In this document: positions 1 through 64,000 of the stretch, piece after piece
How positions within the stretch are numbered: the first letter of the stretch is position 1
Layout: every line of letters begins with the position of its first letter
Assembly (NCBI GenBank): GCA_001786765.1
Contig: MFTH01000010.1
Coordinates: forward strand, 34,105-98,104
Reading direction: 5' to 3'
Length of the DNA stretch: 64,000 nt
From: Candidatus Nomurabacteria bacterium RIFCSPHIGHO2_01_FULL_37_25
Lineage (GTDB): Bacteria; Patescibacteriota; Minisyncoccia; Phycocordibacterales; UBA9973
Made by a program: the position numbers and the translations under genes
Notes under the pieces: model-generated
The model's database searches: none
What the model saw: the letters and a program-made list of their open reading frames with translations, nothing else
Told to the model about the DNA's origin: nothing

Positions 1-188
1 ATGAAACACAATCTATTGATCAATTCTCTTATGGAGTTTCAGATCGAGGAGCATCTATCAGAATTCCAATTGCGTCAGTTCAAAATGGGTGGAAAGGTTG
101 GCTGGAAGACCGAAGACCGAATTCTGCCGCTGACCCTTATAAAGTTGCCGCTAGGATAATTAAAACAGTAAAAACTGTAAAACTATAA
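1..188 (+). CDS. Glutamine synthetase, C-terminal fragment (type II-like); 5' partial at window edge
   Basis: Frame 3 translates to ...FSYGVSDRGASIRIP...GWKGWLEDRRPNSAADPY..., ending at TAA 186-188; this matches the conserved C-terminal motifs of GSII-type glutamine synthetases. Confidence 0.5.
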   Translation, partial: ETQSIDQFSYGVSDRGASIRIPIASVQNGWKGWLEDRRPNSAADPYKVAARIIKTVKTVKL

Positions 189-332
189 ATTTGCAAAAAA
201 ATTATCTTTTGTGTAATCCCATTAGATACTCTAATAAAAAATTTATATAATATTTTCCCCTATATTTTACTTTTATTTATATCTCTGATACATTCTTTGA
301 TGAGTATCTAACGGGACAGATACTTAATTTTT

Positions 333-2618
333 ATGAAATTACTTATCGTTGAATCACCATCAAAAGCAAAAACAATTGAAAAATATTTAGAAAATATTTC
401 TACCTCAAGAGCGGACAGATTTACTGTGCGCGCATCTGTGGGACATATTCGCGATCTGCCAAAATCAAATAAAACAGCGATAGATATAGAAGCCGGTTTC
501 GTTCCACATTACGAAATTTCTAAGGGTAAAGAAAAAATTATCCACGAATTGCAAGAGTTAGCCGAAAAATCAAAAGAGATAATACTCGCGACTGATCCTG
601 ACCGTGAAGGAGAAGCTATCGCTTGGCATATAGAGACACTTTTGAAAAAAGATAAAAAAATAAATGCGCCAATACAAAGAGTGGCTTTTTATGAAATAAC
701 TAAAGAAGCGATAGAAGAAGCGCTCAAACACCCGCGCAAGATTGATACTAATTTACGCAAAGCTCAAGAAGCGCGTCGAGTATTGGACCGGCTCGTGGGA
801 TATGATCTCTCTGGTCTCATTTGGAAAAAAGTGCGATACGGACTTTCGGCCGGTCGTGTTCAATCTCCCGCATTGCGTATAATAATGGAACGCGAGCGTG
901 AAATTCGCGCATTTATTCCGGAGAAATTTTGGAGAATTCTCGGACTTTTTGAAACCGAAAAAGGCGAAAAGATTACTTTAGAATGCAGTGAAGAACCTCG
1001 CGATCAAAAATTAGTTGAAAAAATATTAGAGATAGGAAAAAAAGAAAGTTGGATAATAAAAGATGTGAAAGAGTCAGAACAAAAACGCTCCCCTCGCGCG
1101 CCTTTTACTACTTCTACATTACAACAAACGGCAAGTTCACGCTTAGGCTACTCTCCTTCACGCACTATGCAAATAGCCCAAAAACTCTACGAAGCTGGAC
1201 ACATAACATATATGCGAACTGACAGCACGAATCTGTCTCTGGTCGCTCAAACACAAATAATTGCATTCATTAAAAATAAATATGGTGAAGAATACGCAGA
1301 GTCAAGAATTTACAAAACTAAATCTAAAAACGCCCAAGAAGCCCACGAAGCAATACGTCCTACACATATAGAAAACCTTACCGCTCTCAGTGAAGACCAA
1401 GACAGATTATACAGATTGATCTGGGAGCGCGCTGTGTCTTCGCAAATGACTGATGCAAAATTATTAAAAACCAAAATTTTGGCAAATGTTAAAGTCGCGG
1501 AAGCTTCCGCAATTCCAGATTTTTATGCTAATGGTTCTCGTTTGCTTTTCCCCGGCTGGCTTGCGGTAGACAAGGATGCGCGGGGCGATGATGTAGAATT
1601 GCCTAAATGCAGTGTTGGAGAAAAATTAAAATTGTTAAACCTTATAAATGAAGAAAAATTTACTGAACCATTAGGCAGATACAGTGAAGCAGGATTAATT
1701 AAAGAACTCGAGGCTAGAGGCATAGGCAGACCGTCCACTTATGCGTCTATTATGAAAACAATTGAAGAGCGAGGTTATGTTAATAAAGAAGGAAAAACAT
1801 TGTTTCCCACAGATGTCGGTGAAGTTGTGTCGGATTTCTTGGAGAAACACTTTATGAATTATATCTCTGACAGCTTTACGGCTGAAATGGAGGATAAACT
1901 CGACGAAATATCAGAAGGTCAGCGTGAATACGAAAAAACGCTCAAAGATTTTTACGGACCATTTCTTAAAGACATAAAATTAAAAGAAAAACTAGAGAAA
2001 GCTACAAATCTAGGTGAGGCGCCAGAGAATATAAAATGTCCAAAGTGTGGAGAGAAAATGATTATAAAACTTTCTCGCGGAGGTAAATTTTATTCTTGTT
2101 CAAAATATCCAGACTGTGATGGAGCTCTGATGCTAGATGGCACAGAATTACAAGGTTCCAAAGAAACTGGAGAATTATGTCCTAAATGCGGTGTTGATGA
2201 AAAAGATTTGCCCCGCGAAGCTTCAGCGAAATGGGGCGGAAAACTCGTTATCAAAGAACGACGCGACGGCACTGGCACTTTTATCTCTTGTTCTCGCTAT
2301 CCAAAATGTAAATTTATAAAAAGCGATGAAGCTGACGAAATGAAAAAAAGGACGGGTGTGATGTGTCCTATCTGCAAAACTGACCTGCCTGCCGGTAGGC
2401 AGGGAGATATGAGTGAACGCCGTGGGAGATTTGGTATTTTTTATTCTTGTTCAAATTATCCTGAATGTAAATTCGCAATCAAAGCCAAACCGACAGGCGC
2501 AATATGCAAAGAGTGCGGAAGCCTGATGATGCAAGGCACAAAAACTATTCCCGAACGTTGTTCAAACAAGGCTTGCAAAATGCACAACCCTCATAAAATA
2601 ACAAAAATTGAAAAATAG
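333..2618 (+). CDS. topA: DNA topoisomerase I with four C-terminal C4 zinc-ribbon repeats
   Basis: Toprim N-terminus (LLIVESPSKAKTIEKYL), active-site region, repeated CPxC...SCSxYPxC ribbons; ends with TAG. Confidence 0.95.
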   Translation: MKLLIVESPSKAKTIEKYLENISTSRADRFTVRASVGHIRDLPKSNKTAIDIEAGFVPHYEISKGKEKIIHELQELAEKSKEIILATDPDREGEAIAWHIETLLKKDKKINAPIQRVAFYEITKEAIEEALKHPRKIDTNLRKAQEARRVLDRLVGYDLSGLIWKKVRYGLSAGRVQSPALRIIMEREREIRAFIPEKFWRILGLFETEKGEKITLECSEEPRDQKLVEKILEIGKKESWIIKDVKESEQKRSPRAPFTTSTLQQTASSRLGYSPSRTMQIAQKLYEAGHITYMRTDSTNLSLVAQTQIIAFIKNKYGEEYAESRIYKTKSKNAQEAHEAIRPTHIENLTALSEDQDRLYRLIWERAVSSQMTDAKLLKTKILANVKVAEASAIPDFYANGSRLLFPGWLAVDKDARGDDVELPKCSVGEKLKLLNLINEEKFTEPLGRYSEAGLIKELEARGIGRPSTYASIMKTIEERGYVNKEGKTLFPTDVGEVVSDFLEKHFMNYISDSFTAEMEDKLDEISEGQREYEKTLKDFYGPFLKDIKLKEKLEKATNLGEAPENIKCPKCGEKMIIKLSRGGKFYSCSKYPDCDGALMLDGTELQGSKETGELCPKCGVDEKDLPREASAKWGGKLVIKERRDGTGTFISCSRYPKCKFIKSDEADEMKKRTGVMCPICKTDLPAGRQGDMSERRGRFGIFYSCSNYPECKFAIKAKPTGAICKECGSLMMQGTKTIPERCSNKACKMHNPHKITKIEK

Positions 2619-2650
2619 ACAGTGTATAAATTTAGATATATAATTCTCTT

Positions 2651-4126
2651 ATGAAAAATGCATATGACGTCGGAGAAATACTAAAATTGATGGGAAAAAT
2701 AAATAAGAAAGAAGAAGAACTTATAATAAAAGCTTATAGGTTTGCGCAGCGCGCGCATGAAGGTCAAAAAAGATTAAGCGGAGAACCTCATTTCACTCAC
2801 CCTTTTGAAACAGCCAAAACTTTAGCTTCACTGGGTATGGACGCGGAAACAATCTCGGCCGGATTAATGCATGATGTTCTGGAAGATACTAAGACAGGAG
2901 AAGAAGAAATGAGAAAAGAATTTGGAGAAAATATAGTTTTTCTAGTAAATGGCGTGACAAAACTTGGAACTTTGAAATATAGAGGACACGAAAGACATGT
3001 GGAAAGTTTGAGGAAATTCTTTGTGGCGATGGCAAATGATCTACGCACAGTTATCATAAAGTTTGCCGACAGACTGCATAATTTAAAAACTTTGGAATTT
3101 TTAAGAGAAGATAAAAGACGTAGGATTGCCATAGAATCAATCGAAGTGTATGCGCCACTGGCTAACCGTCTAGGTATGGGAAAATTTAAAGGCGAACTGG
3201 AAGACGCCGCTTTTCCGTTTGCTTTTCCAGAAGAATATAAACAAACCGAAGAAATAATAAAAGAAAAAAAAGATTTATATGAAAAAAACTTAGACGAAAT
3301 ACAGAAAAAGCTTCGAAAAGAATTGAATAAAAACAAAATCAAAGTGGTGGAAATAAATTATAGAATGAAACATAAGTACAGCTTATGGAAAAAACTCTTA
3401 AAGCGCGAAATGGATATAGAAAAAGTATATGACCTGATCGCTTTGCGGGTGGTAGTAGAAAGCATAGAAGAATGTTATAGAGTGTTAGGAATAATACATT
3501 CCCTTTGGAATCCATTACCCGGCAGGATAAAAGACTACATCGCGGTGCCAAAACACAATGGCTACCGCTCCATTCACACCACTATTTTCACCGGTTCGGG
3601 CGGAATCGCAGAAATTCAAATACGAACAAAAGAAATGCATGCCGAAGCGGCTTATGGTATCGCGGCTCATTTCGCCTACAAAGAACAAGGAAATAAAAAA
3701 GTGGAAAATGATAAATCAAAATTCAAATGGATAGAAGAATTAAAAAATTTGAATTACTCTCCGGATGAACCAAAAAAATTCATTGAGCATTTAAAGATGG
3801 ATTTTTTTAATGATCGCATTTTCGTTTTTACACCCAAGGGGGATGTAATAGATATGCCAGAGGATTCGTGTTCGCTTGATTTTGCTTATTTGATACATTC
3901 GGATATCGGAGAACATACCTTTGGCGCAAAAGTCAACGGCAAAATGGTTCAGCTTTTTACAAAATTAAAAAACGGAGACATTGTGGAAATAATAACTAAA
4001 AAAGATTCCAGACCGTCCAGAAAGTGGTTAGAATTCGTAAAAACTTCTGTCGCTAAAAAACATATAAGATCATATCTGGAAAAAAACACCTTACTTGCTA
4101 GGCTTAAATCTTTCGGTCGTTCTTAA
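2651..4126 (+). CDS. rel: Small bifunctional (p)ppGpp synthetase/hydrolase (RelA/SpoT homolog; HD + synthetase + TGS, no ACT domain)
   Basis: HD motif HDVLEDT, synthetase motifs (YRSIHTTI), TGS-like C-terminus. Confidence 0.88.
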   Translation: MKNAYDVGEILKLMGKINKKEEELIIKAYRFAQRAHEGQKRLSGEPHFTHPFETAKTLASLGMDAETISAGLMHDVLEDTKTGEEEMRKEFGENIVFLVNGVTKLGTLKYRGHERHVESLRKFFVAMANDLRTVIIKFADRLHNLKTLEFLREDKRRRIAIESIEVYAPLANRLGMGKFKGELEDAAFPFAFPEEYKQTEEIIKEKKDLYEKNLDEIQKKLRKELNKNKIKVVEINYRMKHKYSLWKKLLKREMDIEKVYDLIALRVVVESIEECYRVLGIIHSLWNPLPGRIKDYIAVPKHNGYRSIHTTIFTGSGGIAEIQIRTKEMHAEAAYGIAAHFAYKEQGNKKVENDKSKFKWIEELKNLNYSPDEPKKFIEHLKMDFFNDRIFVFTPKGDVIDMPEDSCSLDFAYLIHSDIGEHTFGAKVNGKMVQLFTKLKNGDIVEIITKKDSRPSRKWLEFVKTSVAKKHIRSYLEKNTLLARLKSFGRS

Positions 4127-5142
4127 ACGCTAAAATTAGAAATATTATATAAATCACTATCATCCCCGCCTGCCAATTGGCGGGCAGGTTTTTTAATTTC
4201 TTCTTTTGATCTATCATCGATCGGCGTATCTTCAATTTCTATATCAGATTTGTTTTTATTGATGTAGTTTTGAAGCATTTCCGCTTGCGCCGGCAAGATG
4301 TTTGATTTATTTTCACTGTTTGATTTATTTATCAAACTCAAAATAGTCCGCAGGTCTTCTATGGAAAAATAATCTATCTTGATTTGTCCGCCTAATTCTT
4401 TTCTGTCAATATGCACGCGGGTGCCTAATTTTTCTTGAAATTCTTCTTCGAGTTCAGTTATTTCTGGATCTGGCATAAACTCTTTCTTGCGTACTCGGTC
4501 ATAAGCTATTTTCCTTGCTAGTCTTTCCGCTTCACGCACGGTAATTTTTTTATATACAATTTCTTTAAATAATACTAACTGCTCTTCTCCATGATCGGCT
4601 AACATTAGTAATGGTCGTGTATGACCTTCGGTAATTTTACCTTCAGACAAACCGGCTATTATTTCTTCGGGTAAAGTTAAAATACGCAAAGAGTTAGACA
4701 CATATTCCCTACTCCTGCCCATTTTTTTTGCAATCTCATTATGAGTAAATTTAAATTCATTAGCTAATCGAAAAAAAGCGCGAGCGCGATCAACAGCATT
4801 CAAATCTTCACGTTGCAAGTTTTCAATAATGGCGAGTTCAAGCTTCATAATAGCAGTGTCCCCAGCTCGGATTATAACTGGCACTTGCGAGACTCCAGCC
4901 AAAATAGCCGCGCGCAATCTGCGTTCACCTGCTATGAGCTCATATTCAGTAACTAGTCCACCTCCATCTTTTTCCACTTCCATGCGAGAAACTGTCAACG
5001 GCTGGAGCACTCCGTATTGTTTTATGGAATCAGATAAATCTTGCAGACGCATTTCATCAAAATCCCGTCTTGGTTGATATGGGTTGGGTTTTATTTTATC
5101 GGTGTCAATCCAGAAAATTGAATTTGAATATAAATTAGACAT
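4123..5142 (-). CDS. parB: ParB/Spo0J-like partition protein
   Basis: ParB box LIAGERRLRAA, HTH region, C-terminal extension. Confidence 0.82.
   Translation of the reverse strand: MSNLYSNSIFWIDTDKIKPNPYQPRRDFDEMRLQDLSDSIKQYGVLQPLTVSRMEVEKDGGGLVTEYELIAGERRLRAAILAGVSQVPVIIRAGDTAIMKLELAIIENLQREDLNAVDRARAFFRLANEFKFTHNEIAKKMGRSREYVSNSLRILTLPEEIIAGLSEGKITEGHTRPLLMLADHGEEQLVLFKEIVYKKITVREAERLARKIAYDRVRKKEFMPDPEITELEEEFQEKLGTRVHIDRKELGGQIKIDYFSIEDLRTILSLINKSNSENKSNILPAQAEMLQNYINKNKSDIEIEDTPIDDRSKEEIKKPARQLAGGDDSDLYNISNFSV
4164..4194. terminator. GC hairpin (CCGCCTGCC..GGCGGGCAGG) plus T-run between convergent rel and parB
   Basis: Stem-loop followed by TTTTTT; bidirectional position. Confidence 0.6.
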
Positions 5143-5215
5143 AAAGTCATTCTAACACATAAAGAATTTTTTAAAATTGATTTTTAAGTATTTTTGTGTA
5201 AAATGTGTGGATACT

Positions 5216-5302
5216 GCCCAGGTGGCGGAATTGGTAGACGCGATAGACTCAAAATCTATTGATGGCAACATCATGAGAGTTCGATTCTCTCCCTGGGCAC
5301 CA
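5216..5302 (+). tRNA. tRNA-Leu(CAA), long variable arm, CCA encoded
   Basis: Acceptor GCCCAGG/CCTGGGC, anticodon loop CTCAAAA, T-loop GTTCGATTC; preceded by TTGATT-17-TAAAAT promoter. Confidence 0.85.
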
Positions 5303-5437
5303 GAAAGGAAAAATTATGTTATACTAAATATAGTCACCAAAACCGCAAAAGAACCCGGAGAAAAACACTCGGCTCGCCTGCCCGCCTCTGGAGGGAACCA
5401 TATTTTGAATTTTGGGGGAAGAAAATTTTTTAATCAT

Positions 5438-6259
5438 ATGAATTCAAAAAAGATAATATTGATTATAGTTTCCTTAGTTCTTGTAGCTGGAGTTGGTTTT
5501 TATTTTTATGGCTTACCACCTATAAAATACTGGACTAAAAATCCGACCAACTTTGAAGAATGCAAAGAAGCTACACGAGGATTTATCATAAAAACATTAC
5601 CGGCCCAATGCGAGTTTCGAGGACAGAATTTTGTGGACCAATCGCAATAGACTCCACCAGTAACAACAAATAATCCTCCAGTAACCACGACAGAGAATCC
5701 TTCTCTATCAGCAGATAAAAAGAGTGTCGTTGCAGATGGTAAGGTTTTGTTAGCCATTGATAATGATACAATTTTTAATTGGTTCAAAACCGAAAGCCAG
5801 TTATGTGATGGATACAATCTAACCAGCAATCCTGATCGCAAGATGTTTTGTGAAAACAAAACATCTTTCAAGAACCAAACTAAATTTGCCTCAGTTGTTG
5901 TTTCTCCTGATAAAATGAAAATTGGTTTTACCATAGAAAGCGATACGTTGTCTCCTGATAAAGTTGTTGGCATTTTTTTACGCTCTACCAATAAAGTTAA
6001 TATTCTGACCAATTACTATCTCGGAAATGAATTTATTAGTTTTTCTCCGAGTGGTGCCAACTTTGTTTATCAAAGTGGCTGTTTTGAGGGAATATGCGGA
6101 CTGTTTGTCAAAAATTCCGAAACCTTTGCTATCAAAGCTAGTTTGAATAATCCCGAGTTTGCCGATTACAGAAGTCAGAATGCCATTTTTGTAAGATGGA
6201 TTTCAGACAATCAAGTTGAATATAAACTTGGGACAGAATTAAAACAAGAGTCGTTTTAA
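5438..6259 (+). pseudogene. Secreted membrane-anchored protein with PT-rich linker, interrupted by an in-frame TAG at 5648-5650 (N-terminal part 5438-5650, remainder 5651-6259 in the same frame)
   Basis: ATG 5438, TM anchor, in-frame amber stop, then TPPVTTNNPPVTTTENPS linker and a globular domain with no internal ATG before 5747. Confidence 0.4.
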
Positions 6260-6451
6260 TTCTGAATTTTAGTCGCCAAAGAAAAACTTGCCCGTCCGCC
6301 GAAGTTTTAACGAAGGCGGGAAATTGTCACTCGCCTCGCTAGCGCTATGGCGAAGCGGGTCGGTGCGGCTCCCCACCTGCGCCGAAATGCGTTCGGACTA
6401 ATTCAAGACTCTAAGTCGAAATTAATTATTAACTTTGCTATAATTAAACAT

Positions 6452-7051
6452 ATGAATCAAAAAGGATTTGTGAATATTGTTTTGATTGTGGTAATTGTAA
6501 CCGTTACCGCTATTGGTGGGTATTTTGCTTTTGTTAAAAAGTTGAGACCAATTGCTCAACAACCAACACAAACTCCTATTCAAACACCTACAGTATCTCC
6601 AACGTCTCCCCAGACCAAACCTGTCACTACCACAGTTCAAAATCCGGTAGTTAATAAATGGAAAACTTTCCAAAACAGCCGTTTTGCTTTTCAATTTGAA
6701 TATCCAACAGAATGGAGCGTGTTGGATAAGCTGGACGACCCATACGGTGTTAATTTTTGGTTGACGGAAAAGAATTCTGCTGCCGTAATCATGGATGTAG
6801 AAAGTGGGATAAATTTGTCGGTTATGGGGGTTTCTTATTGTGGCGCATACCCACAAGATAAAAGATGTGAATCTTTGAAAACTGAAAGCGATGGCTATGT
6901 AACCATTGACTGGAACGTAAGCGGAGGAGCCAACGCTATGTTTAGCTCGCAGAACGATACTTATGGGGTGAGTTTTACTTTGCATAAAATAAATTCTGAT
7001 ACAAAAGCTATTTTCAAAAAAGTTCTTTCGACTTTTAAATTCTTAAAATAA
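6452..7051 (+). CDS. Hypothetical secreted protein with prepilin-like N-terminus (QKGF...hydrophobic) and PT-rich linker
   Basis: MNQKGFVNIVLIVVIV... then QQPTQTPIQTPTVSPTSPQTKP linker; same architecture as the upstream gene; ORF-track start 6347 is probably too early. Confidence 0.5.
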   Translation: MNQKGFVNIVLIVVIVTVTAIGGYFAFVKKLRPIAQQPTQTPIQTPTVSPTSPQTKPVTTTVQNPVVNKWKTFQNSRFAFQFEYPTEWSVLDKLDDPYGVNFWLTEKNSAAVIMDVESGINLSVMGVSYCGAYPQDKRCESLKTESDGYVTIDWNVSGGANAMFSSQNDTYGVSFTLHKINSDTKAIFKKVLSTFKFLK

Positions 7052-7198
7052 TTTGCCGTCAAACCTGCCTGCCGGTAGGCAGGGAAAAACTTAAAATAAA
7101 GTAGCAAAAAAAAAACAGCAAATCCTGTAAAAAAGTTATCCCCACCAGTTGAATAATGATAAGTTGCATTATCTCGTATATGAGATATACTATTTGGT

Positions 7199-8716
7199 AT
7201 GCAAACACAAACAGAACAGCAAAAAATAGGCTATTTTATTAAAGAATTACGCGAACATCGCGGGATGACACAAAAGCAATTCGCCAAAATGTTAAACACT
7301 TCCCAAAGCTCAATTCCCCGAATGGAAAAAGGTGAGCAGAATTTCACGACAGAATTACTTTTAAAAATAAGCAATGTTTTAGACCACCAGATAGTTTCTA
7401 TAAATGATTCTATTGATTTCAAAGTTAATGGAGGAAAAAAATTAAATGGAACTATTAAAACAAATTTTTCAAAAAACGGTTCTGTCGGACTTTTGTGCGC
7501 TTCTCTTCTAAATAGTGGCAAAACGACACTCCATGGTATTGCCCGGATTGAAGAAGTTTATAGAGTAATTGAAATTCTAGAGAGTATCGGAGTGACAGTC
7601 AAATGGATTAATCAAAACACTTTGACAGTCATACCTCCAAAGAAATTTAATTTAGAAAATATTAATATTGACTCAGCAATAAAAACACGTTCAGTTGTTA
7701 TGCTAATAGGACCACTCATTCATAAGTTGTCTTCTTTTTCTCTTCCACATCCCCATGGTTGCAATCTAGGCAAACGCACAATTGCGGCGCATATATTTGC
7801 ATTAGAAAAACTTGGGGTAAAAATAAAAACTACCGCAAAAAATTATGAGATAACTAAAGGGAAACTCAAAAGAGGAGAAATAGTGATGTATGAATCCGGA
7901 GACACTGCTTGTGAAAACGTTTTGACAGCTTCTGCCCTTATTCCGGGTACTACAAAAATAAATTTCACCAGCGCAAACTACATGGTGCAAGAAGTATGTT
8001 TTTTTCTTGAGGTGTTAGGAGTAAAAATTGACGGAATTGGCGCCTCGAGTTTAACTGTTCATGGAATAGCTCATATAAATAAAGATGTTGAATATTGGAA
8101 CAGTGAAGACCCGATCGAATCCATGATGTTCATTTCCGCCGCAATCGGGACTGATTCACATATAACCATCACCCGCGCTCCTATAGATTTTTTGTCTCTA
8201 GAAATAGAAAAATTAAAGAGAATGAATTTGAAATATAAAATTTCAAAAATTTATCATTCTTATAATGGTCGTACTAAACTCGCTGATATAGAAATCTTTC
8301 CAAGTAAATTAAAAGCCTTAAATGACAAGCTTCATTCCAACCCTTACCCGGGAATAAATATAGACAACCTGCCATTTTTTGTGCCGATTGCCATAAAGGC
8401 CAAAGGTCAAACGATGATTCACGATTGGGTTTATGAAAATAGAGCAATATATCTGACAGAATTAAATCGTTTAGGCGCTGATATCACTCTGGCTGACCCT
8501 CATCGTCTATATATAAATGGCGGAACACCACTGAAAGGAGCTCAGGTCGTCTGTCCCCCAGCTTTGCGTCCATCAATGGTGATTCTTATTTCAATGCTAG
8601 GAGCTAGCGGAACTTCAATCCTGCGAAATGTTTATATGATAAATCGTGGTTATGAAGAAATTGCAGAGAGGCTGAATTCTATCGGCGCAGATATTAAAAT
8701 AATTAAAGGGAATTAA
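7199..8716 (+). CDS. murA: UDP-N-acetylglucosamine 1-carboxyvinyltransferase with N-terminal XRE-type HTH domain fused
   Basis: N-terminal HTH_3 (GMTQKQFAKMLNTSQSSIPRMEKG), then full MurA (active-site Cys in HPHGCNLGKR, C-terminal RGYEEIAERLNSIGADIKIIKG). Confidence 0.8.
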   Translation: MQTQTEQQKIGYFIKELREHRGMTQKQFAKMLNTSQSSIPRMEKGEQNFTTELLLKISNVLDHQIVSINDSIDFKVNGGKKLNGTIKTNFSKNGSVGLLCASLLNSGKTTLHGIARIEEVYRVIEILESIGVTVKWINQNTLTVIPPKKFNLENINIDSAIKTRSVVMLIGPLIHKLSSFSLPHPHGCNLGKRTIAAHIFALEKLGVKIKTTAKNYEITKGKLKRGEIVMYESGDTACENVLTASALIPGTTKINFTSANYMVQEVCFFLEVLGVKIDGIGASSLTVHGIAHINKDVEYWNSEDPIESMMFISAAIGTDSHITITRAPIDFLSLEIEKLKRMNLKYKISKIYHSYNGRTKLADIEIFPSKLKALNDKLHSNPYPGINIDNLPFFVPIAIKAKGQTMIHDWVYENRAIYLTELNRLGADITLADPHRLYINGGTPLKGAQVVCPPALRPSMVILISMLGASGTSILRNVYMINRGYEEIAERLNSIGADIKIIKGN

Positions 8717-9645
8717 TGCACCTTTTGAAAAATAACTTTTTGCGGGGTTTCGAGCCGGGCGGGGCGAGAATTATAGTTATCTTGGGCCAAACTGCCACAG
8801 GGAAAAGTGACTTGGCGGTAAAAATTGCCAAAAAAATAGGCGGAGAAATAATTTCAGCTGATTCAAGACAAGTTTATAAAGGACTCGATATTGGCACTGG
8901 TAAAATTACAGAAAAAGAAATGCAGACCATACCGCATTATCTGCTGGATGTTGCAAATCCCAAAAAACAATTTACTGTAGCGCAATATAAAATCCTGGCA
9001 GATAAAAAGATAAAAGAAGTAATTGATAGAGATAAAATACCGATACTTTGCGGTGGTACAGGATTTTATATTGATGCGGTAACAAAAGGTATGATTTTTC
9101 CAAAAGTTCCACCAAATAAAAAATTAAGAAAAGACTTGGAACAAAAAACAGCTGAGACTCTTTTTAATATCCTGAAAAAATTAGATAAAGATAGGGCAAA
9201 AAGTATAGATTCTAAAAACAAAGTCCGGTTGATAAGAGCAATTGAGATAGCTAAAGCTTTAGGTGAAGTCCCTAAAATTACGGAGGCAACGCCTCCGTAT
9301 AAATTTATAAAAATAGGGTTAAAAGTTCCAGAGAAAACTCTAAAAAGAAAAATAAGAATCAGACTACGCAAGCGCATACGAAGTGGTATGGCGATAGAGC
9401 TTTACAATCTTCGTAAAGCTGGAGTGCCGTGGAAAAGATTCATTGAATTAGGTTTCGATCAAAAGTATATTGCATTATTTTTGCAAGGGAAAATATCTAA
9501 TAAAGAAATGCTAGAAAAACTTTTTAAAAGTAATTGGCAATACGCAAAACGCCAGATGACTTGGTTCAAACGCGACAAAGAAATTAAATGGTTCTCCCCT
9601 GTTTCTTACAAAAAAATAAAAATCTATATAGAAAATAAACTTTAA
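8716..9645 (+). CDS. miaA: tRNA dimethylallyltransferase
   Basis: P-loop GQTATGKS, ADSRQVYKGLDIGTGK, HYLLDV motifs. Confidence 0.9.
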   Translation: MHLLKNNFLRGFEPGGARIIVILGQTATGKSDLAVKIAKKIGGEIISADSRQVYKGLDIGTGKITEKEMQTIPHYLLDVANPKKQFTVAQYKILADKKIKEVIDRDKIPILCGGTGFYIDAVTKGMIFPKVPPNKKLRKDLEQKTAETLFNILKKLDKDRAKSIDSKNKVRLIRAIEIAKALGEVPKITEATPPYKFIKIGLKVPEKTLKRKIRIRLRKRIRSGMAIELYNLRKAGVPWKRFIELGFDQKYIALFLQGKISNKEMLEKLFKSNWQYAKRQMTWFKRDKEIKWFSPVSYKKIKIYIENKL

Positions 9646-10241
9646 GATTTTCTTTCTTTTTTCTCTTTTATAGTTTCGTAAACAATAGGTAAAACTGAAA
9701 CTAAAACAATCAATATAACAACATACGAAAGATAATCTTTAATCTGTGGAAATATTTGGCCCAAAAAATATCCTAAAAGAGTAACACTTGTTGACCATAA
9801 AAAAGAACTTATTAAACTATATTTGATAAACAAACTATATTTCATATGCGCAATTCCCGCCACTATGGGTACGAATGTTCGCGCTATTGGCACAAAACGA
9901 GAAAATATTACAGTAAACTTTCCGTGTTTGTCAAAAAAATTATGTGTTTTATTTATGTGTTCTTCTTTTAGAATTTTTCTAAAAAAATAAAACTGGTTTA
10001 GTTTTTTTAAATTAATACCTATTTCATACCCCATTATTCCACCAAGAAAAGTACTAATAAATATAAGAGGAATTAAAAAATAAATTTTTAATTCAAAAGC
10101 GTAAGCCAAAAGCCCCGCAGTAAAAAGCAAACTATCCCCGGGTAAAGCAAAAAATATCCCAGATTCTAAAAAAACAATGATAAAAATTCCTAGATATCCG
10201 TAGGTGGTAATAAGATATGGAATGTTGAAAAGTTGAGTCAT
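9642..10241 (-). CDS. DedA/VTT-family membrane protein
   Basis: Polytopic membrane protein with DedA-like LPGDSLLFTAG motif. Confidence 0.75.
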   Translation of the reverse strand: MTQLFNIPYLITTYGYLGIFIIVFLESGIFFALPGDSLLFTAGLLAYAFELKIYFLIPLIFISTFLGGIMGYEIGINLKKLNQFYFFRKILKEEHINKTHNFFDKHGKFTVIFSRFVPIARTFVPIVAGIAHMKYSLFIKYSLISSFLWSTSVTLLGYFLGQIFPQIKDYLSYVVILIVLVSVLPIVYETIKEKKERKS

Positions 10242-10352
10242 AAAATAATTTCAAATCCTGGAATGGAACACTATACAAAACATTGTTCTTAGGTGAAATA
10301 ATATTTTTCGGGACTTTAATATTGTAAATTAATTTAATAAATCAGCCGAGAA

Positions 10353-10571
10353 TTATAAATCATCGACCTTCAAACCGGTATGTTTTGCTATGCGCGATAA
10401 CATTTTTGAACCAAGTTCATCGTTGTTGTTAAAAGCCCAAATATAATTCGCATAGCCCACTTTTTCGAGTACCATGTGCGACGAACTTTTATGCCTTTTT
10501 ATTTCCCAGCCAATTTTAATCAGAGCTCTAAAGACTTTGCCTGCTTTACTGCTTGGCCACTTATTATTCAT
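10353..10571 (-). CDS. hicA: HicA-family toxin (mRNA interferase)
   Basis: ~70 aa, GW..R..SHMVLEK...H.G pattern of the YcfA/HicA family; 4-nt overlap with upstream hicB. Confidence 0.7.
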   Translation of the reverse strand: MNNKWPSSKAGKVFRALIKIGWEIKRHKSSSHMVLEKVGYANYIWAFNNNDELGSKMLSRIAKHTGLKVDDL

Positions 10572-10792
10572 GACAAAGAGAAAGCAATATTAGAAAATCC
10601 AAAAACTTTATTACTTGTGTTTTCTTCTATTTCTTCCGCAATGATTCGAAACGTAAGCGCTTCCACATTTGCTTGAGCCTGTTCTTGAGTATCACCATAT
10701 GCAAGCACGCCCGGAATTTCGATAACTTCAGCAATCCACCTGCCATCTGTTTCTTGTTCTGTTTCTATTGTATATTTACGTTCGTTTAACAT
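10568..10792 (-). CDS. hicB: HicB-family antitoxin (UPF0150)
   Basis: YTIETEQETDGRWIAEVIEIPGVLAYGDTQEQA, typical HicB N-terminal domain. Confidence 0.7.
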   Translation of the reverse strand: MLNERKYTIETEQETDGRWIAEVIEIPGVLAYGDTQEQAQANVEALTFRIIAEEIEENTSNKVFGFSNIAFSLS

Positions 10793-10844
10793 AGGTATAT
10801 TTTAATATAGAAAAATTATTATTGCAAGCAACTTTTTTAATATG

Positions 10845-10915
10845 CGGGCGATGAGAGAATTGAACTCCCGACGTCGGTTTTGGAGACCGAAGTTATACCA
10901 CTTAACTAATCGCCC
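10845..10915 (-). tRNA. tRNA-Trp(CCA), CCA not fully encoded
   Basis: Reverse complement GGGCGAT...TCGGTCTCCAAAACCGA...GGGAGTTCAATTCTCTCATCGCCCG; anticodon CCA. Confidence 0.85.
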
Positions 10916-10984
10916 TTATTTTGAAAACCAAACAATAAAGAACGACCAAAGCCGTCTCTAGTATAACAGAAAAGTGAGCAAAAT

Positions 10985-11143
10985 CTACTTTTTGGCCTCT
11001 TTATGCTTAGTTTGTTTACGGCACCAATTGCAGTATTTTTTGAGCTCGATTTTTTTAGTAACGAGTTTCTTGTTTTTACTAGACCAGTAATTTATTCGTT
11101 TACAAGTCTCACAGGCAAGTTTTATAAGTCTATCTTGTGACAT
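10985..11143 (-). CDS. rpmG: 50S ribosomal protein L33
   Basis: 52 aa MSQDRLIKLACETCKRINYWSSKNKKLVTKKIELKKYCNWCRKQTKHKEAKK; classic rpmG/tRNA-Trp neighbourhood; below the ORF-track length cutoff. Confidence 0.8.
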   Translation of the reverse strand: MSQDRLIKLACETCKRINYWSSKNKKLVTKKIELKKYCNWCRKQTKHKEAKK

Positions 11144-11178
11144 AGATAGATATTAGTATAAAATTTTACTAAAAGCAA

Positions 11179-12321
11179 CTACTTAATGACCCTCGGCAGT
11201 AGCGAACTAATGCGAGTAGTTATCTCATAATTTATGGTGTCTAATTTGTTTGCTATTTCTTCTGCTGTAATTTCTTCCTTATTTTGGCATCCTAAAATTA
11301 CCACTTCATCTTCAATTTTTACATTAACCAAATGACTTATATCAACTGTGAACATATTCATTGATACTCTTCCAATAATTTCACATCTAGCGCCTTTTAT
11401 TAAAACTTCCCCCTTATTTGAAAGACCACGATCTACCCCGTCAGCATAACCTTGTGGAATTATAGCTATTTTTGTTGTTTTTTTTGTTTTATAAGTCAAT
11501 CCATATCCGATAGTGTTTCCTTTCGGTAAAATTTTAATTTGCGCGATTTTTGTTTTCCAAGACATTATCGGTTTTAAATTAAATTCAGAATTTTTATATG
11601 TAGATTTCAAGTATTCTGATGGCCACATACCATAAATAGAAAGACCGAGTCTCACAATAGAATTAATTCCTGTATTTTTTTCGTAAATTAAAGTACCAGA
11701 ACTTGCAGATATATGCGTCTCTAGATTTTTGAATCCATATGCATACGCAAGGCTTAAAGCTTTTTTATATTCGTTAATTTGCTTTTGCGCATGAGTAAAA
11801 TTGGCAGTGTCTTCGATGTTTGCAAAATGCGCGTATATGCCAGAAAATTTTATATATTTACTTTTTTTTATCTCTCGAAATAGTTCCGGTAAATCACACA
11901 ATAAAAACCCTTCCCGCCCCAGATACGCGTCAAATGGAATATGGATTTCTTGTCTTGTTTTAAGTTTTTGCGCTGTTTTGTTCAACTCTCTTAATTGTTC
12001 AATTGAAAAAATAGCCAATGTGCATCCTAGTTTCATTATCTCGATTAGATCTGTCTTTTGCACATACCCAAAAAGCAAAACTGATCTTTTGCTTACTTTA
12101 CGTAATAATTTTAATTCTTCGAGACTGTTTACAAAAAAGTAATCTACATATGGCTCAAGAATTTTGGCGACCTCATTCTGCCCATGACCATAAGCATTGC
12201 CTTTTATAACCACAGAAATTTTAGTTCCTTTTTTTATTAAATTCCTAAAATGCTTAACATTATGAATCAAATTTTTTTTAGAAATTTCAATATAAGAAAG
12301 TGGTAATTTTTTCTTTAACAT
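11179..12321 (-). CDS. alr: Alanine racemase
   Basis: PLP-lysine motif VVIKGNAYGHG, two-domain Alr architecture. Confidence 0.88.
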   Translation of the reverse strand: MLKKKLPLSYIEISKKNLIHNVKHFRNLIKKGTKISVVIKGNAYGHGQNEVAKILEPYVDYFFVNSLEELKLLRKVSKRSVLLFGYVQKTDLIEIMKLGCTLAIFSIEQLRELNKTAQKLKTRQEIHIPFDAYLGREGFLLCDLPELFREIKKSKYIKFSGIYAHFANIEDTANFTHAQKQINEYKKALSLAYAYGFKNLETHISASSGTLIYEKNTGINSIVRLGLSIYGMWPSEYLKSTYKNSEFNLKPIMSWKTKIAQIKILPKGNTIGYGLTYKTKKTTKIAIIPQGYADGVDRGLSNKGEVLIKGARCEIIGRVSMNMFTVDISHLVNVKIEDEVVILGCQNKEEITAEEIANKLDTINYEITTRISSLLPRVIK

Positions 12322-12334
12322 ATTGGTATGATAT

Positions 12335-14752
12335 TTAATATCCTTTATTTTTTATCAAAAGCTCTAAAAATTCTTTTGGAAATATTGGTTTTTTTTCAGC
12401 TAATGCTTGATGATATAAAACCGTTGAAGGAGTAAGCCCCGGTAGAGTATTAATTTCAATTATTATAATATTGCCTGTTTTAATATGAACAAAGATGTCT
12501 ATTCTCGCATAACTCTTAACACCGACTCTCTCAGCAACCATTTCAATCAAACTTTTAACCTTATTTAAATTCTTTTCTGAAATAATTTCTTTAGGTGGTG
12601 GAGTAATGTTCACACCAGTACCTCCTTGAAATTTTTCTTCTACGCTTAATATCGTGTCTTCAGCAATGGTAATGGACGGTGAAAATGATCTGATTTTACC
12701 GTTCTCTTCAAAAACTCCAACTGTCATTTCCACATATCCGCTTTTAGGAATGTGTTTGATTTTGCCCCCATGCACTTTTAATTTATCCGTCTCAATAAAT
12801 GATTCAAAAATAATGTCTTGCACTTTTCCTTCAGGCATATCAATACTATTGATCTGATTTGTGAAAGTGTGTGGCTTGGCCACTTTAACTTTGTTTTTTA
12901 TTAAAGAAATATAAGTAGCCAAATCTTTTTTATTAAAAAGTCTAACCACGCCGGCTGAACAACCATCGCCCCTAGGTTTGCCAATAATCGTTTTTGTGCC
13001 AAATCTCTTTATAAGCATGTTCCAATGTGACTCTATGAGAGTATCATCCATATTGTTCGGAACATCATTTATCTTAAAAAGGGCATGCGAAGCAATGCTC
13101 ACATGTTCAATTTCTTCACTTTCTATTTTTTCATTTATCGCCCATTTATCCATACACAAATGAGAAGTAACGCTATCAGGTCCGTTGAAGATAACTTTTT
13201 TATCTTCTAAAATTTTCTGGATAGTGCCATCTTCACCTATCCCCCCATGTAAAGCTAAGAAAATAAATTTATGCTTTGTTATGACTTCATCCAAAGAATA
13301 TTTTTTAGGTATAAAAAAATCTTCAGTGGTGTCGGATTTTTCTAAACATAATTTTATTTTTATTTTTTCAATAAGATAAGAAAGCCTCTTAACATTTTTT
13401 TTCGCATTTTTAGCATTTTGAATTATTTCCTCAACAGTGTGATTGAGAATGTATGAGTAAGGAAGCTCCCAGACTTCTTTTTTTGGACCCAATAAATAAG
13501 GATAAGGTTTATAAATAAAAGAGCTACGTAATTTAAGCCAGACATTTGTGCCACTCATCAGTGAGACTTGCCTTTCGGCTGTTTCTCCGCCAAAAAGCAC
13601 TGCTAAAGGCTTGCGTTTTTTAGTAATAAAAATATTCTCGACAGATGTTTTAATTTTTCGACGTATAAACGCATTGTTCACAATATAGCGAAAAATATCT
13701 TGATGTGAAAAGCCAATTCTAGAGGATTGCTGAAACAAGAAACTATTCTGCTCCATACCAGAAATAGGATTAAAATCAGAAAACCAAATATTCCCGTCCG
13801 GCATTAAAAAACCATCAAAACGCGCGAAATCCCGCATACCAAAAACAGAAAATAATTGTTCTGCTTCAATTTGAATTTTTTCAATAATTTCGTTGCTAAA
13901 TCTCGGGGGACAATGATAAGTAACTTGATTGGTCGGCAGATATTTTTTACGAAAATCAAAAAATTGATTTTGATCATACTTCATTTCTACCTCTGAAGGT
14001 ATAAGAGCAACAGGCCTATTAAATTTGTTTTGTAATATAATTACGGTAAATTCTTTTCCATCAACAAAAGGCTCTATCACTACGCGAGTGTCTATACGCT
14101 TACTAAATAAACTTAAAGTCGCCTCAACTGCGTCTTTAATGTTCTCCACAGAGAAAACACCAATACTAGACCCACCAGAAGCTGGTTTTACTATTGCGCG
14201 ATTTATTTTTTCTTTTTTCCAGAATTTATTTACCTTGTTGATAATTTCTTTTTTAGTATCAGTAATTTTTATAACAATAGAATTCGGAGCATAAAAATGA
14301 AGTGAACGAAGATATTCATTTGCTTTATATTTATCAAAAGATATTTTGCAACTTTTTGATGAAGATCCGATAAATTGAATCCGATGTTTTTCTAAAAAAC
14401 TTTGAATCTCTCCGTCTTCACCAAATGATCCGTGAATACAAGGGAAAACAATATCAACACTTTTTAAAATACGAACAAGCGCTGATTCTTTTAGTTTGGA
14501 TTTATTGTCCAACTTAAAATCAAAATCGCTTGGAGTATTGGAATACAATTGAGCAATGGATATTTTATAAGGCTTTTTATGTTCATTGAAATAAATTGGA
14601 ACAATTGTCACATTTTGACTTCCCAGGTGATCTAAGACACTTCGAGCAGAGTTCATAGATATACCCCTCTCTAGCGATGGCCCACCACATAATACAGCTA
14701 CAGAAACTTTTTCATCTTTATTTTTTATGGATTTTTTATACATTTTTTGCAA
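12335..14752 (-). CDS. ddl: Tandem D-alanine--D-alanine ligase fusion (two complete Ddl/ATP-grasp modules in one 805-aa protein)
   Basis: Two Ddl N-domains (VAVLCGGPSLERGIS...; LAVLFGGETAERQVS...) and two HG.FGEDG motifs; adjacent to alr. Confidence 0.75.
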   Translation of the reverse strand: MQKMYKKSIKNKDEKVSVAVLCGGPSLERGISMNSARSVLDHLGSQNVTIVPIYFNEHKKPYKISIAQLYSNTPSDFDFKLDNKSKLKESALVRILKSVDIVFPCIHGSFGEDGEIQSFLEKHRIQFIGSSSKSCKISFDKYKANEYLRSLHFYAPNSIVIKITDTKKEIINKVNKFWKKEKINRAIVKPASGGSSIGVFSVENIKDAVEATLSLFSKRIDTRVVIEPFVDGKEFTVIILQNKFNRPVALIPSEVEMKYDQNQFFDFRKKYLPTNQVTYHCPPRFSNEIIEKIQIEAEQLFSVFGMRDFARFDGFLMPDGNIWFSDFNPISGMEQNSFLFQQSSRIGFSHQDIFRYIVNNAFIRRKIKTSVENIFITKKRKPLAVLFGGETAERQVSLMSGTNVWLKLRSSFIYKPYPYLLGPKKEVWELPYSYILNHTVEEIIQNAKNAKKNVKRLSYLIEKIKIKLCLEKSDTTEDFFIPKKYSLDEVITKHKFIFLALHGGIGEDGTIQKILEDKKVIFNGPDSVTSHLCMDKWAINEKIESEEIEHVSIASHALFKINDVPNNMDDTLIESHWNMLIKRFGTKTIIGKPRGDGCSAGVVRLFNKKDLATYISLIKNKVKVAKPHTFTNQINSIDMPEGKVQDIIFESFIETDKLKVHGGKIKHIPKSGYVEMTVGVFEENGKIRSFSPSITIAEDTILSVEEKFQGGTGVNITPPPKEIISEKNLNKVKSLIEMVAERVGVKSYARIDIFVHIKTGNIIIIEINTLPGLTPSTVLYHQALAEKKPIFPKEFLELLIKNKGY

Positions 14753-14855
14753 AAAATTATTTTTAATACACCCTTTAATATAAAGGAAAAAATAAAAAAG
14801 TCAAAAAATAATGTGGATAACTTAATTTTTTTGCAAAAAAATAAGTAGAAAGTTT

Positions 14856-15578
14856 TTAAACATTTATTATTGCACTTTGAAGATCTCTAGGAACTTTAGT
14901 TAGATTCTTATAGCCATTTTTTGTAATTAAAATCATGTCTTCAATTCGCACTCCGCCGAAACCTTTTAAATATATTCCGGGTTCAACAGTCACCACACAA
15001 CCCGCTGGAAGAATATCTTCACTTTTTGGTTTTAAATTTGGCCATTCGTGAATGACGGTGCCTACCCCATGACCAAGACCGTGTTTAAAATTATTTTTAA
15101 ATTTTTTAGCCAAAAATTCTCTTGCTATTTTATCTATCACTTTTGCTCTTCTTTCCCCTTTTTGTATTTTCTTGATGGCTCTATTTTGGGCTTCTAACAC
15201 TGCTAAATATATTTTCTTTTGTTTAGCATTAGGTTCGCCAAAAAAATATGTACGGGTCATGTCGGAACAATAATGATTTACAGTTGTGCCAATATCAAAC
15301 ATTATTATGTCGCCTTTTTTTAACTTAGTTTTATTAGGTTCGTTATGAATGTTTGCTGTATTTTTACCAAAAGCAACTATAGGAGGGAAAGATAATACCG
15401 GCGCGCCTAACTTTATAAATCTTTTTGTTATAAATTCTGCTATCGCTGATTCTGTAACATTGATCTTTAATTTTCCTAAAGCTTCTCTTAGCACTCTCTC
15501 GCTGATTCTTTGCGCTCTAACTATGTTCGCCAGTTCCCTTTTACTTTTTACTGCCCTGACTTCCTGAATCAATTTCAT
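14856..15578 (-). CDS. map: Methionine aminopeptidase type I
   Basis: M24 motifs FDIGTTVNHYCSDMTRTYF, HGLGHGVG. Confidence 0.88.
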   Translation of the reverse strand: MKLIQEVRAVKSKRELANIVRAQRISERVLREALGKLKINVTESAIAEFITKRFIKLGAPVLSFPPIVAFGKNTANIHNEPNKTKLKKGDIIMFDIGTTVNHYCSDMTRTYFFGEPNAKQKKIYLAVLEAQNRAIKKIQKGERRAKVIDKIAREFLAKKFKNNFKHGLGHGVGTVIHEWPNLKPKSEDILPAGCVVTVEPGIYLKGFGGVRIEDMILITKNGYKNLTKVPRDLQSAIINV

Positions 15579-15641
15579 TTTTTATATTTTACTTACAACT
15601 CTGCGATAGCAGAGATATAAGTATTAAGGGTATATTAAATA

Positions 15642-16757
15642 TTAAAACAATTTAGTTACATCGTAATAAGTGATAATCAGCATCAAAAGTATTAAAATAC
15701 TAAAACCAATCATATTGATAGCATTGACTACCTTTGGATTAATGCGCGAACCTTTTATTTTTTCAATCAATAAAAAGAAAAGTCGCCCGCCATCTAACGC
15801 CGGGAAAGGAAGCAGATTTATAATTGCAAGATTAACAGAAATAAGCGCCATAAAAGACAGGAGATAAACAAAGCCGAATTCATAAGCATTGCCTACTATA
15901 CCCACTATGCCCACAGGACCTGTAACTGACGCAAAGCTACCTTTGCCGTATAATCCATCTACAACAAGCGTATAAAGTCCCAAAACTGTATCTTTAACCA
16001 CAAACAAAGTGAGACGCATTCCTTCTTTAAAAGCTGAAAAAATAGGTAATTTTGCTATTCCAATCATATCCATAGATATGCCTATTCTAATTTCTCCATC
16101 GATAGAATCTTTATGTGGTATTACTTTTGTAATATGAACATTTTTGTCTTTTCCTCGCAGATATCCTATTTCAATTTCTTCTTCTGGATGCAAAGTTATA
16201 AAAGATTTCAAAGTATTGGGATTAATATTATCCAAACCTGTCTGTCCATAGAGAGCAACTGGAGTTTTTACTGAAATTATTTTATCTCCTGACTTAAGAA
16301 GAGCTTTATCCGCAGGAGAATCAACCATAACAGAAACGACTGTCAAATTCACATCGTCTAGCTTATAACCTAACGGTTCACTGCCGACAGACGTCGGAAA
16401 TCCAGACATAAAACCAATAGAAAATAAAATCCAGGCCAATATAAAATTCGCAAATACTCCAGCAAATAAAACTATGGCTTGTTTCCATTTTGCTTTATTA
16501 ACAAAACTTCTTTCCTTGTCAGGACCACTTGTGTTTTCATCATCCGGATTTTCACCAAAAATTTTCACAAATCCGCCAAGCGGTAAAAGATTGAAAGTAT
16601 ATTCTGTCTCTCCATATTTGCGACCAAATAATTTCGGTGGAAAACCAAAACCAAATTCATCAACTCTAATATCAAACTTCTTCGCAGTAAAAAAATGTCC
16701 AAACTCGTGAACTACGACTAACACTAAAAGAATAATCAAAAAAATTAAAATATTCAT
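15642..16757 (-). CDS. rseP: RIP metalloprotease RseP (site-2 protease, M50)
   Basis: HEFGHF zinc motif, PDZ region, LAIINLLPFPALDGG. Confidence 0.85.
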   Translation of the reverse strand: MNILIFLIILLVLVVVHEFGHFFTAKKFDIRVDEFGFGFPPKLFGRKYGETEYTFNLLPLGGFVKIFGENPDDENTSGPDKERSFVNKAKWKQAIVLFAGVFANFILAWILFSIGFMSGFPTSVGSEPLGYKLDDVNLTVVSVMVDSPADKALLKSGDKIISVKTPVALYGQTGLDNINPNTLKSFITLHPEEEIEIGYLRGKDKNVHITKVIPHKDSIDGEIRIGISMDMIGIAKLPIFSAFKEGMRLTLFVVKDTVLGLYTLVVDGLYGKGSFASVTGPVGIVGIVGNAYEFGFVYLLSFMALISVNLAIINLLPFPALDGGRLFFLLIEKIKGSRINPKVVNAINMIGFSILILLMLIITYYDVTKLF

Positions 16758-16814
16758 CCTGTTAAAAATTCACTAATAAATAATATTTTATTGCGATATG
16801 TATTTTCCATGTTT

Positions 16815-17366
16815 TTATCCCATTACTTCCTTTTGTTTTTTCTCAAAACTTGCTTCTAAATTTCTGTTTATTTCATCAACAATCTTTTGTAATTCTTCTT
16901 TTGCTTTGAACTTTTCATCTTCTGTTAATTTTCCTTCTTTTTGTTTTGCCTGAATATCTTCCCAAATACGCTCGCGCTCGCGACGCGCTGTAATCCTCTC
17001 TCCCTCTAATTTTTCTTTTAAGACTTTTACTAGAGTCTGTCTCGTTTCCGTAGTTAACTGTGGAAAAATAACCCTAAGACCTAAATCATCAGTAGCAACT
17101 GAAAGACCTAAGTTAGCGCCAACTATAGCTTTTTCTATGTCTTTAATTTGACTTTTATCCCACGGCGCAATACGTAAAGTCTTCGGGTCTTCAATGGAGA
17201 TGTTGGCTATATTATTTAACGGAACATGCGAACCATACGATAAAACATTCACTCCATCAAGCACCATAGGCGACGCTCGTCCGATGTTTAATTGACTGTA
17301 TTCTTTGCCCAAAAATTCCTCTACTTTTTTTAATTCTATTTTAAAATTTGAAAAATTATATTGCAT
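16815..17366 (-). CDS. frr: Ribosome recycling factor
   Basis: Full-length RRF homology. Confidence 0.93.
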   Translation of the reverse strand: MQYNFSNFKIELKKVEEFLGKEYSQLNIGRASPMVLDGVNVLSYGSHVPLNNIANISIEDPKTLRIAPWDKSQIKDIEKAIVGANLGLSVATDDLGLRVIFPQLTTETRQTLVKVLKEKLEGERITARRERERIWEDIQAKQKEGKLTEDEKFKAKEELQKIVDEINRNLEASFEKKQKEVMG

Positions 17367-17378
17367 ATTTTTATTGTA

Positions 17379-18158
17379 TCACAAATTAGGAACTATTAAC
17401 GCCACAGATTCCATCAAAGTCTTAACGGAACTTCCGGGCATACGGAGAAATTCTCTAACTTTGAAAAAATGTTGCAAGCAAATTTGTAAAGAATTTTGAA
17501 CAATGTGGGTCCCGCTCGGTACTCCGAGAAGGGTCAAGCCGGAAAAATTCTTTACAAATTTGCTATGCAAAACAGCTTCTAATATATTTAAAAATTTTAG
17601 AGCTTTTGAACGAGTAGAATCTAAAGCAACAATTTCGTTGCCCTCCGCATCTTGCTCTTCTGTTTCGATTAATAATTCTTTAATAAAATCTATTCTTTTC
17701 TGTAAAGGCATACTGATAAATTTCTCTGCCTCTTGCCTTTCCATAGCTAGGTCTTCCATAGCTAGGTCTTGCCTAGCTGGAATTACGTAAAATCTAGAAA
17801 CAAGAGTCTTTAAGAGAGAATTAGCATCCGGCGCAACTAGAAAAAAATGCGTATTTTCTATTGGCTCCTCAAACATTTTCAGTAAAACATTTTGCGCATC
17901 TAAAGAAAAACTATTGACACAAATAACGAATATCTTTTTCTCGGAAGTAAAACTTTTATCCGTTGACATCGCGCGCAAATTAAATGCTTCATCTATTTTA
18001 AAATTATCAATTGTAATCTGACAAAAATCAGGGTTACCGGAAATTTTAATATTTAAATCTCTGCAGAATTTCAGTATTTCCGGCACAATGTTGTTTTTGT
18101 CCCCTTCAATAAGATAGGCGTGGTGTAAATTGTCTTTGTCTAAATGTTCTTTTATCAT
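17379..18158 (-). CDS. holB: DNA polymerase III delta-prime-like subunit (short)
   Basis: HAYLIEG motif and AAA-like N-domain; contains an in-frame DLAME-DLAME 15-bp tandem duplication. Confidence 0.65.
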   Translation of the reverse strand: MIKEHLDKDNLHHAYLIEGDKNNIVPEILKFCRDLNIKISGNPDFCQITIDNFKIDEAFNLRAMSTDKSFTSEKKIFVICVNSFSLDAQNVLLKMFEEPIENTHFFLVAPDANSLLKTLVSRFYVIPARQDLAMEDLAMERQEAEKFISMPLQKRIDFIKELLIETEEQDAEGNEIVALDSTRSKALKFLNILEAVLHSKFVKNFSGLTLLGVPSGTHIVQNSLQICLQHFFKVREFLRMPGSSVKTLMESVALIVPNL

Positions 18159-18188
18159 ACTGTTTATAAAATTGAAAACAATTTATTT

Positions 18189-19202
18189 CTACCTTTTATT
18201 TAAGAATGTTTTTTTGTACACATCCAAATGTTCGAGCGCTATGCCTGTGCCCTTAACTACGCAAAAAAGCGGATCCTCAGCCAAAGTCGCTTTCACCCCT
18301 ATTTTTTGATAAACCAAGTCAGTAATATTCCGCAAGAGAGATGACCCTCCAGTCATTATAATCCCTTGATCTATAATGTCCGATGCAAGTTCTGGCGGAG
18401 TTTCTTGCAACACATCTTTGATTGCTTTTATTATTTGTTTTAATTCTCCGTCTATCGCGCGCACTATTTCATTAGTTCCCACTCGCGCAGATCTAGGCAA
18501 CCCTTGAATGAAATCTCTGCCTTTTATGGTTACACTAAGTTCTTCCTCTAAAATTACAGCCGCGCCGATTTTTATTTTTACTTCTTCTGCTGTTCTGTCG
18601 CCTACTATTAAATTAAAAGTTTTTTTGATGTAATCAGCTATCGCTTGATCTATTTTATTCCCAGCGCATTTAACAGATGTAGAAGACACAATTCCACCGA
18701 GAGAGATAACTGCCACATCAGTTGTGCCCCCACCTATATCGACAACCATATGACCTTTTGATTCATAAATCGGAATACCAGCGCCAATGGCCGCCAATAT
18801 CGGCTCTTTTACCACATAAGCATTCTTTGCGCCTGCGCGTATTGTCGCTTCTATGACTGCTCTCCTTTCAGTAGAAGTAATACCGGCTGGAACCGAAACC
18901 ATCACATCCGGTTTTAAAAAATTAAACTGCCCCATCGCTTTATTTATAAAATAATACAACATCGCTTCTGTCACACGATAATCCGCAATGACGCCATCTT
19001 TCATCGGACAATAGACGATAATGGATTCTGGCGTTTTGCCAATCATGTCTTTAGCTTCAAAGCCAATAGCTAAAATCTTATTATCTTGTTCCGAAACTGC
19101 CACCACAGAAGGTTCATTTAAAACGATTCCCTTGCCGGGCAAAAGCACCAGAGTATTGGCTGTTCCTAAATCTATGCCTAATTTTTTTGTAAAAATACTC
19201 AT
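18189..19202 (-). CDS. mreB: Rod shape-determining protein MreB
   Basis: Actin-fold motifs GIDLGTANTLV, DIGGGTTD. Confidence 0.95.
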   Translation of the reverse strand: MSIFTKKLGIDLGTANTLVLLPGKGIVLNEPSVVAVSEQDNKILAIGFEAKDMIGKTPESIIVYCPMKDGVIADYRVTEAMLYYFINKAMGQFNFLKPDVMVSVPAGITSTERRAVIEATIRAGAKNAYVVKEPILAAIGAGIPIYESKGHMVVDIGGGTTDVAVISLGGIVSSTSVKCAGNKIDQAIADYIKKTFNLIVGDRTAEEVKIKIGAAVILEEELSVTIKGRDFIQGLPRSARVGTNEIVRAIDGELKQIIKAIKDVLQETPPELASDIIDQGIIMTGGSSLLRNITDLVYQKIGVKATLAEDPLFCVVKGTGIALEHLDVYKKTFLNKR

Positions 19203-19284
19203 CCCGTTAGAAGCAAGCCGCAGTCAAAAAACCACGACTAAACTCAATCATAGCTATTAAATTGCGACCACAGCTTCTAACGGG
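19203..19284 (-). promoter_or_regulatory. 5' leader inverted repeat CCCGTTAGAAG...CTTCTAACGGG enclosing ~60 nt, 3' arm abutting the mreB ATG
   Basis: 11-bp perfect inverted repeat; member of a family of five (see findings). Confidence 0.5.
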
Positions 19285-19326
19285 ACTCATAAAAGTAATA
19301 TATCATATATATGTTAAAATAAAAGT

Positions 19327-19662
19327 ATGAATGATGAAGAGAAAAATGACGCAAAAGATGGACTCGAAAATCCTTTCAAAGGATACTTGGCAAATTTGCA
19401 AAAACATAAATCTGCTATCAACCCAGTTCACGAGATCGTGAACTGCTACTACAAAATGAACGGATGGGAAAAAATGCCGAAAGAATTTTATACAGGAAGA
19501 TACGCTTACAACAAGCTAGCAAGTGAAGCTAAAAAATTATATGAAGCATGCAATGAAGTTTTAGATGACTGTATTTGGGCTTTAGATAAAATGAAGTATT
19601 TGGCAGAAAAAGGAAAATTCGACTGGTCTATCATTACCTGCTTGAAACATAAGTTGAAATAG
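19327..19662 (+). CDS. Hypothetical protein
   Basis: ORF with coding-like composition; no recognisable motif. Confidence 0.35.
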   Translation: MNDEEKNDAKDGLENPFKGYLANLQKHKSAINPVHEIVNCYYKMNGWEKMPKEFYTGRYAYNKLASEAKKLYEACNEVLDDCIWALDKMKYLAEKGKFDWSIITCLKHKLK

Positions 19663-19712
19663 TTTGCGAATTTTTTTATGTGTGTTATAGTCCTAATGAA
19701 AGGAGAGTAGAT

Positions 19713-19907
19713 ATGCAACATTATTTGTACATACTCTATGATGGGGGAAACCCCCGGGTGGTTTTCTTTGAGGGAGAAAAAAACGTAATTCTAGCTCGGC
19801 AACGAGCCGAGCGAGAATACGGAGAAGGAGGGAGGTTGTTCGTGGAGCTGGAGAAAGAGGAACAACCTCCAGCAACTGATGAAGAAATGATGGAGGAGCA
19901 TTATTAA
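19713..19907 (+). CDS. Hypothetical small acidic protein (GC-richer)
   Basis: ORF followed by a strong nested terminator; ATG at 19713 is the likely start. Confidence 0.3.
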   Translation: MQHYLYILYDGGNPRVVFFEGEKNVILARQRAEREYGEGGRLFVELEKEEQPPATDEEMMEEHY

Positions 19908-19918
19908 TACTCAAACAC

Positions 19919-19970
19919 ACCCGCCCGGGTGGGAGAGAACCTTCTCCCAACGGAGCGGGTTTTCTTTTTG
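19919..19970 (+). terminator. Rho-independent terminator (nested GC stem ACCCGC...GCGGGT plus TTTTCTTTTT)
   Basis: Inner hairpin TGGGAGAGAACCTTCTCCCA, outer stem, T-run. Confidence 0.65.
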
Positions 19971-20025
19971 TACTACGAAACATAAATTGAGATAACTTCT
20001 TAAGATTTCCGCATATGCAGAAATC

Positions 20026-20817
20026 TCACGAAACAATCACCGTAAACTCCCCTTTTTGTTTAACAGGGTTTTGAATTAAGTAATCTAAAATTTCTTTCGG
20101 CGTACCGGTTTTCAATTCTTCATAAATTTTTGTCAGTTCACGGGCGATACAGACTTTTTTATTGGGGCAAAATTTAGTGAGTGATTCTAAAGTTTTTAAA
20201 ATTCGATGTGGAGATTCGTAAAATACCATTGTTCTTTTTGATTCGGCAATTTCCTTAAATAAAGTTTCTCTGCCTTTTTTATGCGGTAAAAATCCTAAAA
20301 AAGTAAATTCGTGTGTCGGCAATCCAGAAGCAGAAAGCGCAGTGATAACAGCACTTGGTCCTGGTATAGGAATCACATCTACGACTATGTTAACATTCTC
20401 TGCGATAGCAGAGTTTGTTAAAAAGTTAAATTTTTCTCTAAACCCTTTAGAAGAAGGGTGAAGCGATTCAGCTTTGTTGAATTTAGCTTTTATCTCTGAG
20501 ACAAGCATAGCGCCAGGGTCTGATATCGTGGGAGTGCCAGCGTCAGAAACCAATGCCAAATTTTTCCCCCCTTCCAATAACTCAAAAATCTTTGCTAATT
20601 TACTGTTTTGTCTAGAGTTTTTCCCGGCAACATCGTCAGACGGATAGCTCATCGTTGGCGTATTAATATTGTATTTTTCTAAAATTTTTTTCGTCTGTCG
20701 CGTATCCTCACACAATATCAGATCAACACTTTTTAGTGTTTCAATCGCTCGGAGTGTGATATCCTGCAAATTCCCTATCGGCGTGGCAATAACATAAAAT
20801 TTAGACATTTTGATCAA
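20026..20817 (-). CDS. rsmI: 16S rRNA 2'-O-methyltransferase RsmI (tetrapyrrole-methylase family)
   Basis: YVIATPIGNLQDITLRAIETLKSVDLILCEDTR N-terminus. Confidence 0.85.
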   Translation of the reverse strand: MIKMSKFYVIATPIGNLQDITLRAIETLKSVDLILCEDTRQTKKILEKYNINTPTMSYPSDDVAGKNSRQNSKLAKIFELLEGGKNLALVSDAGTPTISDPGAMLVSEIKAKFNKAESLHPSSKGFREKFNFLTNSAIAENVNIVVDVIPIPGPSAVITALSASGLPTHEFTFLGFLPHKKGRETLFKEIAESKRTMVFYESPHRILKTLESLTKFCPNKKVCIARELTKIYEELKTGTPKEILDYLIQNPVKQKGEFTVIVS

Positions 20818-21071
20818 TTATACACATCATGGTCTCCTATAGCCAACAAAACTATTTCTTTTTTAGATTCATATTCAAATACAATACGTATTTTATAATT
20901 TACAGAAAAACTCCATTTATCTTTCATCGGTCCATGAAGTTTGTGAATTTTTAATACTGTCTGATCAGTAGAATTTTTAAAAATATCAATCTTAGATAAT
21001 ACTTCATCAAAAAGACTTTGCTCTAATTTATTAATTTGCTTAATAAACGAAGGCTTGAAAGATACTTGCAT
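20814..21071 (-). CDS. RelE/ParE-family type II toxin
   Basis: 85 aa, KIHKLHGPMKDKWSFSVNYKIRIVFEY...IGDHDVY pattern. Confidence 0.7.
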   Translation of the reverse strand: MQVSFKPSFIKQINKLEQSLFDEVLSKIDIFKNSTDQTVLKIHKLHGPMKDKWSFSVNYKIRIVFEYESKKEIVLLAIGDHDVYN

Positions 21072-21078
21072 AACATTA

Positions 21079-21288
21079 TTATTTAAATTTTTTCACTAAA
21101 TCCTTTAAATCCCCACGAAGAGTTGACTCTCGTTCAGCGCGAAGAACAGCGGCGACTGCTTCTTCTTCTGTAAGACGCTCTAAAGCTTTGCGCATAACTG
21201 CGGCTCTATTATTCGCGACACCAGACTTTACTAAATAATCCAAAGATAATTCTAATTTTGAATTCAAAGGCACAGATATTGTTGACAT
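21079..21288 (-). CDS. Ribbon-helix-helix (CopG/ParD-like) antitoxin
   Basis: 69 aa, ISVPL beta-strand plus helices; directly upstream of the RelE-like gene. Confidence 0.6.
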   Translation of the reverse strand: MSTISVPLNSKLELSLDYLVKSGVANNRAAVMRKALERLTEEEAVAAVLRAERESTLRGDLKDLVKKFK

Positions 21289-21379
21289 ATGATTATATAA
21301 TATTAACTTATAATACTATTATATAGTATAGTTTGATTATGAAATAGTCAAGTTAATCAGTACACTTTCATTCATATCT

Positions 21380-21871
21380 TTATCTCCTATATTTTCTAGC
21401 GCGCCATTTATCAGCGATTTTTACACGAGTAAGTGATCGCTCGAGTTCCGCTTCAAAATGTTCAAAATCTACATGTTCTTTATTCTGCATAGCCACCTTC
21501 ATCTCTTCTGCTCGAGTTTTTGCTTTTTCTATTTTCTCGTCTGAAATTTCAAATACATGTTCTGCAAAATCAGCCAAAATAGCCACTTCTGTCACATAAT
21601 CTAAACTTTTCCCCGACGCTTCTGGTCGGGGTTCCGACCCTTCTAGGCATCGGGATTTTATTTCCACAAAACCACCAGAAACTGCCATTGGTATATTCTC
21701 GCCTTTTGAGATTCCCACCACATCTCCCGAAGCAAGACCCACAATAAGAGGTATGTGCCCCGGCAAAACAGAGATTTCACCCTCCGTAGTGGGTATAACA
21801 ACTTCATCCACCATCTCTTCTAACACAAGACGTTCTGGGGTAACTATTTTTAATTTTAATTGTTTTGCCAT
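21380..21871 (-). CDS. atpC: ATP synthase F1 epsilon subunit (probable start MAKQLKLKIV; ORF track extends to 21949); carries a 17-aa in-frame insertion encoded by a GC-rich double hairpin
   Basis: Epsilon beta-sandwich and C-terminal helices; inserted SRCLEGSEPRPEASGKS segment encoded by 21611-21655. Confidence 0.85.
   Translation of the reverse strand: MAKQLKLKIVTPERLVLEEMVDEVVIPTTEGEISVLPGHIPLIVGLASGDVVGISKGENIPMAVSGGFVEIKSRCLEGSEPRPEASGKSLDYVTEVAILADFAEHVFEISDEKIEKAKTRAEEMKVAMQNKEHVDFEHFEAELERSLTRVKIADKWRARKYRR
21611..21655. repeat. GC-rich double-hairpin palindromic element (family P2), in-frame inside atpC
   Basis: CCCCGACgcttctgGTCGGGG plus a second CCGAC..TCGGG hairpin; ~60% GC in an AT-rich gene; copies at 47574-47618 and 36083-36122. 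Confidence 0.7.
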
Positions 21872-21997
21872 ATGTTTTTTGAAAATAAAATAGTTCTTTA
21901 GAAAAGCCTTGCGCAGGCTGTCGAGCCGAGCAGTTCGCTGGCGTAGCAACGCCAGATAGATTGCTTTTATAAAGAATCTATTTTATTTTCAAAGAAA

Positions 21998-23377
<1,380 letters not shown>

Positions 23378-23401
23378 TTATAATAAATTATTGTGTTCAT
23401 A

Positions 23402-24298
23402 TCAGCTAACTGATGCCATTCCAGCGCTAATTTCTGATATTTCCCGCGTAATATTCGACTGACGGGCTTTGTTAAACACTAAAGTTAAATCATCTATCAT
23501 TTCTCCACTTGCCTCTGATGCGTTTTTCATAGCTATCATTCTACTAGACTGTTCGGAAGCGTTTGATTCAAGAAACATTTGGTATATCTGCATTCTGGTT
23601 AATTTCTCCGCTAAACTTTCGATTAATTTTTCTTTATCTCCCTCAAATAAATAATCAATCTTAGTATTTTTTGCGAGATCTTCTTCTTTGTCCAAGGATT
23701 CAATTAGGTTTTTTAAATCTGTTTTATGAACGGGCAATATTTGTTTCAAATTTGGTTTTTGGGTCAAAGCAGAAATAAAATCCGTATAAGCAACTAAAAC
23801 TTTGTCATAATTTTCTTTTTTGTATTCATCAATCACCATTTTCGAAACAGGTAGAATACTAGAGAGAGTTATATCATCTGCCAAGTCAGTAAAACTCGCG
23901 ACAATGTTCCTGCCTAAACGACGCATGCCGACATCTCCCTTTTTCCCGATTGAAAGAATGTCTATATTAATATTTTTATTCTCTGACTTCAATAATAAAA
24001 TAGCTTTCTTGATGACTTGCGCATTATAGACTCCACACAAACCCCTGTTTGAGGTTATCAACACTAGTAAAACATTTTTTATTTTTCGTTCTGTAAAAAG
24101 CGGGTGAGCTAACTCTTCTAAATTTTTAGCAATAGAAGTTAAAATCTCCCAAGAATATTCGGCATATAGTCGGCTAGCCAAAGCGCTAGAAACTGCGCGC
24201 TTCATCTTTGAAGCCGCCACCAACTCCATCGCCTTGGTGATTTTTTTTGTATTTTTGATACTCTTTATTCTTCTTTTTATTTCCTTTGTGCCTGCCAT
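23402..24298 (-). CDS. atpG: ATP synthase F1 gamma subunit
   Basis: Gamma-subunit homology. Confidence 0.9.
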   Translation of the reverse strand: MAGTKEIKRRIKSIKNTKKITKAMELVAASKMKRAVSSALASRLYAEYSWEILTSIAKNLEELAHPLFTERKIKNVLLVLITSNRGLCGVYNAQVIKKAILLLKSENKNINIDILSIGKKGDVGMRRLGRNIVASFTDLADDITLSSILPVSKMVIDEYKKENYDKVLVAYTDFISALTQKPNLKQILPVHKTDLKNLIESLDKEEDLAKNTKIDYLFEGDKEKLIESLAEKLTRMQIYQMFLESNASEQSSRMIAMKNASEASGEMIDDLTLVFNKARQSNITREISEISAGMASVS

Positions 24299-24302
24299 AA
24301 AA

Positions 24303-25823
24303 TTATATAAAAGATTTTTTGAAATCTGCTATCACTTTTTTTAACTCTTCTTCTCCTTTTTCACTCCACATTTTCTGTTCTTTTATTTCTTTATAAAAGT
24401 TCTTGGCATTAGCTTCGCTATAATCTATCAATCCAGCCTCAAAAGTTTTAATTTTTTCTACTGGAACATCATCCATAAAACCTTTAGTCAAAGCATAAAA
24501 CACCACAATCTGATGCTCCATTTTCATTGGAGAATATTGAGATTGTTTTAATATTTCTATTGATCTTTTTCCCCTTTCGAGTTGGCGTTTTGTAGATTCA
24601 TCTAAATCAGAACCGAATTGCGCAAAAGCTTCAAGCTCTCGATACTGCGCAAGGTCTAGTTTCAAAGTTCCAGCCACTTTTTTCATAGCTTTTATTTGCG
24701 CATTTGAGCCGACACGAGACACAGAACTTCCGACATTGACCGCCGGACGAATACCTTTATAAAATAAATCAGTTTCTAAGAAAATCTGTCCATCAGTGAT
24801 AGAAATCACATTTGTCGGAATATAAGCTGTAATGTCTCCCGCTTGGGTTTCAATAATTGGAAATGCGGTGATTGACCCTCCGCCATATTTTTCATTTCTT
24901 CGACAAGCGCGTTCAAGCAAACGAGAATGTAAATAAAAAACATCTCCCGGATAAGCTTCACGCCCCGGCGGACGACGAAGAAGCAGAGAAATTTCACGAT
25001 AAGCTACCGCATGTTTTGAAAGGTCATCATAAATAATTAACACATCTTTGCCTTGATCCATAAAATATTCCGCAATTGAAACTCCGGTATACGGAGCAAT
25101 ATAAGAAAAAGCGGCTGATTCAGAAGCGCCAGCTGACACGATGACCGTATAGGCCATCGCTCCGCCTTCTTCTAAACGGACTTGGAGTTTTCTAAGTTTA
25201 GAATCTTTTTGACCGATTGAAACATAAACACAAATCATATTTTGACCTTTTTGATTTAAAATCGCATCGATTACAAGCGCAGTTTTCCCAGTCTGACGAT
25301 CGCCAATGATAAGTTCACGCTGACCACGACCGACGGGAATAATAGCGTCAATGGCTTTAATCCCAGTCGCGACAGGCTCACTCACGCTTTGTCTGGTTAT
25401 AACCCCGGGCGCAACTTTTTCAATCGGATAAGCCGAAGGTCCTGAGTTTTTCGAAGGATTATCTGCTTTTATAATTCCCTTGCCATCAATCGGGGTACCG
25501 ATAGCGTTCACCACTCTACCTATGATAGAATCAGAAACCGGAACTTCAAGAATTCTGCCAGTTGCTTTGACTTGATCGCCTTCTTTTATTTTTGAATAAT
25601 CTCCTAATATGATAACTCCCACGGAGTCTTCTTCAAGATTCAACACCACACCCACTTCAGCATTCGGAAAAGTAACCATTTCAGAAGATTTAACATCAGA
25701 AAGACCAGAAATTTTGGCAATACCGTCAAAAACCTCAATCACATTGCCGACTTTTTCTACTTTGAGAATAGATTTGAAGTTTTCAATTTCCTTTTTTAAG
25801 TTTTCTACAATGTGATTATTCAT
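24303..25823 (-). CDS. atpA: ATP synthase F1 alpha subunit
   Basis: Walker A GDRQTGKT and full homology. Confidence 0.97.
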
Positions 25824-26229
25824 ATTCAGTTTTTAAATGTTCTTGTAATTTATAAATTTTATTTTTAAGAGTCAAGTCGATTAATTCATTGTTCACTTCC
25901 ATATTGAATCCTCCTAATAATTTATCGTCGAGGTATTCTAAAAAAATAAATTCTTTGTCTCCGTAACGCTTTTTTAATATTTTTTCCAAATGGTCTTTAT
26001 GGTCATGACTTAATTTATATTTGCTCCAAATTTTTACTTCCACAACACCATTTGCATGATTGACTATATTATTCAAACTCTGAAGTATGTTTTTACTTTT
26101 AGACAACATCCTGCGACGAAATAAAAAATTCACAACATTTTTTATAACGGTGTGTTGTTCTGTGGTATGTTTATCCTTCACCGCCAAATATATGGCGCGA
26201 GCTATGTTATTGTTTGAAACAGTAGCCAT
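25816..26229 (-). CDS. atpH: ATP synthase delta (OSCP) subunit, short
   Basis: Operon position between atpF and atpA; OSCP-like helical protein. Confidence 0.7.
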
Positions 26230-26231
26230 AA

Positions 26232-26723
26232 TTATAAATCTTTTAATTCTTGCAATACTTTTTCATCGAAATTCTTGTCGTTTTTGGCGCCCAGTAATTT
26301 TTCCGTAGCCAACATAACCAAAGACACAATTTCATTTTTAGCTCCTTCGACTAATGCTTTTTTGTCAATTTCCATTTGCTCAATTCTCTTTTTTGTCCAC
26401 TGCTCATTATCCATTTTTATTCTATCCAGATTTTTTGCTCTCAATTGTTCTAAATCTTTTTGAAGTTCTTTTTGGGCGTCTATGCTTATTTGTCTTAATT
26501 TTATTGTATTCTTGTCATATTCTAGAGTAGCTTTTTGCAACAACTCGTTAGATTTTTTTGCATCGCTAAGACCCATTTCTATCTTTTCTCCCCGCTCTTT
26601 CATAAGTTTACCAAGAGGCTTGAGCGCGTAAAAATACAAAACAACAAAAACAACTCCGAAATTAATCGCCTGAGTTATAATTATTTTCCAATCTATGTGA
26701 AATGTGGAAATAATTGATTCCAT
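26232..26723 (-). CDS. atpF: ATP synthase Fo b subunit
   Basis: N-terminal TM then long charged helix. Confidence 0.85.
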   Translation of the reverse strand: MESIISTFHIDWKIIITQAINFGVVFVVLYFYALKPLGKLMKERGEKIEMGLSDAKKSNELLQKATLEYDKNTIKLRQISIDAQKELQKDLEQLRAKNLDRIKMDNEQWTKKRIEQMEIDKKALVEGAKNEIVSLVMLATEKLLGAKNDKNFDEKVLQELKDL

Positions 26724-26733
26724 TTCACTTTTA

Positions 26734-26973
<240 letters not shown>

Positions 26974-27046
26974 TTAAATAATAATATTTTTTTCCAACAA
27001 AGACGAGCAAACGCCTTTGGAGGAAACTTCGACTAATAATTTATAA

Positions 27047-27892
27047 CTAAACTGAAACTAATTGTTTTTCGTGATGTTCGGCATCATGCTCATCATGGTC
27101 TGTAGCTGAAATCGTAAAATAAACAACTAGCAACATTGAGAATATGAGCGCTTGAATCACTCCCACAAGTATTTCCAAAAAAAGAAAAGGTATCGGAATG
27201 ACATATGCCACGAGGGCTGCCATAGATGCCAATAAAACTTCCCCGGCAAATACATTGCCAAAAAGACGAAAAGAGAGTGAAGCGATTTTGGCAAATTCAC
27301 CGATAATCTCTAACAAGCCAACAAAGAACGTGACTGGAGCTGTAACAATCACCATTTTATCTCTTTTTATTTTGGTAAATATTTCTCCAAGCACCTTTAG
27401 ATTAACATATTTGTTAAAAGTTTTCCAGATGCCAATCGAAAAAATGCCAAAGAGGTTCGCTCCCACCACCGCCATCACCGCAAGCGCGATTGTTGTGTTC
27501 ATGTCCGCTGTGCCTCCGCGAAGAAATGGAATAAAAGAAAGTCCGTGTTCCCCTTCTTCTATAAGTCCAAAACCGCCAAGTGGAAGTATCCCGAGCCAAT
27601 TATTAATAAGAATAAAAAAGAAAACCGAAATAGCAATGGGGAAAATTTTCATAGAAAGCGCACGGCTATTTGTCACTTGGTCACACAGTGACAAAGCGCC
27701 ATCCACAATAATTTCAAAAATACTTTGTAATTTGTTGGGAATTTCTTTTAGTTGAATTCGTAAGACAAATGCTAAAATTATAATAATCCCCACAACTATC
27801 CAAGAAGAAAAGAGCGCGTTAGTGACAGTAAAATTTCCAAAGTGAAATATCGGTTCCGCAAATAATGTAATTTCGTGAGATATTTTTTCCAT
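27047..27892 (-). CDS. atpB: ATP synthase Fo a subunit
   Basis: Polytopic membrane protein with conserved Arg region (FRLFGNVFAGE). Confidence 0.9.
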   Translation of the reverse strand: MEKISHEITLFAEPIFHFGNFTVTNALFSSWIVVGIIIILAFVLRIQLKEIPNKLQSIFEIIVDGALSLCDQVTNSRALSMKIFPIAISVFFFILINNWLGILPLGGFGLIEEGEHGLSFIPFLRGGTADMNTTIALAVMAVVGANLFGIFSIGIWKTFNKYVNLKVLGEIFTKIKRDKMVIVTAPVTFFVGLLEIIGEFAKIASLSFRLFGNVFAGEVLLASMAALVAYVIPIPFLFLEILVGVIQALIFSMLLVVYFTISATDHDEHDAEHHEKQLVSV

Positions 27893-27895
27893 AAA

Positions 27896-28144
27896 TTATT
27901 TTTCCTTATTTAAATCTTTTAATTCTTTAACATATTTTCGGATAACTCGCACAATGCCAAAACATGAAAACAAAAAACCAAACAGAGCCAGAACGAGGAA
28001 TATGACCGGCTTCGTCCCGTAATGTTTGTCTAACATCTTACCAAATATTAGAGCTAAAACAATAGGAAATGCGATCCATGTAGAAACTTGAGTAAATAAA
28101 AAAACAGCTGGTTGCCAATATCTTTTATTTTTATTTTCTTCCAT
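27896..28144 (-). CDS. AtpZ/AtpI-like small membrane protein preceding the atp operon
   Basis: 82 aa, two TM helices, position upstream of atpB. Confidence 0.45.
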   Translation of the reverse strand: MEENKNKRYWQPAVFLFTQVSTWIAFPIVLALIFGKMLDKHYGTKPVIFLVLALFGFLFSCFGIVRVIRKYVKELKDLNKEK

Positions 28145-28149
28145 GTGAA

Positions 28150-28365
28150 CTAATTATACACTTTGCACAAACTTTTTTCGAGGGGAATTGGTCTAGTTTT
28201 TAAGTAGTGAAAATAATCCTTATCACTCTTGAAAGTATTTTCGCCGTGTATTATGAATAGTTGTGTTTTCTTTTTCATAAATCTAATATATCTATCTTGG
28301 AACGGCTTAACTTCTAATTTTTTCTTTCCATCTTTCATTATATTCTGCTCGTGTTTCTGATTCAT
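28150..28365 (-). CDS. Hypothetical small protein (possibly a gene fragment)
   Basis: 71-aa ORF, no clear domain. Confidence 0.25.
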   Translation of the reverse strand: MNQKHEQNIMKDGKKKLEVKPFQDRYIRFMKKKTQLFIIHGENTFKSDKDYFHYLKTRPIPLEKSLCKVYN

Positions 28366-28370
28366 TCATA

Positions 28371-29336
28371 TTATTTCAGCATCTGTGTTATCAAAGAAAC
28401 CATCAAATCTTTTTTGTTGGGATTACTCTCAGCAATTAGAAGTGTGAGTGCTGTAAGCGCATTTGGATTTATTTTTCTTATGGTTTTTATTCTCGTCTTC
28501 TTTAGAAACCAAATAAAAGCAAAAGCGCCAGAGCGTTTGTTGCCATCTATAAACGGATGATTTTTTACCATAAAATACAGCAAATGCGCCGCCTTTTCTT
28601 CAATGGTTTTATAAACTGGATTTCCGTCAAATGCTTGCATTACATTACCAACTATCCCTTCAACGCTCCCCTTCTTTCTTTCTTGAGCAAAAATATCTGT
28701 CATGTCGCCAGTTTTCATTAATTCTTTGCGTAAATTCAAAATTCCATTCATCAATTCTTCACCATTCAACTTGATTGATTTTTTATTCACACCAATCGGG
28801 CTTAAAGTCTCTTTATCGTACGCATCAAGCGATACCCAAGTACTAGAAAATTCTTTAATTAATTCAATCACTGCTTTTGGGTCAAGTGTAATATGCTCTG
28901 GTAATAACATTTGAATATCACCCACCGACTTCATAAAGGCATCATAATTATTCCCAATTTGTTTGCGATTTATTGTATAACCTTTAACAATATGTTCACG
29001 AATAATTTTCGTAGCCCATTTACGAAATTCCATTGCGCGTTTTGAATTAGTTCTGTAACCAACGGCTAGGATAATATCAAGAGAATAAACATTCACTGGT
29101 TTATCTGAATTTGTAATGTGCATTTTTTGCACATTGCTTTTTCCATCAATTTCCCGATCTTTGAGAATGTTCTTTATATGTTTTGTAACAACGGAACGAT
29201 CGGTTTGAAAAGCTTTAGCAATTTGAGCTTGTGTGGCCCAAATTGTCTCTTTCTTAAAATCCCCCCGAAGTTCTATAGCTCCGTTTTTTGCTTGATAAAT
29301 TACAATATTATTTTGTATAATTTTCTTCTTCATCAC
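28371..29336 (-). CDS. RhuM-family virulence protein with C-terminal Fic/DOC domain
   Basis: RhuM N-domain (TQAQIAKAFQTDRSVVTKHIKNIL), Fic motif HPFIDGNKRSGAFAFIWFL. Confidence 0.75.
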   Translation of the reverse strand: MMKKKIIQNNIVIYQAKNGAIELRGDFKKETIWATQAQIAKAFQTDRSVVTKHIKNILKDREIDGKSNVQKMHITNSDKPVNVYSLDIILAVGYRTNSKRAMEFRKWATKIIREHIVKGYTINRKQIGNNYDAFMKSVGDIQMLLPEHITLDPKAVIELIKEFSSTWVSLDAYDKETLSPIGVNKKSIKLNGEELMNGILNLRKELMKTGDMTDIFAQERKKGSVEGIVGNVMQAFDGNPVYKTIEEKAAHLLYFMVKNHPFIDGNKRSGAFAFIWFLKKTRIKTIRKINPNALTALTLLIAESNPNKKDLMVSLITQMLK

Positions 29337-29549
29337 ATAATTTTTACCACATTAAATCATTACTGTAAATGCTTCATCTGGTGCATTCAACCACTATAAA
29401 ATCAAGAATTATGTGTGTAAAATCCATAGTTTTGTTGGGTGATGTTATCTTAACCTTTACGCGAAATTATTTCAAATAAGGTGAAGTGTTTTCTTCAGGG
29501 ATTGGTTTTTGGGCTGTATTTTGGTCATTGGGTATATTTTATATATTAT

Positions 29550-30398
29550 CTATTCACAAAACACCACTTCTTCTACGGGAATTTCTAATTGCTCCGCAAA
29601 CCAAGCTCTTGCCGTTTCCTGATCACCCAATGCATCAACCAATTTATTTTCAAGCGCAAGTGCGCCGGGCATTGAAGAACCATCAGCAAGTTTCGCAACT
29701 TGCTCAACTGGTAAATTTCTATTTTCCGCGACTTCTTTTATAAATTGCTCGTGATAGATTTTTAAATCGCGTTCAATCAAATCTCGCTCCGCAGGTGTAA
29801 GTGGCTTATCAGGATTTCCATAATCTTTAAATTTTGCGGATGCAAGCGAAACATATTGCAACCCTTCTTTAGTATTTTTGGCAGTATTTTCTAAATAAGA
29901 CAGGGTGATGCCGATACTTCCCACATCAGAAAGAGGAGAAGCGATTATTTTTTCAGCGCCTGTGGCTAAGAGATACGCGCCCGAAGTTCCCATTTCCCGT
30001 ATAAGAGCTACAACTGGTAATGAAGAATTTTTGAATCCATTTGCAATAATTTCTGAAGCAACTGGCGAACCACCACTAGAATCAATGCGAGCTAAAACAC
30101 CTAGGACATTCGGATCACTTTCAGCCCATCGAAGTGTATCCAGTGTATCGTCAGGATTCGTTGAAGGGGGCATTTCGTTTCCACTTCCGTCCTCATAAAC
30201 TCCAGCATAAGGGACAATATCTCCAGTTATTGGAATTACAGCAATGTTGCAAGAACCATCACTTATCATTGTGCTTGCGTTATATCCACTCCATTCGTCA
30301 TGCCATGAACCAAATATTCGAAGTCCAACAGCAAATACGACAATTATCGCTAAAGCCCATAGCGTAATTATTTTTAGTTGTGGCTTAATTGTTTCCAT
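29550..30398 (-). CDS. sppA: Signal peptide peptidase SppA (S49, 36K type)
   Basis: N-terminal TM, S49 catalytic-serine region (IASPLSDVGSIGI). Confidence 0.8.
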   Translation of the reverse strand: METIKPQLKIITLWALAIIVVFAVGLRIFGSWHDEWSGYNASTMISDGSCNIAVIPITGDIVPYAGVYEDGSGNEMPPSTNPDDTLDTLRWAESDPNVLGVLARIDSSGGSPVASEIIANGFKNSSLPVVALIREMGTSGAYLLATGAEKIIASPLSDVGSIGITLSYLENTAKNTKEGLQYVSLASAKFKDYGNPDKPLTPAERDLIERDLKIYHEQFIKEVAENRNLPVEQVAKLADGSSMPGALALENKLVDALGDQETARAWFAEQLEIPVEEVVFCE

Positions 30399-30705
30399 AA
30401 GGTTAATTTTAGCATTTTTAATGCTTACATAAAAGTTTGATTTAAAAAAGATACAATTTCTCTATATCATTATTTTTTCTTTCTGATATACTTTAGAAGT
30501 ACTTTTATGCTTTCTAAAACATCATTAATTTCTAAATTTTCAAAATTATTACTCACCATAGAATTTTTAGTGGCAATTTGCTTGACATTGCACCTGTGGG
30601 AAACTTTGACTTTTGAATTAAATTTTGTTAGTATTTAGGTAAGCAAGTAATTCCCCGAACGTGAGGCTCCGTATGGTTCCTCTATATAGCGTTCGGGGAT
30701 TTGCT

Positions 30706-31356
30706 TTATCCAAAAAGTGGATTTTCCTCAACAATATCAGATTTAATAATATTGTAATAACTCTCATCTCCATGTTCATATTTCCTAAATATCGCCCACG
30801 ACAACATATCAACAACCTGTAAGGCCTTTTCTTGTGTTGTAGATTTTATTTCAATATCTATATCAATTTTGTGATTATTTTTTGTCTGACTTTTTAGGTA
30901 AGTAGTGAAATTTTGATTCAAAAACTTGTTTGTCTCTCGTCGTGAAGCAATCAGAGAAATTTTCTCGTCAGTGGGAATAAGTTTTTTAGTATAAACACGA
31001 TCTAAAAGAATATTTGTGACATAATTATATAAAACCTGTTTCTCATCTTGTAGTTTTGTATATACTTTTTTCTTATTCAAATATATAACTAGAACATTTG
31101 ACATGTTTTTCTCTCTAAATAAATTCAGCAATTTTTGTCTTGTCTTTGGAGTTTCCTTGAAAGCATGCAAGACCCCGTTATGATTTTTGACTTCAGTTTT
31201 TGAAAAACCTTTAAAAATCTTTTTTACAATTCTTTCGATTAAAACCTTCTCTTTTACAAATAAAAAAGTGATAATAAAATATTTTGAAGTTTTTTTCTTC
31301 TTAAAATTAAAACCAAGATCCCCGCTTTCGTCTAGGAATATATACGCCATTGTCAA
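30706..31356 (-). CDS. DUF3800-family protein
   Basis: N-terminal IFLDESGDLGF motif characteristic of DUF3800. Confidence 0.6.
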   Translation of the reverse strand: MTMAYIFLDESGDLGFNFKKKKTSKYFIITFLFVKEKVLIERIVKKIFKGFSKTEVKNHNGVLHAFKETPKTRQKLLNLFREKNMSNVLVIYLNKKKVYTKLQDEKQVLYNYVTNILLDRVYTKKLIPTDEKISLIASRRETNKFLNQNFTTYLKSQTKNNHKIDIDIEIKSTTQEKALQVVDMLSWAIFRKYEHGDESYYNIIKSDIVEENPLFG

Positions 31357-31376
31357 ATATTTCTTGAAACTCTTTT

Positions 31377-31943
31377 TTAACTACCTATTTTTATTGATAA
31401 TATTTTTTCAAAAAAACTAATAATGGAATAAGTCATTAAACCAACAAAAAAATTTATAGATGGTAAGAGGTGGTAAAATAATATAGACTTAGGTTCAGAT
31501 ATATTTTCATTAAAAATTACAAATATCAACAACGATGAAAATAATATAAATATTGAATAAGAAAAATAGGCTAATTCTATGTCTTTCCCAGATTTTTCCT
31601 TAAAACCACTTGAAATAAAAATAAAATTACGAACAAGTAAACCAAGTAATCCTGTTGCTAAACTTAATACAAACCAGCCAATTAAGGTAAAATCAATAAT
31701 GAAATTCCAGGGACATAAAATAACTAATGCAAATAAAAATAAAGCGATAATTATACTAACTAACCATTTCGAAACTTTGTCACGCTCGGGCTTATAATCT
31801 TTTTTCTTATCCCAATTTTCGCACTGTTCTTTTATAAACTTCTTTATAGACTTTTCTTCGCCTTCAATTTCAATGATATTTTTGTTTTTATCTATCTTAA
31901 TTTTGGTCATATGTGTGCATAAATTTCTTTTAATATTTAACAA
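31377..31943 (-). CDS. Hypothetical 4-TM membrane protein
   Basis: Charged N-terminal region then four hydrophobic helices; co-operonic with the flanking genes. Confidence 0.45.
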   Translation of the reverse strand: MLNIKRNLCTHMTKIKIDKNKNIIEIEGEEKSIKKFIKEQCENWDKKKDYKPERDKVSKWLVSIIIALFLFALVILCPWNFIIDFTLIGWFVLSLATGLLGLLVRNFIFISSGFKEKSGKDIELAYFSYSIFILFSSLLIFVIFNENISEPKSILFYHLLPSINFFVGLMTYSIISFFEKILSIKIGS

Positions 31944-31949
31944 ACAATT

Positions 31950-34418
31950 CTATTTCAGCAGTTCGTATTCAAACAATTTTGGCTGGATTTTTGTTTCATA
32001 ATATTTATTAAGTTTTGTTTTTAAAGCTAATAGTTTTGTATTTAGTTGAGGATGATCATAAATTATTATTTCATTTTCATCTTTATGGTTAGTATTGAGC
32101 TCATTGTCTATTTGATATGTTCCATAAGTGTATTTGAAATTGTAATTTTTGATTTTCTTAGCCTCACTTAACACTTCCTTGAATGAAGCTAAAAGTTCTT
32201 TTTCTGATTCTAAAAGTTTAAATGATTTCAATTTTTCCGTGGCAACCGTTTTACCATCAAAACATAATTCATTTCGATAAAATCTGCCATCGGAACCATC
32301 GAATGATCTGCACTTATTGAAATAAGATAGACACGTATAAATTAAACAGGATTTTAGAAAATCCTTATCATACGTATAAGCACTGCCACCATCAGATGTC
32401 TTGAAAATGGTACCTTTCTCCCACCAACGACTACCTGAATCATATTTACCAGCCGCAAAAAGTGGTAACTTTTCTAAATAATTACCGGTATGTATATAAA
32501 AACCATGACCATCATACAATCCGCAACGAACCATTGTTGTTGCCAGTCTAGGATGATCAAACCCGAACTCTCTTGAAACTAAATAACCGAGTATGGATTT
32601 ATTGAAGATTGGTTTAATCGAGGCCTTAGTATACTGCTTTTGTGTTTCTCTCCCATCTAACTCAAGTAGAACTCCGACATCATCACTGTTTGTTGCTTCA
32701 TATTTATCATATAATTTACTAATAAGATTATGCGCTTTTTTTACTTTAACCTTATGTAGAGGTGAGATATTCAAAACATTGGTATTTGAGGTACCTTGTA
32801 TATCTATATCGTAAGCCATTAATATAAGTTCTTCCTTTTTCTCATCTAAGTTTTGCCATAAAATACAACTGATTGCCGATGGACCAGCATGAAAATGTAC
32901 ACGATTAAACAAGAATCCATCAATAAATTTATGATCTCCGAGACTAAGCGATTTCCAGTACTTGATAGGACTAAACAATATAAAATAATCATCTGTTTTA
33001 TTTAGATAATATTTATAAGCACTTGAAATAAAAAGATTGGATAAGTCATTTAGTGCTGGTCCTTTTAACTCTCCTCGCAATTGTTCTTTTACATAACTCG
33101 TATAACCCTTAGTTGCATTGGTATGGCTATTGCTTGCAGTATCACGAAATGGTGGATTTTCTAATAAAATAATATTAATTTTTTTATCTTTTACAAAATT
33201 ATTCAACTCAAAAATAGAGTTAATATACTCCTTACTCATTTTTATTTTTCCTTTGCCGAGTATAAATTGCTCACTCAGTGCATCACCCCCATTAACTAAG
33301 GCCTCCTTACCAGAAATTTCACCTGGAGGCGGAATAATCATTTTTACTTTGTTGCCGATGCGTTCATTTAAAACAACCCATTCTTTCAATTCATAGGTGT
33401 TAACAATGGCGTGAGATAATTCATTGTCAAAAATATAATCTCTGATTTTAGTTTTTGTTGGAAATTTTTCAAGGTATTTAAGAGTTATTTGATTAACATC
33501 ATCAAGTTTTAATCTTTTTAGTATGTGGGGGATAAAGTTTGCTTTTTCTGAAATATATTTTTCAATAAACTCATCTGATAAATATTTTTGCAATTCACCA
33601 ATAGTAATATCATTTACCTGTTTATCAGTTAAGAATTCCAAAAGATTGCCGGTTCCAGCGCAACGATCAAGAATAATATAATCATTACTTTTCGGAATCT
33701 GAGCAATAGCTTTACGCACAAGCTCAATGGCTTTTTTGCAGTAGCTAGGAGGCGTATAAAAAGCACCGAGCTCCTTGCGGTGCATCTTATCATTTAGAAG
33801 ATCCATTATATATTTAAAGTCTTTTTCTTCTCCTTTCCATGGATAAATGAACCTTTTAAAATATTTTGGCTCACGAAATTCTTCAAATAATTTAATCTTA
33901 GTGGCTTTAGGATTTTCAGAATAAAAACGATTGGACCAACCGACAACGTCATAGATATCGATAGTCACTTTAGTAAAATTGTTTGTTTGCACTAATTCAA
34001 TGATGCGTTGAATTCCGACTGGTTTATCGTATTTAATAACCTCCGGTTTTATTATTGTACTAAACTTATCATTGCCCTTACTAGCAGCGCCGATAAAAGG
34101 AGGACAGTTAATATATTTATTGGCAAAATCTTGAGACTTAAAGAGGTAGGCAATTTCTTGATTCAGATCTACTAATAAAATGTTTGCAGGAATACTAACA
34201 CCCTTGACACGCATATGGTTTAGATATTTTAGCGCTTGAAAAAGGGTGGTATTGATATTATTTATGTTAAGTTTAAATTCAAATATATTTCCATTATAGA
34301 TACCGTCAGTATTGTTGCTAAGTTCGGTATCTGTAATACCAAATTTACCAAAAAATTCAATTTGCCCTTCGCGCTCAGATAGAAAATTATTTACAGATTT
34401 AAATGTTTTTTTTATCAT
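31950..34418 (-). CDS. MmeI-like type IIG restriction-modification enzyme (N-terminal PD-(D/E)xK-like D-x8-EFK, gamma-class N6-adenine methyltransferase core, C-terminal TRD-like region)
   Basis: Motif X GAFYTP, motif I DRCAGTGNLL, motif IV LLENPPF; N-terminal DGIYNGNIFEFK resembles the MmeI D-x9-ExK nuclease motif. Confidence 0.65.
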   Translation of the reverse strand: MIKKTFKSVNNFLSEREGQIEFFGKFGITDTELSNNTDGIYNGNIFEFKLNINNINTTLFQALKYLNHMRVKGVSIPANILLVDLNQEIAYLFKSQDFANKYINCPPFIGAASKGNDKFSTIIKPEVIKYDKPVGIQRIIELVQTNNFTKVTIDIYDVVGWSNRFYSENPKATKIKLFEEFREPKYFKRFIYPWKGEEKDFKYIMDLLNDKMHRKELGAFYTPPSYCKKAIELVRKAIAQIPKSNDYIILDRCAGTGNLLEFLTDKQVNDITIGELQKYLSDEFIEKYISEKANFIPHILKRLKLDDVNQITLKYLEKFPTKTKIRDYIFDNELSHAIVNTYELKEWVVLNERIGNKVKMIIPPPGEISGKEALVNGGDALSEQFILGKGKIKMSKEYINSIFELNNFVKDKKINIILLENPPFRDTASNSHTNATKGYTSYVKEQLRGELKGPALNDLSNLFISSAYKYYLNKTDDYFILFSPIKYWKSLSLGDHKFIDGFLFNRVHFHAGPSAISCILWQNLDEKKEELILMAYDIDIQGTSNTNVLNISPLHKVKVKKAHNLISKLYDKYEATNSDDVGVLLELDGRETQKQYTKASIKPIFNKSILGYLVSREFGFDHPRLATTMVRCGLYDGHGFYIHTGNYLEKLPLFAAGKYDSGSRWWEKGTIFKTSDGGSAYTYDKDFLKSCLIYTCLSYFNKCRSFDGSDGRFYRNELCFDGKTVATEKLKSFKLLESEKELLASFKEVLSEAKKIKNYNFKYTYGTYQIDNELNTNHKDENEIIIYDHPQLNTKLLALKTKLNKYYETKIQPKLFEYELLK

Positions 34419-34524
34419 AAATTTATTTCAAAAGTTCATCCGCAGAAACCCCTAACGCTTTTGCTAATCTCATAAAAAAACGGATTCGTTTCATATTTTA
34501 CCCTAGTTTTTGATTCGTTCATAA

Positions 34525-35676
34525 TTATTTTTCGGCGCCACTAAACAAGCTAACATATTCATCATAAATATATGATTGACCATATTTCTTATCTTTATCT
34601 TTTGGAGTAAGAATCCCTATTTTTATAAATCTATCAATAACAGTCTGTGCTCCTGCGCGAGTAAACCCTGTCCATTTTTGAACGACAGTATTGTTTACGA
34701 TCGGTTGTCCGTAAAGTTTAGGTAAAACTTTAATGGCGCTTTCTGATGCTCGCTTACCCAATGTCTGTACTTTTCCCATATCCTGTTGGCGTAGCATGGT
34801 GATTTTGCCAACAATATCAATCGCCTCATTAGCAATCTCAATAACTCCATCAAGAAAAAAATCCACCCAATCAGACACAACCCCATGATGATAACCAAAA
34901 AGCTTCTCGTAATAGAGTTGCTGATGTTTCTTGAAGTAAGATGATAAGAAAAGTACCGGCTTCTCAAGAAATTTTTCTTTCCATAAATAGAAAGTGATGA
35001 GCATGCGACCCGTCCTGCCATTTCCATCAAGAAAAGGGTGGATTGTCTCAAATTGCGCGTGCAAAAGACCCGCCTTGATAACGGTCAAGGTCCCATCTTC
35101 ATCGTGCATATAATTCTCAAGATCGGTAAGCGCTTTATGCATCGCATCTACCGGAGGCGGTACAAATCGCGCGTTGTCGGGCCGAGTTCCTCCAATCCAG
35201 TTTTGAGTTTTACGAAACTCGCCAGGATCAGAAAAGTGAGTAGCTCTGGCTTTGTGCATCAATTTTTCGTGAAGTTCTCGGATGAACCGCAGAGTTAAGG
35301 GAAAGTCATCCGCCACTATGCGCTTCATTCCATAATTTAAAGCCTTAATGTAATGCAAAATATCATCAACATCTTCAGGAATGTTTGTATTGATTTTGAC
35401 TTCCGCCTCAATGGCATCAATCATCGTCGCCATAGTGCCCTCGATTTGGCTTGACGAGGCGGCGTCTTTGCGTAAGTACATAAGCAAGAAAAAATCAGCG
35501 TCAGGCAAAAGCTTGGTGATGCCATCTAATTTGCCAAGGAGCCGTGTTGCTTCGTTGTTTTTCTTAAGAATTTTTGAATCAAAATCAAAATTCTCTTTTG
35601 GCGGAAAAGGATTAGGAATAAAGGCTTTAAATCCTTCTTTTTGCTCTTTATTTATGCCAATTTGTATTGATTTCAT
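34525..35676 (-). CDS. Fic-family protein (AMPylator-type)
   Basis: HPFLDGNGRTGRMLITFYLW Fic motif, Fic_N region, C-terminal wHTH. Confidence 0.85.
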   Translation of the reverse strand: MKSIQIGINKEQKEGFKAFIPNPFPPKENFDFDSKILKKNNEATRLLGKLDGITKLLPDADFFLLMYLRKDAASSSQIEGTMATMIDAIEAEVKINTNIPEDVDDILHYIKALNYGMKRIVADDFPLTLRFIRELHEKLMHKARATHFSDPGEFRKTQNWIGGTRPDNARFVPPPVDAMHKALTDLENYMHDEDGTLTVIKAGLLHAQFETIHPFLDGNGRTGRMLITFYLWKEKFLEKPVLFLSSYFKKHQQLYYEKLFGYHHGVVSDWVDFFLDGVIEIANEAIDIVGKITMLRQQDMGKVQTLGKRASESAIKVLPKLYGQPIVNNTVVQKWTGFTRAGAQTVIDRFIKIGILTPKDKDKKYGQSYIYDEYVSLFSGAEK

Positions 35677-35712
35677 AAGGTTTGTTTCTATCTTTTTTAT
35701 AATGTATACAAC

Positions 35713-35860
35713 TTTGAATTACGAAACTCGTCGAAGGCATGTCTTTTTTAGGGGGTTTCGAGGCTGTCGAGCCGAGAACTTCAGGATTTTTTAAGCTTAA
35801 AAAAATCCGTACCCTAGAAAAAGACATGCCTAGAAAGAGTTTTGTAATTCATGATATACA
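35713..35860. mobile_element. MITE-like element copy 1 (~148 bp, 17-bp TIRs TTTGAATTACGAAACT / AGTTT[TC]GTAATTC[AA])
   Basis: TIRs flank a core with GGCTGTCGAGCCGAG and the perfect palindrome GGATTTTTTAAGCTTAAAAAAATCC. Confidence 0.75.
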
Positions 35861-35979
35861 AAGTATAGCAGTTTGTATCTTTTTGGTCAAGAGATGTATA
35901 CAAACCTACGATTCCCCACTAAACGCCTTATTCATCGTGAATTACCTCATTTTTCACTCGTTCCCTCTGAAGTTTCGAT

Positions 35980-36054
35980 TGGTGAGCGTGGATGGAATCG
36001 GACCATCGGCCTCTGTCTTATCAGGACAGCGTTCTACCACTGAACTACACGCTC
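35980..36054 (-). tRNA. tRNA-Ile(GAT) with atypical T-loop (TCCGATT), CCA encoded
   Basis: Reverse complement GAGCGTGTAGTTCAGTGGTAGAACGCTGTCCTGATAAGACAGAGGCCGATGGTCCGATTCCATCCACGCTCACCA; canonical cloverleaf but C at the usually invariant U55. Confidence 0.65.
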
Positions 36055-36082
36055 ATACTTAAATTTTAAAATGACACTGAAA

Positions 36083-36122
36083 GCCGACGATTCTGTCGGC
36101 TCCCCGACCAAATGCGTCGGGG
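36083..36122. repeat. Intergenic copy of the GC-rich double-hairpin element (family P2)
   Basis: GCCGACgattctGTCGGC and CCCCGACcaaatgcGTCGGGG. Confidence 0.65.
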
Positions 36123-36147
36123 CTACACGCTCAAAACTTGTGAATTA

Positions 36148-36300
36148 CGAAACTCGTCGAAGGCATGTCTTTTTTAGGGGGTTTCGAGGCTGTCGAGCCG
36201 AGAACTTCAGGATTTTTCAACCTGCCTGCCGGCAGGCAGGGCTTCGAAAAATCCGTATCCTAGAAAAAGACATGCCTAGAAAGAGTTTCGTAATTCAAAG
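36148..36300. mobile_element. MITE-like element copy 2 with nested CCTGCCTGCCGGCAGGCAGGG palindrome replacing the central AAGCTT hairpin
   Basis: Same TIRs and core as copy 1; 36221-36241 carries the P1 palindrome. Confidence 0.75.
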
Positions 36301-36335
36301 TCAAAACATAAACAAATATAACATAAACAAAACAA

Positions 36336-36365
36336 AAAACCACCCAAGGTGGTTTTTTGTTTAAT
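36336..36365. terminator. Bidirectional rho-independent terminator (AACCACCCAAGGTGGTT flanked by A and T runs)
   Basis: Perfect hairpin with poly-T on both strands, downstream of the RRM gene. Confidence 0.7.
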
Positions 36366-36404
36366 CTTTTGTCTAAATATAAACCCACGCTAAGCGTGAT
36401 AAGT

Positions 36405-36725
36405 TTAGTATTCTCGGCGTCCACCTCCTCCCCCATAACCTCCTCGGTCATTGCCTCCACTTCTTGGTGGTCGAGCTTCCATAGGGCGAGCTTCATTGAC
36501 AGTAAGTTTACGTCCTTCGAATTCTTGGTCATTAAACATAGAGATAGCTTTTGTTGCTTCATCCTGTGTTGCCATTTCTACGAATCCAAAACCTTTTGAA
36601 CGACCAGACATCTTGTCCATAATAATCACAGCAGATACAACTGATCCTGCTTGCGCGAAGAGCTCTTTCAGAGCGTCTTCTTGAGTGCTGTAAGGGAGTC
36701 CCCCTACATATAGCTTTGTAGCCAT
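36405..36725 (-). CDS. RRM-domain RNA-binding protein with Gly/Arg-rich tail
   Basis: RNP-2 LYVGGL, RNP-1 KGFGFVEM, C-terminal RGGYGGGGG. Confidence 0.85.
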   Translation of the reverse strand: MATKLYVGGLPYSTQEDALKELFAQAGSVVSAVIIMDKMSGRSKGFGFVEMATQDEATKAISMFNDQEFEGRKLTVNEARPMEARPPRSGGNDRGGYGGGGGRREY

Positions 36726-36972
36726 ATTGTTACTTCTTCCTTTTTTACGAAAAAGGACAAAAAACTACTTAATAAAACGTAGAAACTCTTTCGCTTAAGT
36801 GAGAAACTACCTAGATAGTGTAATATAAAATAAATTAAAACGCAAACAATTTACTAACTTTCTATTTCTCATCTTAAAGAACTTTTACACAACTAGCGAG
36901 TACATTAAAAAAAGTTATTTTTTTGTTTTTGTTTCTTTTTTCATACGACTAAAACTAAGCAGAAATTCTGGT

Positions 36973-37449
36973 TCATTCTTTCATGCAAACATCCCTACAA
37001 ACTTTTACACCGTCCTCATTGGCGCAAGACAAACATTCAGAGGAAAGTTTACAGTTGTAAGTAACCTCTGTGGGTTTATAGCCCTTTAACATATTAATTG
37101 TAATATCTTCTGCTGGATATTCATATTGTTGCGCAGTAATATACCCGGCCTTTTTTGACATCAAATTGGCAGAACTCCCAACCCTGTATAAAATCTGAAA
37201 ATAACCTAAAGAATCTGTGTGTACGCTATTCACATACATTTTATCCCACACAATGTTGCCATTTTGGAAACCCCAACCAACTTGGTTTACAGAAACTTCT
37301 GCATTATTTATAACTTCGTTAGTCCCACAATCGCGTACATAGCCACTAATAACTTTCTCGCGACGAGTGTAAATAAAAAATACTGTAATAACCAAGATAA
37401 GAATTAATCCTAGAAACAATCTTGTTTTTGAAGTAAATAGTAAATTCAT
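36973..37449 (-). CDS. Hypothetical membrane-anchored Cys-rich secreted protein
   Basis: N-terminal TM, eight Cys in the C-terminal part. Confidence 0.4.
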   Translation of the reverse strand: MNLLFTSKTRLFLGLILILVITVFFIYTRREKVISGYVRDCGTNEVINNAEVSVNQVGWGFQNGNIVWDKMYVNSVHTDSLGYFQILYRVGSSANLMSKKAGYITAQQYEYPAEDITINMLKGYKPTEVTYNCKLSSECLSCANEDGVKVCRDVCMKE

Positions 37450-37461
37450 AAGAATGTAATT

Positions 37462-37535
37462 GACTCAATAAATTTCTGAATTACTTTGAATTATATCACA
37501 CCCATCTATAAGGGATACTAAAAGATAAAGTGGAT
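37462..37535. promoter_or_regulatory. Repeated promoter/5'UTR cassette, copy A (GACTCAATAAATTTCTGAATTACTTTGAATTATA..CACAC..ATAAGGGATACTAAAAGATAAAGTG)
   Basis: ~75-bp near-identical copy at 38860-38934, partial copy at 38090-38127; contains TTGAAT..TATAAG promoter-like hexamers. Confidence 0.5.
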
Positions 37536-37538
37536 AAA

Positions 37539-37829
37539 TTATTTCAGATTTATTTCAAGCTTCTCTACCCGCACAGTTAGATTATCTATTTTTCTATCAT
37601 AAGCTACATGGTCAGTATACAAAGTGGAAATATTGTCTCTGAAAGATTTACTATCTTCGTGTACCGCTTTAATTTCTTTCAACACTACTTGCAATACATC
37701 TCCTTGAGTTTTTTGTGTTTTCAAGTCTGCTTTTGTAGCCATCTTATTTTCTAACCTCTCAAAACTATTATTCATTATAATAACTAGTTTATCGATGGTC
37801 ATCTTTTTAGTTTTTGTTTCTTTTTTCAT
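37539..37829 (-). CDS. Hypothetical coiled-coil protein
   Basis: 96-aa ORF, heptad-like pattern; its 5' end and upstream region are partly duplicated at 36925-36951. Confidence 0.35.
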   Translation of the reverse strand: MKKETKTKKMTIDKLVIIMNNSFERLENKMATKADLKTQKTQGDVLQVVLKEIKAVHEDSKSFRDNISTLYTDHVAYDRKIDNLTVRVEKLEINLK

Positions 37830-38207
37830 ACTCCTGAATCATACTAAACACTATTTTTTATGCAAACTATGGATTACTCTTCCTTCTTCTCTACTTGATG
37901 ACTTAGAAAAGGAATAACGTGCATCTTGAGACGCACGTCATTAAAAACTACCACCGTAGAGTCCTGAAAAAGAATATTACGGCGAGATAAAAAACGACAC
38001 TAAAAACCACAATACCTAGAATTTCCATCACAAAAAACCCCTTTCTTCTGGATGTACTGTGTTGTTTTTTTGTTACATCCGCCGGTTAATATATCACAAA
38101 GATACTAAAAGATAAAGTGGATTACTCAATGTCTTTCGTAATATGCTCGATATTTTATACTCCGCTAAGCCATATCTTATTTTGATTTTTTGTAAATCTG
38201 ATCATGA

Positions 38208-38831
38208 TTACTTAGTAAATTTAAAGGTTTTAGCTATCTGGCGGGCCACATTTATTCTTTCCTCCCCATCTTTAGAAGGAAAGGTGCCAAAACTATAACC
38301 CGTGTTATCCTTTACAAAGATTGTCGAAATACTAATATTCTGAAATCTATCCGTTACAACTATTTCTTTTGCTGGCAGTCCAGAAAAGATACTTTCTTTC
38401 CAATTTAAACTGGCATCATATTTATTTTTTAGAAACTCTTGTAAATTTGTCTGATCAGGATAAACACTTAAGCCTATATGAAACTTATATGTTGGCTCAC
38501 TTGATGGACGAAGAGTAACAATAGTAGATCTAACACCATAATTGTCATTATCTTCTAGCCAATCATCCGGATACTTAAACTCAAACCCATACTTTTCATT
38601 GCGATAGGTTTTCCAATTTACGGTTTCATCTTTAATAGGATCAATAAGTAGTAATGTTTCACCACTTTTCTTCTCAACCACATCATCTGATACTTGAACA
38701 TTATCCCCTATTGGTACTTGAGTACCTTTGCCCCCATTTAGAAAAAAACCCATCTTCAAAACTCCCACACCTAAAATGGCTACAATGCCGACTACGACGA
38801 GTATGCCGATAAAGCCAAATCCTTTTTGCAT
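38208..38831 (-). CDS. Hypothetical secreted protein with prepilin-like N-terminus
   Basis: MQKGFGFIGILVVVGIVAILG resembles a class III (type IV pilin) signal but lacks Glu5. Confidence 0.45.
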   Translation of the reverse strand: MQKGFGFIGILVVVGIVAILGVGVLKMGFFLNGGKGTQVPIGDNVQVSDDVVEKKSGETLLLIDPIKDETVNWKTYRNEKYGFEFKYPDDWLEDNDNYGVRSTIVTLRPSSEPTYKFHIGLSVYPDQTNLQEFLKNKYDASLNWKESIFSGLPAKEIVVTDRFQNISISTIFVKDNTGYSFGTFPSKDGEERINVARQIAKTFKFTK

Positions 38832-38859
38832 AAAATAAAAAATAATTTGTTAATAATAC

Positions 38860-38934
38860 GACTCAATAAATTTCTGAATTACTTTGAATTATACCACACA
38901 CATCCATAAGGGATACTAAAAGATAAAGTGTATT
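38860..38934. promoter_or_regulatory. Repeated promoter/5'UTR cassette, copy B
   Basis: See 37462-37535. Confidence 0.5.
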
Positions 38935-39913
38935 ACTCGTCTTCCCCCACTAATCCAGAATCAAGTGTGGCAATGATCTCCCCCATGTCGCCTTCCATGA
39001 TTTTTGGCAAATTGTGCCAAGATTTTTTGATACGATGATCGGTCACACGATCTTGTGGAAAGTTATAGGTGCGAATTTTCTCTGATCTATCGCCAGTGCC
39101 TATTTGGTCTTTACGCTCTCCCGCATACTTTTTTGCTTCTTTTTCTTCTTCTAACTGCTGTAATTTCGCAGATAAAATTTGCATCGCTTTTTCACGATTT
39201 GCGAGCTGACTTCTTTGATTACTTGAACGCACATCAATGCCAGTAGGCTTATGAATTAACCGCACAGCTGTTTCAACTTTGTTCACATTTTGTCCGCCTT
39301 TTCCTCCTGAGCGAGAATATTCCATTTCCAGATCAGCCGGATTAATTTCAAAATTTACTTTTTTTCTAATTGGAAGCACCGCCACCGACGCAGTGGAAGT
39401 ATGCACTCGGCCATTTTTCTCCGTCGCAGGTATTCTCTGCACTCGATGCACGCCTTGCTCATAACGCATTTTTTTATACACATTGTTATTTTTGTCTTTG
39501 CCTTTAATTTCAAAACTCGCTTCTTTATAACCACTCAAGTCGCTTTTGGATTCATAATTTGTTTTCCATTCCCAATTTTCCATTTCAGAAAATTTTTCAT
39601 ACATATGCGCTAACTCCCAAGCAAATAAAGAGGCTTCATCTCCACCGGCTCCAGCTCTCACCTCAAGCACTATTTCATTTGAAAAATCTTCCTTTGCTTC
39701 TTCTTCTTTATCTTTATCTAAAATTTCTTGTATTTGTTTTTCTACTCCTTCTTTTTCCTCCTGAATTGATTTCAGTTCGGCTGCCGCCATTTCATGCAAA
39801 GTTTCATCACTTGCCAACATTTCTCGCACTTCAGATTCTTGACGTTCTAAACGCTGAAGCGACTCCGCAAGATAACTCGTACGGTGGTCTTTTTTTAATT
39901 CTTCAATATTCAT
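38933..39913 (-). CDS. prfA: Peptide chain release factor 1
   Basis: GGQ motif, PAT tripeptide (RF1 type). Confidence 0.93.
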
Positions 39914-40132
39914 TTATTTTTTTATTTTCGCAGTTGCGGCGCTACGTTTTTTAAATCTTTCCACACGTCCAGCGGTGTCTATGATTTTTTCATTACCAGT
40001 ATAAAAAGGGTGGCATTGACTACAAATTTCTATTTTTATTTCAGGCATAGTTGAACCAACTTCAAAAACCGCTCCGCAGGCGCAAGTGGCTTTAGTCTTT
40101 ATATCATATTTAGGGTGTATGTCTTTTTTCAT
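39914..40132 (-). CDS. rpmE: 50S ribosomal protein L31
   Basis: [10 protein letters not shown]-terminus, CxxC zinc motifs. Confidence 0.9.
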
Positions 40133-40252
40133 CCCGTTAGAGATAGGAAACCTTTGGATTTCCGTACATAAAATTATTTTTTATAAACCGAATCAACCAT
40201 TATTATTAAATATTTCTCCTTGACCCCATTAAACTAATTGATCTTTAACGGG
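40133..40252 (-). promoter_or_regulatory. 5' leader inverted repeat (CCCGTTAAAGA...TCTCTAACGGG-ATG) of rpmE
   Basis: 11-bp arms (one mismatch) enclosing ~100 nt; 3' arm abuts the start codon. Confidence 0.45.
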
Positions 40253-40281
40253 ATTCATTATCTAGAGAGATTATCATGATT

Positions 40282-41637
40282 TTAGTTGGAAAGCAAATCA
40301 ATGTTCGCTTGAATATTTTCTTTTAATTTTTTAACACTTCGACTATAACTGCAGGAAGAGCCCCCAGAACCATAATATTTACAAGCTGCTTTATTCTGCG
40401 CGCTCTGACTTGCGCCTACAGCTCCAAGATCAGTAAGATACATACTAGAAGCCATAAAAGCGTCTTCTGGAGACCATGGATTCGGATAATGTTTTAGAAT
40501 ATCTTGCAAACGATCAATAAATAACTTCCATGTAGAAGGTATAAATTGGGCTGGCCCCATGGCTCCACCCCACCCCACAACCCCGGCAATCGGACAAGAA
40601 ACTGCTGTTTGGAAAGCATTTAATTTAAGCTCTGTCGTGATTTCTAAAAATGGCCCTACATCACGAGTGGGTTTCATCACATTTGAAAATGGTGTTCCTG
40701 TATTTTTCCCTACACCTGCTCCTGTTTCAGTATTTGTCAAATAACATTGTCCAACATTTGCGCCAAGATTGCTCTCTTGAGTAAGAATTGCGAGCAAGAA
40801 AGCAGGGTCAATGCCTAGACTTGCTTTTGCAACATTGGCATATGAAAGCGCTGTACCGAAATCAATTTTTTGTGAAATACCAGCCAAATTAAAGAGGGCG
40901 CTACGAATTTTGTCAGCTTGGATTTTTTTCTGCGTCGCCAGTTTCTGATATTCCATTTCTTTATTTTTAGAAATAGCTAAAAGTTGTTTTTTTTGAGCTT
41001 CAGACTTAGCGACGGTTTTTTGCGTGCTCTCTAATTCTTCTTTTGCGTCAGTTTCAGCGTCTTGTTTTTTTTCTAAATCTTGTTTAACAACTTCATTTTG
41101 AGTTTTGATGCCTCTGATAATATCCACTGAATCTTTAACCGCTTGTTTAATGGAAGCGTAAGATTCTAAATCACCATAAAAATCCGAAATATCTTCATTG
41201 GATAAAATCAAATGCACTAGATTTTCTTCGCCAAATTCATTAGTTTTGCGTAAAAGTTGAGCGAGCGACTCATGTTCGCGCTCTATTTTATTTGTTAGTG
41301 ATTTAATGGTGCTTACCCTCTCCGCAATATTTACTTTTAATTGAGCGATGATGAGCGCTCGCGCTTTTATTTTTGTTTTGAGAGCATTAATCTGGCTAGT
41401 CAAATAATCCACATCCCCTTTGATAGTACCGGTTTGCTTTTGCTGTTCTTTTTGTTTATTTAATAAATCTGCAAGTTGAGCTTCAATCTGTGTAAGTTCA
41501 CTGCGACAATAATCTTTTTCAGACTGAGTAGAAGATGTTTTTAAAGTTAAACAATCAAAAACGGCTCCCGCTTTATATATGGATATGCTTAAAAAAAGGA
41601 AAAAAATAAAAATAAAAACCATGGTTCTTTTCACCAT
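40282..41637 (-). CDS. Secreted coiled-coil protein with C-terminal lytic-transglycosylase-like domain
   Basis: Signal/TM, long coiled coil, C-terminal AILTQESNLG...GAMGPAQFIPSTW resembles SLT-type catalytic regions. Confidence 0.5.
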   Translation of the reverse strand: MVKRTMVFIFIFFLFLSISIYKAGAVFDCLTLKTSSTQSEKDYCRSELTQIEAQLADLLNKQKEQQKQTGTIKGDVDYLTSQINALKTKIKARALIIAQLKVNIAERVSTIKSLTNKIEREHESLAQLLRKTNEFGEENLVHLILSNEDISDFYGDLESYASIKQAVKDSVDIIRGIKTQNEVVKQDLEKKQDAETDAKEELESTQKTVAKSEAQKKQLLAISKNKEMEYQKLATQKKIQADKIRSALFNLAGISQKIDFGTALSYANVAKASLGIDPAFLLAILTQESNLGANVGQCYLTNTETGAGVGKNTGTPFSNVMKPTRDVGPFLEITTELKLNAFQTAVSCPIAGVVGWGGAMGPAQFIPSTWKLFIDRLQDILKHYPNPWSPEDAFMASSMYLTDLGAVGASQSAQNKAACKYYGSGGSSCSYSRSVKKLKENIQANIDLLSN

Positions 41638-41663
41638 AGTCTTTATTATAGCATAAAATTATA

Positions 41664-42344
41664 TTATTTTTTTTCTGTCTTTTCTTCTTTGGTTGATGTA
41701 GCGACAGCTTCTGCGTCTTCAGCTCCTTTCTCTTCTTTTTTGCCCTTCTTTTCAACCTCAATGGCAGATAAATCAACCGATGCGGTAACTTCTTTTTCTT
41801 CTACTTGCGCAATAATAGAAGCGACAACTTCAGCGCCGGAAGTGACAGCCACAACACCGTCCGGCAATTTTATATCGGAAACTAAAATATTATTTTCAAG
41901 ACTTTTAAGCGAAGAAATATCGACTGTTAAATTATGCGGCAAGTCTTTCGGTAATGCTTCTATCTCAATCTCATGAAGCACTTTAACGAGATTCCCAATT
42001 CCACTTTTAACAGCGCCGGCTATGCCTTCAAAAACAAGTGGCGCTTTAATGCGTATCTTCTTTTTCATATCTATAGCCAAAAAATCTACATGTATCGGCT
42101 CGTCTGTCACTGGGTCAACTTGAACTTCATGAATAAGCGCGTCTACATCGCCATTTGCAGTTGAGATTTTGATAGCAGAAGACTCCCCCGCATCTCGCCA
42201 GATTTTTTTAAATTCAATATTCGATAGCGTTACAGAAGTGGTAGTTTCTCCCGCGCCATAAAACACAGCTGGAATTTTCCCGGATTTTCTTAAAAAACTT
42301 AATTTAACATCTTTGTCTCTCTTGTCAGCTTTGATTATAAACAT
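41664..42344 (-). CDS. rplY: 50S ribosomal protein L25 (Ctc form) with K/E-rich tail
   Basis: L25/Ctc N-domain homology. Confidence 0.85.
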   Translation of the reverse strand: MFIIKADKRDKDVKLSFLRKSGKIPAVFYGAGETTTSVTLSNIEFKKIWRDAGESSAIKISTANGDVDALIHEVQVDPVTDEPIHVDFLAIDMKKKIRIKAPLVFEGIAGAVKSGIGNLVKVLHEIEIEALPKDLPHNLTVDISSLKSLENNILVSDIKLPDGVVAVTSGAEVVASIIAQVEEKEVTASVDLSAIEVEKKGKKEEKGAEDAEAVATSTKEEKTEKK

Positions 42345-42438
42345 AAAAATAGTATACAGAAAAAAAAGAAAAAAGCAACTTTATACGCTTAATAAATAAC
42401 TTTTATTTTAATTCTTATGTTATATTAATTAAGCTTGT

Positions 42439-42515
42439 CCCGTTAGAGATAACGGAATTAATGCTATGTTATATAATTAACTCACAAAAAAATATTTATG
42501 AAAATCTCTAACGGG
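42439..42515 (+). promoter_or_regulatory. 5' leader inverted repeat (CCCGTTAGAGAT...ATCTCTAACGGG-ATG) of rnr
   Basis: 12-bp perfect inverted repeat enclosing ~55 nt; 3' arm ends at the rnr ATG. Confidence 0.5.
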
Positions 42516-44564
42516 ATGAAAAAAAACCAAATAAAAAGACTCGAGGGTATCATGTCTATTTCCTCAAAAGGCGTTGGATATGTAAAAGTTCCAGAATTGA
42601 AAGAAGATATAGAAATTGATTCAAAATACTTGAATACTGCTATGCATGGAGATACTGTGGAAATCATTTTACATCCTAAAGAAAAAAGTCGCTCCGCTTA
42701 TGCCAAAGGCTACGGCGAGAGAAAACAAACAGCCGAAGTATCAAAAATAATTTCTCGTATTAAAACTTGTTTTGCCGGGGTTTTAGAATCGGAACCCTCT
42801 AAGTTTGGAACAAAAAATAATATTTATTTTTTGAAACCAGACGATACGAAAATGTACACAGATATTTTGATACCTGAAAGAGCGTTGCACGAAGCGAAAG
42901 CGGGGCAAAAAGTTTTTGTGGAAATAGTTTCATGGGAAAATGCAAACAAAGCGCCAGAGGGAAAAGTAATTAAAATTTTAGGTCAACCCGGAGATAATGA
43001 TACAGAAATGCATGCAATCGCCATGGAAAAAGGTTTTGATAGCGAATTTCCAAGAAAAGTGAAAGATGAGGCTAAAAATATCTCCGCCCACAATAAACAC
43101 GCGTCAGACAAAAAAGAAAATGATTATGCGGAACGACGCGATTTTAGAAAAATCTTAACTTTCACTATTGACCCAATAGACGCAAAAGACTTTGATGATG
43201 CAATTTCTTTCCAAGAATTAAAAAATAGCGAATACGAAATAGGTATTCATATCGCTGACGTTTCGCATTATGTAAAAGTCGGTAGCGCTCTTGATGATGA
43301 AGCGCGCCAGCGTGGAACTTCGGTGTATTTAGTAGATAGAACAATACCCATGCTCCCAGAAGAACTATCAAACGATTTATGCAGTTTAGTGCCAAATAAA
43401 GACAGACTCACAATGAGCGCAGTTTTTATAATAGACAAAAATGCCAAAATAAAAAGTGAGTGGTATGGACGCACTGTGATACATTCTCAAAAAAGATTTA
43501 CTTATGAAGAGGCTGGCGAGACAATCAAAAAAGCTAATGCTCCGCTCCATAAAGAATTATCAATCTTAAACAATCTGGCAAAAAAATTAACTTTAGATCG
43601 ATTTGCGCAGGGAGCAATATCTCTAGACCAAGAAGAAGTAAAATTTGTATTAGATCCTAAAGGAGTACCGATAAAAGTGGTGGTGAAAGAGCGTGGTGAT
43701 TCAAATAAGTTAATTGAGGAATTTATGCTTTTAGCTAATAAAAAAGTGGCTGAAGTATTATCTCCAAAATTATTTCAAGAGCGTCCTGATAAAAAAGCGG
43801 AAAAAGAAAATAGCGTATCTCTTTATCGCATACACGATTTACCCAGTAAAGAAAAAATGGCGGATTTGGCTTTTTTCTTACAAAGCTTGGGACACAAAGT
43901 AACTCTCCGAGATGGAATTATCCCCAGTTATGAGATAAATAATCTTCTGAAAAAATTAGCGGGGAAAAATGAAGAAAATACTGTGCAACGAGCAGTAGTG
44001 AGGTCTATGGCTAAAGCAATTTATTCCACTAAAAATATAGGACATTATGGGCTCGCATTTCCTTATTATACTCATTTTACTTCTCCAATTAGAAGATACC
44101 CAGACATTGTGGTGCATAGATTGCTCAATGATTATCTTGCAAAGAAAAAAGTTGGAAAAACCTCGCCCGACTCCCCCGTAAATATATGGCCAAAAGAAAA
44201 ATTGCTTGAATATGAAAAAATTGCCAGAATTTCATCCGAACAAGAAAAGCGCGCTTCTGACGCCGAAAGAATTTCAATAAAATACAAACAGGTTGAATAT
44301 ATGAGCAAACGTCTTGGAGAAAGTTTTGTGGGAGTGATAAGTGGCATAACAGAATGGGGTATTTATGTGGAAGAGATAGAAACCAAATGTGAAGGATTAG
44401 CGCGAGTGCGAGATATGAAAGACGACTTTTACATTTTTAATGAAAAAAAACTTGAATTGACTGGACAAAAAAACAAAAATAAATACCGTTTGGGTGATCG
44501 TGTTAAAATAAAAGTAAAGGGAGTTGATTTAGAAAGAAAAACAATAGACTATGTTTTGATATGA
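42516..44564 (+). CDS. rnr: Ribonuclease R (cold-shock, RNB and S1 domains)
   Basis: RNB catalytic motifs, C-terminal S1; ORF track begins at 42498, the second ATG at 42516 is more likely. Confidence 0.88.
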   Translation: MKKNQIKRLEGIMSISSKGVGYVKVPELKEDIEIDSKYLNTAMHGDTVEIILHPKEKSRSAYAKGYGERKQTAEVSKIISRIKTCFAGVLESEPSKFGTKNNIYFLKPDDTKMYTDILIPERALHEAKAGQKVFVEIVSWENANKAPEGKVIKILGQPGDNDTEMHAIAMEKGFDSEFPRKVKDEAKNISAHNKHASDKKENDYAERRDFRKILTFTIDPIDAKDFDDAISFQELKNSEYEIGIHIADVSHYVKVGSALDDEARQRGTSVYLVDRTIPMLPEELSNDLCSLVPNKDRLTMSAVFIIDKNAKIKSEWYGRTVIHSQKRFTYEEAGETIKKANAPLHKELSILNNLAKKLTLDRFAQGAISLDQEEVKFVLDPKGVPIKVVVKERGDSNKLIEEFMLLANKKVAEVLSPKLFQERPDKKAEKENSVSLYRIHDLPSKEKMADLAFFLQSLGHKVTLRDGIIPSYEINNLLKKLAGKNEENTVQRAVVRSMAKAIYSTKNIGHYGLAFPYYTHFTSPIRRYPDIVVHRLLNDYLAKKKVGKTSPDSPVNIWPKEKLLEYEKIARISSEQEKRASDAERISIKYKQVEYMSKRLGESFVGVISGITEWGIYVEEIETKCEGLARVRDMKDDFYIFNEKKLELTGQKNKNKYRLGDRVKIKVKGVDLERKTIDYVLI

Positions 44565-46504
44565 AACAAAATCTAAATCAAAAAACTTTACAGATAATTA
44601 AATTATTTTTTTGGACGCTATTTCCTATCATCTTAGGTGTTTTTCTTGTTTCACTTGTAATAATCATTTTTAATAAAATTAATTATGCGAAAATACAGGA
44701 AACAGGAAACAACACAGCAATAGCCATACAATCTCTAACTCCAGAAGAAATAAAAGAAGAAAAACCCAGATATTTCTATTTAAATAATGCTAGTGAAGAG
44801 CCTAAGGTCGGAGCCATTGCGTACTTGGTCGGAGACTTGAATACAGGCGAAGTAATACTGTCAAAAAATCAGAATCAGAAATTTCCAATCGCTTCTGTTT
44901 CTAAACTTATGACTGCATTGGTTACAAGAGAGATAACAAATCAAAATGATGTTGCGCAAGTAAGCAAAAAAGCTTTAGCCACAAAGGGCACAAATGGCAA
45001 TCTCCGGGTAGGAGAAAAAATAAAAACTACAGATTTATTATATCCCCTTCTTTTAGAATCAAGCAACGATGCCGCAGAAGTGCTCGCAGAACATTTTGGA
45101 CGAGACATTTTTATAAAAAAAATGAACCAACAATCTGAAATATTAAAAATGTCAGAAACATTCTATAAAGACCCGAGCGGGCTGTCAGAGAAAAATCAAT
45201 CAACCGTTTCAGATATATTTAAGTTAGTTGGATACTTGAATCAGCAAAAGAAAGATTTATTAGAGATAACAACAAAGCGAAGTTATTCAAATAAAAAACA
45301 CAGCTGGTCAAATATCAACCAATTCATACAAAAAGACGGATATTTTGGCGGCAAAAGCGGATATACAGACCCCGCTAAACAAACTGTCGTTTCTCTTTTC
45401 AATCTACCCCTTGGCCAAACGGGCTATCGCCCTATCGCTATCACTTTATTGCAAAGCGCTGATCGACAGAGGGACGTGGAAACTATTTTAAAATATTTAA
45501 ATAAAAATATATATTATGGAGGATCAGCCGATGCGAATACAAACTGGGTGGAAGAAAGGGTTGGTATGCCAAATATTAAAGACTTGGATTTCGTAACACT
45601 AGCTTTCGGGGGTGATATAATGCTTGATCGCGGAGTAAAAAATTCAGTCAGAAAAAATTTCAACAATGATTACTCTAAACTTTTTGAAAAACCAGATTTG
45701 GTTAACTTATTAAAAAAAGTTGACATTATCTTTGCTAATCTGGAAGGCGCAGCCTCAGATAAAGGCGCGGATTTAAAAAATTTATATTCTTTCAGGATGG
45801 ATCCGACGGTTGTCCCAGCTTTAAAAAATGCAGGTATGAGTATCTTGTCAGTAGCTAATAATCATATCGGGGACTTCGGTCGTATTGCTTTTATTGACAC
45901 ACTTGGGCTCTTAAAAGAAAATGAAATACTTTACACCGGAGGAGGAATAGATAAAACAGAAGCCGAAAAGCCTGTGATTATTGAAAAATACGGAATAAAA
46001 ATTGGATTTCTTGGTTTCTCAGACAAAGGACCGGACTACATGATAGCGGATAAAGAAAAAGCGGGCATACTTCTTGCAAATGATCCAAACTTTGATGAAA
46101 TAATAAAAAATGCTAGCGAACAAGTTGACTACCTGGTTGTCTCATTTCACTTTGGCGAAGAATATCAAACAAAACACAATGAAAGACAGAAATATCTGGC
46201 TCATAAAGCCGTGGACAATGGCGCAAAAATAATAATAGGACACCACCCGCATGTTATACAAGACACAGAAATTTATAAAAATAGTTTCATCATTTATTCA
46301 CTCGGAAATTTTATTTTTGATCAAACATTCAGCGCTGAAACCATGGAAGGTATGCTCCTTAATATTAAATTATGGAGAGACAGAAATATGACAGTTAGAA
46401 AAGACATACTAAAATTAAATAAAACTTTCCAACCGGATAAAATCATCAAAGGCAAAGAGGAAAAGATAAAATTTGAAGATACAAAAATACAAGAAAGATT
46501 ATGA
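44561..46504 (+). CDS. Fusion of D-alanyl-D-alanine carboxypeptidase (S11) with CapA/PgsA-type metallophosphatase domain
   Basis: SxxK motif (ASVSKLMTALV) in the N-half; CapA-like GGDIMLDRGV, HHPH motifs in the C-half. Confidence 0.7.
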   Translation: MKQNLNQKTLQIIKLFFWTLFPIILGVFLVSLVIIIFNKINYAKIQETGNNTAIAIQSLTPEEIKEEKPRYFYLNNASEEPKVGAIAYLVGDLNTGEVILSKNQNQKFPIASVSKLMTALVTREITNQNDVAQVSKKALATKGTNGNLRVGEKIKTTDLLYPLLLESSNDAAEVLAEHFGRDIFIKKMNQQSEILKMSETFYKDPSGLSEKNQSTVSDIFKLVGYLNQQKKDLLEITTKRSYSNKKHSWSNINQFIQKDGYFGGKSGYTDPAKQTVVSLFNLPLGQTGYRPIAITLLQSADRQRDVETILKYLNKNIYYGGSADANTNWVEERVGMPNIKDLDFVTLAFGGDIMLDRGVKNSVRKNFNNDYSKLFEKPDLVNLLKKVDIIFANLEGAASDKGADLKNLYSFRMDPTVVPALKNAGMSILSVANNHIGDFGRIAFIDTLGLLKENEILYTGGGIDKTEAEKPVIIEKYGIKIGFLGFSDKGPDYMIADKEKAGILLANDPNFDEIIKNASEQVDYLVVSFHFGEEYQTKHNERQKYLAHKAVDNGAKIIIGHHPHVIQDTEIYKNSFIIYSLGNFIFDQTFSAETMEGMLLNIKLWRDRNMTVRKDILKLNKTFQPDKIIKGKEEKIKFEDTKIQERL

Positions 46505-46536
46505 GTAGACTCTGTATATGATAAAATTACTCATCT

Positions 46537-46570
46537 GTCTAAGATTTCCGCATATGCGGAAATCTTAGAC
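46537..46570. repeat. 34-bp perfect palindrome GTCTAAGATTTCCGCATATGCGGAAATCTTAGAC (family P3) between convergent genes
   Basis: Perfect dyad; related copies at 20003-20026 and 52081-52106 with half-site 51429-51447. Confidence 0.8.
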
Positions 46571-46572
46571 TC

Positions 46573-47181
46573 TTAGACATGGTATCCGGCTTTTGTAAGC
46601 AATTCTTTTAATAAGTGTATCGGCATACCAACGATACTTTCTTCGTTACCCTCAATTTTTTTAACATAGGGTCTTAAAATGGGATGCTGAACACCAAAAC
46701 CACCAGCTCGACCAAGCGGATCTCCAATTTTTATAAAATTTTCAATTACAGACTCTGAAAATGGATTCCAAAAAACTTGCGCCTTAGCAACACCCTCATA
46801 ATATACTCCTGTGGCAGTGTTAAAGATAACAATGGCTGTTACCCCTTCCGGAGCCACGCCTGCGCTATATTCTCTCAGAAATTTACGCGCTTCTTCTTCC
46901 GACTCCGGTTTTTCCCTCAGTTTTCCATTACACACTGCAACAGCATCAGAAGTAATAAGAAGGGCTGGCTCGTTAATTTTTGATATAAGAACATTCGCCT
47001 TAGCCCTCGCTAGCAAAAGCGGTCTTTTATATGGATCATTCTCTATGATTTCTTTTTCATCTAACTCAGGAATTAAAACTTCAAAAACATAACCCGCTTT
47101 TTCCATGAGATCCTTTCTATATTTAGAAGATGAGCCAAGAATTAATTTCATAAAATTATTTCGCAATTTGTGTAGCTTCAT
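46573..47181 (-). CDS. maf: Maf-like nucleoside triphosphate pyrophosphatase
   Basis: Maf-family homology (LILGSSSKYRKDLM...). Confidence 0.82.
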   Translation of the reverse strand: MKLHKLRNNFMKLILGSSSKYRKDLMEKAGYVFEVLIPELDEKEIIENDPYKRPLLLARAKANVLISKINEPALLITSDAVAVCNGKLREKPESEEEARKFLREYSAGVAPEGVTAIVIFNTATGVYYEGVAKAQVFWNPFSESVIENFIKIGDPLGRAGGFGVQHPILRPYVKKIEGNEESIVGMPIHLLKELLTKAGYHV

Positions 47182-49339
47182 TAAATTTTACAGAGAGAAG
47201 TTTAGAGGCTCCATTTGCGCCTATTGTGACTCCATAAAGCACTCCAGCGCGAGACATCGTCTCGCGGTTGTGAGTAACGACAATAAGCTGTGAATGTTTA
47301 GAGAGTTTCTCTAACATATCACCGTATTTGCGCGAATTTGCTTCGTCAAGCGCGGCATCGGTTTCATCCAATACCAAAAACGGTGGCGGATTTACTTGAG
47401 ACATAGCGAAGAGAAGGGCTATAGATGTGAGCGACCTCTCTCCGCCTGAGAGCGCATGAAGCTCTTTGACTTTTTTGTGAGGAAGCTTCACATTTATTTC
47501 TATTCCCTGTTCGAGCACGGATTCTTCTTCATCAATAAAGTCTTCCTCTAATTCTATATCTTCATAATTTTTTCCCGACGCTTGCGGTCGGGACCCCGAC
47601 TCCTCTGGGCGTCGGGACTTTTTATTTTCAACAACAATAGCAAGAGAACCTGTACCCCCATCGAACATTAGAGAAAAGAATTCTTGAAATTCCACATTTA
47701 TCTTTTTGATACCCTCTTTAAACTCTACATCAATTTTCTCTTTCAATTCTGCTATAAGCTTTTGTAATGATTCAACGCTTTTTGTTAAATCTTCTAATTC
47801 TTTTGCTAAAAATTGGTCCCGTTCTGAGACTTCTTTAAATTCTTTCAAAACCTCTGCTCCACTACCAACACCGGTATCTTCTAATTTTATTTTTAGGCGT
47901 TCAATTTTTTTCTTTAGTTCTTCTTGAGTAATTTCTTCTGCATTACCCTTTTTAATTTCATAATCTTTATAAGACAAAACAAGAGCTCCAATGAGCGCGA
48001 CGCCTTCTTTGATCTCATTATGAAAAGCTTCTGTCCGATTTTTTAAATTTCCCTCTTTGATAATTACCAACTCTAAAGCCGAAGACAGCTCCTGATGCTT
48101 AACTTTGAATTTAAATTTTTCTTTTTCAAGATCACGCAAAGATTCTATTTCTTTGTTTATCTCTTGCTTTAATGCTTCTATTTGCGCATTTAATTCTTTT
48201 TCTTTATTTTCTATATCTCGCGCCTCCTCTAGAAGACTAGACTGCGAAACTTTTAATTCTATTAGTTCTTTCTCGTTATTCTCTTTATTTTCTATTTGTT
48301 CTTTATTTATTTCTCCTAATTCTTTTCCGCATGTTGGACATCTGCCTAAGAGACCTCCGAGTTTTACTCTATTATTTTTCGCTTCTATCATTCCTTCTAT
48401 TCTGCCGAGCTTGCGTTCTATCTCATTCTTTAGCACTCTAATTCCACTCATTTTTTTCTCAACAATTTTTAATTCTTCAATTTTCTTATTCCCCTTAATA
48501 GAATTGCCGACTTCAATATCATGAATCTTGGGAGTTATCTGTTTTAGTTCATCGTTAATTTTATTTCTTTCGACTAACAAGCCAGATAATTCTAAATCTA
48601 AATAAATACTTTCTTTCTTGAAATATTCTCTATAGAAAGTCGAGAGCTCAATCTGCATTTCTTTCACTTTCTCAAGCTTCTCTACTTGTTTCTTCAAAAA
48701 ATTAAAATGCGGGGCGTTTTCTCTTCGTAACATTACTACTTCTTTCATATTATTAGATGTTCGTTCCAACTTGCGCTCGGATTCTTTTATTTTATATTGA
48801 TATATCTTAAGCCCGAGCGCATCTTCCACCATTTCTTTTCTATCTTTTGGACTCGCATTTAAAATCCTATCCGCTTCGCCTTGCGAAATAATATGATGCC
48901 CAGAGGAGCCGATGTTTACAGAAGCTAAAAGATTATGAACATCTTTTAACCTTACTTCTTCTCCATTTAGAATATATTTATTTAATCCGTCAGAATGCAC
49001 CTCGCGAGAAATAATGATGGTGTCATAATTTAGATTTATATTTTCCCCCGTATCATTTTCAAGTTTAAAAATTTTATCGGAATTATTGAAATATATCGCG
49101 ACATTTGCTCTGGAGCCTTTAGACAAGCTTTTTGACCCTTTGAAAATAAGATCAAGTCCCGACTTTCCACGCATTGACTTCATTGATTGTTCACCTAAGA
49201 CATAACGAAGAGCCTCCACTACATTAGATTTTCCAGAACCATTGGGACCGACGATGCAAACAATAGGACTCTCAAATTCCAAAACAGTTTTTTGAGCAAA
49301 AGATTTAAAACCATTTATTTCAAGAGTTTTGAGCCTCAT
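47156..49339 (-). CDS. smc: Short SMC-type ATPase (727 aa) with CxxC (CPTCG) at the coiled-coil apex in place of a canonical hinge; contains an in-frame GC-rich element insertion
   Basis: SMC N-head (FKSF, GPNGSGKSN), C-head LSGGERSLTSIALLFA...LDETDAALD...LYGVT; CPTCG near residue 335 of 727; inserted SRRPEESGSRPQASGK encoded at 47574-47618. Confidence 0.75.
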   Translation of the reverse strand: MRLKTLEINGFKSFAQKTVLEFESPIVCIVGPNGSGKSNVVEALRYVLGEQSMKSMRGKSGLDLIFKGSKSLSKGSRANVAIYFNNSDKIFKLENDTGENINLNYDTIIISREVHSDGLNKYILNGEEVRLKDVHNLLASVNIGSSGHHIISQGEADRILNASPKDRKEMVEDALGLKIYQYKIKESERKLERTSNNMKEVVMLRRENAPHFNFLKKQVEKLEKVKEMQIELSTFYREYFKKESIYLDLELSGLLVERNKINDELKQITPKIHDIEVGNSIKGNKKIEELKIVEKKMSGIRVLKNEIERKLGRIEGMIEAKNNRVKLGGLLGRCPTCGKELGEINKEQIENKENNEKELIELKVSQSSLLEEARDIENKEKELNAQIEALKQEINKEIESLRDLEKEKFKFKVKHQELSSALELVIIKEGNLKNRTEAFHNEIKEGVALIGALVLSYKDYEIKKGNAEEITQEELKKKIERLKIKLEDTGVGSGAEVLKEFKEVSERDQFLAKELEDLTKSVESLQKLIAELKEKIDVEFKEGIKKINVEFQEFFSLMFDGGTGSLAIVVENKKSRRPEESGSRPQASGKNYEDIELEEDFIDEEESVLEQGIEINVKLPHKKVKELHALSGGERSLTSIALLFAMSQVNPPPFLVLDETDAALDEANSRKYGDMLEKLSKHSQLIVVTHNRETMSRAGVLYGVTIGANGASKLLSVKFNEATQIAK
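47574..47618. repeat. GC-rich double-hairpin palindromic element (family P2), in-frame inside smc
   Basis: CCCGACgcttgcgGTCGGG and CCCCGACtcctctgggcGTCGGG. Confidence 0.7.
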
Positions 49340-49354
49340 ATTCTGTATTTTCTA

Positions 49355-50050
49355 TTAATCCATCCAATTTTTGACTTTTAATGCCATTTCAGCGGCTTTT
49401 TGTTCCGCTTCCTGTTTTGATTTACCACGACCTTCAGCTATCAAATTAGACCCAAAAAAAATACCGACTGTAAAATGTTTATCATGGTCTGGACCTGATT
49501 CACTGAGAACTCTGTACGCTGGCGTAAGGTTTATAAATTCCTGCGCTTTTTCCTGCACTAGAGATTTTGCATCACGCCAAAGTTTCTTTGCCACTATTTC
49601 TTCTGTTTTAGGTAAAAGAGATTCGCGTACAAATTTATCTACTGCCTTTATTCCTTGATCCAGATATAAAGCCCCGATATACGCTTCATATGTATTTGCT
49701 AAAATATATTGCCTTGCTTTGCCATTGTCCTTTTTCTCACCCTTGGATAAAAGCAGATAATCATTCATGCCCATAACTGTCGCAACCTCAGAAATAATGA
49801 CAGCGTTGACCAAAGCTGAACGCAAAGCGGTCAATTCCCCTTCTGTGCAATTTGGATATTTTTTGTAAAGAAAATCAGTTACGATAAGTTCCAGCACAGC
49901 ATCACCCAAGAATTCTAAACGCTCATTGTGTGACAGCTTGGTTGATGCATTCTCATTTATGTAAGAACGATGTATAAAAGCCTGCTCTAACAAACTCTTA
50001 TTTTTAAAAATTATCTTAGTTTTTTTCTCAAAATTTGAAAACTGAATCAT
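49355..50050 (-). CDS. rnc: Ribonuclease III
   Basis: ERLEFLGDAVLEL signature plus dsRBD. Confidence 0.92.
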   Translation of the reverse strand: MIQFSNFEKKTKIIFKNKSLLEQAFIHRSYINENASTKLSHNERLEFLGDAVLELIVTDFLYKKYPNCTEGELTALRSALVNAVIISEVATVMGMNDYLLLSKGEKKDNGKARQYILANTYEAYIGALYLDQGIKAVDKFVRESLLPKTEEIVAKKLWRDAKSLVQEKAQEFINLTPAYRVLSESGPDHDKHFTVGIFFGSNLIAEGRGKSKQEAEQKAAEMALKVKNWMD

Positions 50051-50061
50051 ATTTTTTATTT

Positions 50062-51072
50062 TTATTTTTTAAGCTTATCAACTTTTTTTTCATTCCCCTT
50101 TAATATATGAACTGCTTTTGCAATAAGCGGAATAATATCATTATAAATACGAAGCTCCGGCACTTCTGTCATCTCAAACCACCTAGCGCCATCAAGTCCA
50201 CCAGACTTTTCTAGCTCCAATTCTTTATACTCGCTATATGCCAAAAAGTAAACAACCTTCTTCAGACTTTTACCACGCTCTGGATGTGTCGCCACATATT
50301 CATTCCTTCCAAGTTCTTCTTTTATTACAATATCCAACCCAATTTCCTTTTTAATCGTTTTTATCGTGGCTTCTTTTATATCTTGATATTCTTCAGCTTT
50401 GCCTTTAGAAAGAGTCCAGTAGCCAAAGACGTCGTGCACAAATGCAAATAAAATAGTATTATCGGTTCCTGATTCTGAACTATTATATGAACCAGTAGGC
50501 TTTTTCGCATATACTAATGCGCCCACTAGATTCTCAACTGGCAATTGAGTAACATCTATTACTTCTTTCTGCTTTTTAGATTCAACATCATTTATATTTT
50601 TTTGATATGTTTTTTTATGTCCTTTGTCGGGCTCGCCTATTTCTTTGTAAACTGCGCCGAGCACACCATTTACAAATTTACCAGAATTTTCCCCGCCGAA
50701 AGTTTTAGCTAATTCTATAGCTTCATTGATTGCCACTTTCGGAGGCACCTGGGACCTATCACCAAACAAAAGTTCAGTTAACCCAATTCGTAGGATATTT
50801 CTATCAACAATAGAGATTTTATCTACCGGCCAGTCTGGCGCAGCCTTTTCCATAATCTCATCAATTATCACTCGCTTTTTTAAAATTTTATCGATTAAAG
50901 AAAATACAAAGGGATCTTCCTCAATCCCAGGAGCAAATTCTTTTAAATTTCTATTTAATGCCGTCTTTATATAGTCGTCAACAAAACTATCCCCTTTTTT
51001 TTCTATAGGTAAGAAATCCCACTCAAAAAGCGTTTGAAGCACTATTGATCTTGAAAGGTGCCTATTTGCCAT
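50062..51072 (-). CDS. nusB: NusB-like N-terminal domain fused to C-terminal NUDIX hydrolase
   Basis: NusB motifs (VDRNILRIGLTELLF, KFVNGVLGAV), then NUDIX box GKAEEYQDIKEATIKTIKKEIGL. Confidence 0.75.
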   Translation of the reverse strand: MANRHLSRSIVLQTLFEWDFLPIEKKGDSFVDDYIKTALNRNLKEFAPGIEEDPFVFSLIDKILKKRVIIDEIMEKAAPDWPVDKISIVDRNILRIGLTELLFGDRSQVPPKVAINEAIELAKTFGGENSGKFVNGVLGAVYKEIGEPDKGHKKTYQKNINDVESKKQKEVIDVTQLPVENLVGALVYAKKPTGSYNSSESGTDNTILFAFVHDVFGYWTLSKGKAEEYQDIKEATIKTIKKEIGLDIVIKEELGRNEYVATHPERGKSLKKVVYFLAYSEYKELELEKSGGLDGARWFEMTEVPELRIYNDIIPLIAKAVHILKGNEKKVDKLKK

Positions 51073-51094
51073 AAATTAATGAACAAAATGAGAT

Positions 51095-51319
51095 TTATTT
51101 TTCTGCTTGTTTTGCCTTTTCTTTCTTTTGTTTCTTTTCTGCTTTTTTGACTAAATCTAAAACTTTCTTTCCTCGATAAAAACCACAAGACGGACACACT
51201 ACGTGACGTCTTTTCAAAGCTTTGCAATTTTCACATTTGGAAAAACTTGTACTAGCTAAAGCGTGGTGAGAACGCCTATTTCCTGTATGCGATTTTGTGC
51301 TCCTCATTCGTACTACCAT
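51095..51319 (-). CDS. rpmF: 50S ribosomal protein L32
   Basis: MVVRMRSTKSHTGNRRSHHAL plus CxxC. Confidence 0.85.
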   Translation of the reverse strand: MVVRMRSTKSHTGNRRSHHALASTSFSKCENCKALKRRHVVCPSCGFYRGKKVLDLVKKAEKKQKKEKAKQAEK

Positions 51320-51459
51320 AATATTTATATCCTAACATATTAGAAGCGAAATGCAATTTTTTTTCAATTTTCTATAAGTTTATGATTGCCAGAAAGTAAA
51401 CGTCTTCTTATTTTTTCCCAACTTTTACGCATATGCTAGAATCTTATGAAAAAGATAAA

Positions 51460-52080
51460 TTAAAATAAATGAAAATTTTTCTTTAACTTTTCTTCTCTTA
51501 AGAAGTTTTCTACAGTCAAAACCTCCACATATTTCCCCACTCCAAAGAAATCAGCAATAAAGATTATTTCGTCTTCACAAGGATAAGGATAAATCCAAGC
51601 GGATTTTTGAAATTGGAAAAAATTTAATTCTTTCAAATGATACCGTAATGCTTCTCTACCTTTTGTAAATCTCATCGGAATATCAAACATAACTAATCTC
51701 CATTTGCTATCCCATCTTTTTGGCTTGTTAATCTTCATCAGCTCAATATCGAAAGCTCTGAGTCTCGTATTTCCTTTTTTAGTAATTTTTACTATAGTTT
51801 TTCCGTTCTTGTCAGCGACATATTCTATGAGTTTTTGACGTCTAATATTATCAATAGCGCTTTGTATTTGTTTTTTAGAATACTTTTTAGATCCTTCAAA
51901 CATCTTAAAACATTGCACTGCATTACCCATAACTCCTGCGCCCAACACCAGCATAGGCATTAAAGATACAGCCAACACACAAAGAGCAACTGTGGAAATT
52001 TTTGCTTCAGTTGTATCAGACTCTAAAAAATCTTTTAATCTCTTTGAATACCCTGCTTTATTATTTTTTCCCATATACAT
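51460..52080 (-). CDS. PaaX-family-like regulator (N-terminal TM segment, wHTH, PaaX_C-like W..W.L..FDIP...LR..L...F.....S.W..P) bracketed by inverted half-palindromes
   Basis: RWDSKWRLVMFDIPMRFTKGREALRYHLKELNFFQFQKSAWIYP matches the PaaX C-terminal pattern; IRs at 51429-51447 and 52081-52099. Confidence 0.45.
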   Translation of the reverse strand: MYMGKNNKAGYSKRLKDFLESDTTEAKISTVALCVLAVSLMPMLVLGAGVMGNAVQCFKMFEGSKKYSKKQIQSAIDNIRRQKLIEYVADKNGKTIVKITKKGNTRLRAFDIELMKINKPKRWDSKWRLVMFDIPMRFTKGREALRYHLKELNFFQFQKSAWIYPYPCEDEIIFIADFFGVGKYVEVLTVENFLREEKLKKNFHLF

Positions 52081-52107
52081 AAGATTCTAGCATATGCGGA
52101 AATCTTA

Positions 52108-52245
52108 GGTAAATAATGCCTCCTTTTTATAGCTCATATGGAGGGCAGGGGCTTGCGCCCCTGCCCTAGAGAGGAAGGGGAAAGTCGATTGAATGGGCTA
52201 GGGGGGTCAGCAACTATTGTTGCTGACCCCCCCCTCCCAAAATAT
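52108..52245 (+). other. GC-rich highly structured element upstream of thrS (two perfect long hairpins inside a GGAGGG/CCCTCC outer stem)
   Basis: GGGCAGGGGCttgcGCCCCTGCCC (10 bp) and GGGGGGTCAGCAACtattGTTGCTGACCCCCC (14 bp). Confidence 0.5.
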
Positions 52246-52264
52246 TATTAACAAAAAATAGATA

Positions 52265-54043
52265 ATGTGTGATATTATAAATAACATAAATTATATGAAC
52301 GAAAATAATAAACTGCAAAATTTAAGACATACTTTAGCCCACTTACTCGCCGCATCTATAAGGGCAATTTATAAAGATTCTCAAAATGCCATTGGTCCGG
52401 CCATAGACGATGGCTTTTATCAGGATTTTGAGTTGGTTGAACCAATTTCCGAAAATGATTTACCAAAAATAGAGAAAAAAATGCGAGAGCTTTTGAAAAA
52501 GTGGAACGCTTTTGAAAAACGAGAAGTAACCCCGCAAGAAGCAAAAAAAGAGTTTGCTTGGAATAAATACAAAGTTGAATTAATTGAAGAATTTGCAAAA
52601 GACGGGAAAAATCTGACTTTCTACACTTGTGGTGATTTTATAGATTTGTGCAAAGGAGGACATTTAGAAAATCCTAGTAAAGAACTTCCGTTTGACGCTT
52701 TCAAACTAGACCGTGTGGCCGGAGCTTACTGGCGTGGAGATGAAAAGAATAAAATGCTTACGCGTATTTATGGTTTAGCCTTTGAAACCAAAGAAGAATT
52801 AGACGCATACATAATGCAAAGAATAGAAGCAGAGAAAAGAGACCACAGAGAGTTGGGCAAAAAATTAGAATTATTCACTTTTGATGAAGAGGTCGGGAAG
52901 GGTCTGCCTATTTGGTTGCCAAAGGGAAATATAATTAAAGAAGAATTAGAAAATTGGGCAAAAGAGACAGAAAAAAAATGGAATTACCAAAGAGTCACGA
53001 CCCCAATAATCACAAAAGAAAATTTGTTTTACACCTCTGGGCATTTGCCTTTATACAAAGAAAGCATGTATGCGCCTATATCTATCGAAGAAGAAAATTA
53101 CTATATAAAACCGATGAATTGTCCTTTTCATCATAAAGTATTTTCTGCCCTTCCCAGAAGTTATAAAGATTTGCCTCTTCGTCTGGCAGAATACGGATGG
53201 TGTCATAGATATGAAGATTCTGGAAGTCTTTTTGGGCTGATGAGAGTGCGTGGAATGCAAATGAATGATGCTCACATATATACAACACAAGAGCAAGCGA
53301 TAAATGAATTTGTGGATGTAATAAGATTGCACGAATATTATTACAAAGTGCTTGATATAGATAAATATGAGATGGAATTGGCTTTGCGAGATCCAAAAAA
53401 AATAGATAAATATCATGGCGAAGAAAAAGATTGGAAAATGGCAGAAGAAATGACAATAAAAGCTATGGAACTCTCAGGAGTGCCGTTTAAGATAGTCCAT
53501 GAAGGAGCCGCCTTTTACGGACCAAAAATGGATTTCCAAATATATTCTTCTATCGGCAGATCTTTCACTGCTTCAACAAATCAATTAGATTTATACATGG
53601 GTAAAAGATTCAAGTTAGAATATACAGACAAAGATGGGTCTAGAAAAACACCATTTATAATACACCGAGCTCCGCTTGGAACCCACGAAAGATTTATTGG
53701 ATTTTTAATAGAACACTTTGGCGGCGCCTTCCCTCTTTGGCTTTCGCCTGTACAGGTCAAGGTCATACCCGTGCGGGAAAATCATAATGAATACGCGAGA
53801 AAAATTTTTGAATCATTAAGAGAAAATAATATCCGCGTAGAACTTGACGAAGGAGACCAAAACCTAGGCACGAAAGTTCGTGACGCTAAAAATAACAAGC
53901 TACCCTACTGGATAGTCGTCGGTGATAAAGAAATTGAAGCGAATAAAATAACTTTAGAATCACGCGATTCCGGTCAGCTTGGGCAAATGAGTCGCGAAGA
54001 ACTCATAAAAAAACTTTTGGAAGAAATAAAGAATAAAAAATAA
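52265..54043 (+). CDS. thrS: Threonyl-tRNA synthetase lacking the N-terminal TGS domain
   Basis: Editing/SAD HxxxH (HTLAHLL), class II motifs, anticodon-binding domain. Confidence 0.9.
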   Translation: MCDIINNINYMNENNKLQNLRHTLAHLLAASIRAIYKDSQNAIGPAIDDGFYQDFELVEPISENDLPKIEKKMRELLKKWNAFEKREVTPQEAKKEFAWNKYKVELIEEFAKDGKNLTFYTCGDFIDLCKGGHLENPSKELPFDAFKLDRVAGAYWRGDEKNKMLTRIYGLAFETKEELDAYIMQRIEAEKRDHRELGKKLELFTFDEEVGKGLPIWLPKGNIIKEELENWAKETEKKWNYQRVTTPIITKENLFYTSGHLPLYKESMYAPISIEEENYYIKPMNCPFHHKVFSALPRSYKDLPLRLAEYGWCHRYEDSGSLFGLMRVRGMQMNDAHIYTTQEQAINEFVDVIRLHEYYYKVLDIDKYEMELALRDPKKIDKYHGEEKDWKMAEEMTIKAMELSGVPFKIVHEGAAFYGPKMDFQIYSSIGRSFTASTNQLDLYMGKRFKLEYTDKDGSRKTPFIIHRAPLGTHERFIGFLIEHFGGAFPLWLSPVQVKVIPVRENHNEYARKIFESLRENNIRVELDEGDQNLGTKVRDAKNNKLPYWIVVGDKEIEANKITLESRDSGQLGQMSREELIKKLLEEIKNKK

Positions 54044-54047
54044 CCTA

Positions 54048-54190
54048 GTTTGAATTACGAAACTCTTACTTGGCATATCTTTTTCTAGGGTACAGATTTT
54101 TTGAAGCTTAAAAAATCTTGAAGTTTGCTCGCCGTCGCTCGCAAAACCCCCTAAAAAAGACATGCCTGCGACAAGTTTCGTAATTCAAAG
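54048..54190. mobile_element. MITE-like element copy 3 (opposite orientation, ~85% identity to copy 1), followed by a degenerate partial copy at ~54205-54275
   Basis: Same 17-bp TIRs TTTGAATTACGAAACT...AGTTTCGTAATTCAAAG and AAGCTT-centred internal hairpin. Confidence 0.75.
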
Positions 54191-54337
54191 TTAATTAGTA
54201 TAAATTCCAAAAAAACTCGTCGCAGGTGTAGTTTTTGGTAGACATTGCGCAGGCTGACGAGCCGAGCATAGCAAATTTTCAGCAGAAAATTATGCGTGTC
54301 TAACAAAAATTATACCGAGAAAGAGTTTTTTTGGAAT

Positions 54338-55249
54338 TTACAAACTTAAAGCCATTTTTGATTTCCAAAAAAAGAAAGCAATTATGAACATTGTCATAAG
54401 CGGAGATAAATATTCTGGAATATGAAAATCAAAACTATGCAATATCATAATAATACCTAGCACCAATATAGAATACATCGCGCCATTTTTTAAATAAACA
54501 TATTTTTTAATTCGTTCTATATTGCTGATGGTGACCTGTCGCACCAATAACGCGCCAAAACCATTTCCAATTAAAATCAAAGGCACAGAGAGAGTAAAAG
54601 CAAAAGCGCCGAGCACTCCGTCAATAGAAAAAGTGGTATCAATTATTTCTAAAAAGAAAAGTTTGCTCAAATCCGAATGCGCGCTACCAAGCAATTTCCT
54701 TTCCTGTTCTTCGGCATTTTGTTTGAAACCATGAGTAATAAAAAATAAACTTGAGCCGACGACAGCTCCAAAGCCCATTATGTTACTCTCTTTGAGCGCA
54801 AACCAAGAAATAATTGCAAGTAAAACAGAAACTACAGCATAAAACCAAACTCCTTTTGACATGAAAAATTTCTCTGTCCTCGGTAAACCAAGCTTTTTAT
54901 CTTCTAGAAACAGCCAATGTAAAAATAAAAACAAAAGAAAAACTCCGCCAGCGACGAGCAAAATTGGCGCGGATTTTTCTATGGATTCCAGAACCACAGG
55001 GTCAGAAGACCAAGCCGCTGAAAAAATCTGCATTGGGCTAAGACTTGTGTTAAAAGCCCAAATTATAGCAAAAGGTAAAAGCCCACGAACTAAAAATACC
55101 GCAATAAACATTCCCCAAGTTAGAAACCACCTCCGAGCGCGAGAGCCCATGGTGGAGAGCACCTCGGCATTTATAATAGCATTATCCACAGACGAAACTG
55201 CTTCAAAAAGCGAGAGACCAATGATAGTAATAAGGGCGGAAAATAGCAT
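54338..55249 (-). CDS. TerC/DUF475-family integral membrane protein
   Basis: SVDNAIINA motif, ~8 TM helices. Confidence 0.65.
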   Translation of the reverse strand: MLFSALITIIGLSLFEAVSSVDNAIINAEVLSTMGSRARRWFLTWGMFIAVFLVRGLLPFAIIWAFNTSLSPMQIFSAAWSSDPVVLESIEKSAPILLVAGGVFLLFLFLHWLFLEDKKLGLPRTEKFFMSKGVWFYAVVSVLLAIISWFALKESNIMGFGAVVGSSLFFITHGFKQNAEEQERKLLGSAHSDLSKLFFLEIIDTTFSIDGVLGAFAFTLSVPLILIGNGFGALLVRQVTISNIERIKKYVYLKNGAMYSILVLGIIMILHSFDFHIPEYLSPLMTMFIIAFFFWKSKMALSL

Positions 55250-55466
55250 TTAAATATTAATATATAAATTTTTTGCCAAGATTTTTATAAAAACTCTTTT
55301 ATTTTTTCCTGAAAAAAAACCTGCATATCGCTCTTTGACTCTTGCTTTTTAATCCATATAATATTTTCATCGTCTAAATCTTCAGGTGATGTTAATTGCT
55401 CACAAAAAAGCGCATTTATCCCAAACTTTTTTTGTTTCTTGATTTAGAGATTCATAATGCATATTA

Positions 55467-55709
55467 TTATGATTTAAACATTATATTTGCTAATTTTATT
55501 GCGGAAGGTCTGATAGCTGAAACAGAGATATTGTTGAGTGTTTTTTGAACTTCAGAAACACCATAAAAAGATTTTATCCATCGCCAATGGTCTAAATCCC
55601 CATACGCAATGGTATTTGTAATAATCGTATTCTTCATCGTTTTTGGATCGCATTTTTCAAAATCATATGACCAAAGAATGGAGCGAAATATTTCGGGTAG
55701 CCTTTTCAT
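55467..55709 (-). CDS. Hypothetical small protein (possible remnant)
   Basis: 80-aa ORF, no motif. Confidence 0.2.
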   Translation of the reverse strand: MKRLPEIFRSILWSYDFEKCDPKTMKNTIITNTIAYGDLDHWRWIKSFYGVSEVQKTLNNISVSAIRPSAIKLANIMFKS

Positions 55710-55747
55710 ACTTGTATATTATAACAACAAATAAGCGGCAAAAATAC

Positions 55748-55952
55748 TTGACTTTTTCATTTTATTGTGCTATACTATAAGGGTAATAAGGTCTTTGAAA
55801 ATATAATATGTTTCGAGTTATTCTTGAGTGGTTCGCCCATCAAGTAGCTAAAGAAATTTAGCTCTTTGCTCGGCGAACGACTCGAAAAATAAATCCATTC
55901 CGACGAAAGTCGGAATACAACATGCGTCTATGAGGCGCAAAGGGAGAAGGAA
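55748..55952 (+). promoter_or_regulatory. Promoter (TTGACT-17-TATACT) plus ~170-nt structured leader, copy 1
   Basis: Near-identical promoter and colinear leader at 57351-57556, with compensatory stem changes. Confidence 0.65.
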
Positions 55953-56672
55953 ATGGAAACCAAGAAAAGACGGCGGAATCCCTGGGGCCCAGTTTTAAAA
56001 AATCCAAAGGCAACACAGGACACTGCAGTTGGGACTGCAGTTCCACCGCCACAGAAGAAACAAAAGATGGTGGAATGGCTGGTGGGGGGGATATTTATTT
56101 TTCTGGTCCTGGTATGCGGATTCTACTTTGAGTTCGCGTACCGAGTCCTGGCTGTAGTTGGGCTCGGGATCACCATGGCTGTACTCATGGTACAGTCTAT
56201 CTTCTCCGAGAAAGAGGTGAGTTTTTGGACCACCTTGGGAAAGGTTGTTGGAAACAACAACTGGATTTACTGGTGGATCTTCTTGTCTGGGATGGCTTGT
56301 CTCCTGATAGGATTTTTCTCAAACAACATTCCGAGAAAAATCTATACGGTGCTTGTCATAATAGACAATCCTGTAAGTCCCGGTAATTGGAGTAAGGCCG
56401 CAGAGAGTCTTACTCTAGAGGACCCTTTTAAAAACAACGACGACAACCCCTTCCTCGCAACAAACGAAGGAACTCAAGGCAGTTCCCTCTTCGCAGGAGA
56501 GGAGGCGAAATGGGGTTTCGCCGGTCTTCAATTCCTCTTGCTGGCTCTGCCAGCAAGGTTCGTCTCTTACTGGGACGAAATGAAGAGGAAGGCGAAAAAA
56601 AAGGAGAAGGGCCAGAGCTGGATTAGCTGGTTCTTCAGCCACGTCCTCTTTGAATTAATCTGGCCTGGGTAG
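55953..56672 (+). CDS. Hypothetical polytopic membrane protein (GC-rich island)
   Basis: GC-rich ORF with SD AAGGGAGAAGGAA before the ATG; several TM helices. Confidence 0.5.
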   Translation: METKKRRRNPWGPVLKNPKATQDTAVGTAVPPPQKKQKMVEWLVGGIFIFLVLVCGFYFEFAYRVLAVVGLGITMAVLMVQSIFSEKEVSFWTTLGKVVGNNNWIYWWIFLSGMACLLIGFFSNNIPRKIYTVLVIIDNPVSPGNWSKAAESLTLEDPFKNNDDNPFLATNEGTQGSSLFAGEEAKWGFAGLQFLLLALPARFVSYWDEMKRKAKKKEKGQSWISWFFSHVLFELIWPG

Positions 56673-56693
56673 GTAATAGAGGAGACCAAAAAT

Positions 56694-57206
56694 ATGCCGA
56701 GAATCTTCATAATGTTGGTGGTGTTGGTGCTTTCAATTTACTCTTTTGGATGCGGGGGGGAGAATAAGTATGAAAAGACCATAAGTTCTGCTGAAAAGCA
56801 GGACAGGGATAGCCCCCCTGCAAATTATGAAGAGGCGCAAAAACGCTTCAACCAAGTAGCCAAGTATCTTGACTACTTGGAGAAGCATCCGGAGAGTTCT
56901 TCCCCAGAACTCACAGCAAGGGCAAAGGCCCTGCTGGATAGCCGTAAAGCGGCGGCTATGGCTAAAGGATGGAATGTCGCCGCCGGAGCGCTAGAGAAGG
57001 TAGTGCAAAAGGCGAAGGAAGTGGCGAAGGAAGTGCTGGGCACCATTGGCGTCACAGACCTACCCAGCGCTGCCAAAAAGGTCGAGGAGGCAAGAGATTG
57101 GGTCCTTAGGGACCCGGAAAGAGAAGAACAGTTCTCCTGCAAGGATATCGACGGTAACCCCGTCGACGTCACGAAGGAAGGTTTTGCCCATCTCTGCGTA
57201 AGGTAG
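56694..57206 (+). CDS. Hypothetical lipoprotein (GC-rich island)
   Basis: Signal peptide with lipobox-like ...YSFGC, helical body. Confidence 0.5.
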   Translation: MPRIFIMLVVLVLSIYSFGCGGENKYEKTISSAEKQDRDSPPANYEEAQKRFNQVAKYLDYLEKHPESSSPELTARAKALLDSRKAAAMAKGWNVAAGALEKVVQKAKEVAKEVLGTIGVTDLPSAAKKVEEARDWVLRDPEREEQFSCKDIDGNPVDVTKEGFAHLCVR

Positions 57207-57264
57207 AAAGGAGGAAAAAACTTACGCAGGTGGGGAGGGTGCGCGACCCTATAACGCGCAAATT

Positions 57265-57298
57265 GGGCGGACTCAGAAATGAGTACCGCCCTTTTTTT
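57265..57298 (+). terminator. Rho-independent terminator
   Basis: GGGCGGactcagaaatgagtaCCGCCC plus TTTTTTT. Confidence 0.75.
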
Positions 57299-57350
57299 AT
57301 TTTAATATTATAAAATAAGGATAAAATAGCTTTTTTGTCAAGATTAAACC

Positions 57351-57556
57351 TTGACTTTTTCATTTTATTGTGCTATACTATAAAGGTAATCAGGTCTTTG
57401 AAAATATAATATGTTCTGAGTCATTCTTGAGCAGTTTGCCTATCAAGTAGCTAAAGAGATTTGGCTCTTTGCTTGGCAAACGAGCTCAAGGAATGGAAAC
57501 TTCTCTGGTGAAAGCCAGAGTACAAATGCGTCATCTTGACGCGAAAGGAGTCCACA
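57351..57556 (+). promoter_or_regulatory. Promoter (TTGACT-17-TATACT) plus ~170-nt structured leader, copy 2
   Basis: See copy 1; the ORF-track ORF 57469-57702 lies inside the leader and is probably not coding. Confidence 0.65.
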
Positions 57557-58654
57557 ATGTGGACATTGATTATTTTATTAGCGGCCAGTTACTGGGCATC
57601 CACTGGGATACCCGGGTGGCCGTTGTCAACATGGCAGACGTCCCTGGTGGCGGGAGCCCTATATGGGCTCTATCGACTGGCGTGCTGGATGCAGTGGATT
57701 GATGGTGGCCATCATACCACCACACCAGTTAGCACCGCCGCCGGACACAGTGGAGGAAGTGGTGGTATGTGGGGAGGGATACCAAAGCTAGGACTTTGGT
57801 ACGTTCTCACAACCGCCCTAATGATGATAGGTACATACATAGTCAACGTGCAAAACGTTGACATGTTTATGTATTTCATAACATTAGGGGGACGGTCGTG
57901 GATTTATCCTTTATCCACAACGGATGCTATCCTCTGGACGTCTACCCTGGCTCTCATGTCAGCGGTCGCCTGGCTAGCAGTGGAGGGGAGATGGCGACCG
58001 GCTGGATGGATATTCGGGATAACCTTTATAACTCTCCTTGTTTTTAGGGAGTTCGGTCCGTTCTTCGAGGCGATCCGGCCGATCCCGAGCTCCGGTCCTG
58101 TCACGCCGGGCATCGGCGAAAGTCAAGAGAGGGCGGACCTGAACGCCGCCCTAGTCAAGCGAGGAGCGCTCCCCGTAGCGGGGGAGGTGGTGGCCAAGTT
58201 TGGGTTCGGGGAGGTAGACCCAAAGGAAGGTTTCCTCCTCGGCCTGGTTTCCCGAGGGTGGGTGTGGTGGATGGGCGCACCCACCTACGACCCCAAGAAG
58301 GGGGCAGTCCTGGGGAGATTGTATCAGTTTTGGGAATGGGCGGCTGGAGAAAGCCCACTCCCATCTCGCGCGCCGGCGGTAGTGTTTTCCCCCACCCCTG
58401 CGCCGGCGGGACCGCTGAGAAGCTGTTCCGTCCCCTGCGAGATGTGGGTGGATTGGGAGGAGGACATCAAAACGGGTGGGCGAGACGTTTTGGTCCTCTT
58501 CCACGGAAAGGAGGAATGGTTCCGCCTTTCCGGAGGGAATGAAAAGGATATCCCCAGGGAGGTTTTCTCCCCCGGCAAGGCAAAGTTTGCTTTGCCGGAC
58601 GACGGCGACGACGCGTCGCCCATAATGGTAAAAATTTTCGCGGCGAAAAAATAA
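57557..58654 (+). CDS. Hypothetical polytopic membrane protein with Pro/Gly-rich C-terminal region (GC-rich island)
   Basis: ATG at 57557 preceded by AAAGGAG; ~8 TM helices; ORF-track start 57536 is a TTG upstream. Confidence 0.5.
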   Translation: MWTLIILLAASYWASTGIPGWPLSTWQTSLVAGALYGLYRLACWMQWIDGGHHTTTPVSTAAGHSGGSGGMWGGIPKLGLWYVLTTALMMIGTYIVNVQNVDMFMYFITLGGRSWIYPLSTTDAILWTSTLALMSAVAWLAVEGRWRPAGWIFGITFITLLVFREFGPFFEAIRPIPSSGPVTPGIGESQERADLNAALVKRGALPVAGEVVAKFGFGEVDPKEGFLLGLVSRGWVWWMGAPTYDPKKGAVLGRLYQFWEWAAGESPLPSRAPAVVFSPTPAPAGPLRSCSVPCEMWVDWEEDIKTGGRDVLVLFHGKEEWFRLSGGNEKDIPREVFSPGKAKFALPDDGDDASPIMVKIFAAKK

Positions 58655-58740
58655 AAATTTTTACCGCGAGCGCCTGACCAGCGCAAACGAGGTCAGAAAG
58701 GAGAAAGGCCACAATCGCGTCTGGCCAACGCACACAAAAG

Positions 58741-58773
58741 GGCGTCTCAACGAGACGCCCTTTTCTATTTTTA
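58741..58773 (+). terminator. Rho-independent terminator
   Basis: GGCGTCTCaacgGAGACGCC plus TTTTCTATTTTT. Confidence 0.8.
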
Positions 58774-58783
58774 CTAAACAGAA

Positions 58784-59107
58784 TTATGGATAATCAGGTA
58801 AATCTACTATCCCTTGTTCAGGATCTATCCCTTCTATGTTTGGGAAGGTGCTCAATATAACTCCAAGAATAGTCCAGACACCCATCATGATAGTCAATCC
58901 GACAACACCCCAAAGCATATGGCTCTTCCCGGTTGTCTTTTTCTCGTCATTACTCTGATTGTTAATGAATTGAAACATACCGAAAAGAAAATACGCCAAC
59001 GCTAAAGCGAAGAGCAACAGAATAAGCGGGTTTATAATTTCTCTATTAACATTCGCTATAAAACTATTCACGCTCGCATAAGCTATCTTTGTTTCAAATA
59101 AATCCAT
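58784..59107 (-). CDS. TrbC/VirB2-like pilin-family small membrane protein (paralog 1, no signal peptide)
   Basis: Two TM helices separated by a short charged loop; shares its core with the four downstream paralogs. Confidence 0.5.
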   Translation of the reverse strand: MDLFETKIAYASVNSFIANVNREIINPLILLLFALALAYFLFGMFQFINNQSNDEKKTTGKSHMLWGVVGLTIMMGVWTILGVILSTFPNIEGIDPEQGIVDLPDYP

Positions 59108-59118
59108 TGATTCTAAAA

Positions 59119-59511
59119 CTAGAAAGGAGTGGTTGGAAAAGTGATAGTTTGAGGATTTGTATCAATTCCAAAAGTGTTTGTTAGAATCTTTACGAGTCCC
59201 CATACGGTAACAATAACAGCCAAGCCAATTATGCCAAATATTATTCTGTCTCGTCCTTTCTTTTTTGCTTCTGCATCATCTCCAATAACATAAGAAATTA
59301 CTCCCCATACAAAGTAAATGACCCCTAAGATAATTATAATAGGAACAATTTGAGTAAAAAGTTGAGCTATCTTACATAAGATAGCTTCAATTGTGCCTGT
59401 ACCCACACTAGCACAATTAGTAGAAGTACCCCCCGTCGTCACCTGCGCCAATGCCATAACAGGCGCTAGACCTAAAACAAAACCCGACAAAACAATTAAT
59501 TTCTTTTTCAT
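59119..59511 (-). CDS. TrbC/VirB2-like pilin-family protein (paralog 2, with signal peptide)
   Basis: Signal peptide, then IIILGVIYFVWGVISYVIGDDAEAKKKGRDRIIFGIIGLAVIVTVWGLV core. Confidence 0.55.
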   Translation of the reverse strand: MKKKLIVLSGFVLGLAPVMALAQVTTGGTSTNCASVGTGTIEAILCKIAQLFTQIVPIIIILGVIYFVWGVISYVIGDDAEAKKKGRDRIIFGIIGLAVIVTVWGLVKILTNTFGIDTNPQTITFPTTPF

Positions 59512-59622
59512 CCCGTTTAGAAATTATGATATCCGTACATTACCTTTAGGTATATAAAGAAACACAATTCTTACTTTTATAATTTCTCCCGTTTTCTAAA
59601 TTTCTAACGGGATTCAAAACGA
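59512..59622 (-). promoter_or_regulatory. 5' leader inverted repeat (CCCGTTAGAAATT...AATTTCTAAACGGG-ATG) of pilin paralog 2
   Basis: 13/14-bp arms enclosing ~80 nt; 3' arm abuts the ATG. Confidence 0.45.
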
Positions 59623-59726
59623 CTTTGATAATAATTAATAATACTTAATAAAGAACTACCATGCTATTGTACCACAAACAGTATCAAAAAAGAAAGCAAG
59701 CCCCGTCTGAATAAAGACGCTGAAAG

Positions 59727-60302
59727 TTATGGGGGTGGTGTCTTAACTTGTGGAATAAAACTAGTGTTAATCCCAAAGGTAGTACCTAGTATTTCAACCA
59801 ACCCCCAAACGGAAACCATCACCGTCAAAGCAATCAACCCCCAAAGCATAAATTGCTTGCCTTTTTGCTTTTTCGCCTCTTCGTCGCTTTTGATAACATA
59901 CTGCACCACACCCCAGACAAACATCACCATCGCTAAAGCGAAAATAAGAGGAATGATAGCGTTGTTAATAATGGTGGTGATATAACACACAAGGTCTTGA
60001 AATCTCGGATAGGGACCAAGAGTTTGGCAAGTGTCTATGGGCTCAAAGACGGGCCCAGTTGCATTTGTAAGCCCGAAAGTTTCAGCAATAATGCTTACAA
60101 GTCCCCATACAGACACAATAACAGTCAAGCCAATGATGCCATATATTATTCTATCTCTCCCTTTCTTTTTTGCTTCATCACCGCCCCCTATAACATACTG
60201 CACCACGCCCCAGACAAAATAGACCACTCCTAAAGCAACCAAAACAGGAATGATTGAACTAAGAATATTATACGCCTCAAATATTAAATCCTCTATGGTC
60301 AT
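59727..60302 (-). CDS. Tandem-duplicated TrbC/VirB2-like pilin-family protein (two complete core modules in one ORF)
   Basis: Two copies of ...LGVVYFVWGVVQYVIGGGDEAKKKGRDRIIYGIIGLTVIVSVWGLV... / ...LAMVMFVWGVVQYVIKSDEEAKKQKGKQFMLWGLIALTVMVSVWGLV... Confidence 0.55.
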   Translation of the reverse strand: MTIEDLIFEAYNILSSIIPVLVALGVVYFVWGVVQYVIGGGDEAKKKGRDRIIYGIIGLTVIVSVWGLVSIIAETFGLTNATGPVFEPIDTCQTLGPYPRFQDLVCYITTIINNAIIPLIFALAMVMFVWGVVQYVIKSDEEAKKQKGKQFMLWGLIALTVMVSVWGLVEILGTTFGINTSFIPQVKTPPP

Positions 60303-60320
60303 GATTTTAATTCTTAAATT

Positions 60321-60731
60321 TTACGGTCCAAGCTCGGTAACGGTAGCTGATATGAGTTCTGCGATAGCCCACGACCCTAAGAGTATCGCCGCGCCGATCA
60401 AAGTATATAAGAGAGCGTTTTTAGCTTTAGTTAATTTTTCTGAATTGCCCATCGCTGATACAAAAAGAAAACCGCAATAAATGACAGCCAGAGCGACAAT
60501 GGGAATGCCTATTTTTAGCACACCTTCTAAAAGAACCTTGATAAATTCCTGAATGGTATTTGTGCTTATTGGGTTGCAAATTTTATCTTTACAAAGGTCA
60601 GAAGGAGTAGTACCCTGAATAGGTTCAGGAGAAGTAGTCTCTGCAAAAGAAAGAGCTGGCGCCGTAATCAAAAAAGCCATTAAAATTATTCGAAATAAAT
60701 TTTTAGTCAGATTTTTCTTAAAAAAATTCAT
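60321..60731 (-). CDS. TrbC/VirB2-like pilin-family protein (paralog 4; likely start MNFFKKNL)
   Basis: Signal peptide, core IPIVALAVIYCGFLFVSAMGNSEKLTKAKNALLYTLIGAAILLGSWAIAELI. Confidence 0.5.
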   Translation of the reverse strand: MNFFKKNLTKNLFRIILMAFLITAPALSFAETTSPEPIQGTTPSDLCKDKICNPISTNTIQEFIKVLLEGVLKIGIPIVALAVIYCGFLFVSAMGNSEKLTKAKNALLYTLIGAAILLGSWAIAELISATVTELGP

Positions 60732-60759
60732 ATTTAGATTACTTATATTATACATCATT

Positions 60760-61170
60760 TCAAAAAAATCTATCAATATCCTTATAACCTAAAATTGATA
60801 GTAAGGTTTTAACAATAAGCCAAGCGGCGGCGGCAAGGACAAGCCCGATAACGGCATTAGTAAAAATATTCTTTGCTTTTCCCCTAGCTTCTGTACTACC
60901 GCCAGAAGTTACGAGTTTAAAACCAGCGTAAAAGAACATTATGGCGGCGATAGGTATAGCCATATAGAAAAGAATAAAATCAATAATATTGTTTATAAGC
61001 TTCATAAAAGCGGTGAAATTGCATGGCTCCGCAATTGTTCCACTATCATCTGGAGTATTATTGCAAGGAACCAACCCTTTTAATGGATCAAAAGCGGCAA
61101 AAGAAATAACAGGCGCCACAAGCATTAAAAACACAGCGAGGGAAATAAAAAATTTTGTTGTTTTTGTCAT
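60760..61170 (-). CDS. TrbC/VirB2-like pilin-family protein (paralog 5)
   Basis: Signal peptide, core IPIAAIMFFYAGFKLVTSGGSTEARGKAKNIFTNAVIGLVLAAAAWLIV. Confidence 0.5.
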   Translation of the reverse strand: MTKTTKFFISLAVFLMLVAPVISFAAFDPLKGLVPCNNTPDDSGTIAEPCNFTAFMKLINNIIDFILFYMAIPIAAIMFFYAGFKLVTSGGSTEARGKAKNIFTNAVIGLVLAAAAWLIVKTLLSILGYKDIDRFF

Positions 61171-61217
61171 ATGATTTTATGAAATCATTTTATACAATCG
61201 TCCATTAAAGCGCTACA

Positions 61218-62516
61218 TTATCTTAATAATAACAACCCCAACTTGGAGCTTGCGTCAGAAATCGCATTTTCAACGGTCAGATTATTTGAGAGCACTTTAT
61301 CAATCATATTGCGAAAAATGTTGTCTGTGTCTGCGGGTGACGGGTCAAGCCAGCTCCTCGCATAAAGCGCTGAATCATAAAAAATTGAAGAATAGCTATC
61401 AGTCGGCTTCACCTTGAGTAAATCTCGGCGCGCTGGCGCCGTCCCGGTGGCTAAAGCGAACTTGGAAGCAAAATCCCCGGCAGACAAGAGTCCAGCCGCT
61501 GTAAAAGCAGTGTTGAAGTTCTTCGAAGAAGAGAGTATTGCTATCCCTGTTACATTAGCGCCAGTTAACTTAAAAGTAGAATCTTTTATTTGAGGCATTG
61601 GAGCAACTCCAAAATTTTGATTTGGATTTTTATTTACCAAAGACGCAAGCTCGCTCGCAAATCCAAAATAAAATATTAAATCTTCTCTTGAAAATACATT
61701 ATTAGAATTCGAAAATGACCTATTCCAAGAATATACGTCTTTATTTGGGTCAGCGAAATCCGTATAGAATTTTAAAATTTCGCTAAGATTATATTTTGGA
61801 TTAGCTGAAAGGGCGCTCAAACTAGAATTAAAAATTCCATTTTTCTCCAAAACGATTTTATTTCCTGCCTGCATAAAAAGAGTAGTTAAAATAGTTTTGG
61901 CATTAATAACATTTGAAAAATGTCCAAACGCAATCGCGCTTTTTATTATTTTATTTGAATCATCTTTTTTAGTAAGTTTCAGCGCAAGGCTAGTCAAATC
62001 ATCCCAAAAAGCCGGAGGATACACTACCCCATCCGCATCAAGAAGACTTCGATTATAATACATCATAAGAGGGTCAATAGATAAGGGAAAAGCTAGAACA
62101 CCTTTGGAGGTCAAAAATACTTCCCCTGCGCCGGCAAAATTATTCTTAAATGAAGCAAGTGGATAACTAGCATATGGAATGGAAATAATTCTATCAATAT
62201 AATGAAGGGCTAAATTGTCCGGCAAGAGAAACATATCAGGCCCAGAACCCGATGCTAAAGCTTCAAGTAAATCTTGGTCAAAACTTTCCGCTCTTTTTTG
62301 CGTATATTTCACAATAAAAGTAGGATTAGCTTTATTAAATTCCTCGAGAAGTGGAGACATGATATTGTCACCTACCGTTCCCCATAAGACAACAGTGCCG
62401 AGAACTCCCGGTTTGTTTTGCTCTCCAATTGGTATCGCGCCAGAAAAAACTAAAACACCAAAAATAGCTAAGACGATGAAAACAATTGTTATTATAAGTT
62501 GAAAATTTTCTTTCAT
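61218..62516 (-). CDS. ABC transporter substrate-binding protein (family 1, sugar-type)
   Basis: N-terminal TM/signal, SBP_bac_1-like fold motifs. Confidence 0.75.
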   Translation of the reverse strand: MKENFQLIITIVFIVLAIFGVLVFSGAIPIGEQNKPGVLGTVVLWGTVGDNIMSPLLEEFNKANPTFIVKYTQKRAESFDQDLLEALASGSGPDMFLLPDNLALHYIDRIISIPYASYPLASFKNNFAGAGEVFLTSKGVLAFPLSIDPLMMYYNRSLLDADGVVYPPAFWDDLTSLALKLTKKDDSNKIIKSAIAFGHFSNVINAKTILTTLFMQAGNKIVLEKNGIFNSSLSALSANPKYNLSEILKFYTDFADPNKDVYSWNRSFSNSNNVFSREDLIFYFGFASELASLVNKNPNQNFGVAPMPQIKDSTFKLTGANVTGIAILSSSKNFNTAFTAAGLLSAGDFASKFALATGTAPARRDLLKVKPTDSYSSIFYDSALYARSWLDPSPADTDNIFRNMIDKVLSNNLTVENAISDASSKLGLLLLR

Positions 62517-62634
62517 CCCGTACGAAATAGGACGCGTACGCTTGCACTACAGTTGTCCTTTTTATTATTTATAATATATTTAATCGGTTTCATAATTTTG
62601 TTTACTTTCATGCGTCCGCGATTTCGTTCGGGAT

Positions 62635-63150
62635 TCATTTCTTTATAAATATCATACCATAATGATGCTCGCCGGCGTTAATATCTCTATCAAAAACAAA
62701 ACCTTTTTTTTCAAACATTTCACGAGCTTTATTTTTTGGAATAATGGTTGTTGCATTCATAATTTGAGACTGCGACCAATCAATCAACAATACTCGCCCA
62801 TTTTGTTTTAATATTCTTTTTATTTCTTCGATGAACACCTCTTTGTTTTCCACTTGGAAAAGAACGTTGGAAGCAATAACCGCATCTACGATACTATTAC
62901 CTATTTTTGTTCCTTCAATTTTTTCAACATCACCCCAGAGAATTTCTACATTATTTAAACGGGCTTCTGTTATTTTGTTTTTTATTGTGTTCAAAAAATC
63001 TTTATTTATCTCAACAGCATAGACTTTTCCTTGAGGTACCATCGCCCCCGCGGCGACAGAGTAAAAACCAGTTCCTGCGCCCAAATCCGCCACAATGTTA
63101 TTTTCCTTTAGTCCAAAAGCTTTTAAATTTTTTATTGGATCGGTGAACAT
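62635..63150 (-). CDS. Class I SAM-dependent methyltransferase
   Basis: Motif I DLGAGTGFYS, small Rossmann MTase. Confidence 0.75.
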   Translation of the reverse strand: MFTDPIKNLKAFGLKENNIVADLGAGTGFYSVAAGAMVPQGKVYAVEINKDFLNTIKNKITEARLNNVEILWGDVEKIEGTKIGNSIVDAVIASNVLFQVENKEVFIEEIKRILKQNGRVLLIDWSQSQIMNATTIIPKNKAREMFEKKGFVFDRDINAGEHHYGMIFIKK

Positions 63151-63212
63151 CTATACATTATAGTATTAAAAAACTTAATTTGCATTGAAGTTATTAACAA
63201 AAAACCTTGATG

Positions 63213-63880
63213 TCAAAGAGACACTTTGACATAATACAGTGAATGAGTAATAGAGATTATAAAAAATTTAATATTGGATCAATAGCTCACATTTACAACA
63301 GAGGAAATAACAAGGAAAAAATATTTTTTGATGATCAAGATTACAGAGCTTTTCTTTTTAGACTTGCTTTAGTTTTAGGATTTGACCAAAAAGAATTACA
63401 AAACGAAAACTTGTTAAGTATGCCTTATTCCAGAATACGAATTGAATTTAAAGGAAAAAATAAATTCAAAATACATGCTTTTTGTCTTATGCCAAATCAT
63501 TTTCATTTATTAATTGAGCAAGTTGGAGATACCTCAATTTCAAAATTAATTTCAAAAGTCTGTTCAAGTTATTCTAAATATATAAATAAAAAATATAAAC
63601 GTGTTGGACATACTTTTCAAGATTGTTTTAAAGCTGTAATTATTGAGAATAATCCTCAACTAATGTGGGTTTCGTCTTATATCCACATGAATGCAGTAAA
63701 AGATGGTTTGGTAAAACACCCTTCTGAATATTTATGGAGTAGTTACAACGATTACACTTCCCTCAGAAATTTACCGTTAGTTACAAAAGAATTATTAATA
63801 GAAACTTTTGGCGATGAGAAAAATTTTATAGAACAAACATTGAATTTTAGTGTCAAAGTGTCTCTTTGACACCCTTACCT
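63213..63880 (+). mobile_element. IS200/IS605-type element carrying a RAYT-like Y1 transposase, flanked by complementary hairpins
   Basis: Left hairpin TGTCAAAGagacacTTTGACA (63215-63235); right GTGTCAAAGtgtctcTTTGACAC (63855-63877), the reverse complement of the left. Confidence 0.7.
63243..63869 (+). CDS. tnpA: IS200-like / REP-associated tyrosine transposase (HuH Y1)
   Basis: HuH motif LMPNHFHLL, catalytic Tyr region (WSSYNDY), ~200-aa RAYT-length form. Confidence 0.78.
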   Translation: MSNRDYKKFNIGSIAHIYNRGNNKEKIFFDDQDYRAFLFRLALVLGFDQKELQNENLLSMPYSRIRIEFKGKNKFKIHAFCLMPNHFHLLIEQVGDTSISKLISKVCSSYSKYINKKYKRVGHTFQDCFKAVIIENNPQLMWVSSYIHMNAVKDGLVKHPSEYLWSSYNDYTSLRNLPLVTKELLIETFGDEKNFIEQTLNFSVKVSL

Positions 63881-63898
63881 TTGACATATATGCACTAT

Positions 63899-64000
63899 TT
63901 AAAGCTTTTTGTAAATATCCCAATTCTTGTTTGAATCTCGAATAAATCCATCTATTTGAAAAGATAAAAATTCTAAAGCACCAAAATAAATTCCTCCGTG
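63899..64000 (-). CDS. C-terminal end of an unidentified gene (3' partial at window edge)
   Basis: Open frame ...HGGIYFGALEFLSFQIDGFIRDSNKNWDIYKKL ending at TAA 63899-63901. Confidence 0.25.
   Translation of the reverse strand, partial: HGGIYFGALEFLSFQIDGFIRDSNKNWDIYKKL

Follow-up and report, generated by a model that had tools for sequence, protein, structure and literature searches.

A GC-rich double-hairpin element inserted in frame in a CPR SMC gene belongs to a dispersed, probably mobile palindromic family

We analysed a 64,000-nucleotide stretch of Candidatus Nomurabacteria DNA, hereafter called the window. Its smc gene encodes a short SMC-family ATPase and contains a GC-rich double hairpin, one of several related copies in the window (Table 1). 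The host protein combines an SMC_N head, Walker A, signature and Walker B motifs with a long coiled coil, and it carries a CPTCG motif at the coiled-coil apex instead of a hinge domain. SMC heads in the PDB matched it at 5e-33, and helices span residues 178 to 559 of its AlphaFold model. The protein is encoded on at least 23 contigs, which come from several samples.

Table 1. Coordinates of the features discussed in the text (window numbering)
Feature	Position	Strand	Detail
Host gene, short SMC-family ATPase	47156..49339	-	727 aa; Pfam SMC_N, 7.7e-59
Double-hairpin element in smc	47573..47617	-	45 nt; 15 codons in frame
Hairpin 1 (coding strand) of smc copy	47595..47617	-	7-nt arms, 10-nt loop
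Hairpin 2 (coding strand) of smc copy	47573..47593	-	TCCCGAC-CGCAAGC-GTCGGGA
Sister copy in atpC	21611..21655	-	45 nt, in frame; F1 epsilon, ATG at 21871
Intact tRNA-Ile(GAU)	35980..36054	-	
Intergenic form	36082..36122	+	41 nt; AGCCGAC GATTCT GTCGGCT CCCCGAC CAAATGC GTCGGGG
RAYT-like Y1 (HUH) transposase gene	63243..63869	+	

On the plus strand the smc copy reads TCCCGAC-GCTTGCG-GTCGGGA-CCCCGAC-TCCTCTGGGC-GTCGGGA, which forms two neighbouring stem-loops between T runs. On the coding strand it is TCCCGAC GCCCAGAGGA GTCGGGG followed by TCCCGAC CGCAAGC GTCGGGA, and the outer 7-nt arms of the element are inverted copies. The loop of hairpin 1 holds an inner CCC/GGG stem that has partly decayed, and its outermost pair is a T.G wobble. 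Hairpin 2 is the best-conserved part of the CCCGAC family; the SMC genes at loci L005 and L007 have it with 100% identity. Read in phase 0, the insert specifies SRRPEESGSRPQASG as SMC residues 575-589. In the protein it would be detected as SRRPEESGSRPQASGK, for example through PEESGSRPQASGK, a tryptic peptide over the insert. GC content is 0.73-0.76 in the copy and 0.35 in the remainder of the gene. Like REPs, which measure about 20-40 nt, the element is a GC-rich, hairpin-forming imperfect palindrome. The pattern CCCGAC-N4-14-GTCGGG occurred four times in the window and never in 100 shuffles, and single-strand DNA folding gave z-scores of -3.2 to -4.6. A preliminary description had reported an in-frame double hairpin inside smc with T/A-run borders, as we find. 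Its bounds (47574-47618) were one base off, and its GC contrast (60% in a 30% gene) was correct in direction but understated.

The sister copy in atpC encodes SRCLEGSEPRPEASG and is placed in the turn that connects the final two beta strands of the N-terminal sandwich. Aligned without gaps, the two 45-nt, phase 0 copies are identical at 35 of 45 positions, and the similarity persisted in a codon-aware alignment. This bears out the earlier assignment of the smc element to one family with the atpC and intergenic copies. Chance similarity between GC-rich segments was rejected on the basis of this identity, the absence of the pattern from the shuffles, and the recurrence of the family at 115 or more loci. 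The preliminary description had also proposed a conserved RP(E/Q)ASGK peptide core. This core is common to the smc and atpC copies because both use the same frame, but it is not conserved across the family, which is read in several frames. In AtpC, 22 residues stand in place of the 2-residue turn of solved epsilon subunits. Homologues that lack the insert measure 147-149 aa and those that carry it 163-164 aa, and half-elements are also present.

The smc copy occupies a hypervariable acidic loop of the C-terminal ATPase head, between GGTGSLAIVVENKK and EQGIEINV. The loop joins two beta strands; structurally, the site does not adjoin the coiled coil, contrary to the preliminary description. Here, 35 residues stand where the B. 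subtilis SMC head has about one. Residues 572-609 are predicted by AlphaFold to be coil with pLDDT below 50; since the model is of low quality overall (mean pLDDT 67) and poor for the head, we used it for the loop only. In P0002, the SMC homologue most similar to ours (83% identity), the site is empty and reads AAT AGA AAG AAG AAA AAT, and comparison of the filled and empty sites reveals no target duplication. Carriers are scattered over a neighbour-joining tree of 120 homologues, which speaks against a single ancient insertion; the tree is star-like, however, and leaves it uncertain how often the element was gained or lost independently. The SMC loop and the AtpC beta-turn are also targeted by other, unrelated hairpin families. 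The element would lengthen an ATPase-head loop that already varies, and it probably does nothing useful for SMC.

A 27-nt core pattern, GTCGGNNNCCCGACCNNANGCGTCGGG, matched at least 115 loci. Those listed all come from CPR (Patescibacteria) MAGs of many lineages, bar two high-GC chance matches. The core had no match in 2.9 million viral contigs, and a phage vector was rejected on that ground. Searching Rfam 15 at the gathering threshold returned tRNAs only, and a looser search around two copies (E up to 10) yielded no credible match, so we also rejected a known RNA family. Among the matches listed, the 45-nt form was inside ORFs in 43 of 44 copies and the 40-43-nt forms were outside ORFs in 24 of 41, with 70 of 120 copies clearly within long ORFs. 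Many ORF-embedded copies besides those in smc and atpC were found. Hosts confirmed with Pfam include UvrA, LeuRS, FtsK, DnaK, BipA, IF-2, CCA/polyA polymerase, NusA, DnaX, GlyRS, S1, MetK, RpoA, SecA, YchF, GyrB, MurI, L1, and PPase.

The 45-nt element, the prevailing form in genes, is open in all six frames, and the host genes make use of several of them. Among the matches listed, 21 copies are read in frame 1 as (S/P)RRPxGSGSRPxASGK, 31 in frame 2 as (A/V)PTPEGVGVPT(E/A)SVGK, 4 in frame 0, and 14 on the opposite strand. Presence is patchy among close homologues. For example, RNase R of L005 carries a copy in another frame, and the same site is empty in the window, L006, and L007. Flanking bases are constrained as well. 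On the 5' side of the 45-nt copies listed, position -2 is A in 93% and position -1 is a purine (G or A) in 100% of cases; the 3' flank is A-rich.

The stems of the family covary strongly. In 43 distinct copies, the stem pairs tested were paired in 41-43 of 43, with C-G, T-A, A-T, and G-C all represented, a level attained in 0 of 2000 shuffles. Copies at the same site in different species stay paired through two-sided changes (UvrA in L024, L100, and L118; GlyRS in L048 and L076; IF-2 in L066, L079, and L116). Since several reading frames are used and the stem changes compensate at the nucleotide level, the conserved unit is the hairpin in the nucleic acid and not the peptide. The loops of the two hairpins have opposite polarity. 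One locus, L013, is a perfect inverted doublet, and most copies have two loops with no relation to each other. Hairpin-2 loops are GNRA-like (GCAA, GAAA, or GGAA) in 53 of 93 copies among the matches listed. A 27-nt core shared by distant lineages, together with compensatory change at single sites, exceeds what a purely selfish element needs; it could reflect a function at the level of the host, or repair that is biased towards correcting palindromes.

The 5' D-arm sequence of the window tRNA-Ile(GAU) is duplicated at 36073-36133, and the 41-nt form interrupts this duplicated fragment precisely (flanks ACTGAA and CTACACGCTCA) without a target duplication. In seven intergenic copies, joining the flanks restores the exact D-arm sequence of the adjacent tRNA, and hence the target is not duplicated in them. 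With the junction marked by a slash, the D-arm sequence is AGCTCAG/TTGGTAGAG. Further copies lie at D-loop and anticodon-loop positions within tRNA-like sequences (L063 and L210). These carriers look like decayed duplicates, since their acceptor stems are broken and intact tRNA copies stand alongside.

We believe, with a probability of roughly 0.7, that the repeat is a mobile and selfish palindromic element, which the host tolerates, and translates, only where it is inserted in frame in a surface loop. On this comparative reading, it would be one copy of a small non-autonomous DNA family whose members each join two GC-rich hairpins side by side, both based on the arm CCCGAC/GTCGGG and mutually inverted. 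Copies would insert into A-rich stretches, beside (A/C)AG, and leave no target duplication. Within protein genes they would survive only where the frame is kept and only in permissive surface loops, and a genic copy would be transcribed and translated as a flexible 15-residue linker rich in Gly, Ser, Pro, and Arg. Mobilisation would presumably act in trans, and the insert would be selfish or neutral for its host.

We considered whether the family is instead of the REP/REPIN type, a doublet of inverted REP units moved as single-stranded DNA in trans by a RAYT (a Y1 HUH transposase). The apparent mutual inversion of the units, with L013 as the perfect case, would fit this idea, and so does precise, duplication-free insertion beside a short motif. 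IS200/IS605-type insertion is similarly precise and duplication-free next to a short motif. In some intergenic copies the REP hallmark GTAG (PMC4690160) stands immediately 5' of the hairpin. RAYT-like Y1 proteins are, in addition, encoded in the window and on related contigs; their best NCBIfam match is the REP-associated tyrosine transposase, and each of their genes lies between inverted hairpins. However, the window protein scores 68 bits against a cut-off of 80, and the inverted hairpins of its gene (TGTCAAAGAGACACTTTGACA at 63211, complement at 63851) differ from the CCCGAC family. We aligned four Y1 proteins and retrieved 80 related metagenome loci; none of the 80 is flanked by CCGAC hairpins, and each has its own, different hairpin. 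Conversely, tblastn over about 4 kb at the 115 element loci among the matches listed found no Y1 gene bar an unrelated one in L102. Among the matches listed, GTAG or GTGG stands at just 1 of 44 5' ends of the 45-nt form; for the other forms the count is 7 of 96 (top-strand ends, 4 of 48; bottom-strand ends, 3 of 48). Copies are also mostly intragenic, unlike REPs. With no CCGAC-flanked gene among these 80 Y1 loci and no linked one at the 115 element loci listed, we rejected a RAYT link and regard a REP/REPIN origin as unlikely.

Equally unlikely, in our judgement, is a structured motif selected by the host (a protein-binding site, an mRNA-stability element, or an antisense terminator) for which the coding insertions are incidental. 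Conservation of the core across CPR lineages, compensatory pairing at shared sites, and the prevalence of GNRA-like loops in hairpin 2 all favour such a role, and TTTTTATTTT comes after the SMC copy when the antisense strand is read. Nevertheless, a consensus scan for intrinsic terminators called none at the element on either strand, the sense strand having A runs, and no Rfam family matched. Wobble pairs show no strand asymmetry (6 G.T versus 4 A.C), which argues against selection on one RNA strand and, with the terminator scan, led us to reject an antisense terminator. Copies also come and go between close relatives, occupy unrelated positions in unrelated genes and pseudo-tRNA fragments, and share their loops with several unrelated hairpin families, as would be expected of tolerated insertions. 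Two further readings concern the protein and have very little probability. If the insert were cut out of the mRNA or bypassed during translation, the protein would be unaltered. There is a parallel in the GC-hairpin byp elements of yeast mitochondria, which the ribosome skips, and the copies at D-loop and anticodon-loop positions of tRNA-like sequences might be taken the same way. Removal would need neither a length divisible by three nor open frames, yet the 45-nt copies listed are almost all in ORFs and the host frame runs through them; the tRNA-like carriers, for their part, appear to be decayed duplicates. Least probable of all is a selected peptide, in which the RP(E/Q)ASGK-type sequence serves as a linker, modification, or interaction motif. 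The SMC and AtpC copies do agree in frame and peptide core, and several homologues of each carry the same peptide. Even so, one DNA sequence yields unrelated peptides from three sense frames and the antisense strand, compensatory stem changes alter residues, and intergenic copies are common; the frame distribution largely refutes this reading.

If the repeat is a mobile selfish element, a small GIY-YIG nuclease encoded beside tRNA-associated copies is, tentatively, the likeliest candidate for its mobilising enzyme on the evidence of linkage. Such an enzyme might act through nuclease-triggered break repair or copying. An 87-aa GIY-YIG ORF lies about 10-140 nt from 4 of 32 intergenic copies among the matches listed; the ORF at L053 occupies 6308-6568. 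Loci picked by GIY-YIG homology alone had CCGAC-type double hairpins in a tRNA 5'-fragment copy in 5 of 5 cases, a reverse test of five loci that brings the whole link to nine, all at tRNA genes. The nuclease could merely share a safe haven with the hairpins, and tblastn found no GIY-YIG gene in the 64-kb window. Nor did the Y1 and GIY-YIG genes searched include a parent insertion sequence with matching ends. In the proposed arrangement, the GIY-YIG cassette would be located at tRNA genes, with the intact tRNA on one side of it and, on the other, a copy of the tRNA 5' D-arm that a hairpin interrupts. More speculatively still, the CCCGAC double hairpins and sister families (e.g., CCTGCC...GGCAGG) may be dispersed non-autonomous partners of this nuclease that seed in-frame insertions into essential genes CPR-wide.

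These repeats matter for several reasons. CPR genomes are minimal, yet they carry extra codons in core machinery such as SMC, ATP synthase epsilon, DnaK, IF-2, UvrA, RpoA, SecA, and GyrB. The copies are in effect insertion experiments, performed by nature in large number, and they show where conserved proteins have permissive loops. They can be used as lineage markers. In work on CPR proteins they can also be a source of error, in gene calling, alignment trimming, and phylogenomics alike. If the association with GIY-YIG genes and tRNA fragments is mechanistic, it would represent an undescribed way to move short palindromes, and it could be relevant to the GC-rich hairpins of organelle genomes, whose mobility lacks an explanation. 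Full-text searches of one literature collection found no account, for CPR, of hairpin repeats placed in frame, of REPINs, or of cassettes that combine GIY-YIG genes with hairpins, although such absence does not prove novelty.

Several known systems offer points of comparison. Double-hairpin elements (DHEs) of Allomyces and GC clusters of yeast are short, GC-rich double hairpins of AT-rich organelle genomes that are mobile and sometimes found in coding regions. We know of no enzyme that mobilises them. The CCCGAC family may resemble them, but they are organellar and unrelated to it in sequence. A GIY-YIG-plus-hairpin system, if real, would be analogous to RAYT/REPIN with another enzyme. REPs and REPINs share with our family GC-rich imperfect palindromes, many dispersed copies, A/T-rich flanks, and an occasional 5' GTAG, and their inverted doublets may have a counterpart in it (PMC3337134, PMC4690160). 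They are extragenic, begin with an invariant tetranucleotide, GTAG or GTGG (PMC4690160), and have a RAYT gene between cognate REPs (PMC3337134, PMC4690160), whereas the CCCGAC family is mostly intragenic, rarely has GTAG, and borders no RAYT-like gene with its hairpin. MITEs are likewise small and non-autonomous, have terminal inverted symmetry, and can form in-frame fusions (PMC10969869), but the CCCGAC element lacks a target-site duplication and is far below the usual MITE size. In behaviour, the family appears to resemble the Rickettsia palindromic elements (RPEs; Ogata et al. 2000, 2002), which the passages of PMC10969869 on them describe as about 100-150 bp long with one conserved ORF per family. 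As in our case, those passages report palindromic repeats in frame in many unrelated, often essential genes of a reduced genome, translated as additional surface peptides (here we infer translation), with intergenic copies too (PMC10969869). Set against RPEs as described there, the CCCGAC element is shorter (40-45 nt), consists of two minimal hairpins, is read in several frames, resides in CPR hosts, is unrelated in sequence, and is linked to tRNA-fragment and GIY-YIG cassettes.

The double-hairpin element in smc fills exactly 15 codons of the coding strand (TCC CGA CGC CCA GAG GAG TCG GGG TCC CGA CCG CAA GCG TCG GGA) and translates to SRRPEESGSRPQASG, SMC residues 575-589. Its GC content is 0.73, compared to 0.35 in the remainder of the gene. 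Its single-strand DNA fold z-score was -3.6 for the + strand and -4.4 for the coding strand, and the pattern CCCGAC-N4-14-GTCGGG occurred four times in the window versus never in 100 shuffles. The preliminary description of the element was of something real, and its grouping with the atpC copy was correct. The two copies align without gaps and agree at 35 of 45 positions, so the condition that would have refuted the grouping, a likeness that vanishes on alignment, does not hold. On balance, with a probability of roughly 0.7, the smc copy is best read as one member of a mobile double-hairpin family distributed across CPR bacteria, sitting in frame in a permissive loop of the SMC head domain, where it is translated and tolerated.

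Coordinates of the double-hairpin copies and of other features in the window
Feature	Position	Details
smc copy	47573-47617	+ strand TCCCGAC GCTTGCG GTCGGGA CCCCGAC TCCTCTGGGC GTCGGGA; T runs on both sides
smc host ORF	47156..49339	minus strand; 727 aa; Pfam SMC_N 7.7e-59
atpC copy	21611-21655	45 nt; phase 0; encodes SRCLEGSEPRPEASG
Intergenic copy	36082-36122	41 nt; adjoins tRNA-Ile
RAYT-like Y1 (HUH) transposase gene	63243..63869	flanking inverted TGTCAAAGAGACACTTTGACA hairpins (21 nt at 63211-63231; reverse complement 63851-63871)
Second GC-hairpin family, CCTGCCTGCCGGTAGGCAGG	2384-2403; 4165-4188; 7064-7083; 36221-36240	first in TopA ORF (333..2618 +), second in ParB ORF (4123..5142 -), third intergenic
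160-180-nt element, three copies	35698-35858; 36124-36304; 54034-54194	terminal inverted repeats TGAATTACGAAACTCGTCGAAGGCATGTCTTTTT ... AAAAAGACATGCC..GTTTCGTAATTCA; GC-rich internal hairpins
Palindrome AGATTTCCGCATATGCGGAAATCT, three copies	19982-20026; 46521-46565; 52061-52105	each at the end of a gene; upstream sequences alike

The host protein has the same sequence as one annotated as hypothetical in Candidatus Nomurabacteria bacterium RIFCSPHIGHO2_01_FULL_37_2x (CPR/Patescibacteria). This short SMC lies in an rnc-smc context, as does bacterial smc. It carries an invariant C-P-x-C-G motif at the coiled-coil tip, in the position expected for a hinge domain (residues 334-338, window ~48325-48340); the protein thus resembles an SMC-type head fitted with a Rad50-type zinc hook.

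When 120 SMC homologues were aligned, the element mapped to an acidic, hypervariable loop bounded by GGxGSLxIVxENKK and EQGIEINVSLP. Seven proteins of 73 to 78% identity (P0007, P0030, P0031, P0038, P0048, P0089, and P0099) have the element's peptide at this position; it is missing from P0002, the homologue nearest in sequence (83%), and from most others. At the DNA level, the smc genes of loci L005 and L007 have nearly the same 45 nt, with hairpin 2 identical in both and a different hairpin 1 loop in L007; in L006 the site is empty (AAT AGA AAG AAG AAA AAT). Carriers are scattered over a star-like neighbor-joining tree. Other lineages have different inserts in this loop (SPRRRSA..., SRREKVEPLES..., and AKFSEAESPDAS...), and their DNA likewise folds into GC hairpins. 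Besides the element itself, three or more types of GC-hairpin insert, among them SRREKVEPLESPRFDLE, SPRRRSAALADKSAEEA, and AKFSEAESPDASEEAFRE (L203 = P0003, L204 = P0013, and L205 = P0012), thus occur in this loop in other lineages, and they are also scattered across the tree. Compared to the solved Bacillus subtilis SMC head, the loop puts 35 residues in place of about one between two beta strands. The AlphaFold model, whose mean pLDDT is only 67, places strands at 563-570 and 611-618 and leaves residues 572-609 between them as coil, at a pLDDT below 50.

In AtpC, 22 residues replace the two-residue turn of solved epsilon subunits, and homologues measure 163 to 164 aa with the insert versus 147 to 149 aa without it. 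The same turn is used by other insert families. Two homologues (P0137 and P0142) contain half-elements, KSR-PGASGK and KS-RPEASGK, which, judging from their sequences, look as if one hairpin unit had been lost; a deletion from one repeated arm to another would yield them. RNase R of L005 carries a copy in frame 2 at a site without a copy in the window, L006, and L007. At that site, the window RNase R ORF (42498..44564, +) reads TSPDSPVNIWP (ACC TCG CCC GAC TCC CCC ..., ~43990-44030), a stretch that may be what is left of a decayed hairpin insert.

We derived a core without variable gaps, GTCGGNNNCCCGACCNNANGCGTCGGG, from the copies in the window plus two relatives. Read on the coding strand, it spans the 3' arm of hairpin 1 and the whole of hairpin 2. 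Scanning one genome per GTDB species with this core gave at least 115 loci. Among the matches listed, all were Patescibacteria-type MAGs except L040 and L099, which are high-GC chance matches. Named carriers comprise Nomura-, Zambryski-, Roizman-, Berkel-, Lipton-, Yanofsky-, Giovannoni-, and Kaiserbacteria, Paceibacterota, and Minisyncoccia, some records bearing the depositor labels Saccharibacteria or Gammaproteobacteria. The core was absent from 2.9 million viral contigs, and no Rfam family matched the element. The family consensus, from 5' flank through hairpins 1 and 2 to 3' flank, is (A/C)AG - YCCCGAC G CCC nnn GGG GTCGGGR - YCCCGAC C nnAn GC GTCGGGR - AAA.

Element length divides the copies into two forms. 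The 45-nt form, whose hairpin 1 has an inner CCC/GGG stem, accounts for 44 of 93 copies, 43 of these 44 in ORFs; the 40- to 43-nt form has short hairpin 1 loops (GTAAA, GTTTCA, or GATTCT) and lies outside ORFs in 24 of 41 cases. The search for further ORF-embedded copies was productive: 70 of the 120 matches listed were clearly within long ORFs, 56 in coding orientation and 14 opposite. Host ORFs checked by Pfam were UvrA, LeuRS, FtsK, DnaK, BipA, IF-2, CCA/poly(A) polymerase, NusA, DnaX, GlyRS, ribosomal proteins S1 and L1, MetK, RpoA, a thioredoxin-reductase-like protein, SecA, YchF, GyrB, MurI, and pyrophosphatase, for the most part housekeeping genes that are essential.

No stop codon interrupts any of the element's six frames. 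Among the matches listed, frame 1 was read in 21 copies as (S/P)RRPxGSGSRPxASGK and frame 2 in 31 as (A/V)PTPEGVGVPT(E/A)SVGK, while frame 0 (4 copies) and the opposite strand (14 copies) gave varied peptides. The conserved unit is therefore not the peptide. The conservation of peptide as well as DNA claimed for smc and atpC is a consequence of one shared frame; elsewhere the same DNA is read in several. We tested covariation in 43 distinct 45-nt copies at only those stem pairs left free by the search pattern. Pairing held in 41 to 43 of the 43 copies per tested pair, with C-G, T-A, A-T, and G-C pairs represented; the exception was one pair where almost all copies were C-G. At the varying pairs, none of 2,000 column shuffles reached the observed pairing. 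Between species, two-sided changes at the same gene site preserved pairing, as in UvrA (CCC/GGG versus CCT/AGG, L100 and L118) and the outer GlyRS pair (T-A in L076 versus C-G in L048). G.T and A.C mismatches were roughly equal (6 and 4), which gives no indication that one RNA strand is under selection.

Upstream of the 45-nt copies, position -2 was A in 93% and position -1 was G in 73% or A in 27%; the 3' flank was A-rich. Joined together, the flanks of the window intergenic copy, ACTGAA and CTACACGCTCA, exactly reproduce the 5' D-arm sequence of the tRNA-Ile next to it, an arrangement shared by L068 and L092. A systematic search yielded seven copies whose joined flanks match a neighboring tRNA (Ile, Val, Gly, or Thr), allowing no more than 2 mismatches over 18 positions. 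Since the joined flanks are uninterrupted tRNA sequence, insertion was precise and without target-site duplication. The split fragment (36073-36133) duplicates the tRNA-Ile 5' end upstream of the intact gene (35980-36054), as it does in L068 and L092. L092 has two tRNA fragments in tandem, the second with a CCCGCC-type hairpin and a CTGAA duplication.

Other repeats share the window, though no dispersed copies of the TGTCAAAGAGACACTTTGACA hairpin occur in it. The CCTGCCTGCCGGTAGGCAGG hairpin is in frame in TopA (LPAGRQG, zinc-ribbon region), and a related overlapping form near the ParB C terminus reads PARQLAGG. RNase R and FtsK at other loci also contain LPAGRQG/LPAGRQA, and AtpC homologues have GLPAQAG. 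The 160- to 180-nt element is MITE-like, two copies flanking tRNA-Ile, and palindrome AGATTTCCGCATATGCGGAAATCT could be terminator- or operator-like. GC content is 0.45 to 0.48 at 56000-60000 versus ~0.35 elsewhere; this stretch, which may be foreign, includes ORFs 55953..58654 and internal repeats (55747/57350 and 59168/60073).

What might move the element? A RAYT is disfavored. Y1 genes of relatives each have their own, different flanking hairpins; CCGAC hairpins flanked the Y1 gene in 0 of 80 related metagenome loci, and no linked Y1 gene was found near the 115 element loci listed. GTAG, a REP hallmark (PMC4690160), is rare at the element. Because of the missing CCGAC-flanked or linked Y1 genes and the rarity of GTAG, we did not assign the element to REP/REPIN despite its similar form. 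When ORFs near 32 intergenic copies were clustered, an 87-aa GIY-YIG protein lay ~10 to 140 nt from four. In tRNA-strand order, these loci read tRNA 5' fragment copy, CCCCGAC hairpin, AGCCGAC (at some loci TCCCGAC or TGCCGAC) hairpin, remaining D-arm copy, GIY-YIG ORF, and intact tRNA. All five loci picked by GIY-YIG homology alone had CCGAC-type double hairpins in the tRNA-fragment copy; L057 and L138 have the same architecture with other hairpin families. The window tRNA-Ile copy shows this architecture without the ORF, and no GIY-YIG gene was found in the window. Small GIY-YIG ORFs directly 5' of an intact tRNA were seen in L053 (6243-6568), L088 (6440-6750), L052 (605-905), L063 (2087-2640), L206-L210, L057, and L138; upstream of each is a duplicate 5' D-arm (or anticodon-arm half) split by a GC hairpin element whose family varies by locus. 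The GIY-YIG nuclease may mobilize the hairpins and is our leading, if tentative, candidate, the evidence being linkage, not mechanism. Nuclease and hairpins may instead both merely build up in a harmless pseudo-tRNA site.

A purely selfish element does not explain why the core is kept across distant lineages, nor why copies that share a gene site have evolved by compensatory change from one species to another. Both observations may reflect a host-level role or a repair bias.

Mitochondrial double-hairpin and GC-cluster elements resemble the CPR element. Full-text literature searches turned up no account of elements like the present one in CPR bacteria. REP/REPIN sequences (PMC3337134) are similar in form. 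Closest in behavior are the Rickettsia palindromic elements, palindromes inserted in frame into numerous genes of a reduced genome (PMC10969869), from which the CPR element differs in size, sequence, multi-frame use, and host.

Follow-up and report, generated by a model that had tools for sequence, protein, structure and literature searches.

We find that a single gene in a 64-kb stretch of patescibacterial DNA (hereafter, the window denotes this entire stretch) encodes a NusB domain that is joined, through a linker predicted to be disordered, to a Nudix-fold domain in which most of the catalytic motif is replaced. The reading that we favor, with modest confidence, is that the NusB half of this protein is functional and that the Nudix half is a tethered pseudo-enzyme of Ap4A-hydrolase descent. 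This pseudo-enzyme would bind, but not hydrolyze, a putative ligand, namely a nucleotide polyphosphate or the 5' end of an RNA. Within Patescibacteria, the fusion characterizes a clade that comprises Paceibacteria, Nomurabacteria and their relatives (taxonomy according to record titles), and it is undescribed in the literature that we searched, where no paper with a title or abstract concerning a NusB-Nudix fusion was found. The gene and its parts are as follows:

50062..51072, (-) strand: complete nusB::nudix ORF, 336 aa and a stop codon, ATG start (ORF call, with both Pfam domains above the gathering score)
50638..51072, (-) strand: NusB domain, residues 1-145, all-helical, with a conserved predicted BoxA-binding surface (TIGR01951, AF2, Foldseek, alignment)
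50545..50637, (-) strand: inter-domain linker, residues 146-176, Lys/Glu-rich, poorly conserved, predicted to be disordered (AF2 pLDDT, p-distance)
50101..50544, (-) strand: Nudix-fold domain, residues 177-324, Ap4A/Ap6A-hydrolase-like (Pfam, AF2, Foldseek, hhalign)
50455..50499, (-) strand: lineage-specific stretch of low complexity inserted into the first beta-hairpin of the Nudix fold, residues 192-206 (alignment gaps, pLDDT)

Intactness of the ORF

The two domains identified by Pfam, NusB at residues 7-143 and NUDIX at residues 217-314, lie in a single frame that is uninterrupted throughout the 336 aa, as the initial annotation had proposed, and no frameshift or stop codon separates them. 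The alternative explanation, that adjacent nusB and Nudix genes were merged by a frameshift in sequencing or assembly or by the loss of a stop codon, is refuted by the recurrence of the same protein and the same architecture in independent data, and has a negligible likelihood. In particular, exactly the same 336-aa protein, with the same neighbors, is encoded on 21 contigs whose assemblies are independent (several ENA metagenomes and NCBI GCA_001786875.1). No fewer than 581 GTDB species genomes carry the full-length two-domain fusion, the same architecture recurs in thousands of database proteins, and the linker keeps the reading frame in every homologue that was aligned.

The NusB domain

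NusB is a core, near-universal factor of transcription and ribosome biogenesis that, together with ribosomal protein S10 (NusE), binds BoxA RNA to form the rRNA antitermination and processing complex. In its classical form (E. coli, 3D3B; the Aquifex NusB-NusE-BoxA complex, 3R2C), NusB is a plain, stand-alone protein of about 140 aa, whereas the fusion protein contains approximately 190 additional C-terminal residues that comprise the linker and the Nudix domain. The all-helical fold, the equivalog score and the BoxA-contact residues are common to the classical proteins and the N-terminal 145 residues of the fusion. Specifically, this region exceeds both curated cut-offs, scoring 112.8 bits with Pfam PF01029 (against 23.1) and 113.9 bits with the NusB equivalog model TIGR01951 (against 88.35), and the AF2 model contains helices at residues 4-145 in the all-alpha NusB fold, for which Foldseek retrieves the NusB structures 1eyv, 1tzv, 3r2c and 3r2d (TMt 0.79-0.82).

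In the alignment with E. coli and Aquifex NusB, F133 corresponds to E. coli F122, the K112-E117 stretch ('KVAINE') is identical to E. coli residues 101-106, D90 aligns with E81, E128/N129 with E117/D118, and K132 with K121. All these E. coli residues, namely F122, K101-E106, E81, E117/D118 and K121, have roles in contacting BoxA RNA (PMC3177189). In another 117 fusions, the equivalents F133, N116 and D90 show no variation. By the curated cut-off and the BoxA-contact residues, the N-terminal half is a bona fide NusB, and the canonical NusB motifs noted in the initial annotation are thereby borne out.

It could be argued that the N-terminal half is not a true NusB but rather a NusB-like RNA-targeting domain, similar to that of RsmB, which delivers the Nudix domain to rRNA while a separate NusB performs antitermination. 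Fusions of NusB-like domains to enzymes do exist: a precedent is RsmB/Sun, the 16S rRNA m5C967 methyltransferase, in which a NusB-type domain is covalently linked to an enzymatic domain involved in rRNA biogenesis, and the fusion protein yields weak NCBIfam matches to the RsmB N-terminal region (49 bits vs a cut-off of 319), which are explained by the relationship of the NusB-type domain of RsmB. However, RsmB combines a divergent NusB-like domain with a methyltransferase, whereas the fusion combines what appears to be an orthodox NusB with a Nudix fold. The TIGR01951 cut-off is passed not only by the window protein but also by divergent fusions (117-126 bits), the F122 equivalent is present and the 'KVAINE' stretch is that of E. 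coli NusB, the proteins are named NusB in the NCBI annotation, and there is no second NusB gene within the 64-kb window. We consider this possibility to be very improbable.

The genes for S10 and the rRNA operon are absent from the window. BoxA-like elements (GCTCTTTAACA, with up to 2 mismatches) yield 25 matches compared to 28.8 expected by chance in this window, which lacks an rRNA operon, that is, no signal.

Phyletic distribution and gene neighborhood

A survey of orthologs, which the initial annotation had suggested, recovered the fusion in the species genomes mentioned above with a conserved gene order. A second, divergent profile search again retrieved only fusions, from Giovannonibacteria, Minisyncoccia and Paceibacterota. 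The database annotation of the fusion proteins reads only "NusB". The neighbors of the fusion gene in the window are:

51095..51319, (-) strand: rpmF, ribosomal protein L32, immediately upstream of the fusion (Pfam Ribosomal_L32p)
49355..50050, (-) strand: rnc, RNase III, downstream of the fusion (Pfam Ribonuclease_3 and dsrm)
47156..49339, (-) strand: short SMC-like ATPase, 727 aa, the next gene in the cluster (Pfam SMC_N split across residues 3-712)

The gene order rpmF - nusB::nudix - rnc - smc is conserved among the 80 loci examined. The rpmF gene, which ends 22 nt before the start codon of the fusion, is found upstream in 77 of the 80 related loci, and the remaining 3 contain less than 260 nt of upstream sequence. 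The rnc gene starts 11 nt after the stop codon of the fusion and is located downstream of it in all 80 loci, in full agreement with the initial placement of the fusion directly upstream of rnc. The smc gene follows rnc wherever the related locus extends far enough. This arrangement next to rpmF and rnc is unlike the nusB contexts known from model bacteria. A scan for promoters and terminators across 46.0-52.6 kb performed no better than on shuffled sequence, so that operon boundaries are not definable by this approach.

The linker and the Nudix fold

As in the structural prediction envisaged in the initial annotation, the AF2 model consists of a helical NusB half and a Nudix sandwich separated by a disordered linker. 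The linker spans about 30 residues, with pLDDT below 50 at residues 148-172 and a pTM of 0.49 for the model, and its p-distance is 0.47-0.54 where that of NusB is 0.18-0.20. The C-terminal domain is modeled as an alpha/beta/alpha sandwich, i.e. a Nudix fold, and matches Pfam PF00293 at residues 217-314 (32.9 bits vs a cut-off of 21.1). The insertion in its first hairpin corresponds to gaps in most homologues, and pLDDT is below 50 at residues 195-204.

For the Nudix half, Foldseek retrieves Nudix hydrolases with E 1e-7 and TMt up to 0.87. The best structural matches are Ap4A/Ap6A hydrolases, namely Aquifex aq_158 (3I7U, 0.87), T. thermophilus Ndx1 (1VC8, 0.83), Chlamydia CT771 (0.73-0.76), the C. 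elegans enzyme (1ktg, 0.75) and human NUDT2 (3U53, 0.72). Further matches include MutT1/Rv2985, the Nudix domain of NrtR (3GZ8, among the top matches) and Dcp2, and BdRppH is at rank 50. The hhalign probabilities are 97.8% for NUDT2 and 98.6% for Ndx1. In these model-based comparisons, the predicted fold is nearest to Ap4A/Ap6A hydrolases, not to RppH. The 'W-x-x-P/S-K-G' entry to the Nudix box is also common to the fusion and the Ap4A/Ap6A hydrolases. Unlike these enzymes, with which it has 18-22% identity, the window protein is fused to NusB and lacks the metal-binding and catalytic residues.

Decay of the Nudix box

The box of the window protein is located as follows:

50335..50403, (-) strand: degenerate Nudix box, residues 224-246, GKAEEYQDIKEATIKTIKKEIGL (register from the Ndx1 and NUDT2 alignments)

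In the alignments with Ndx1 from T. thermophilus and with human NUDT2, the box has the pattern Gx5Q-x7-KTIKKE-IGL as opposed to the consensus Gx5E-x7-REUxEE-xGU. Q230, K238, T239 and K242 are found in place of E, R, E and E (E49, R57, E58 and E61 of NUDT2, respectively), so that E243, equivalent to E62 of NUDT2, is the only one of the five key polar positions that is kept, whereas the glycines and the hydrophobic positions of the box are preserved. The human Ap4A hydrolase structure 4ijx is that of an E58A mutant. The C-terminal NUDIX box proposed in the initial annotation thus holds with respect to the Nudix domain, given the score of the PF00293 match, but the canonical REx2EE motif is not there. 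Neither a canonical Nudix box nor a second Nudix gene is found elsewhere in the window.

Among 359 fusions, the number of key polar positions that are kept varies from all five (142 sequences) through four (74), three (52), two (47) and one (43) to none (1), that is, the box is canonical in about 40% of the family (142/359). The Q/K/T/K/E class to which the window protein belongs forms a small clade at the tips, with 7 members among the top 120.

The decay of the motif itself suggests that hydrolysis has probably been lost in the window protein. The NUDT9 boxes RILGEE and REFGKK are inactive, and the replacement of EE by KK in nvNUDT9-H leaves about 0.1% of kcat, with about 0.1-1% left after comparable substitutions (PMC6461439). 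Other acidic residues, namely E227, E228, D231, E234 and D294, are present in the Nudix domain of the window protein, and these along with E243 may allow weak or altered catalysis. Atypical boxes are tolerated by some working Nudix-fold enzymes.

Conservation of the pocket and selection on the Nudix domain

The residues that hold the nucleotide in Ap4A hydrolases are retained in the fusion family. The hhalign alignment maps NUDT2 residues K42, Y82, K89, F128 and E130, which form contacts with the P1 phosphate and the adenine, with E130 contacting adenine N6 (PMC4734340), to K223, Y259, K271, Y310 and D312 of the window protein. An independent set of 117 fusions shows 97-100% conservation at these positions. 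In ApnA hydrolases, a Tyr or Phe located about 17 residues past the box stacks on the adenine (PMC2425470; NUDT2 Tyr82, PMC4734340). Y259 aligns with NUDT2 Y82 ('EYVA' vs 'NYVA') and with the Tyr of Ndx1; its shorter spacing of 13 from the box is due to a loop that, as in Ndx1, is four residues shorter. Tyr occupies this position in 237 of the 242 sequences of one set and in all 117 of another. To judge from the alignment to solved Ap4A hydrolases, the conserved residues would cluster around one pocket, although they might instead contribute to fold stability or to a protein-protein contact.

The catalytic positions behave in a different way. Within the Nudix domain, conservation confined to the canonical-box members is seen solely at positions 230, 238, 239 and 242, and a search for compensating new conserved residues specific to the degenerate-box members found none. 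On a 242-tip tree, these four positions flip between the canonical and non-canonical states 34-43 times, compared to 1-4 changes at the control positions W219, K223, D214, Y259, W298 and Y310; this is a quick neighbor-joining tree in which topology error inflates the absolute counts, so that it is the contrast with the control positions that is robust. The ratio of Nudix to NusB divergence at matched NusB divergence is 1.14-1.63 for the degenerate-box group and 1.24-1.57 for the canonical group, both of which are phylogenetically structured, and the linker diverges about 2.5 times faster in the same comparison. Relaxed selection on the Nudix domain after the loss of the box was not seen in these divergence ratios, which indicate that the domain is under undiminished purifying selection without its catalytic residues.

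Such constraint, together with the conservation of the fusion and of the gene cluster, would also be compatible with a purely architectural role, whereby the Nudix domain is a protein-protein or protein-RNA surface in the antitermination complex and has no small ligand. SuhB, a protein with the inositol-monophosphatase fold that has a structural role in the E. coli rrn antitermination complex, would be comparable. However, the invariant residues (K223, Y259, K271, Y310 and D312) correspond exactly to those that stack on the adenine and bind the phosphate in Ap4A hydrolases, which is more specific than the upkeep of the fold would need. Besides, given the low pTM and the disordered linker, AF2 gives no fixed contact between the Nudix domain and the NusB half. 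We therefore regard a purely architectural role as possible but unlikely.

Relationship to RppH

The initial annotation proposed that the C-terminal domain is an RppH-like RNA pyrophosphohydrolase. If active, such an RNA 5'-pyrophosphohydrolase or decapping enzyme tethered to NusB would turn the 5' end of the nascent rRNA leader, whether triphosphorylated or capped, into a monophosphate, thereby triggering decay of the leader after cleavage by RNase III. This scenario has several attractive aspects. The Nudix fold is confirmed and is common to the fusion and RppH (E. coli NudH-type, Bdellovibrio BdRppH 3EES and B. subtilis YtkD-type); the RNA-end enzymes Dcp2 and BdRppH are among the fold neighbors; the canonical box is kept by about 40% of the family; and action on RNA 5' ends would suit both the tether to NusB, which places the domain beside the BoxA-binding helix alpha7, and the conserved clustering with rnc.

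Against this scenario, the window protein, unlike RppH, lacks the catalytic glutamates, having substitutions in four of the five box positions of the kind that abolish the activity of NUDT9 and nvNUDT9-H, and the sequence models of RppH are reached neither by the window protein nor by its canonical relatives. We scanned the window protein, six canonical-box fused relatives and two stand-alone Nudix relatives against NCBIfam, with PRK00714 representing RppH. The window protein has no RppH match at E<=1, and the canonical-box relatives reach no more than 37.4 bits with the RppH models (cut-offs 116-259) and at most 22 bits against YtkD (TIGR02705, cut-off 154). In the scanned proteins, all scores for RppH, YtkD, MutT, NudC and NudE are far below the cut-offs, and membership in these families was rejected; no named Nudix equivalog model was reached. 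Furthermore, Ap4A/Ap6A hydrolases (TMt 0.83-0.87 for the two closest) are structurally much closer than the rank-50 BdRppH, and few positions in the domain are under less constraint across the family than the catalytic ones, which would not be expected had hydrolysis been the function under selection. An active RppH-like enzyme thus appears improbable, and for this copy the RppH-like identity is not supported. For the approximately 40% of the members that have a canonical box, a hydrolase directed at RNA ends or nucleotides and coupled to NusB is plausible.

A tentative scenario for the function of the fusion

Under the reading that we favor, a pseudo-enzyme that binds its ligand, the gene would be the NusB of this Patescibacterium, with the N-terminal half acting as such, and the C-terminal Nudix fold would descend from an Ap4A/Ap6A-hydrolase-like enzyme hung on the flexible linker. 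The fusion appears to be old and to have been fixed in a large clade of Paceibacteria. Because the canonical box is found in the core of the family, the ancestor was probably a NusB-tethered hydrolase. In the lineage of the window protein, four of the five positions responsible for metal binding or catalysis would then have been replaced (E to Q, R to K, E to T and E to K), whereas the equivalents of the phosphate-holding and adenine-stacking residues of Ap4A hydrolases stayed invariant. Since the box is largely lost, the pocket is kept and selection is undiminished, the Nudix half probably binds rather than cuts. The pseudo-enzyme would hold an adenine-nucleotide polyphosphate moiety within reach, via the linker, of the BoxA-bound nascent transcript; candidate ligands are ATP, a free dinucleoside polyphosphate and the 5' end of the nascent leader RNA, carrying either a triphosphate or an Np4A cap. 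Such binding could conceivably affect antitermination or RNase III processing.

A more specific version of this scenario is a nucleotide-sensing antitermination factor. Here the decayed Nudix domain would be a receptor for an Ap4A-type alarmone or for the 5'-triphosphate or Np4A-capped end of the pre-rRNA leader, tuning the assembly of the antitermination complex and of the co-transcriptional loop that is cleaved by RNase III. The canonical-box relatives would then represent a hydrolyzing, signal-terminating version of the same device. This possibility is tentative and, in our estimation, quite unlikely. If true, it would amount to a direct, previously unknown link of ApnA or 5'-end chemistry to ribosome biogenesis in the reduced genomes of Patescibacteria.

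Implications

The fusion of NusB with a Nudix domain that was suggested initially is real and characterizes a large clade. A Nudix module is permanently attached to NusB in hundreds of species of an uncultivated, genome-reduced radiation, where it is hidden behind the "NusB" annotation, suggesting that transcription and processing of rRNA might be coupled to nucleotide polyphosphate or RNA 5'-end chemistry, unlike the situation in model bacteria. Its catalytic motifs ranging from canonical to completely decayed over an invariant binding pocket, the family is a natural series suited to the study of the role of Nudix pseudo-enzymes. In terms of annotation, a Pfam NUDIX match in these proteins should not be passed on as "hydrolase".

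Parallels in other Nudix systems

For a non-catalytic Nudix module that takes part in RNA biogenesis, CF Im25/NUDT21, the 25-kDa subunit of mammalian cleavage factor Im, is the closest functional analogue. Here too a Nudix fold is found inside an RNA-processing machine, and this protein binds Ap4A with a Kd of 2.4 uM without hydrolyzing it (PMC2425470). Unlike the fusion, CF Im25 is a eukaryotic, stand-alone protein involved in mRNA 3'-end processing, with a ligand site partly outside the classical pocket, and no specific sequence relationship between the two was seen.

The NUDT9-H domain of TRPM2 is likewise a Nudix domain fused to another functional module and presents the same evolutionary pattern of box decay in a derived clade: it is canonical and active in invertebrate and early-branching forms but inactive in vertebrates, where the binding of ADP-ribose is kept (PMC6461439). 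The differences are that NUDT9-H is of the ADP-ribose pyrophosphatase type, is part of an animal ion channel and decayed once, whereas the box of the fusion decayed many times.

Among bacterial proteins, NrtR (Nudix-related transcriptional regulator), which is represented among the top fold matches, employs its Nudix domain in a non-catalytic role as an effector (ADP-ribose)-binding module. In NrtR, this domain is joined to a winged-helix DNA-binding domain and controls genes of NAD metabolism, whereas in the fusion its partner is an RNA-binding antitermination factor. As in the non-catalytic Nudix-fold binders, the NusB-Nudix fusion combines a decayed box with constraint on the rest of the domain.

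The fusion gene and its genomic context

The initial annotation placed NusB and Nudix domains together in a single ORF directly upstream of rnc, and the ORF, the Pfam matches and the neighboring genes confirm this arrangement:

rpmF (-), encoding L32, ends 22 nt upstream of the fusion
50062-51072 (-), nusB::nudix fusion, a single unbroken ORF of 336 aa with an ATG start
rnc (-), encoding RNase III, begins 11 nt downstream of the fusion
47156-49339 (-), short SMC-like ATPase gene after rnc
maf (-), next after the SMC-like gene

The NusB domain spans residues 7-143 (E = 2e-32, 112.8 bits vs. the Pfam gathering score of 23.1) and the Nudix domain residues 217-314 (E = 7e-8, 32.9 bits vs. 21.1); the protein also passes the NCBI NusB equivalog model TIGR01951 (113.9 bits vs. 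88.35). No frameshift or stop separates the domains, and the identical protein with the same neighbors is found on 21 independently assembled contigs (NCBI GCA_001786875.1 besides several ENA metagenomes). These copies, the full-length two-domain relatives and the presence of the fusion in at least 581 GTDB species genomes reject an assembly artefact. A promoter and terminator scan around the locus was uninformative.

The two-domain architecture recurs in genomes of Patescibacteria. A word-indexed search yielded at least 8000 matches, the best 120 of which are 69-100% identical to the query, all full-length two-domain proteins of 298-381 aa. With one genome scanned per GTDB species, full-length fusions turned up in at least 581 genomes, with record titles naming Nomura-, Yonath- and Lloydbacteria, Paceibacterota, Parcubacteria and Patescibacteria, and a profile built from the most divergent fused representatives recovers only PF01029+PF00293 proteins, including those of Giovannonibacteria and Minisyncoccia. 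The fusion forms a conserved cluster with the genes for L32, RNase III and the SMC-like ATPase: in the 80 loci fetched, rnc always follows the fusion (80 of 80), L32 precedes it in 77 (the remaining 3 end within 260 nt), and the SMC-like gene lies downstream, directly after rnc, wherever the contig extends far enough.

The SMC-like protein has just 727 aa, with the SMC_N head domain split over residues 3-712 and no detected hinge domain, and is a miniature SMC-like ATPase; the 3' end of its gene overlaps the start of maf by 26 nt. Between thrS and rpmF lies a gene at 51460-52080 (-) whose 206-aa product combines a PaaX_M (Cas2-like) domain with a membrane segment predicted at its N terminus; the gene is present in the nearly identical contigs, but was detected at that position in none of the 80 related loci, and elsewhere in 2.

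The NusB half

In the AlphaFold2 model, residues 4-145 are all-helical and superpose on experimental structures of NusB at TMt 0.79-0.82, the NusB-NusE-BoxA complex of Aquifex among them. The residues that make up the BoxA surface of E. coli NusB (PMC3177189) are conserved in the fusion protein, aligned as follows:

F122: F133
K101-E106 (KVAINE): K112-E117, identical
E81: D90
E117: E128
K121: K132
D118: N129, the residue found in the high-affinity E. coli variant D118N

F133, N116 and D90 are invariant (100%) in 117 additional fusions, and no second NusB was found within the 64-kb window. BoxA-like elements in the window match at chance level. We take the N-terminal domain to be an orthodox NusB. 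The linker that leaves its helix alpha7, the BoxA-binding helix, is flexible and about 30 residues long.

Fold and relatives of the Nudix half

The predicted structure of residues 179-324 is an alpha/beta/alpha sandwich whose Nudix helix spans 232-244; the linker before it (148-172) is predicted to be disordered (pLDDT <50), and the packing of the two domains is modeled without confidence (pTM 0.49). The top structural matches are Ap4A/Ap6A hydrolases, namely Aquifex aq_158 (TMt 0.87), T. thermophilus Ndx1 (TMt 0.83), Chlamydia CT771 and the Ap4A hydrolases of human, C. elegans and Plasmodium. Further matches are mycobacterial MutT1/Rv2985 and the Nudix domain with which NrtR binds its effector; Dcp2 ranks lower. 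An insertion of about 15 residues, rich in Ser, Thr and Gly (50455-50499 (-), residues 192-206), in the first beta-hairpin of the domain is predicted to be disordered and is limited to this protein and a minority of homologues.

Neither the fusion protein nor its canonical-box relatives reach any named Nudix equivalog model (RppH, at most 37 bits vs. cut-offs of 116-259; MutT, at most 41 vs. 97.9). When 1.84 billion representatives were searched exhaustively with phmmer, the Nudix domain had only 277 matches at E<=1e-3, and 61 of the 150 best carry a NusB N-terminus. Its sequence sets the domain apart as a small subfamily of its own. Two related proteins from this search, P0221 (577 aa; residues 432-552 are the Nudix domain, and a NusB-like region is also present) and P0234 (291 aa; two matched Nudix stretches without NusB), indicate that other architectures of the subfamily exist.

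Decay of the catalytic motif and retention of pocket residues

The initial annotation reported a Nudix box and named REx2EE as the residues to check; these are not borne out. In the register set by alignments to Ndx1 and NUDT2, the box, GKAEEYQDIKEATIKTIKKEIGL, reads Gx5Q-x7-K-T-I-K-K-E-I-G-L vs. the consensus Gx5E-x7-R-E-U-x-E-E-x-G-U, so that of the five key polar residues E243 alone is kept, the other four having changed (E to Q230, R to K238, E to T239 and E to K242). NUDT9 is inactive with the box RILGEE or REFGKK, and in nvNUDT9-H the EF to IL change keeps about 1% and EE to KK about 0.1% of kcat, with KM unchanged (PMC6461439); T239 corresponds to E58 of human Ap4A hydrolase, which was crystallised as the E58A mutant (4ijx). 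Because both kinds of lesion are combined here, pyrophosphohydrolase activity appears very unlikely. The RppH-like enzyme initially proposed is likewise not supported for this copy, given the lost box, the unreached RppH models and the Ap4A/Ap6A-like fold, with BdRppH only at structural rank 50; residual RppH-like catalysis would be quite improbable.

Aligned by hhalign to human NUDT2 (97.8% probability) and Ndx1 (98.6%), the family profile places the following residues opposite those of NUDT2:

W38: W219
K42: K223
Y82: Y259 (NYVA vs. EYVA)
K89: K271
F128: Y310
E130: D312

In NUDT2, the P1-phosphate site consists of K42, Y82 and K89 (Pf Lys94), and the adenine is stacked by Y82 and F128 with its amino group hydrogen-bonded by E130 (PMC4734340); a Tyr or Phe about 17 residues past the box marks Ap4A hydrolases (PMC2425470). 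The pocket equivalents are 97-100% conserved in the fusions, and thus the half of an Ap4A-hydrolase active site that binds substrate appears preserved while the metal-binding half is lost.

The 120 closest of at least 8000 homologues show a graded series of boxes (residues at 230, 238, 239, 242 and 243): EREEE 22, EREKE 7, ERKEE 11, ERAKE 16, EKAKE 27, GKAKE 10 and QKTKE 7, the last being the tip clade of the present protein. Among 359 fusions, 142 keep all five canonical positions, 74 four, 52 three, 47 two, 43 one and 1 none. Near the family centre, the sampled fusions have a canonical box in 71 of 117 cases, and therefore the ancestor was probably a competent hydrolase.

Within the Nudix domain, only positions 230, 238, 239 and 242 are conserved in canonical but not in degenerate members; position-by-position comparison revealed none conserved in degenerate members only, and therefore no compensating residue. 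The two groups are phylogenetically structured. On a neighbor-joining tree built from 242 fusions, with distances that leave out the box columns, canonical and non-canonical states interchange 34-43 times at these four positions (errors in this approximate tree inflate absolute counts), whereas W219, K223, D214, Y259, W298 and Y310 change 1-4 times and E243 7-8 times; the result is this contrast on one tree, not the counts. When NusB divergence is matched, the remainder of the Nudix domain does not diverge faster in degenerate members (Nudix/NusB ratios 1.45, 1.14, 1.63 and 1.44) than in canonical ones (1.57, 1.37, 1.41 and 1.24); the linker diverges about 2.5 times faster. Therefore the domain is not decaying, its catalytic residues alone being dispensable: it is a constrained Nudix fold whose pocket looks competent to bind and whose catalytic motif looks dead.

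Proposed function and comparison with known systems

The protein would act as NusB in rRNA antitermination, and on balance we lean toward a tethered Nudix half that binds without hydrolysing, the putative ligand being an adenine-nucleotide polyphosphate moiety. Candidates are free ApnA or ATP or, alternatively, the 5' end, with ppp or an Np4A cap, of the nascent leader that NusB would hold by BoxA. Where relatives have a canonical box, hydrolysis of the ligand by this module probably continues. A purely architectural module would be analogous to SuhB, an architectural-type component of the E. coli rrn antitermination complex, and seems unlikely here. The binding reading has parallels in the Nudix pseudo-enzymes CF Im25, vertebrate TRPM2 NUDT9-H and NrtR.

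NusB and Ap4A-hydrolase-like Nudix domains are known parts, and RsmB is a precedent for a NusB-like domain fused to an rRNA enzyme. In the literature searched, no title or abstract appears to have the fusion as its topic, and the one abstract that names Patescibacteria belongs to a gut-microbiome study; a bona fide NusB joined to a Nudix domain throughout a clade, its catalytic motif lost repeatedly, is not described there. In databases, the fusion is visible only as an unremarked Pfam co-occurrence; sources naming these proteins say just "NusB", except for one related protein, JGI entry P0172 ("8-oxo-dGTP diphosphatase"). Caution is warranted in annotating this Nudix domain as a hydrolase. 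The fusion is not paradigm-changing, but offers a clean, cheaply testable lead on rRNA transcription and processing in genome-reduced Patescibacteria.

Other features of the region

Several further loci were observed:

56000-59000, GC-rich island (44-62% GC per 500 nt, peak at 58001-58500; genome about 35%)
55953-56672, 56694-57206 and 57536-58654 (+), island ORFs that look membrane or secreted
59119-61170 (-), four small tandem genes, each with T4SS_pilin (PF18895), adjoining a solute-binding protein gene
31950-34418 (-), 822-aa ORF without a Pfam family and with a marginal PHROG match, adjoining a Fic/DOC protein gene (34525-35676)
44561-46504 (+), 647-aa fusion of an N-terminal D-Ala-D-Ala carboxypeptidase (Peptidase_S11) and a C-terminal PGA_cap half

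The three island ORFs gave no Pfam or Rfam match and a single marginal PHROG match, and the island may have been acquired horizontally or be an assembly chimera. The PGA_cap half of the 647-aa protein is of the capsule synthesis/CapA-like type, and the upstream RNase R gene overlaps this ORF by 4 nt.

Follow-up and report, generated by a model that had tools for sequence, protein, structure and literature searches.

A PaaX-like gene of an uncultivated Nomurabacteria bacterium lies between inverted palindromes that are probably its own promoter-operators

Why should a single small gene be enclosed by two inverted copies of a palindrome that also occurs elsewhere on the same stretch of DNA? This question was raised by a 64-kb stretch (the window) from an uncultivated groundwater bacterium, in which a gene for a PaaX-like protein (51460-52080, minus strand) is bracketed in this way. 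A sequence-only reading had proposed that a cassette had inserted into the centre of the palindrome, or that the palindrome arms recombine around the gene in a manner resembling integron attC sites or IS200 hairpins. Bacteria of the Candidate Phyla Radiation (CPR) have tiny genomes with very few recognisable regulators, and to our knowledge almost nothing has been reported on their transcription control.

The 26-bp palindrome occurs four times within the window, with a chance expectation of 0. At up to 3 mismatches, the 26-mer gave 3 matches in the window versus 0.00 expected, and a scan of the window at up to 6 mismatches detected no copy beyond the four. The upstream copy, Up (52081-52106, minus strand, AAGATTCTAGCATATGCGGAAATCTT; as read on the minus strand AAGATTTCCGCATATGCTAGAATCTT), directly abuts the first ATG (52080) of a 206-aa open reading frame, as had been claimed; weaker symmetry reaches to about 52076-52111, and across the family symmetry extends 15 bp to each side of the central CATATG. 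Past the stop codon, an inverted half-site had been described at 51429-51447. This site exists, but it is part of a complete, albeit degenerate and asymmetric, 26-bp copy, Dn (51420-51445, plus strand, AACTTTTACGCATATGCTAGAATCTT), which has six mismatches from the consensus. The inner arm of Dn is identical to the inner arm of Up, and its outer arm is of a distinct type that is conserved in the subfamily of the window (AACTTTTCC/GGAAAAGTT). The two remaining copies are solos. One is a near-palindrome with 2 mismatches from perfect symmetry and without a -10-like arm (AAGATTTCCGCATATGCAGAAATCTC) that overlaps the stop codon (20026-20028) at the 3' end of a TP_methylase/rsmI-like gene; it had been placed at 20003-20026 and is corrected here to 20002-20027. 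The other, a perfect 34-bp palindrome at 46537-46570 with both arms of the non-promoter 'TCC' type, lies between the convergent PGA_cap/S11 gene and maf, exactly as had been noted, and a solo of the same type is present at the orthologous maf/PGA_cap junction of locus L054. No further or decayed copy of PaaX_M turned up near the solo palindromes in a tblastn search, and Rfam and tRNA scans of the window gave three tRNAs only, with no match at the palindromes or at GC-rich hairpins. Chance origin and REP-like proliferation of the palindromes were both considered and rejected, as was a dif/Xer site, there being four copies in 64 kb that are always tied to the PaaX-like gene family.

Up and Dn together form a perfect inverted repeat around the gene, with arm 1 at 51428-51448 (CGCATATGCTAGAATCTTATG) and arm 2 at 52078-52098 (the reverse complement of CGCATATGCTAGAATCTTATG), as read from the sequence. 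The inner end of arm 1 is 11 nt beyond the stop codon (51460-51462). The previously described bracket is thus real, but the repeats are 21 bp rather than 18-19 bp long, and they form the core of a 57-nt inverted repeat with mismatches (77% complementarity). Among repeats with arms at least 300 nt apart, this is the longest perfect inverted repeat in the window, the maximum in 1000 dinucleotide shuffles being 15 bp. The repeat can simply be regarded as two inward-facing copies of one promoter-operator half.

The open reading frame encodes a winged helix-turn-helix (wHTH) domain and a Cas2-like PaaX_M domain, the latter identified by a Pfam match to PF20803 with an E-value of 1.6e-18 (67 bits versus a cut-off of 24); PaaX_M is also present in distant paralogues. 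About 13 residues follow the Cas2-like domain before the chain ends; a PaaX_C effector (phenylacetyl-CoA) domain is absent, and no Pfam match was obtained beyond residue 193. In the AlphaFold2 model (pLDDT 84), the C-terminal half matches Cas2 and the N-terminal half matches winged-helix repressors of the MarR/PadR type, with E. coli PaaX (8a39; 206 columns, E 9e-4) as the best PDB match and 3l09 as a further one. Support for the wHTH domain is at the fold level only, with sequence models giving sub-threshold wHTH matches, and a PDB search with the protein sequence returned nothing significant. We dismissed an N-terminal transmembrane anchor, as the hydrophobic helix (residues 28-40) packs into the modelled winged-helix domain. 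Protein identity is 72-96% across many species, which is a far stronger conservation than is typical of local repressors, and many Cas2-like residues are invariant in the family, including Asp133 at the Cas2 catalytic position. These invariant residues and the strong conservation hint at a function beyond dimerisation. A literature search for PaaX together with Patescibacteria, CPR taxa or Cas2 yielded no paper that connects PaaX with such bacteria or with Cas2.

The same bracket was found around members of this gene family in more than 60 other loci from genomes and metagenomes, in about 12 different neighbourhoods, and it is the standard architecture of the wHTH and Cas2-like family of Nomurabacteria and Paceibacterota; the gene and both palindromes act as one unit, as had been suspected. 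In the 57 loci that were analysed in full, a palindrome with a GCATATGC core lies upstream of every gene. The Up element was found in 53-58 of about 60 homologous loci, and the Dn element is located 9-50 nt past the stop codon in 61 loci. When all GCATATGC octamers in 924 kb of relatives and in the window were counted, 119 of 138 flanked PaaX_M genes (58 Up, 61 Dn), and five of the 19 others were non-palindromic intragenic chance matches. A degenerate scan of JGI metagenomes added 19 contigs with the same Dn-gene arrangement, all in normal orientation; another JGI scan, aimed at this species' rpmF-side junction, had 0 matches. Up-type palindromes also directly precede other genes, namely an MFS transporter gene (L034:8724) and rpmF (L039:472), as expected of a regulon. 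On contig L111, from a strain variant, a degenerate Up copy with a GGATGTGC core adjoins thrS.

What the repeated halves have in common is a promoter-like motif. The inner arm of Up contains the extended -10 TG-C-TAGAAT of the PaaX-like gene (52084-52092, minus strand), and Dn contains the same motif facing inward and antisense to the gene (51434-51442, plus strand). A consensus scan picked exactly these two sites, as TTTACC-18-TAGAAT with TG in Up and as TTCCCA-16-TAGAAT with TG in Dn. In the Up inner arm, TG-n-TAnnnT is present in 54 of the 57 homologous loci, with hexamers that are mostly TAGAAT, TATAAT or TAAAAT. The Dn inner arm has a -10 in 29/57 loci overall and in 19/26 loci of the window's subfamily, and the outward-facing palindrome halves have one in only 3/57 each. 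As the -10 of the window gene ends 9 nt before the second ATG (52074) and only 3 nt before the first, with a distance of 7-10 nt to the start codon in 47/57 homologues, the second ATG is probably the functional start, giving 204 aa. Such a short distance between -10 and start codon implies a leaderless mRNA. That the halves are inward extended -10s, and that their arms co-vary with the protein subfamily, had been missed before, and both aspects point to a promoter/operator function.

These motifs could also be nothing else than promoters. GCATATGC-TAnAAT would then be a strong form of the TRTG/extended -10 promoter of these bacteria, bound by RNA polymerase or another factor and not by the PaaX-like protein, and the symmetry would be a by-product or reflect a back-to-back promoter design. 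The TRTG motif is known as the -16 region of Gram-positive promoters and explains half of the core; TATG-n-TAnnAT also makes up the rpmF promoters of the window and of L077, which lack full palindromes, and the Up-like elements in front of unrelated genes likewise fit such a view. We nevertheless consider it quite unlikely, because the large majority of the octamers lie beside members of a single gene family, ordinary TTGACA-N17 boxes are used at rpoB and other promoters, and the core and the symmetric arms are retained in the solos and in many Dn elements although these lack any -10. In addition, the arm sequence follows the protein. The arm type tracks the recognition-helix subfamily (AAGATT, TTGGTAA/TGAGTAA, or TTGTGAA/TTGTTAA), and paralogues with different arms occur side by side in one genome. 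Within a locus, the four half-sites show 79% identity in their outer 4 nt, compared with 38% between loci, and 0 of 2000 permutations attained the observed value.

The bracket most likely reflects the gene's promoter together with sites bound by its product, and not a hairpin-type mobile cassette. We assign a probability of roughly 60% to the reading that the bracketing elements are paired cognate operators, each combined with a promoter, for the PaaX-like repressor encoded between them. Up would be the operator that overlaps the promoter of the gene, Dn is proposed as a second operator, and the 46.5-kb solo may be an additional binding site. In the envisaged mechanism, the protein, with its wHTH domain and a Cas2-like domain for dimerisation, would bind as a dimer or higher oligomer to the GCATATGC-core palindromes and occlude RNA polymerase at both promoters. 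The gene-proximal arm of Up would provide a TRTG-type extended -10 (TATG-C-TAGAAT), positioned 9 nt before the probable start codon for production of a leaderless mRNA, and the palindrome would cover the promoter from the -35 region to the transcription start. From Dn, just past the stop codon, the same -10 would point back into the gene in the window's subfamily. The outcome would be a negative autoregulation as with E. coli PaaX at its promoter Px. Convergent antisense transcription, looping, or a roadblock insulating the housekeeping operon downstream might make this control sharper. Extra binding sites would be provided by the two solos, at 46.5 kb (perfect) and 20.0 kb, neither of which has a -10. 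As Up and Dn are inverted repeats, occasional recombination may flip the gene, which would be phenotypically silent because the -10 travels with the gene. What was observed is a conserved architecture, promoter-like motifs with their spacing, arm types that correlate with the protein subfamily, and a PaaX-like fold; from these we infer that the protein binds DNA and represses, that an antisense transcript is made and that translation is leaderless. As a precedent, E. coli PaaX recognises inverted half-sites that lie far apart, TGATTC(N27)GAATCA, and shuts down its own promoter by excluding RNA polymerase from it (PMC9493321); the window half-site contains GATTC.

Several aspects count against the operator reading. 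Simple autoregulation would not usually involve a conserved operator past the stop codon, and solos are found where two genes converge and there is no promoter to control. The Up-Dn distance, 639-676 bp in the main groups, showed no pattern of helical phasing. Palindromic symmetry is held at outer positions although these differ even between close orthologues, which would be easier to explain by a base-pairing or copying process than by protein contacts. The strong conservation of the protein, unlike that of typical local repressors, and its invariant Cas2-like residues point the same way. Finally, the unit relocates between syntenic backbones, and regulation alone does not explain this.

Base-pairing would be central if the palindromes functioned as hairpins of single-stranded DNA or RNA, be it as attC-like sites, as REP/IS200-like substrates of a RAYT, or as terminators. 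The solo at 46537-46570 between its convergent genes has indeed a strong hairpin potential (z -8.1 versus shuffles), the window contains a RAYT-like Y1 gene, and compensatory changes maintain the outer-arm symmetry. However, as single strands Up and Dn have no folding advantage over shuffles (z -1.3 and +0.6), no terminator-like T tract was found, the counts of G-T versus A-C mismatches have no consistent strand bias, and the left arm of Up is upstream of the transcription start. The Y1 gene, for which a test of hairpin recognition had been suggested, lies at 63.2 kb, 11 kb away and unlinked; among about 80 relatives' loci, only 4 have a Y1 homologue, at a distance of 6-8 kb from the cassette. 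With only 4 palindrome copies in 64 kb, almost all of them tied to one gene family, and no integrase within 10 kb to either side or among the annotated open reading frames of the window, the attC- or IS200-like mechanism of the sequence-only reading is largely refuted, and hairpins as the function of these elements are scarcely credible.

The relocation deserves closer consideration, as the gene and its palindromes could form a self-contained unit capable of translocation and inversion, with the palindromes as its ends or as the sites of recombination. Either the unit's own wHTH and Cas2-like protein or a recombinase of the host would be active at the symmetric GCATATGC core, and the promoter in the end would play the part of promoters in the terminal repeats of insertion sequences. 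The roughly 12 genomic contexts agree with this, and the closest orthologues (83-85% identity) are found at trmD..rpoB and rpsB-proS, not at thrS-rpmF. Otherwise syntenic backbones exist with and without the unit: thrS<>rpmF is uninterrupted in L077, and topA-relA is uninterrupted in the window and occupied by a cassette in L056, L066 and L068. Operons that are otherwise conserved also contain family members (secY-X-adk and purH-X-purE, for example), L063 and L054 have mixed or extra Dn elements, and the maf/smc-PGA_cap junction contains the whole cassette in L059 and only solos in the window, L054 and L034. On the other hand, there is one copy per subfamily per genome, paralogues are at most about 75% identical with no near-identical multicopy set, and the contexts are stable within sublineages. 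Target-site duplications were not found, the distribution of flank repeats being equal to the permuted null, and no recombinase was detected within 10 kb to either side or among the annotated open reading frames of the window, apart from the unlinked Y1 gene. Strong purifying selection and near-universal presence rather fit a housekeeping gene. Insertion into the centre of an existing palindrome finds no support: the empty sites have no palindrome, and the outer half beside rpmF is the conserved distinct type (AACTTTTCC) and not a solo-palindrome arm. A mobile or recombining cassette is therefore an unlikely explanation.

That the palindrome arms can recombine, as had been suggested, is nonetheless supported by two loci. 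In L068, the cassette is inverted relative to topA/relA/parB and the inversion is fixed, and in L028, from the window's own species, an inverted junction is located exactly at the 21-bp repeat, with 100% identity to the window on both sides. The repeats might accordingly serve to flip the gene at appreciable frequency, resulting in a phase-varying regulator or in read-through into rpmF-nusB-rnc, and assembly breaks at or near the perfect repeat, such as those of contigs L005 and L010 of the same species, which end 1 nt outside arm 2, could be taken as a further sign. L028 is the only contig with an inverted junction, though, and its sample also yields the normal thrS-side junction (L110). An extremely AT-rich stretch 25-30 nt inside the repeat is where three assemblies break, so the L028 junction could be a retained minority or a chimeric read path. 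ThrRS look-ups with the 592-aa and 582-aa forms found no complementary inverted junction, the inverted state was seen at 0 of 20 metagenome sites and in 0 of about 35 genomes, and the outer-arm polarity, which counts against a mobile cassette as well, is conserved. Inversion would not even switch the gene, as the -10 moves with it and both ends carry inward promoters, and no invertase gene is nearby. We regard regular flipping as highly improbable; a recombination role of the palindromes is possible but minor. We also think it very unlikely, as a more far-reaching alternative, that the wHTH and Cas2-like protein acts catalytically or as a synapsis factor on its own terminal GCATATGC palindromes. 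The unit would then be a 0.65-kb self-mobilising or self-inverting element based on a Cas2 fold, seeded between housekeeping genes across Paceibacterota and now largely domesticated.

If the bracketing elements are paired operators, they predict which operator belongs to a small DNA-binding regulator that ranks among the most conserved ones in Nomurabacteria and Paceibacterota. The family-wide operator code would consist of the invariant GCATATGC core and subfamily-specific arms, combined with a leaderless TRTG/extended -10 promoter type and a small regulon of solo sites. A pair of inward promoter-operators that brackets a gene would be an unusual design for autoregulation, and the relocation between syntenic backbones raises the question of whether a Cas2-fold protein takes part in DNA rearrangement.

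The arrangement resembles several known systems in part. Compared with transposons that have terminal inverted repeats, target-site duplications and near-identical multiple copies are lacking. REP/RAYT and IS200/IS605 systems share the short extragenic palindromes and the Y1 (RAYT-like) gene in the window, but there are four copies here instead of tens to hundreds, the flanking copies are poor hairpins, and the copies are tied to the PaaX-like family and not to the Y1 gene. In integrons, a single small gene is likewise delimited by imperfect palindromes and the unit occurs in different places; here, however, hairpin folding is not seen for the flanking sites, an extended -10 promoter belongs to the cassette itself, palindromes occur on both sides instead of one attC per cassette, and there is no IntI, attI or array. 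Free-standing homing endonuclease genes of phages are small, have their own promoter, lie between conserved genes and are present or absent among syntenic relatives, all of which is also true for the unit described here. The PaaX-like gene differs in being almost universal, under strong purifying selection and symmetrically flanked, and we know of no nuclease activity in its family.

The invertible segments of the Hin/hix type (Salmonella H segment, Mu G, P1 C) come close in dimensions, as they comprise a gene for about 200 aa in about 0.65-1 kb between 26-bp imperfectly palindromic inverted sites. Common features are the gene size, the inverted 26-bp imperfect palindromes, the overlap of promoter and putative autoregulation with one site, and the occurrence of both orientations at least once in the family (L028, L068). 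In contrast to these segments, the window protein has no serine-recombinase fold, no enhancer or Fis-type element was identified, the inverted state is rare, and inversion would leave the promoter-gene linkage unchanged. Lambda OL/OR around cI, lac O1/O2 and pR/pL of coliphage 186 are operator pairs with looping or convergent-promoter switches. As in these systems, a regulator gene lies between two predicted operator-promoter modules with face-to-face promoters that could interfere, but here the predicted promoters are about 650 bp apart around a whole gene, and their distance is not helically phased.

E. coli PaaX, a GntR-type wHTH repressor of phenylacetate catabolism, is the closest relative in fold. 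The window protein differs from it by the absent PaaX_C domain and by its length (206 aa versus about 305), and it fails the TIGR02277 equivalog model (15.8 bits versus a cut-off of 264.55). Its neighbours are the housekeeping genes thrS, rpmF, nusB and rnc, with no paa catabolic genes in the window or in the relatives' loci. Its predicted operator has an invariant GCATATGC core and an N14 rather than N27 spacing, a second predicted operator with an inward promoter follows the stop codon, and several paralogues with distinct predicted operators occur per genome. What the two proteins share is the central Cas2-like PaaX_M domain together with the overall fold, the GATTC in the half-sites, and a site that overlaps the gene's own promoter.

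Exactly four copies of the AAGATTTCCGCATATGCGGAAATCTT palindrome family are present in the window (0.00 expected by chance), a patescibacterial (Nomurabacteria-like) sequence with 36% G+C; several groundwater metagenomes contain stretches identical to it, as do the NCBI assemblies GCA_001786035.1 and GCA_001786875.1. One copy overlaps the stop codon of an rsmI-like gene (20002-20027). Another (46537-46570) is a perfect dyad of 34 bp and lies where the PGA_cap/S11 and maf genes converge. The other two enclose the 206-aa PaaX-like ORF at 51460-52080 (minus strand), the upstream element (Up) at 52081-52106 and the degenerate but full downstream element (Dn) at 51420-51445. The half-site of the sequence-only reading thus belongs to a second complete, though asymmetric, copy of the element, of which it forms the inner arm. 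The inverted repeats that it described around the gene are present, with the length corrected from 18-19 bp to a perfect 21 bp (51428-51448 / 52078-52098), versus a maximum of 15 bp over 1000 dinucleotide shuffles. The AT-rich genome also contains very G+C-rich perfect hairpins, located between the PaaX-like gene and thrS (52139-52245; two hairpins, -38 kcal/mol, z -7.6), beside the 20-kb palindrome (19918-19966), and in thrS-rpmF spacers of relatives (contigs L042:230-620 and L048:4968-5886). They had no Rfam match, and strain variants and many contig breaks coincide with them.

Further loci came from exact-protein look-ups (6), a survey that took a single genome from each species (56), and a DNA pattern (19 metagenome contigs). 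The bracketing recurs in these relatives, as 119 of the 138 GCATATGC octamers in 924 kb flank PaaX_M genes (58 Up, 61 Dn); 5 remaining octamers were non-palindromic intragenic chance matches. Up is built as outer arm, GCATATGC, TA(T/G/A)AAT, outer arm, and ATG, with TG-n-TAnnnT in 54/57 loci and 7-10 nt from the -10 to the start codon in 47/57, the signature of a predicted leaderless mRNA from a TRTG/extended -10 promoter. Because the -10 of the window ends 9 nt before the second ATG and only 3 nt before the first, the real start of the gene is probably 52074. Promoters of rpmF (window 51320-51360; L077:6996-7070; L039:460-493) likewise carry a TATG-n-TAGGAT extended -10 a few nt upstream of the start codon, in L039 with the full GCATATGC core; these genomes may commonly rely on leaderless expression.

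Dn begins 9-50 nt past the stop codon; measured to CATATG, the distance is most often 25 nt. An extended -10 that points inward, antisense to the gene, is present in the gene-proximal arm of Dn in 29/57 loci and in 19/26 of the window's subfamily, versus 3/57 for each of the outward-facing arms. A consensus scan of the window found just the two inward-facing promoters at Up and Dn and returned no terminator. As both -10s lie in gene-proximal arms and face inward, the 21-bp repeat represents two facing copies of one promoter half. Variant arrangements were a subfamily-B gene with B-type Up but A-type Dn (L054:6326-6960), a complete B cassette with a further A-type Dn behind it, ahead of rpoB (L063:10004-10790), and a tandem pair of Dn elements at a distance of 84 nt (L096).

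The best-supported model, with a probability of roughly 60%, is a self-contained autoregulatory module in which a PaaX-like repressor gene lies between two copies of its own operator. The upstream copy would double as leaderless promoter and the downstream copy, in the window's subfamily, as antisense promoter, roadblock, or both; we infer palindrome binding, repression, and antisense transcription from sequence patterns.

The main rival, that the palindromes serve recombination or mobility, is unlikely, and its most novel form, in which a protein of Cas2 fold would act on the palindromes at the ends of its own unit, is more doubtful still. The cassette idea of the sequence-only reading stood insofar as Up, gene, and Dn travel as a block, whose neighbourhoods recur by sublineage (with X for the gene: trmD..X..rpoB, YchF-X-methyltransferase, secY-X-adk, topA-X-relA, rpsB/tsf-X-proS, and purH-X-purE). 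Of all loci seen, only the window has the unit at thrS-X-rpmF; its closest orthologues (83-85% identity) are at trmD..rpoB and rpsB-proS, and L042 and L077 have a conserved thrS-rpmF-nusB-rnc backbone that lacks the unit. The proposed insertion into the palindrome centre, however, is unsupported, as empty sites carry no palindrome (thrS<>rpmF of L077, 75-nt spacer; topA-relA of the window, 32-nt spacer) and the outer arm towards rpmF (AACTTTTCC type) represents a half of a separate, conserved type rather than a solo arm, i.e., the arm of a palindrome without adjoining PaaX_M gene. The attC- or IS200-hairpin-like mechanism fared no better. Folded as single-stranded DNA, Up and Dn did not exceed shuffles (z -1.3 and +0.6), and only the 46.5-kb solo formed a strong hairpin. 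A consistent strand bias of G-T versus A-C mismatches was not found, integrase or invertase domains were absent within +/-10 kb and among the scanned window ORFs, and no target-site duplications were detectable at the cassette flanks. The RAYT-like Y1 gene at 63243-63869 lies 11 kb from the cassette, is unlinked to palindromes, and has homologues in only 4 of ~80 relatives' loci, which together with the preceding results leaves attC-, IS200-, and REP-like mechanisms unsupported. Its product matches Pfam Y1_Tnp and scores 68 bits with NCBIfam REP_Tyr_transpos (cut-off 80).

Inversions were also seen. Comparison of L068 with L056 and L066 shows an inversion confined to the cassette, with topA/relA/parB as reference. 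In L028, from the window's species, the 21-bp repeat links the 5' end of the gene to the rpmF flank, and the sequence on either side of this junction matches the window at 100% identity. However, only one contig shows this junction, its sample also has the normal thrS-side junction (L110), and three assemblies break within an extremely AT-rich stretch that lies 25-30 nt inside the repeat; retention of a minority or chimeric path at this break could be behind it. Given these caveats and normal polarity at all 20 metagenome sites and in ~35 genomes of the subfamily, inversion looks to be an occasional side effect of the inverted repeat; as the gene takes the -10 along, it would be silent. Independent assemblies of the species break either at 52099, 1 nt outside the upstream repeat (L005, L010, L027), or at ~51471-51480, 25-30 nt inside the downstream repeat (L029, L110, L114, and L021, the last with a scaffold gap), which points to a heterogeneous population or to reduced coverage at these places. 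In a co-occurring strain, whose thrS is 99.5% identical, Up is degenerate and its core reads GGATGTGC rather than GCATATGC (L111:1-40, ~ window 52077-52112); the contig ends 5 nt further on, and the gene may be lost or rearranged in this strain.

Elsewhere, many relatives (L032-L072) have a conserved leader, GATTCATTGATTGAGTATCGGATGCAATC, ~60-100 nt upstream of rpoB after a TTGACA-N17 promoter, which may be a structured leader RNA. The window region 28371-35676, with RhuM+Fic (28371-29336), DUF3800 (30706-31356), and Fic_N+Fic (34525-35676) adjoining tRNA-Ile (35980-36054), may be an accessory or defence island. Unusual fusions are HTH_3 with an EPSP_synthase-fold (MurA-like; 7199-8716), NusB with NUDIX (50062-51072), and a doubled D-Ala-D-Ala ligase of 805 aa (12335-14752).

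The sole Pfam match of the PaaX-like protein is PaaX_M, the Cas2-like central domain of PaaX (E 1.6e-18), and it scored far under the cut-off of the PaaX equivalog model. Its AlphaFold model (pLDDT 84, 60-sequence alignment) matched E. coli PaaX (8a39) best among PDB entries in Foldseek, followed by 3l09, the C-terminal half resembling Cas2 proteins and the N-terminal half MarR/PadR winged-helix repressors. Taken together, these matches and the predicted fold describe a PaaX without the C-terminal effector domain. Conservation of the protein is striking, with 72-96% identity to the 120 best-matching database clusters. Genomes with two or three paralogues are numerous, and a literature search found no publications on this family or the palindrome motif in CPR. 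A distant paralogue (40-50% identity, ~178 aa, own promoter) splits the otherwise highly conserved secY-adk adjacency of the spc ribosomal-protein operon in L080-L084 and L074-L078.

The elements have two-fold symmetry around CATATG (15 bp on each side, 36 bp in total) with an asymmetric zone at the -10. Compared over their outermost 4 nt, the four half-sites share 79% identity inside a locus versus 38% across loci, and 0/2000 permutations reached the observed value. Arm type tracks the recognition-helix subfamily: ..SAxDSIKRQK.. goes with AAGATT, ..NSINHLRxQK.. with TTGGTAA or TGAGTAA, and ..GLRRYKF.. with TTGTGAA or TTGTTAA, and paralogues with differing arms can coexist in one genome. Solo sites are rare (~10 in 924 kb) and are either Up-like promoters, as before an MFS transporter (L034:8724) and rpmF (L039:472), or perfect palindromes without -10, often between convergent genes; the 46.5-kb solo has a counterpart of the same type at the orthologous maf/PGA_cap junction in L054. 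The bracket would be a pair of cognate operators, as the PaaX-like protein is most likely the ligand of the palindromes, judging from their symmetry, the within-locus arm identity, the match of arms to subfamilies, the coexisting paralogues, and the precedent of E. coli PaaX, which binds widely spaced inverted half-sites, TGATTC(N27)GAATCA, and represses its own promoter by RNAP occlusion (PMC9493321).
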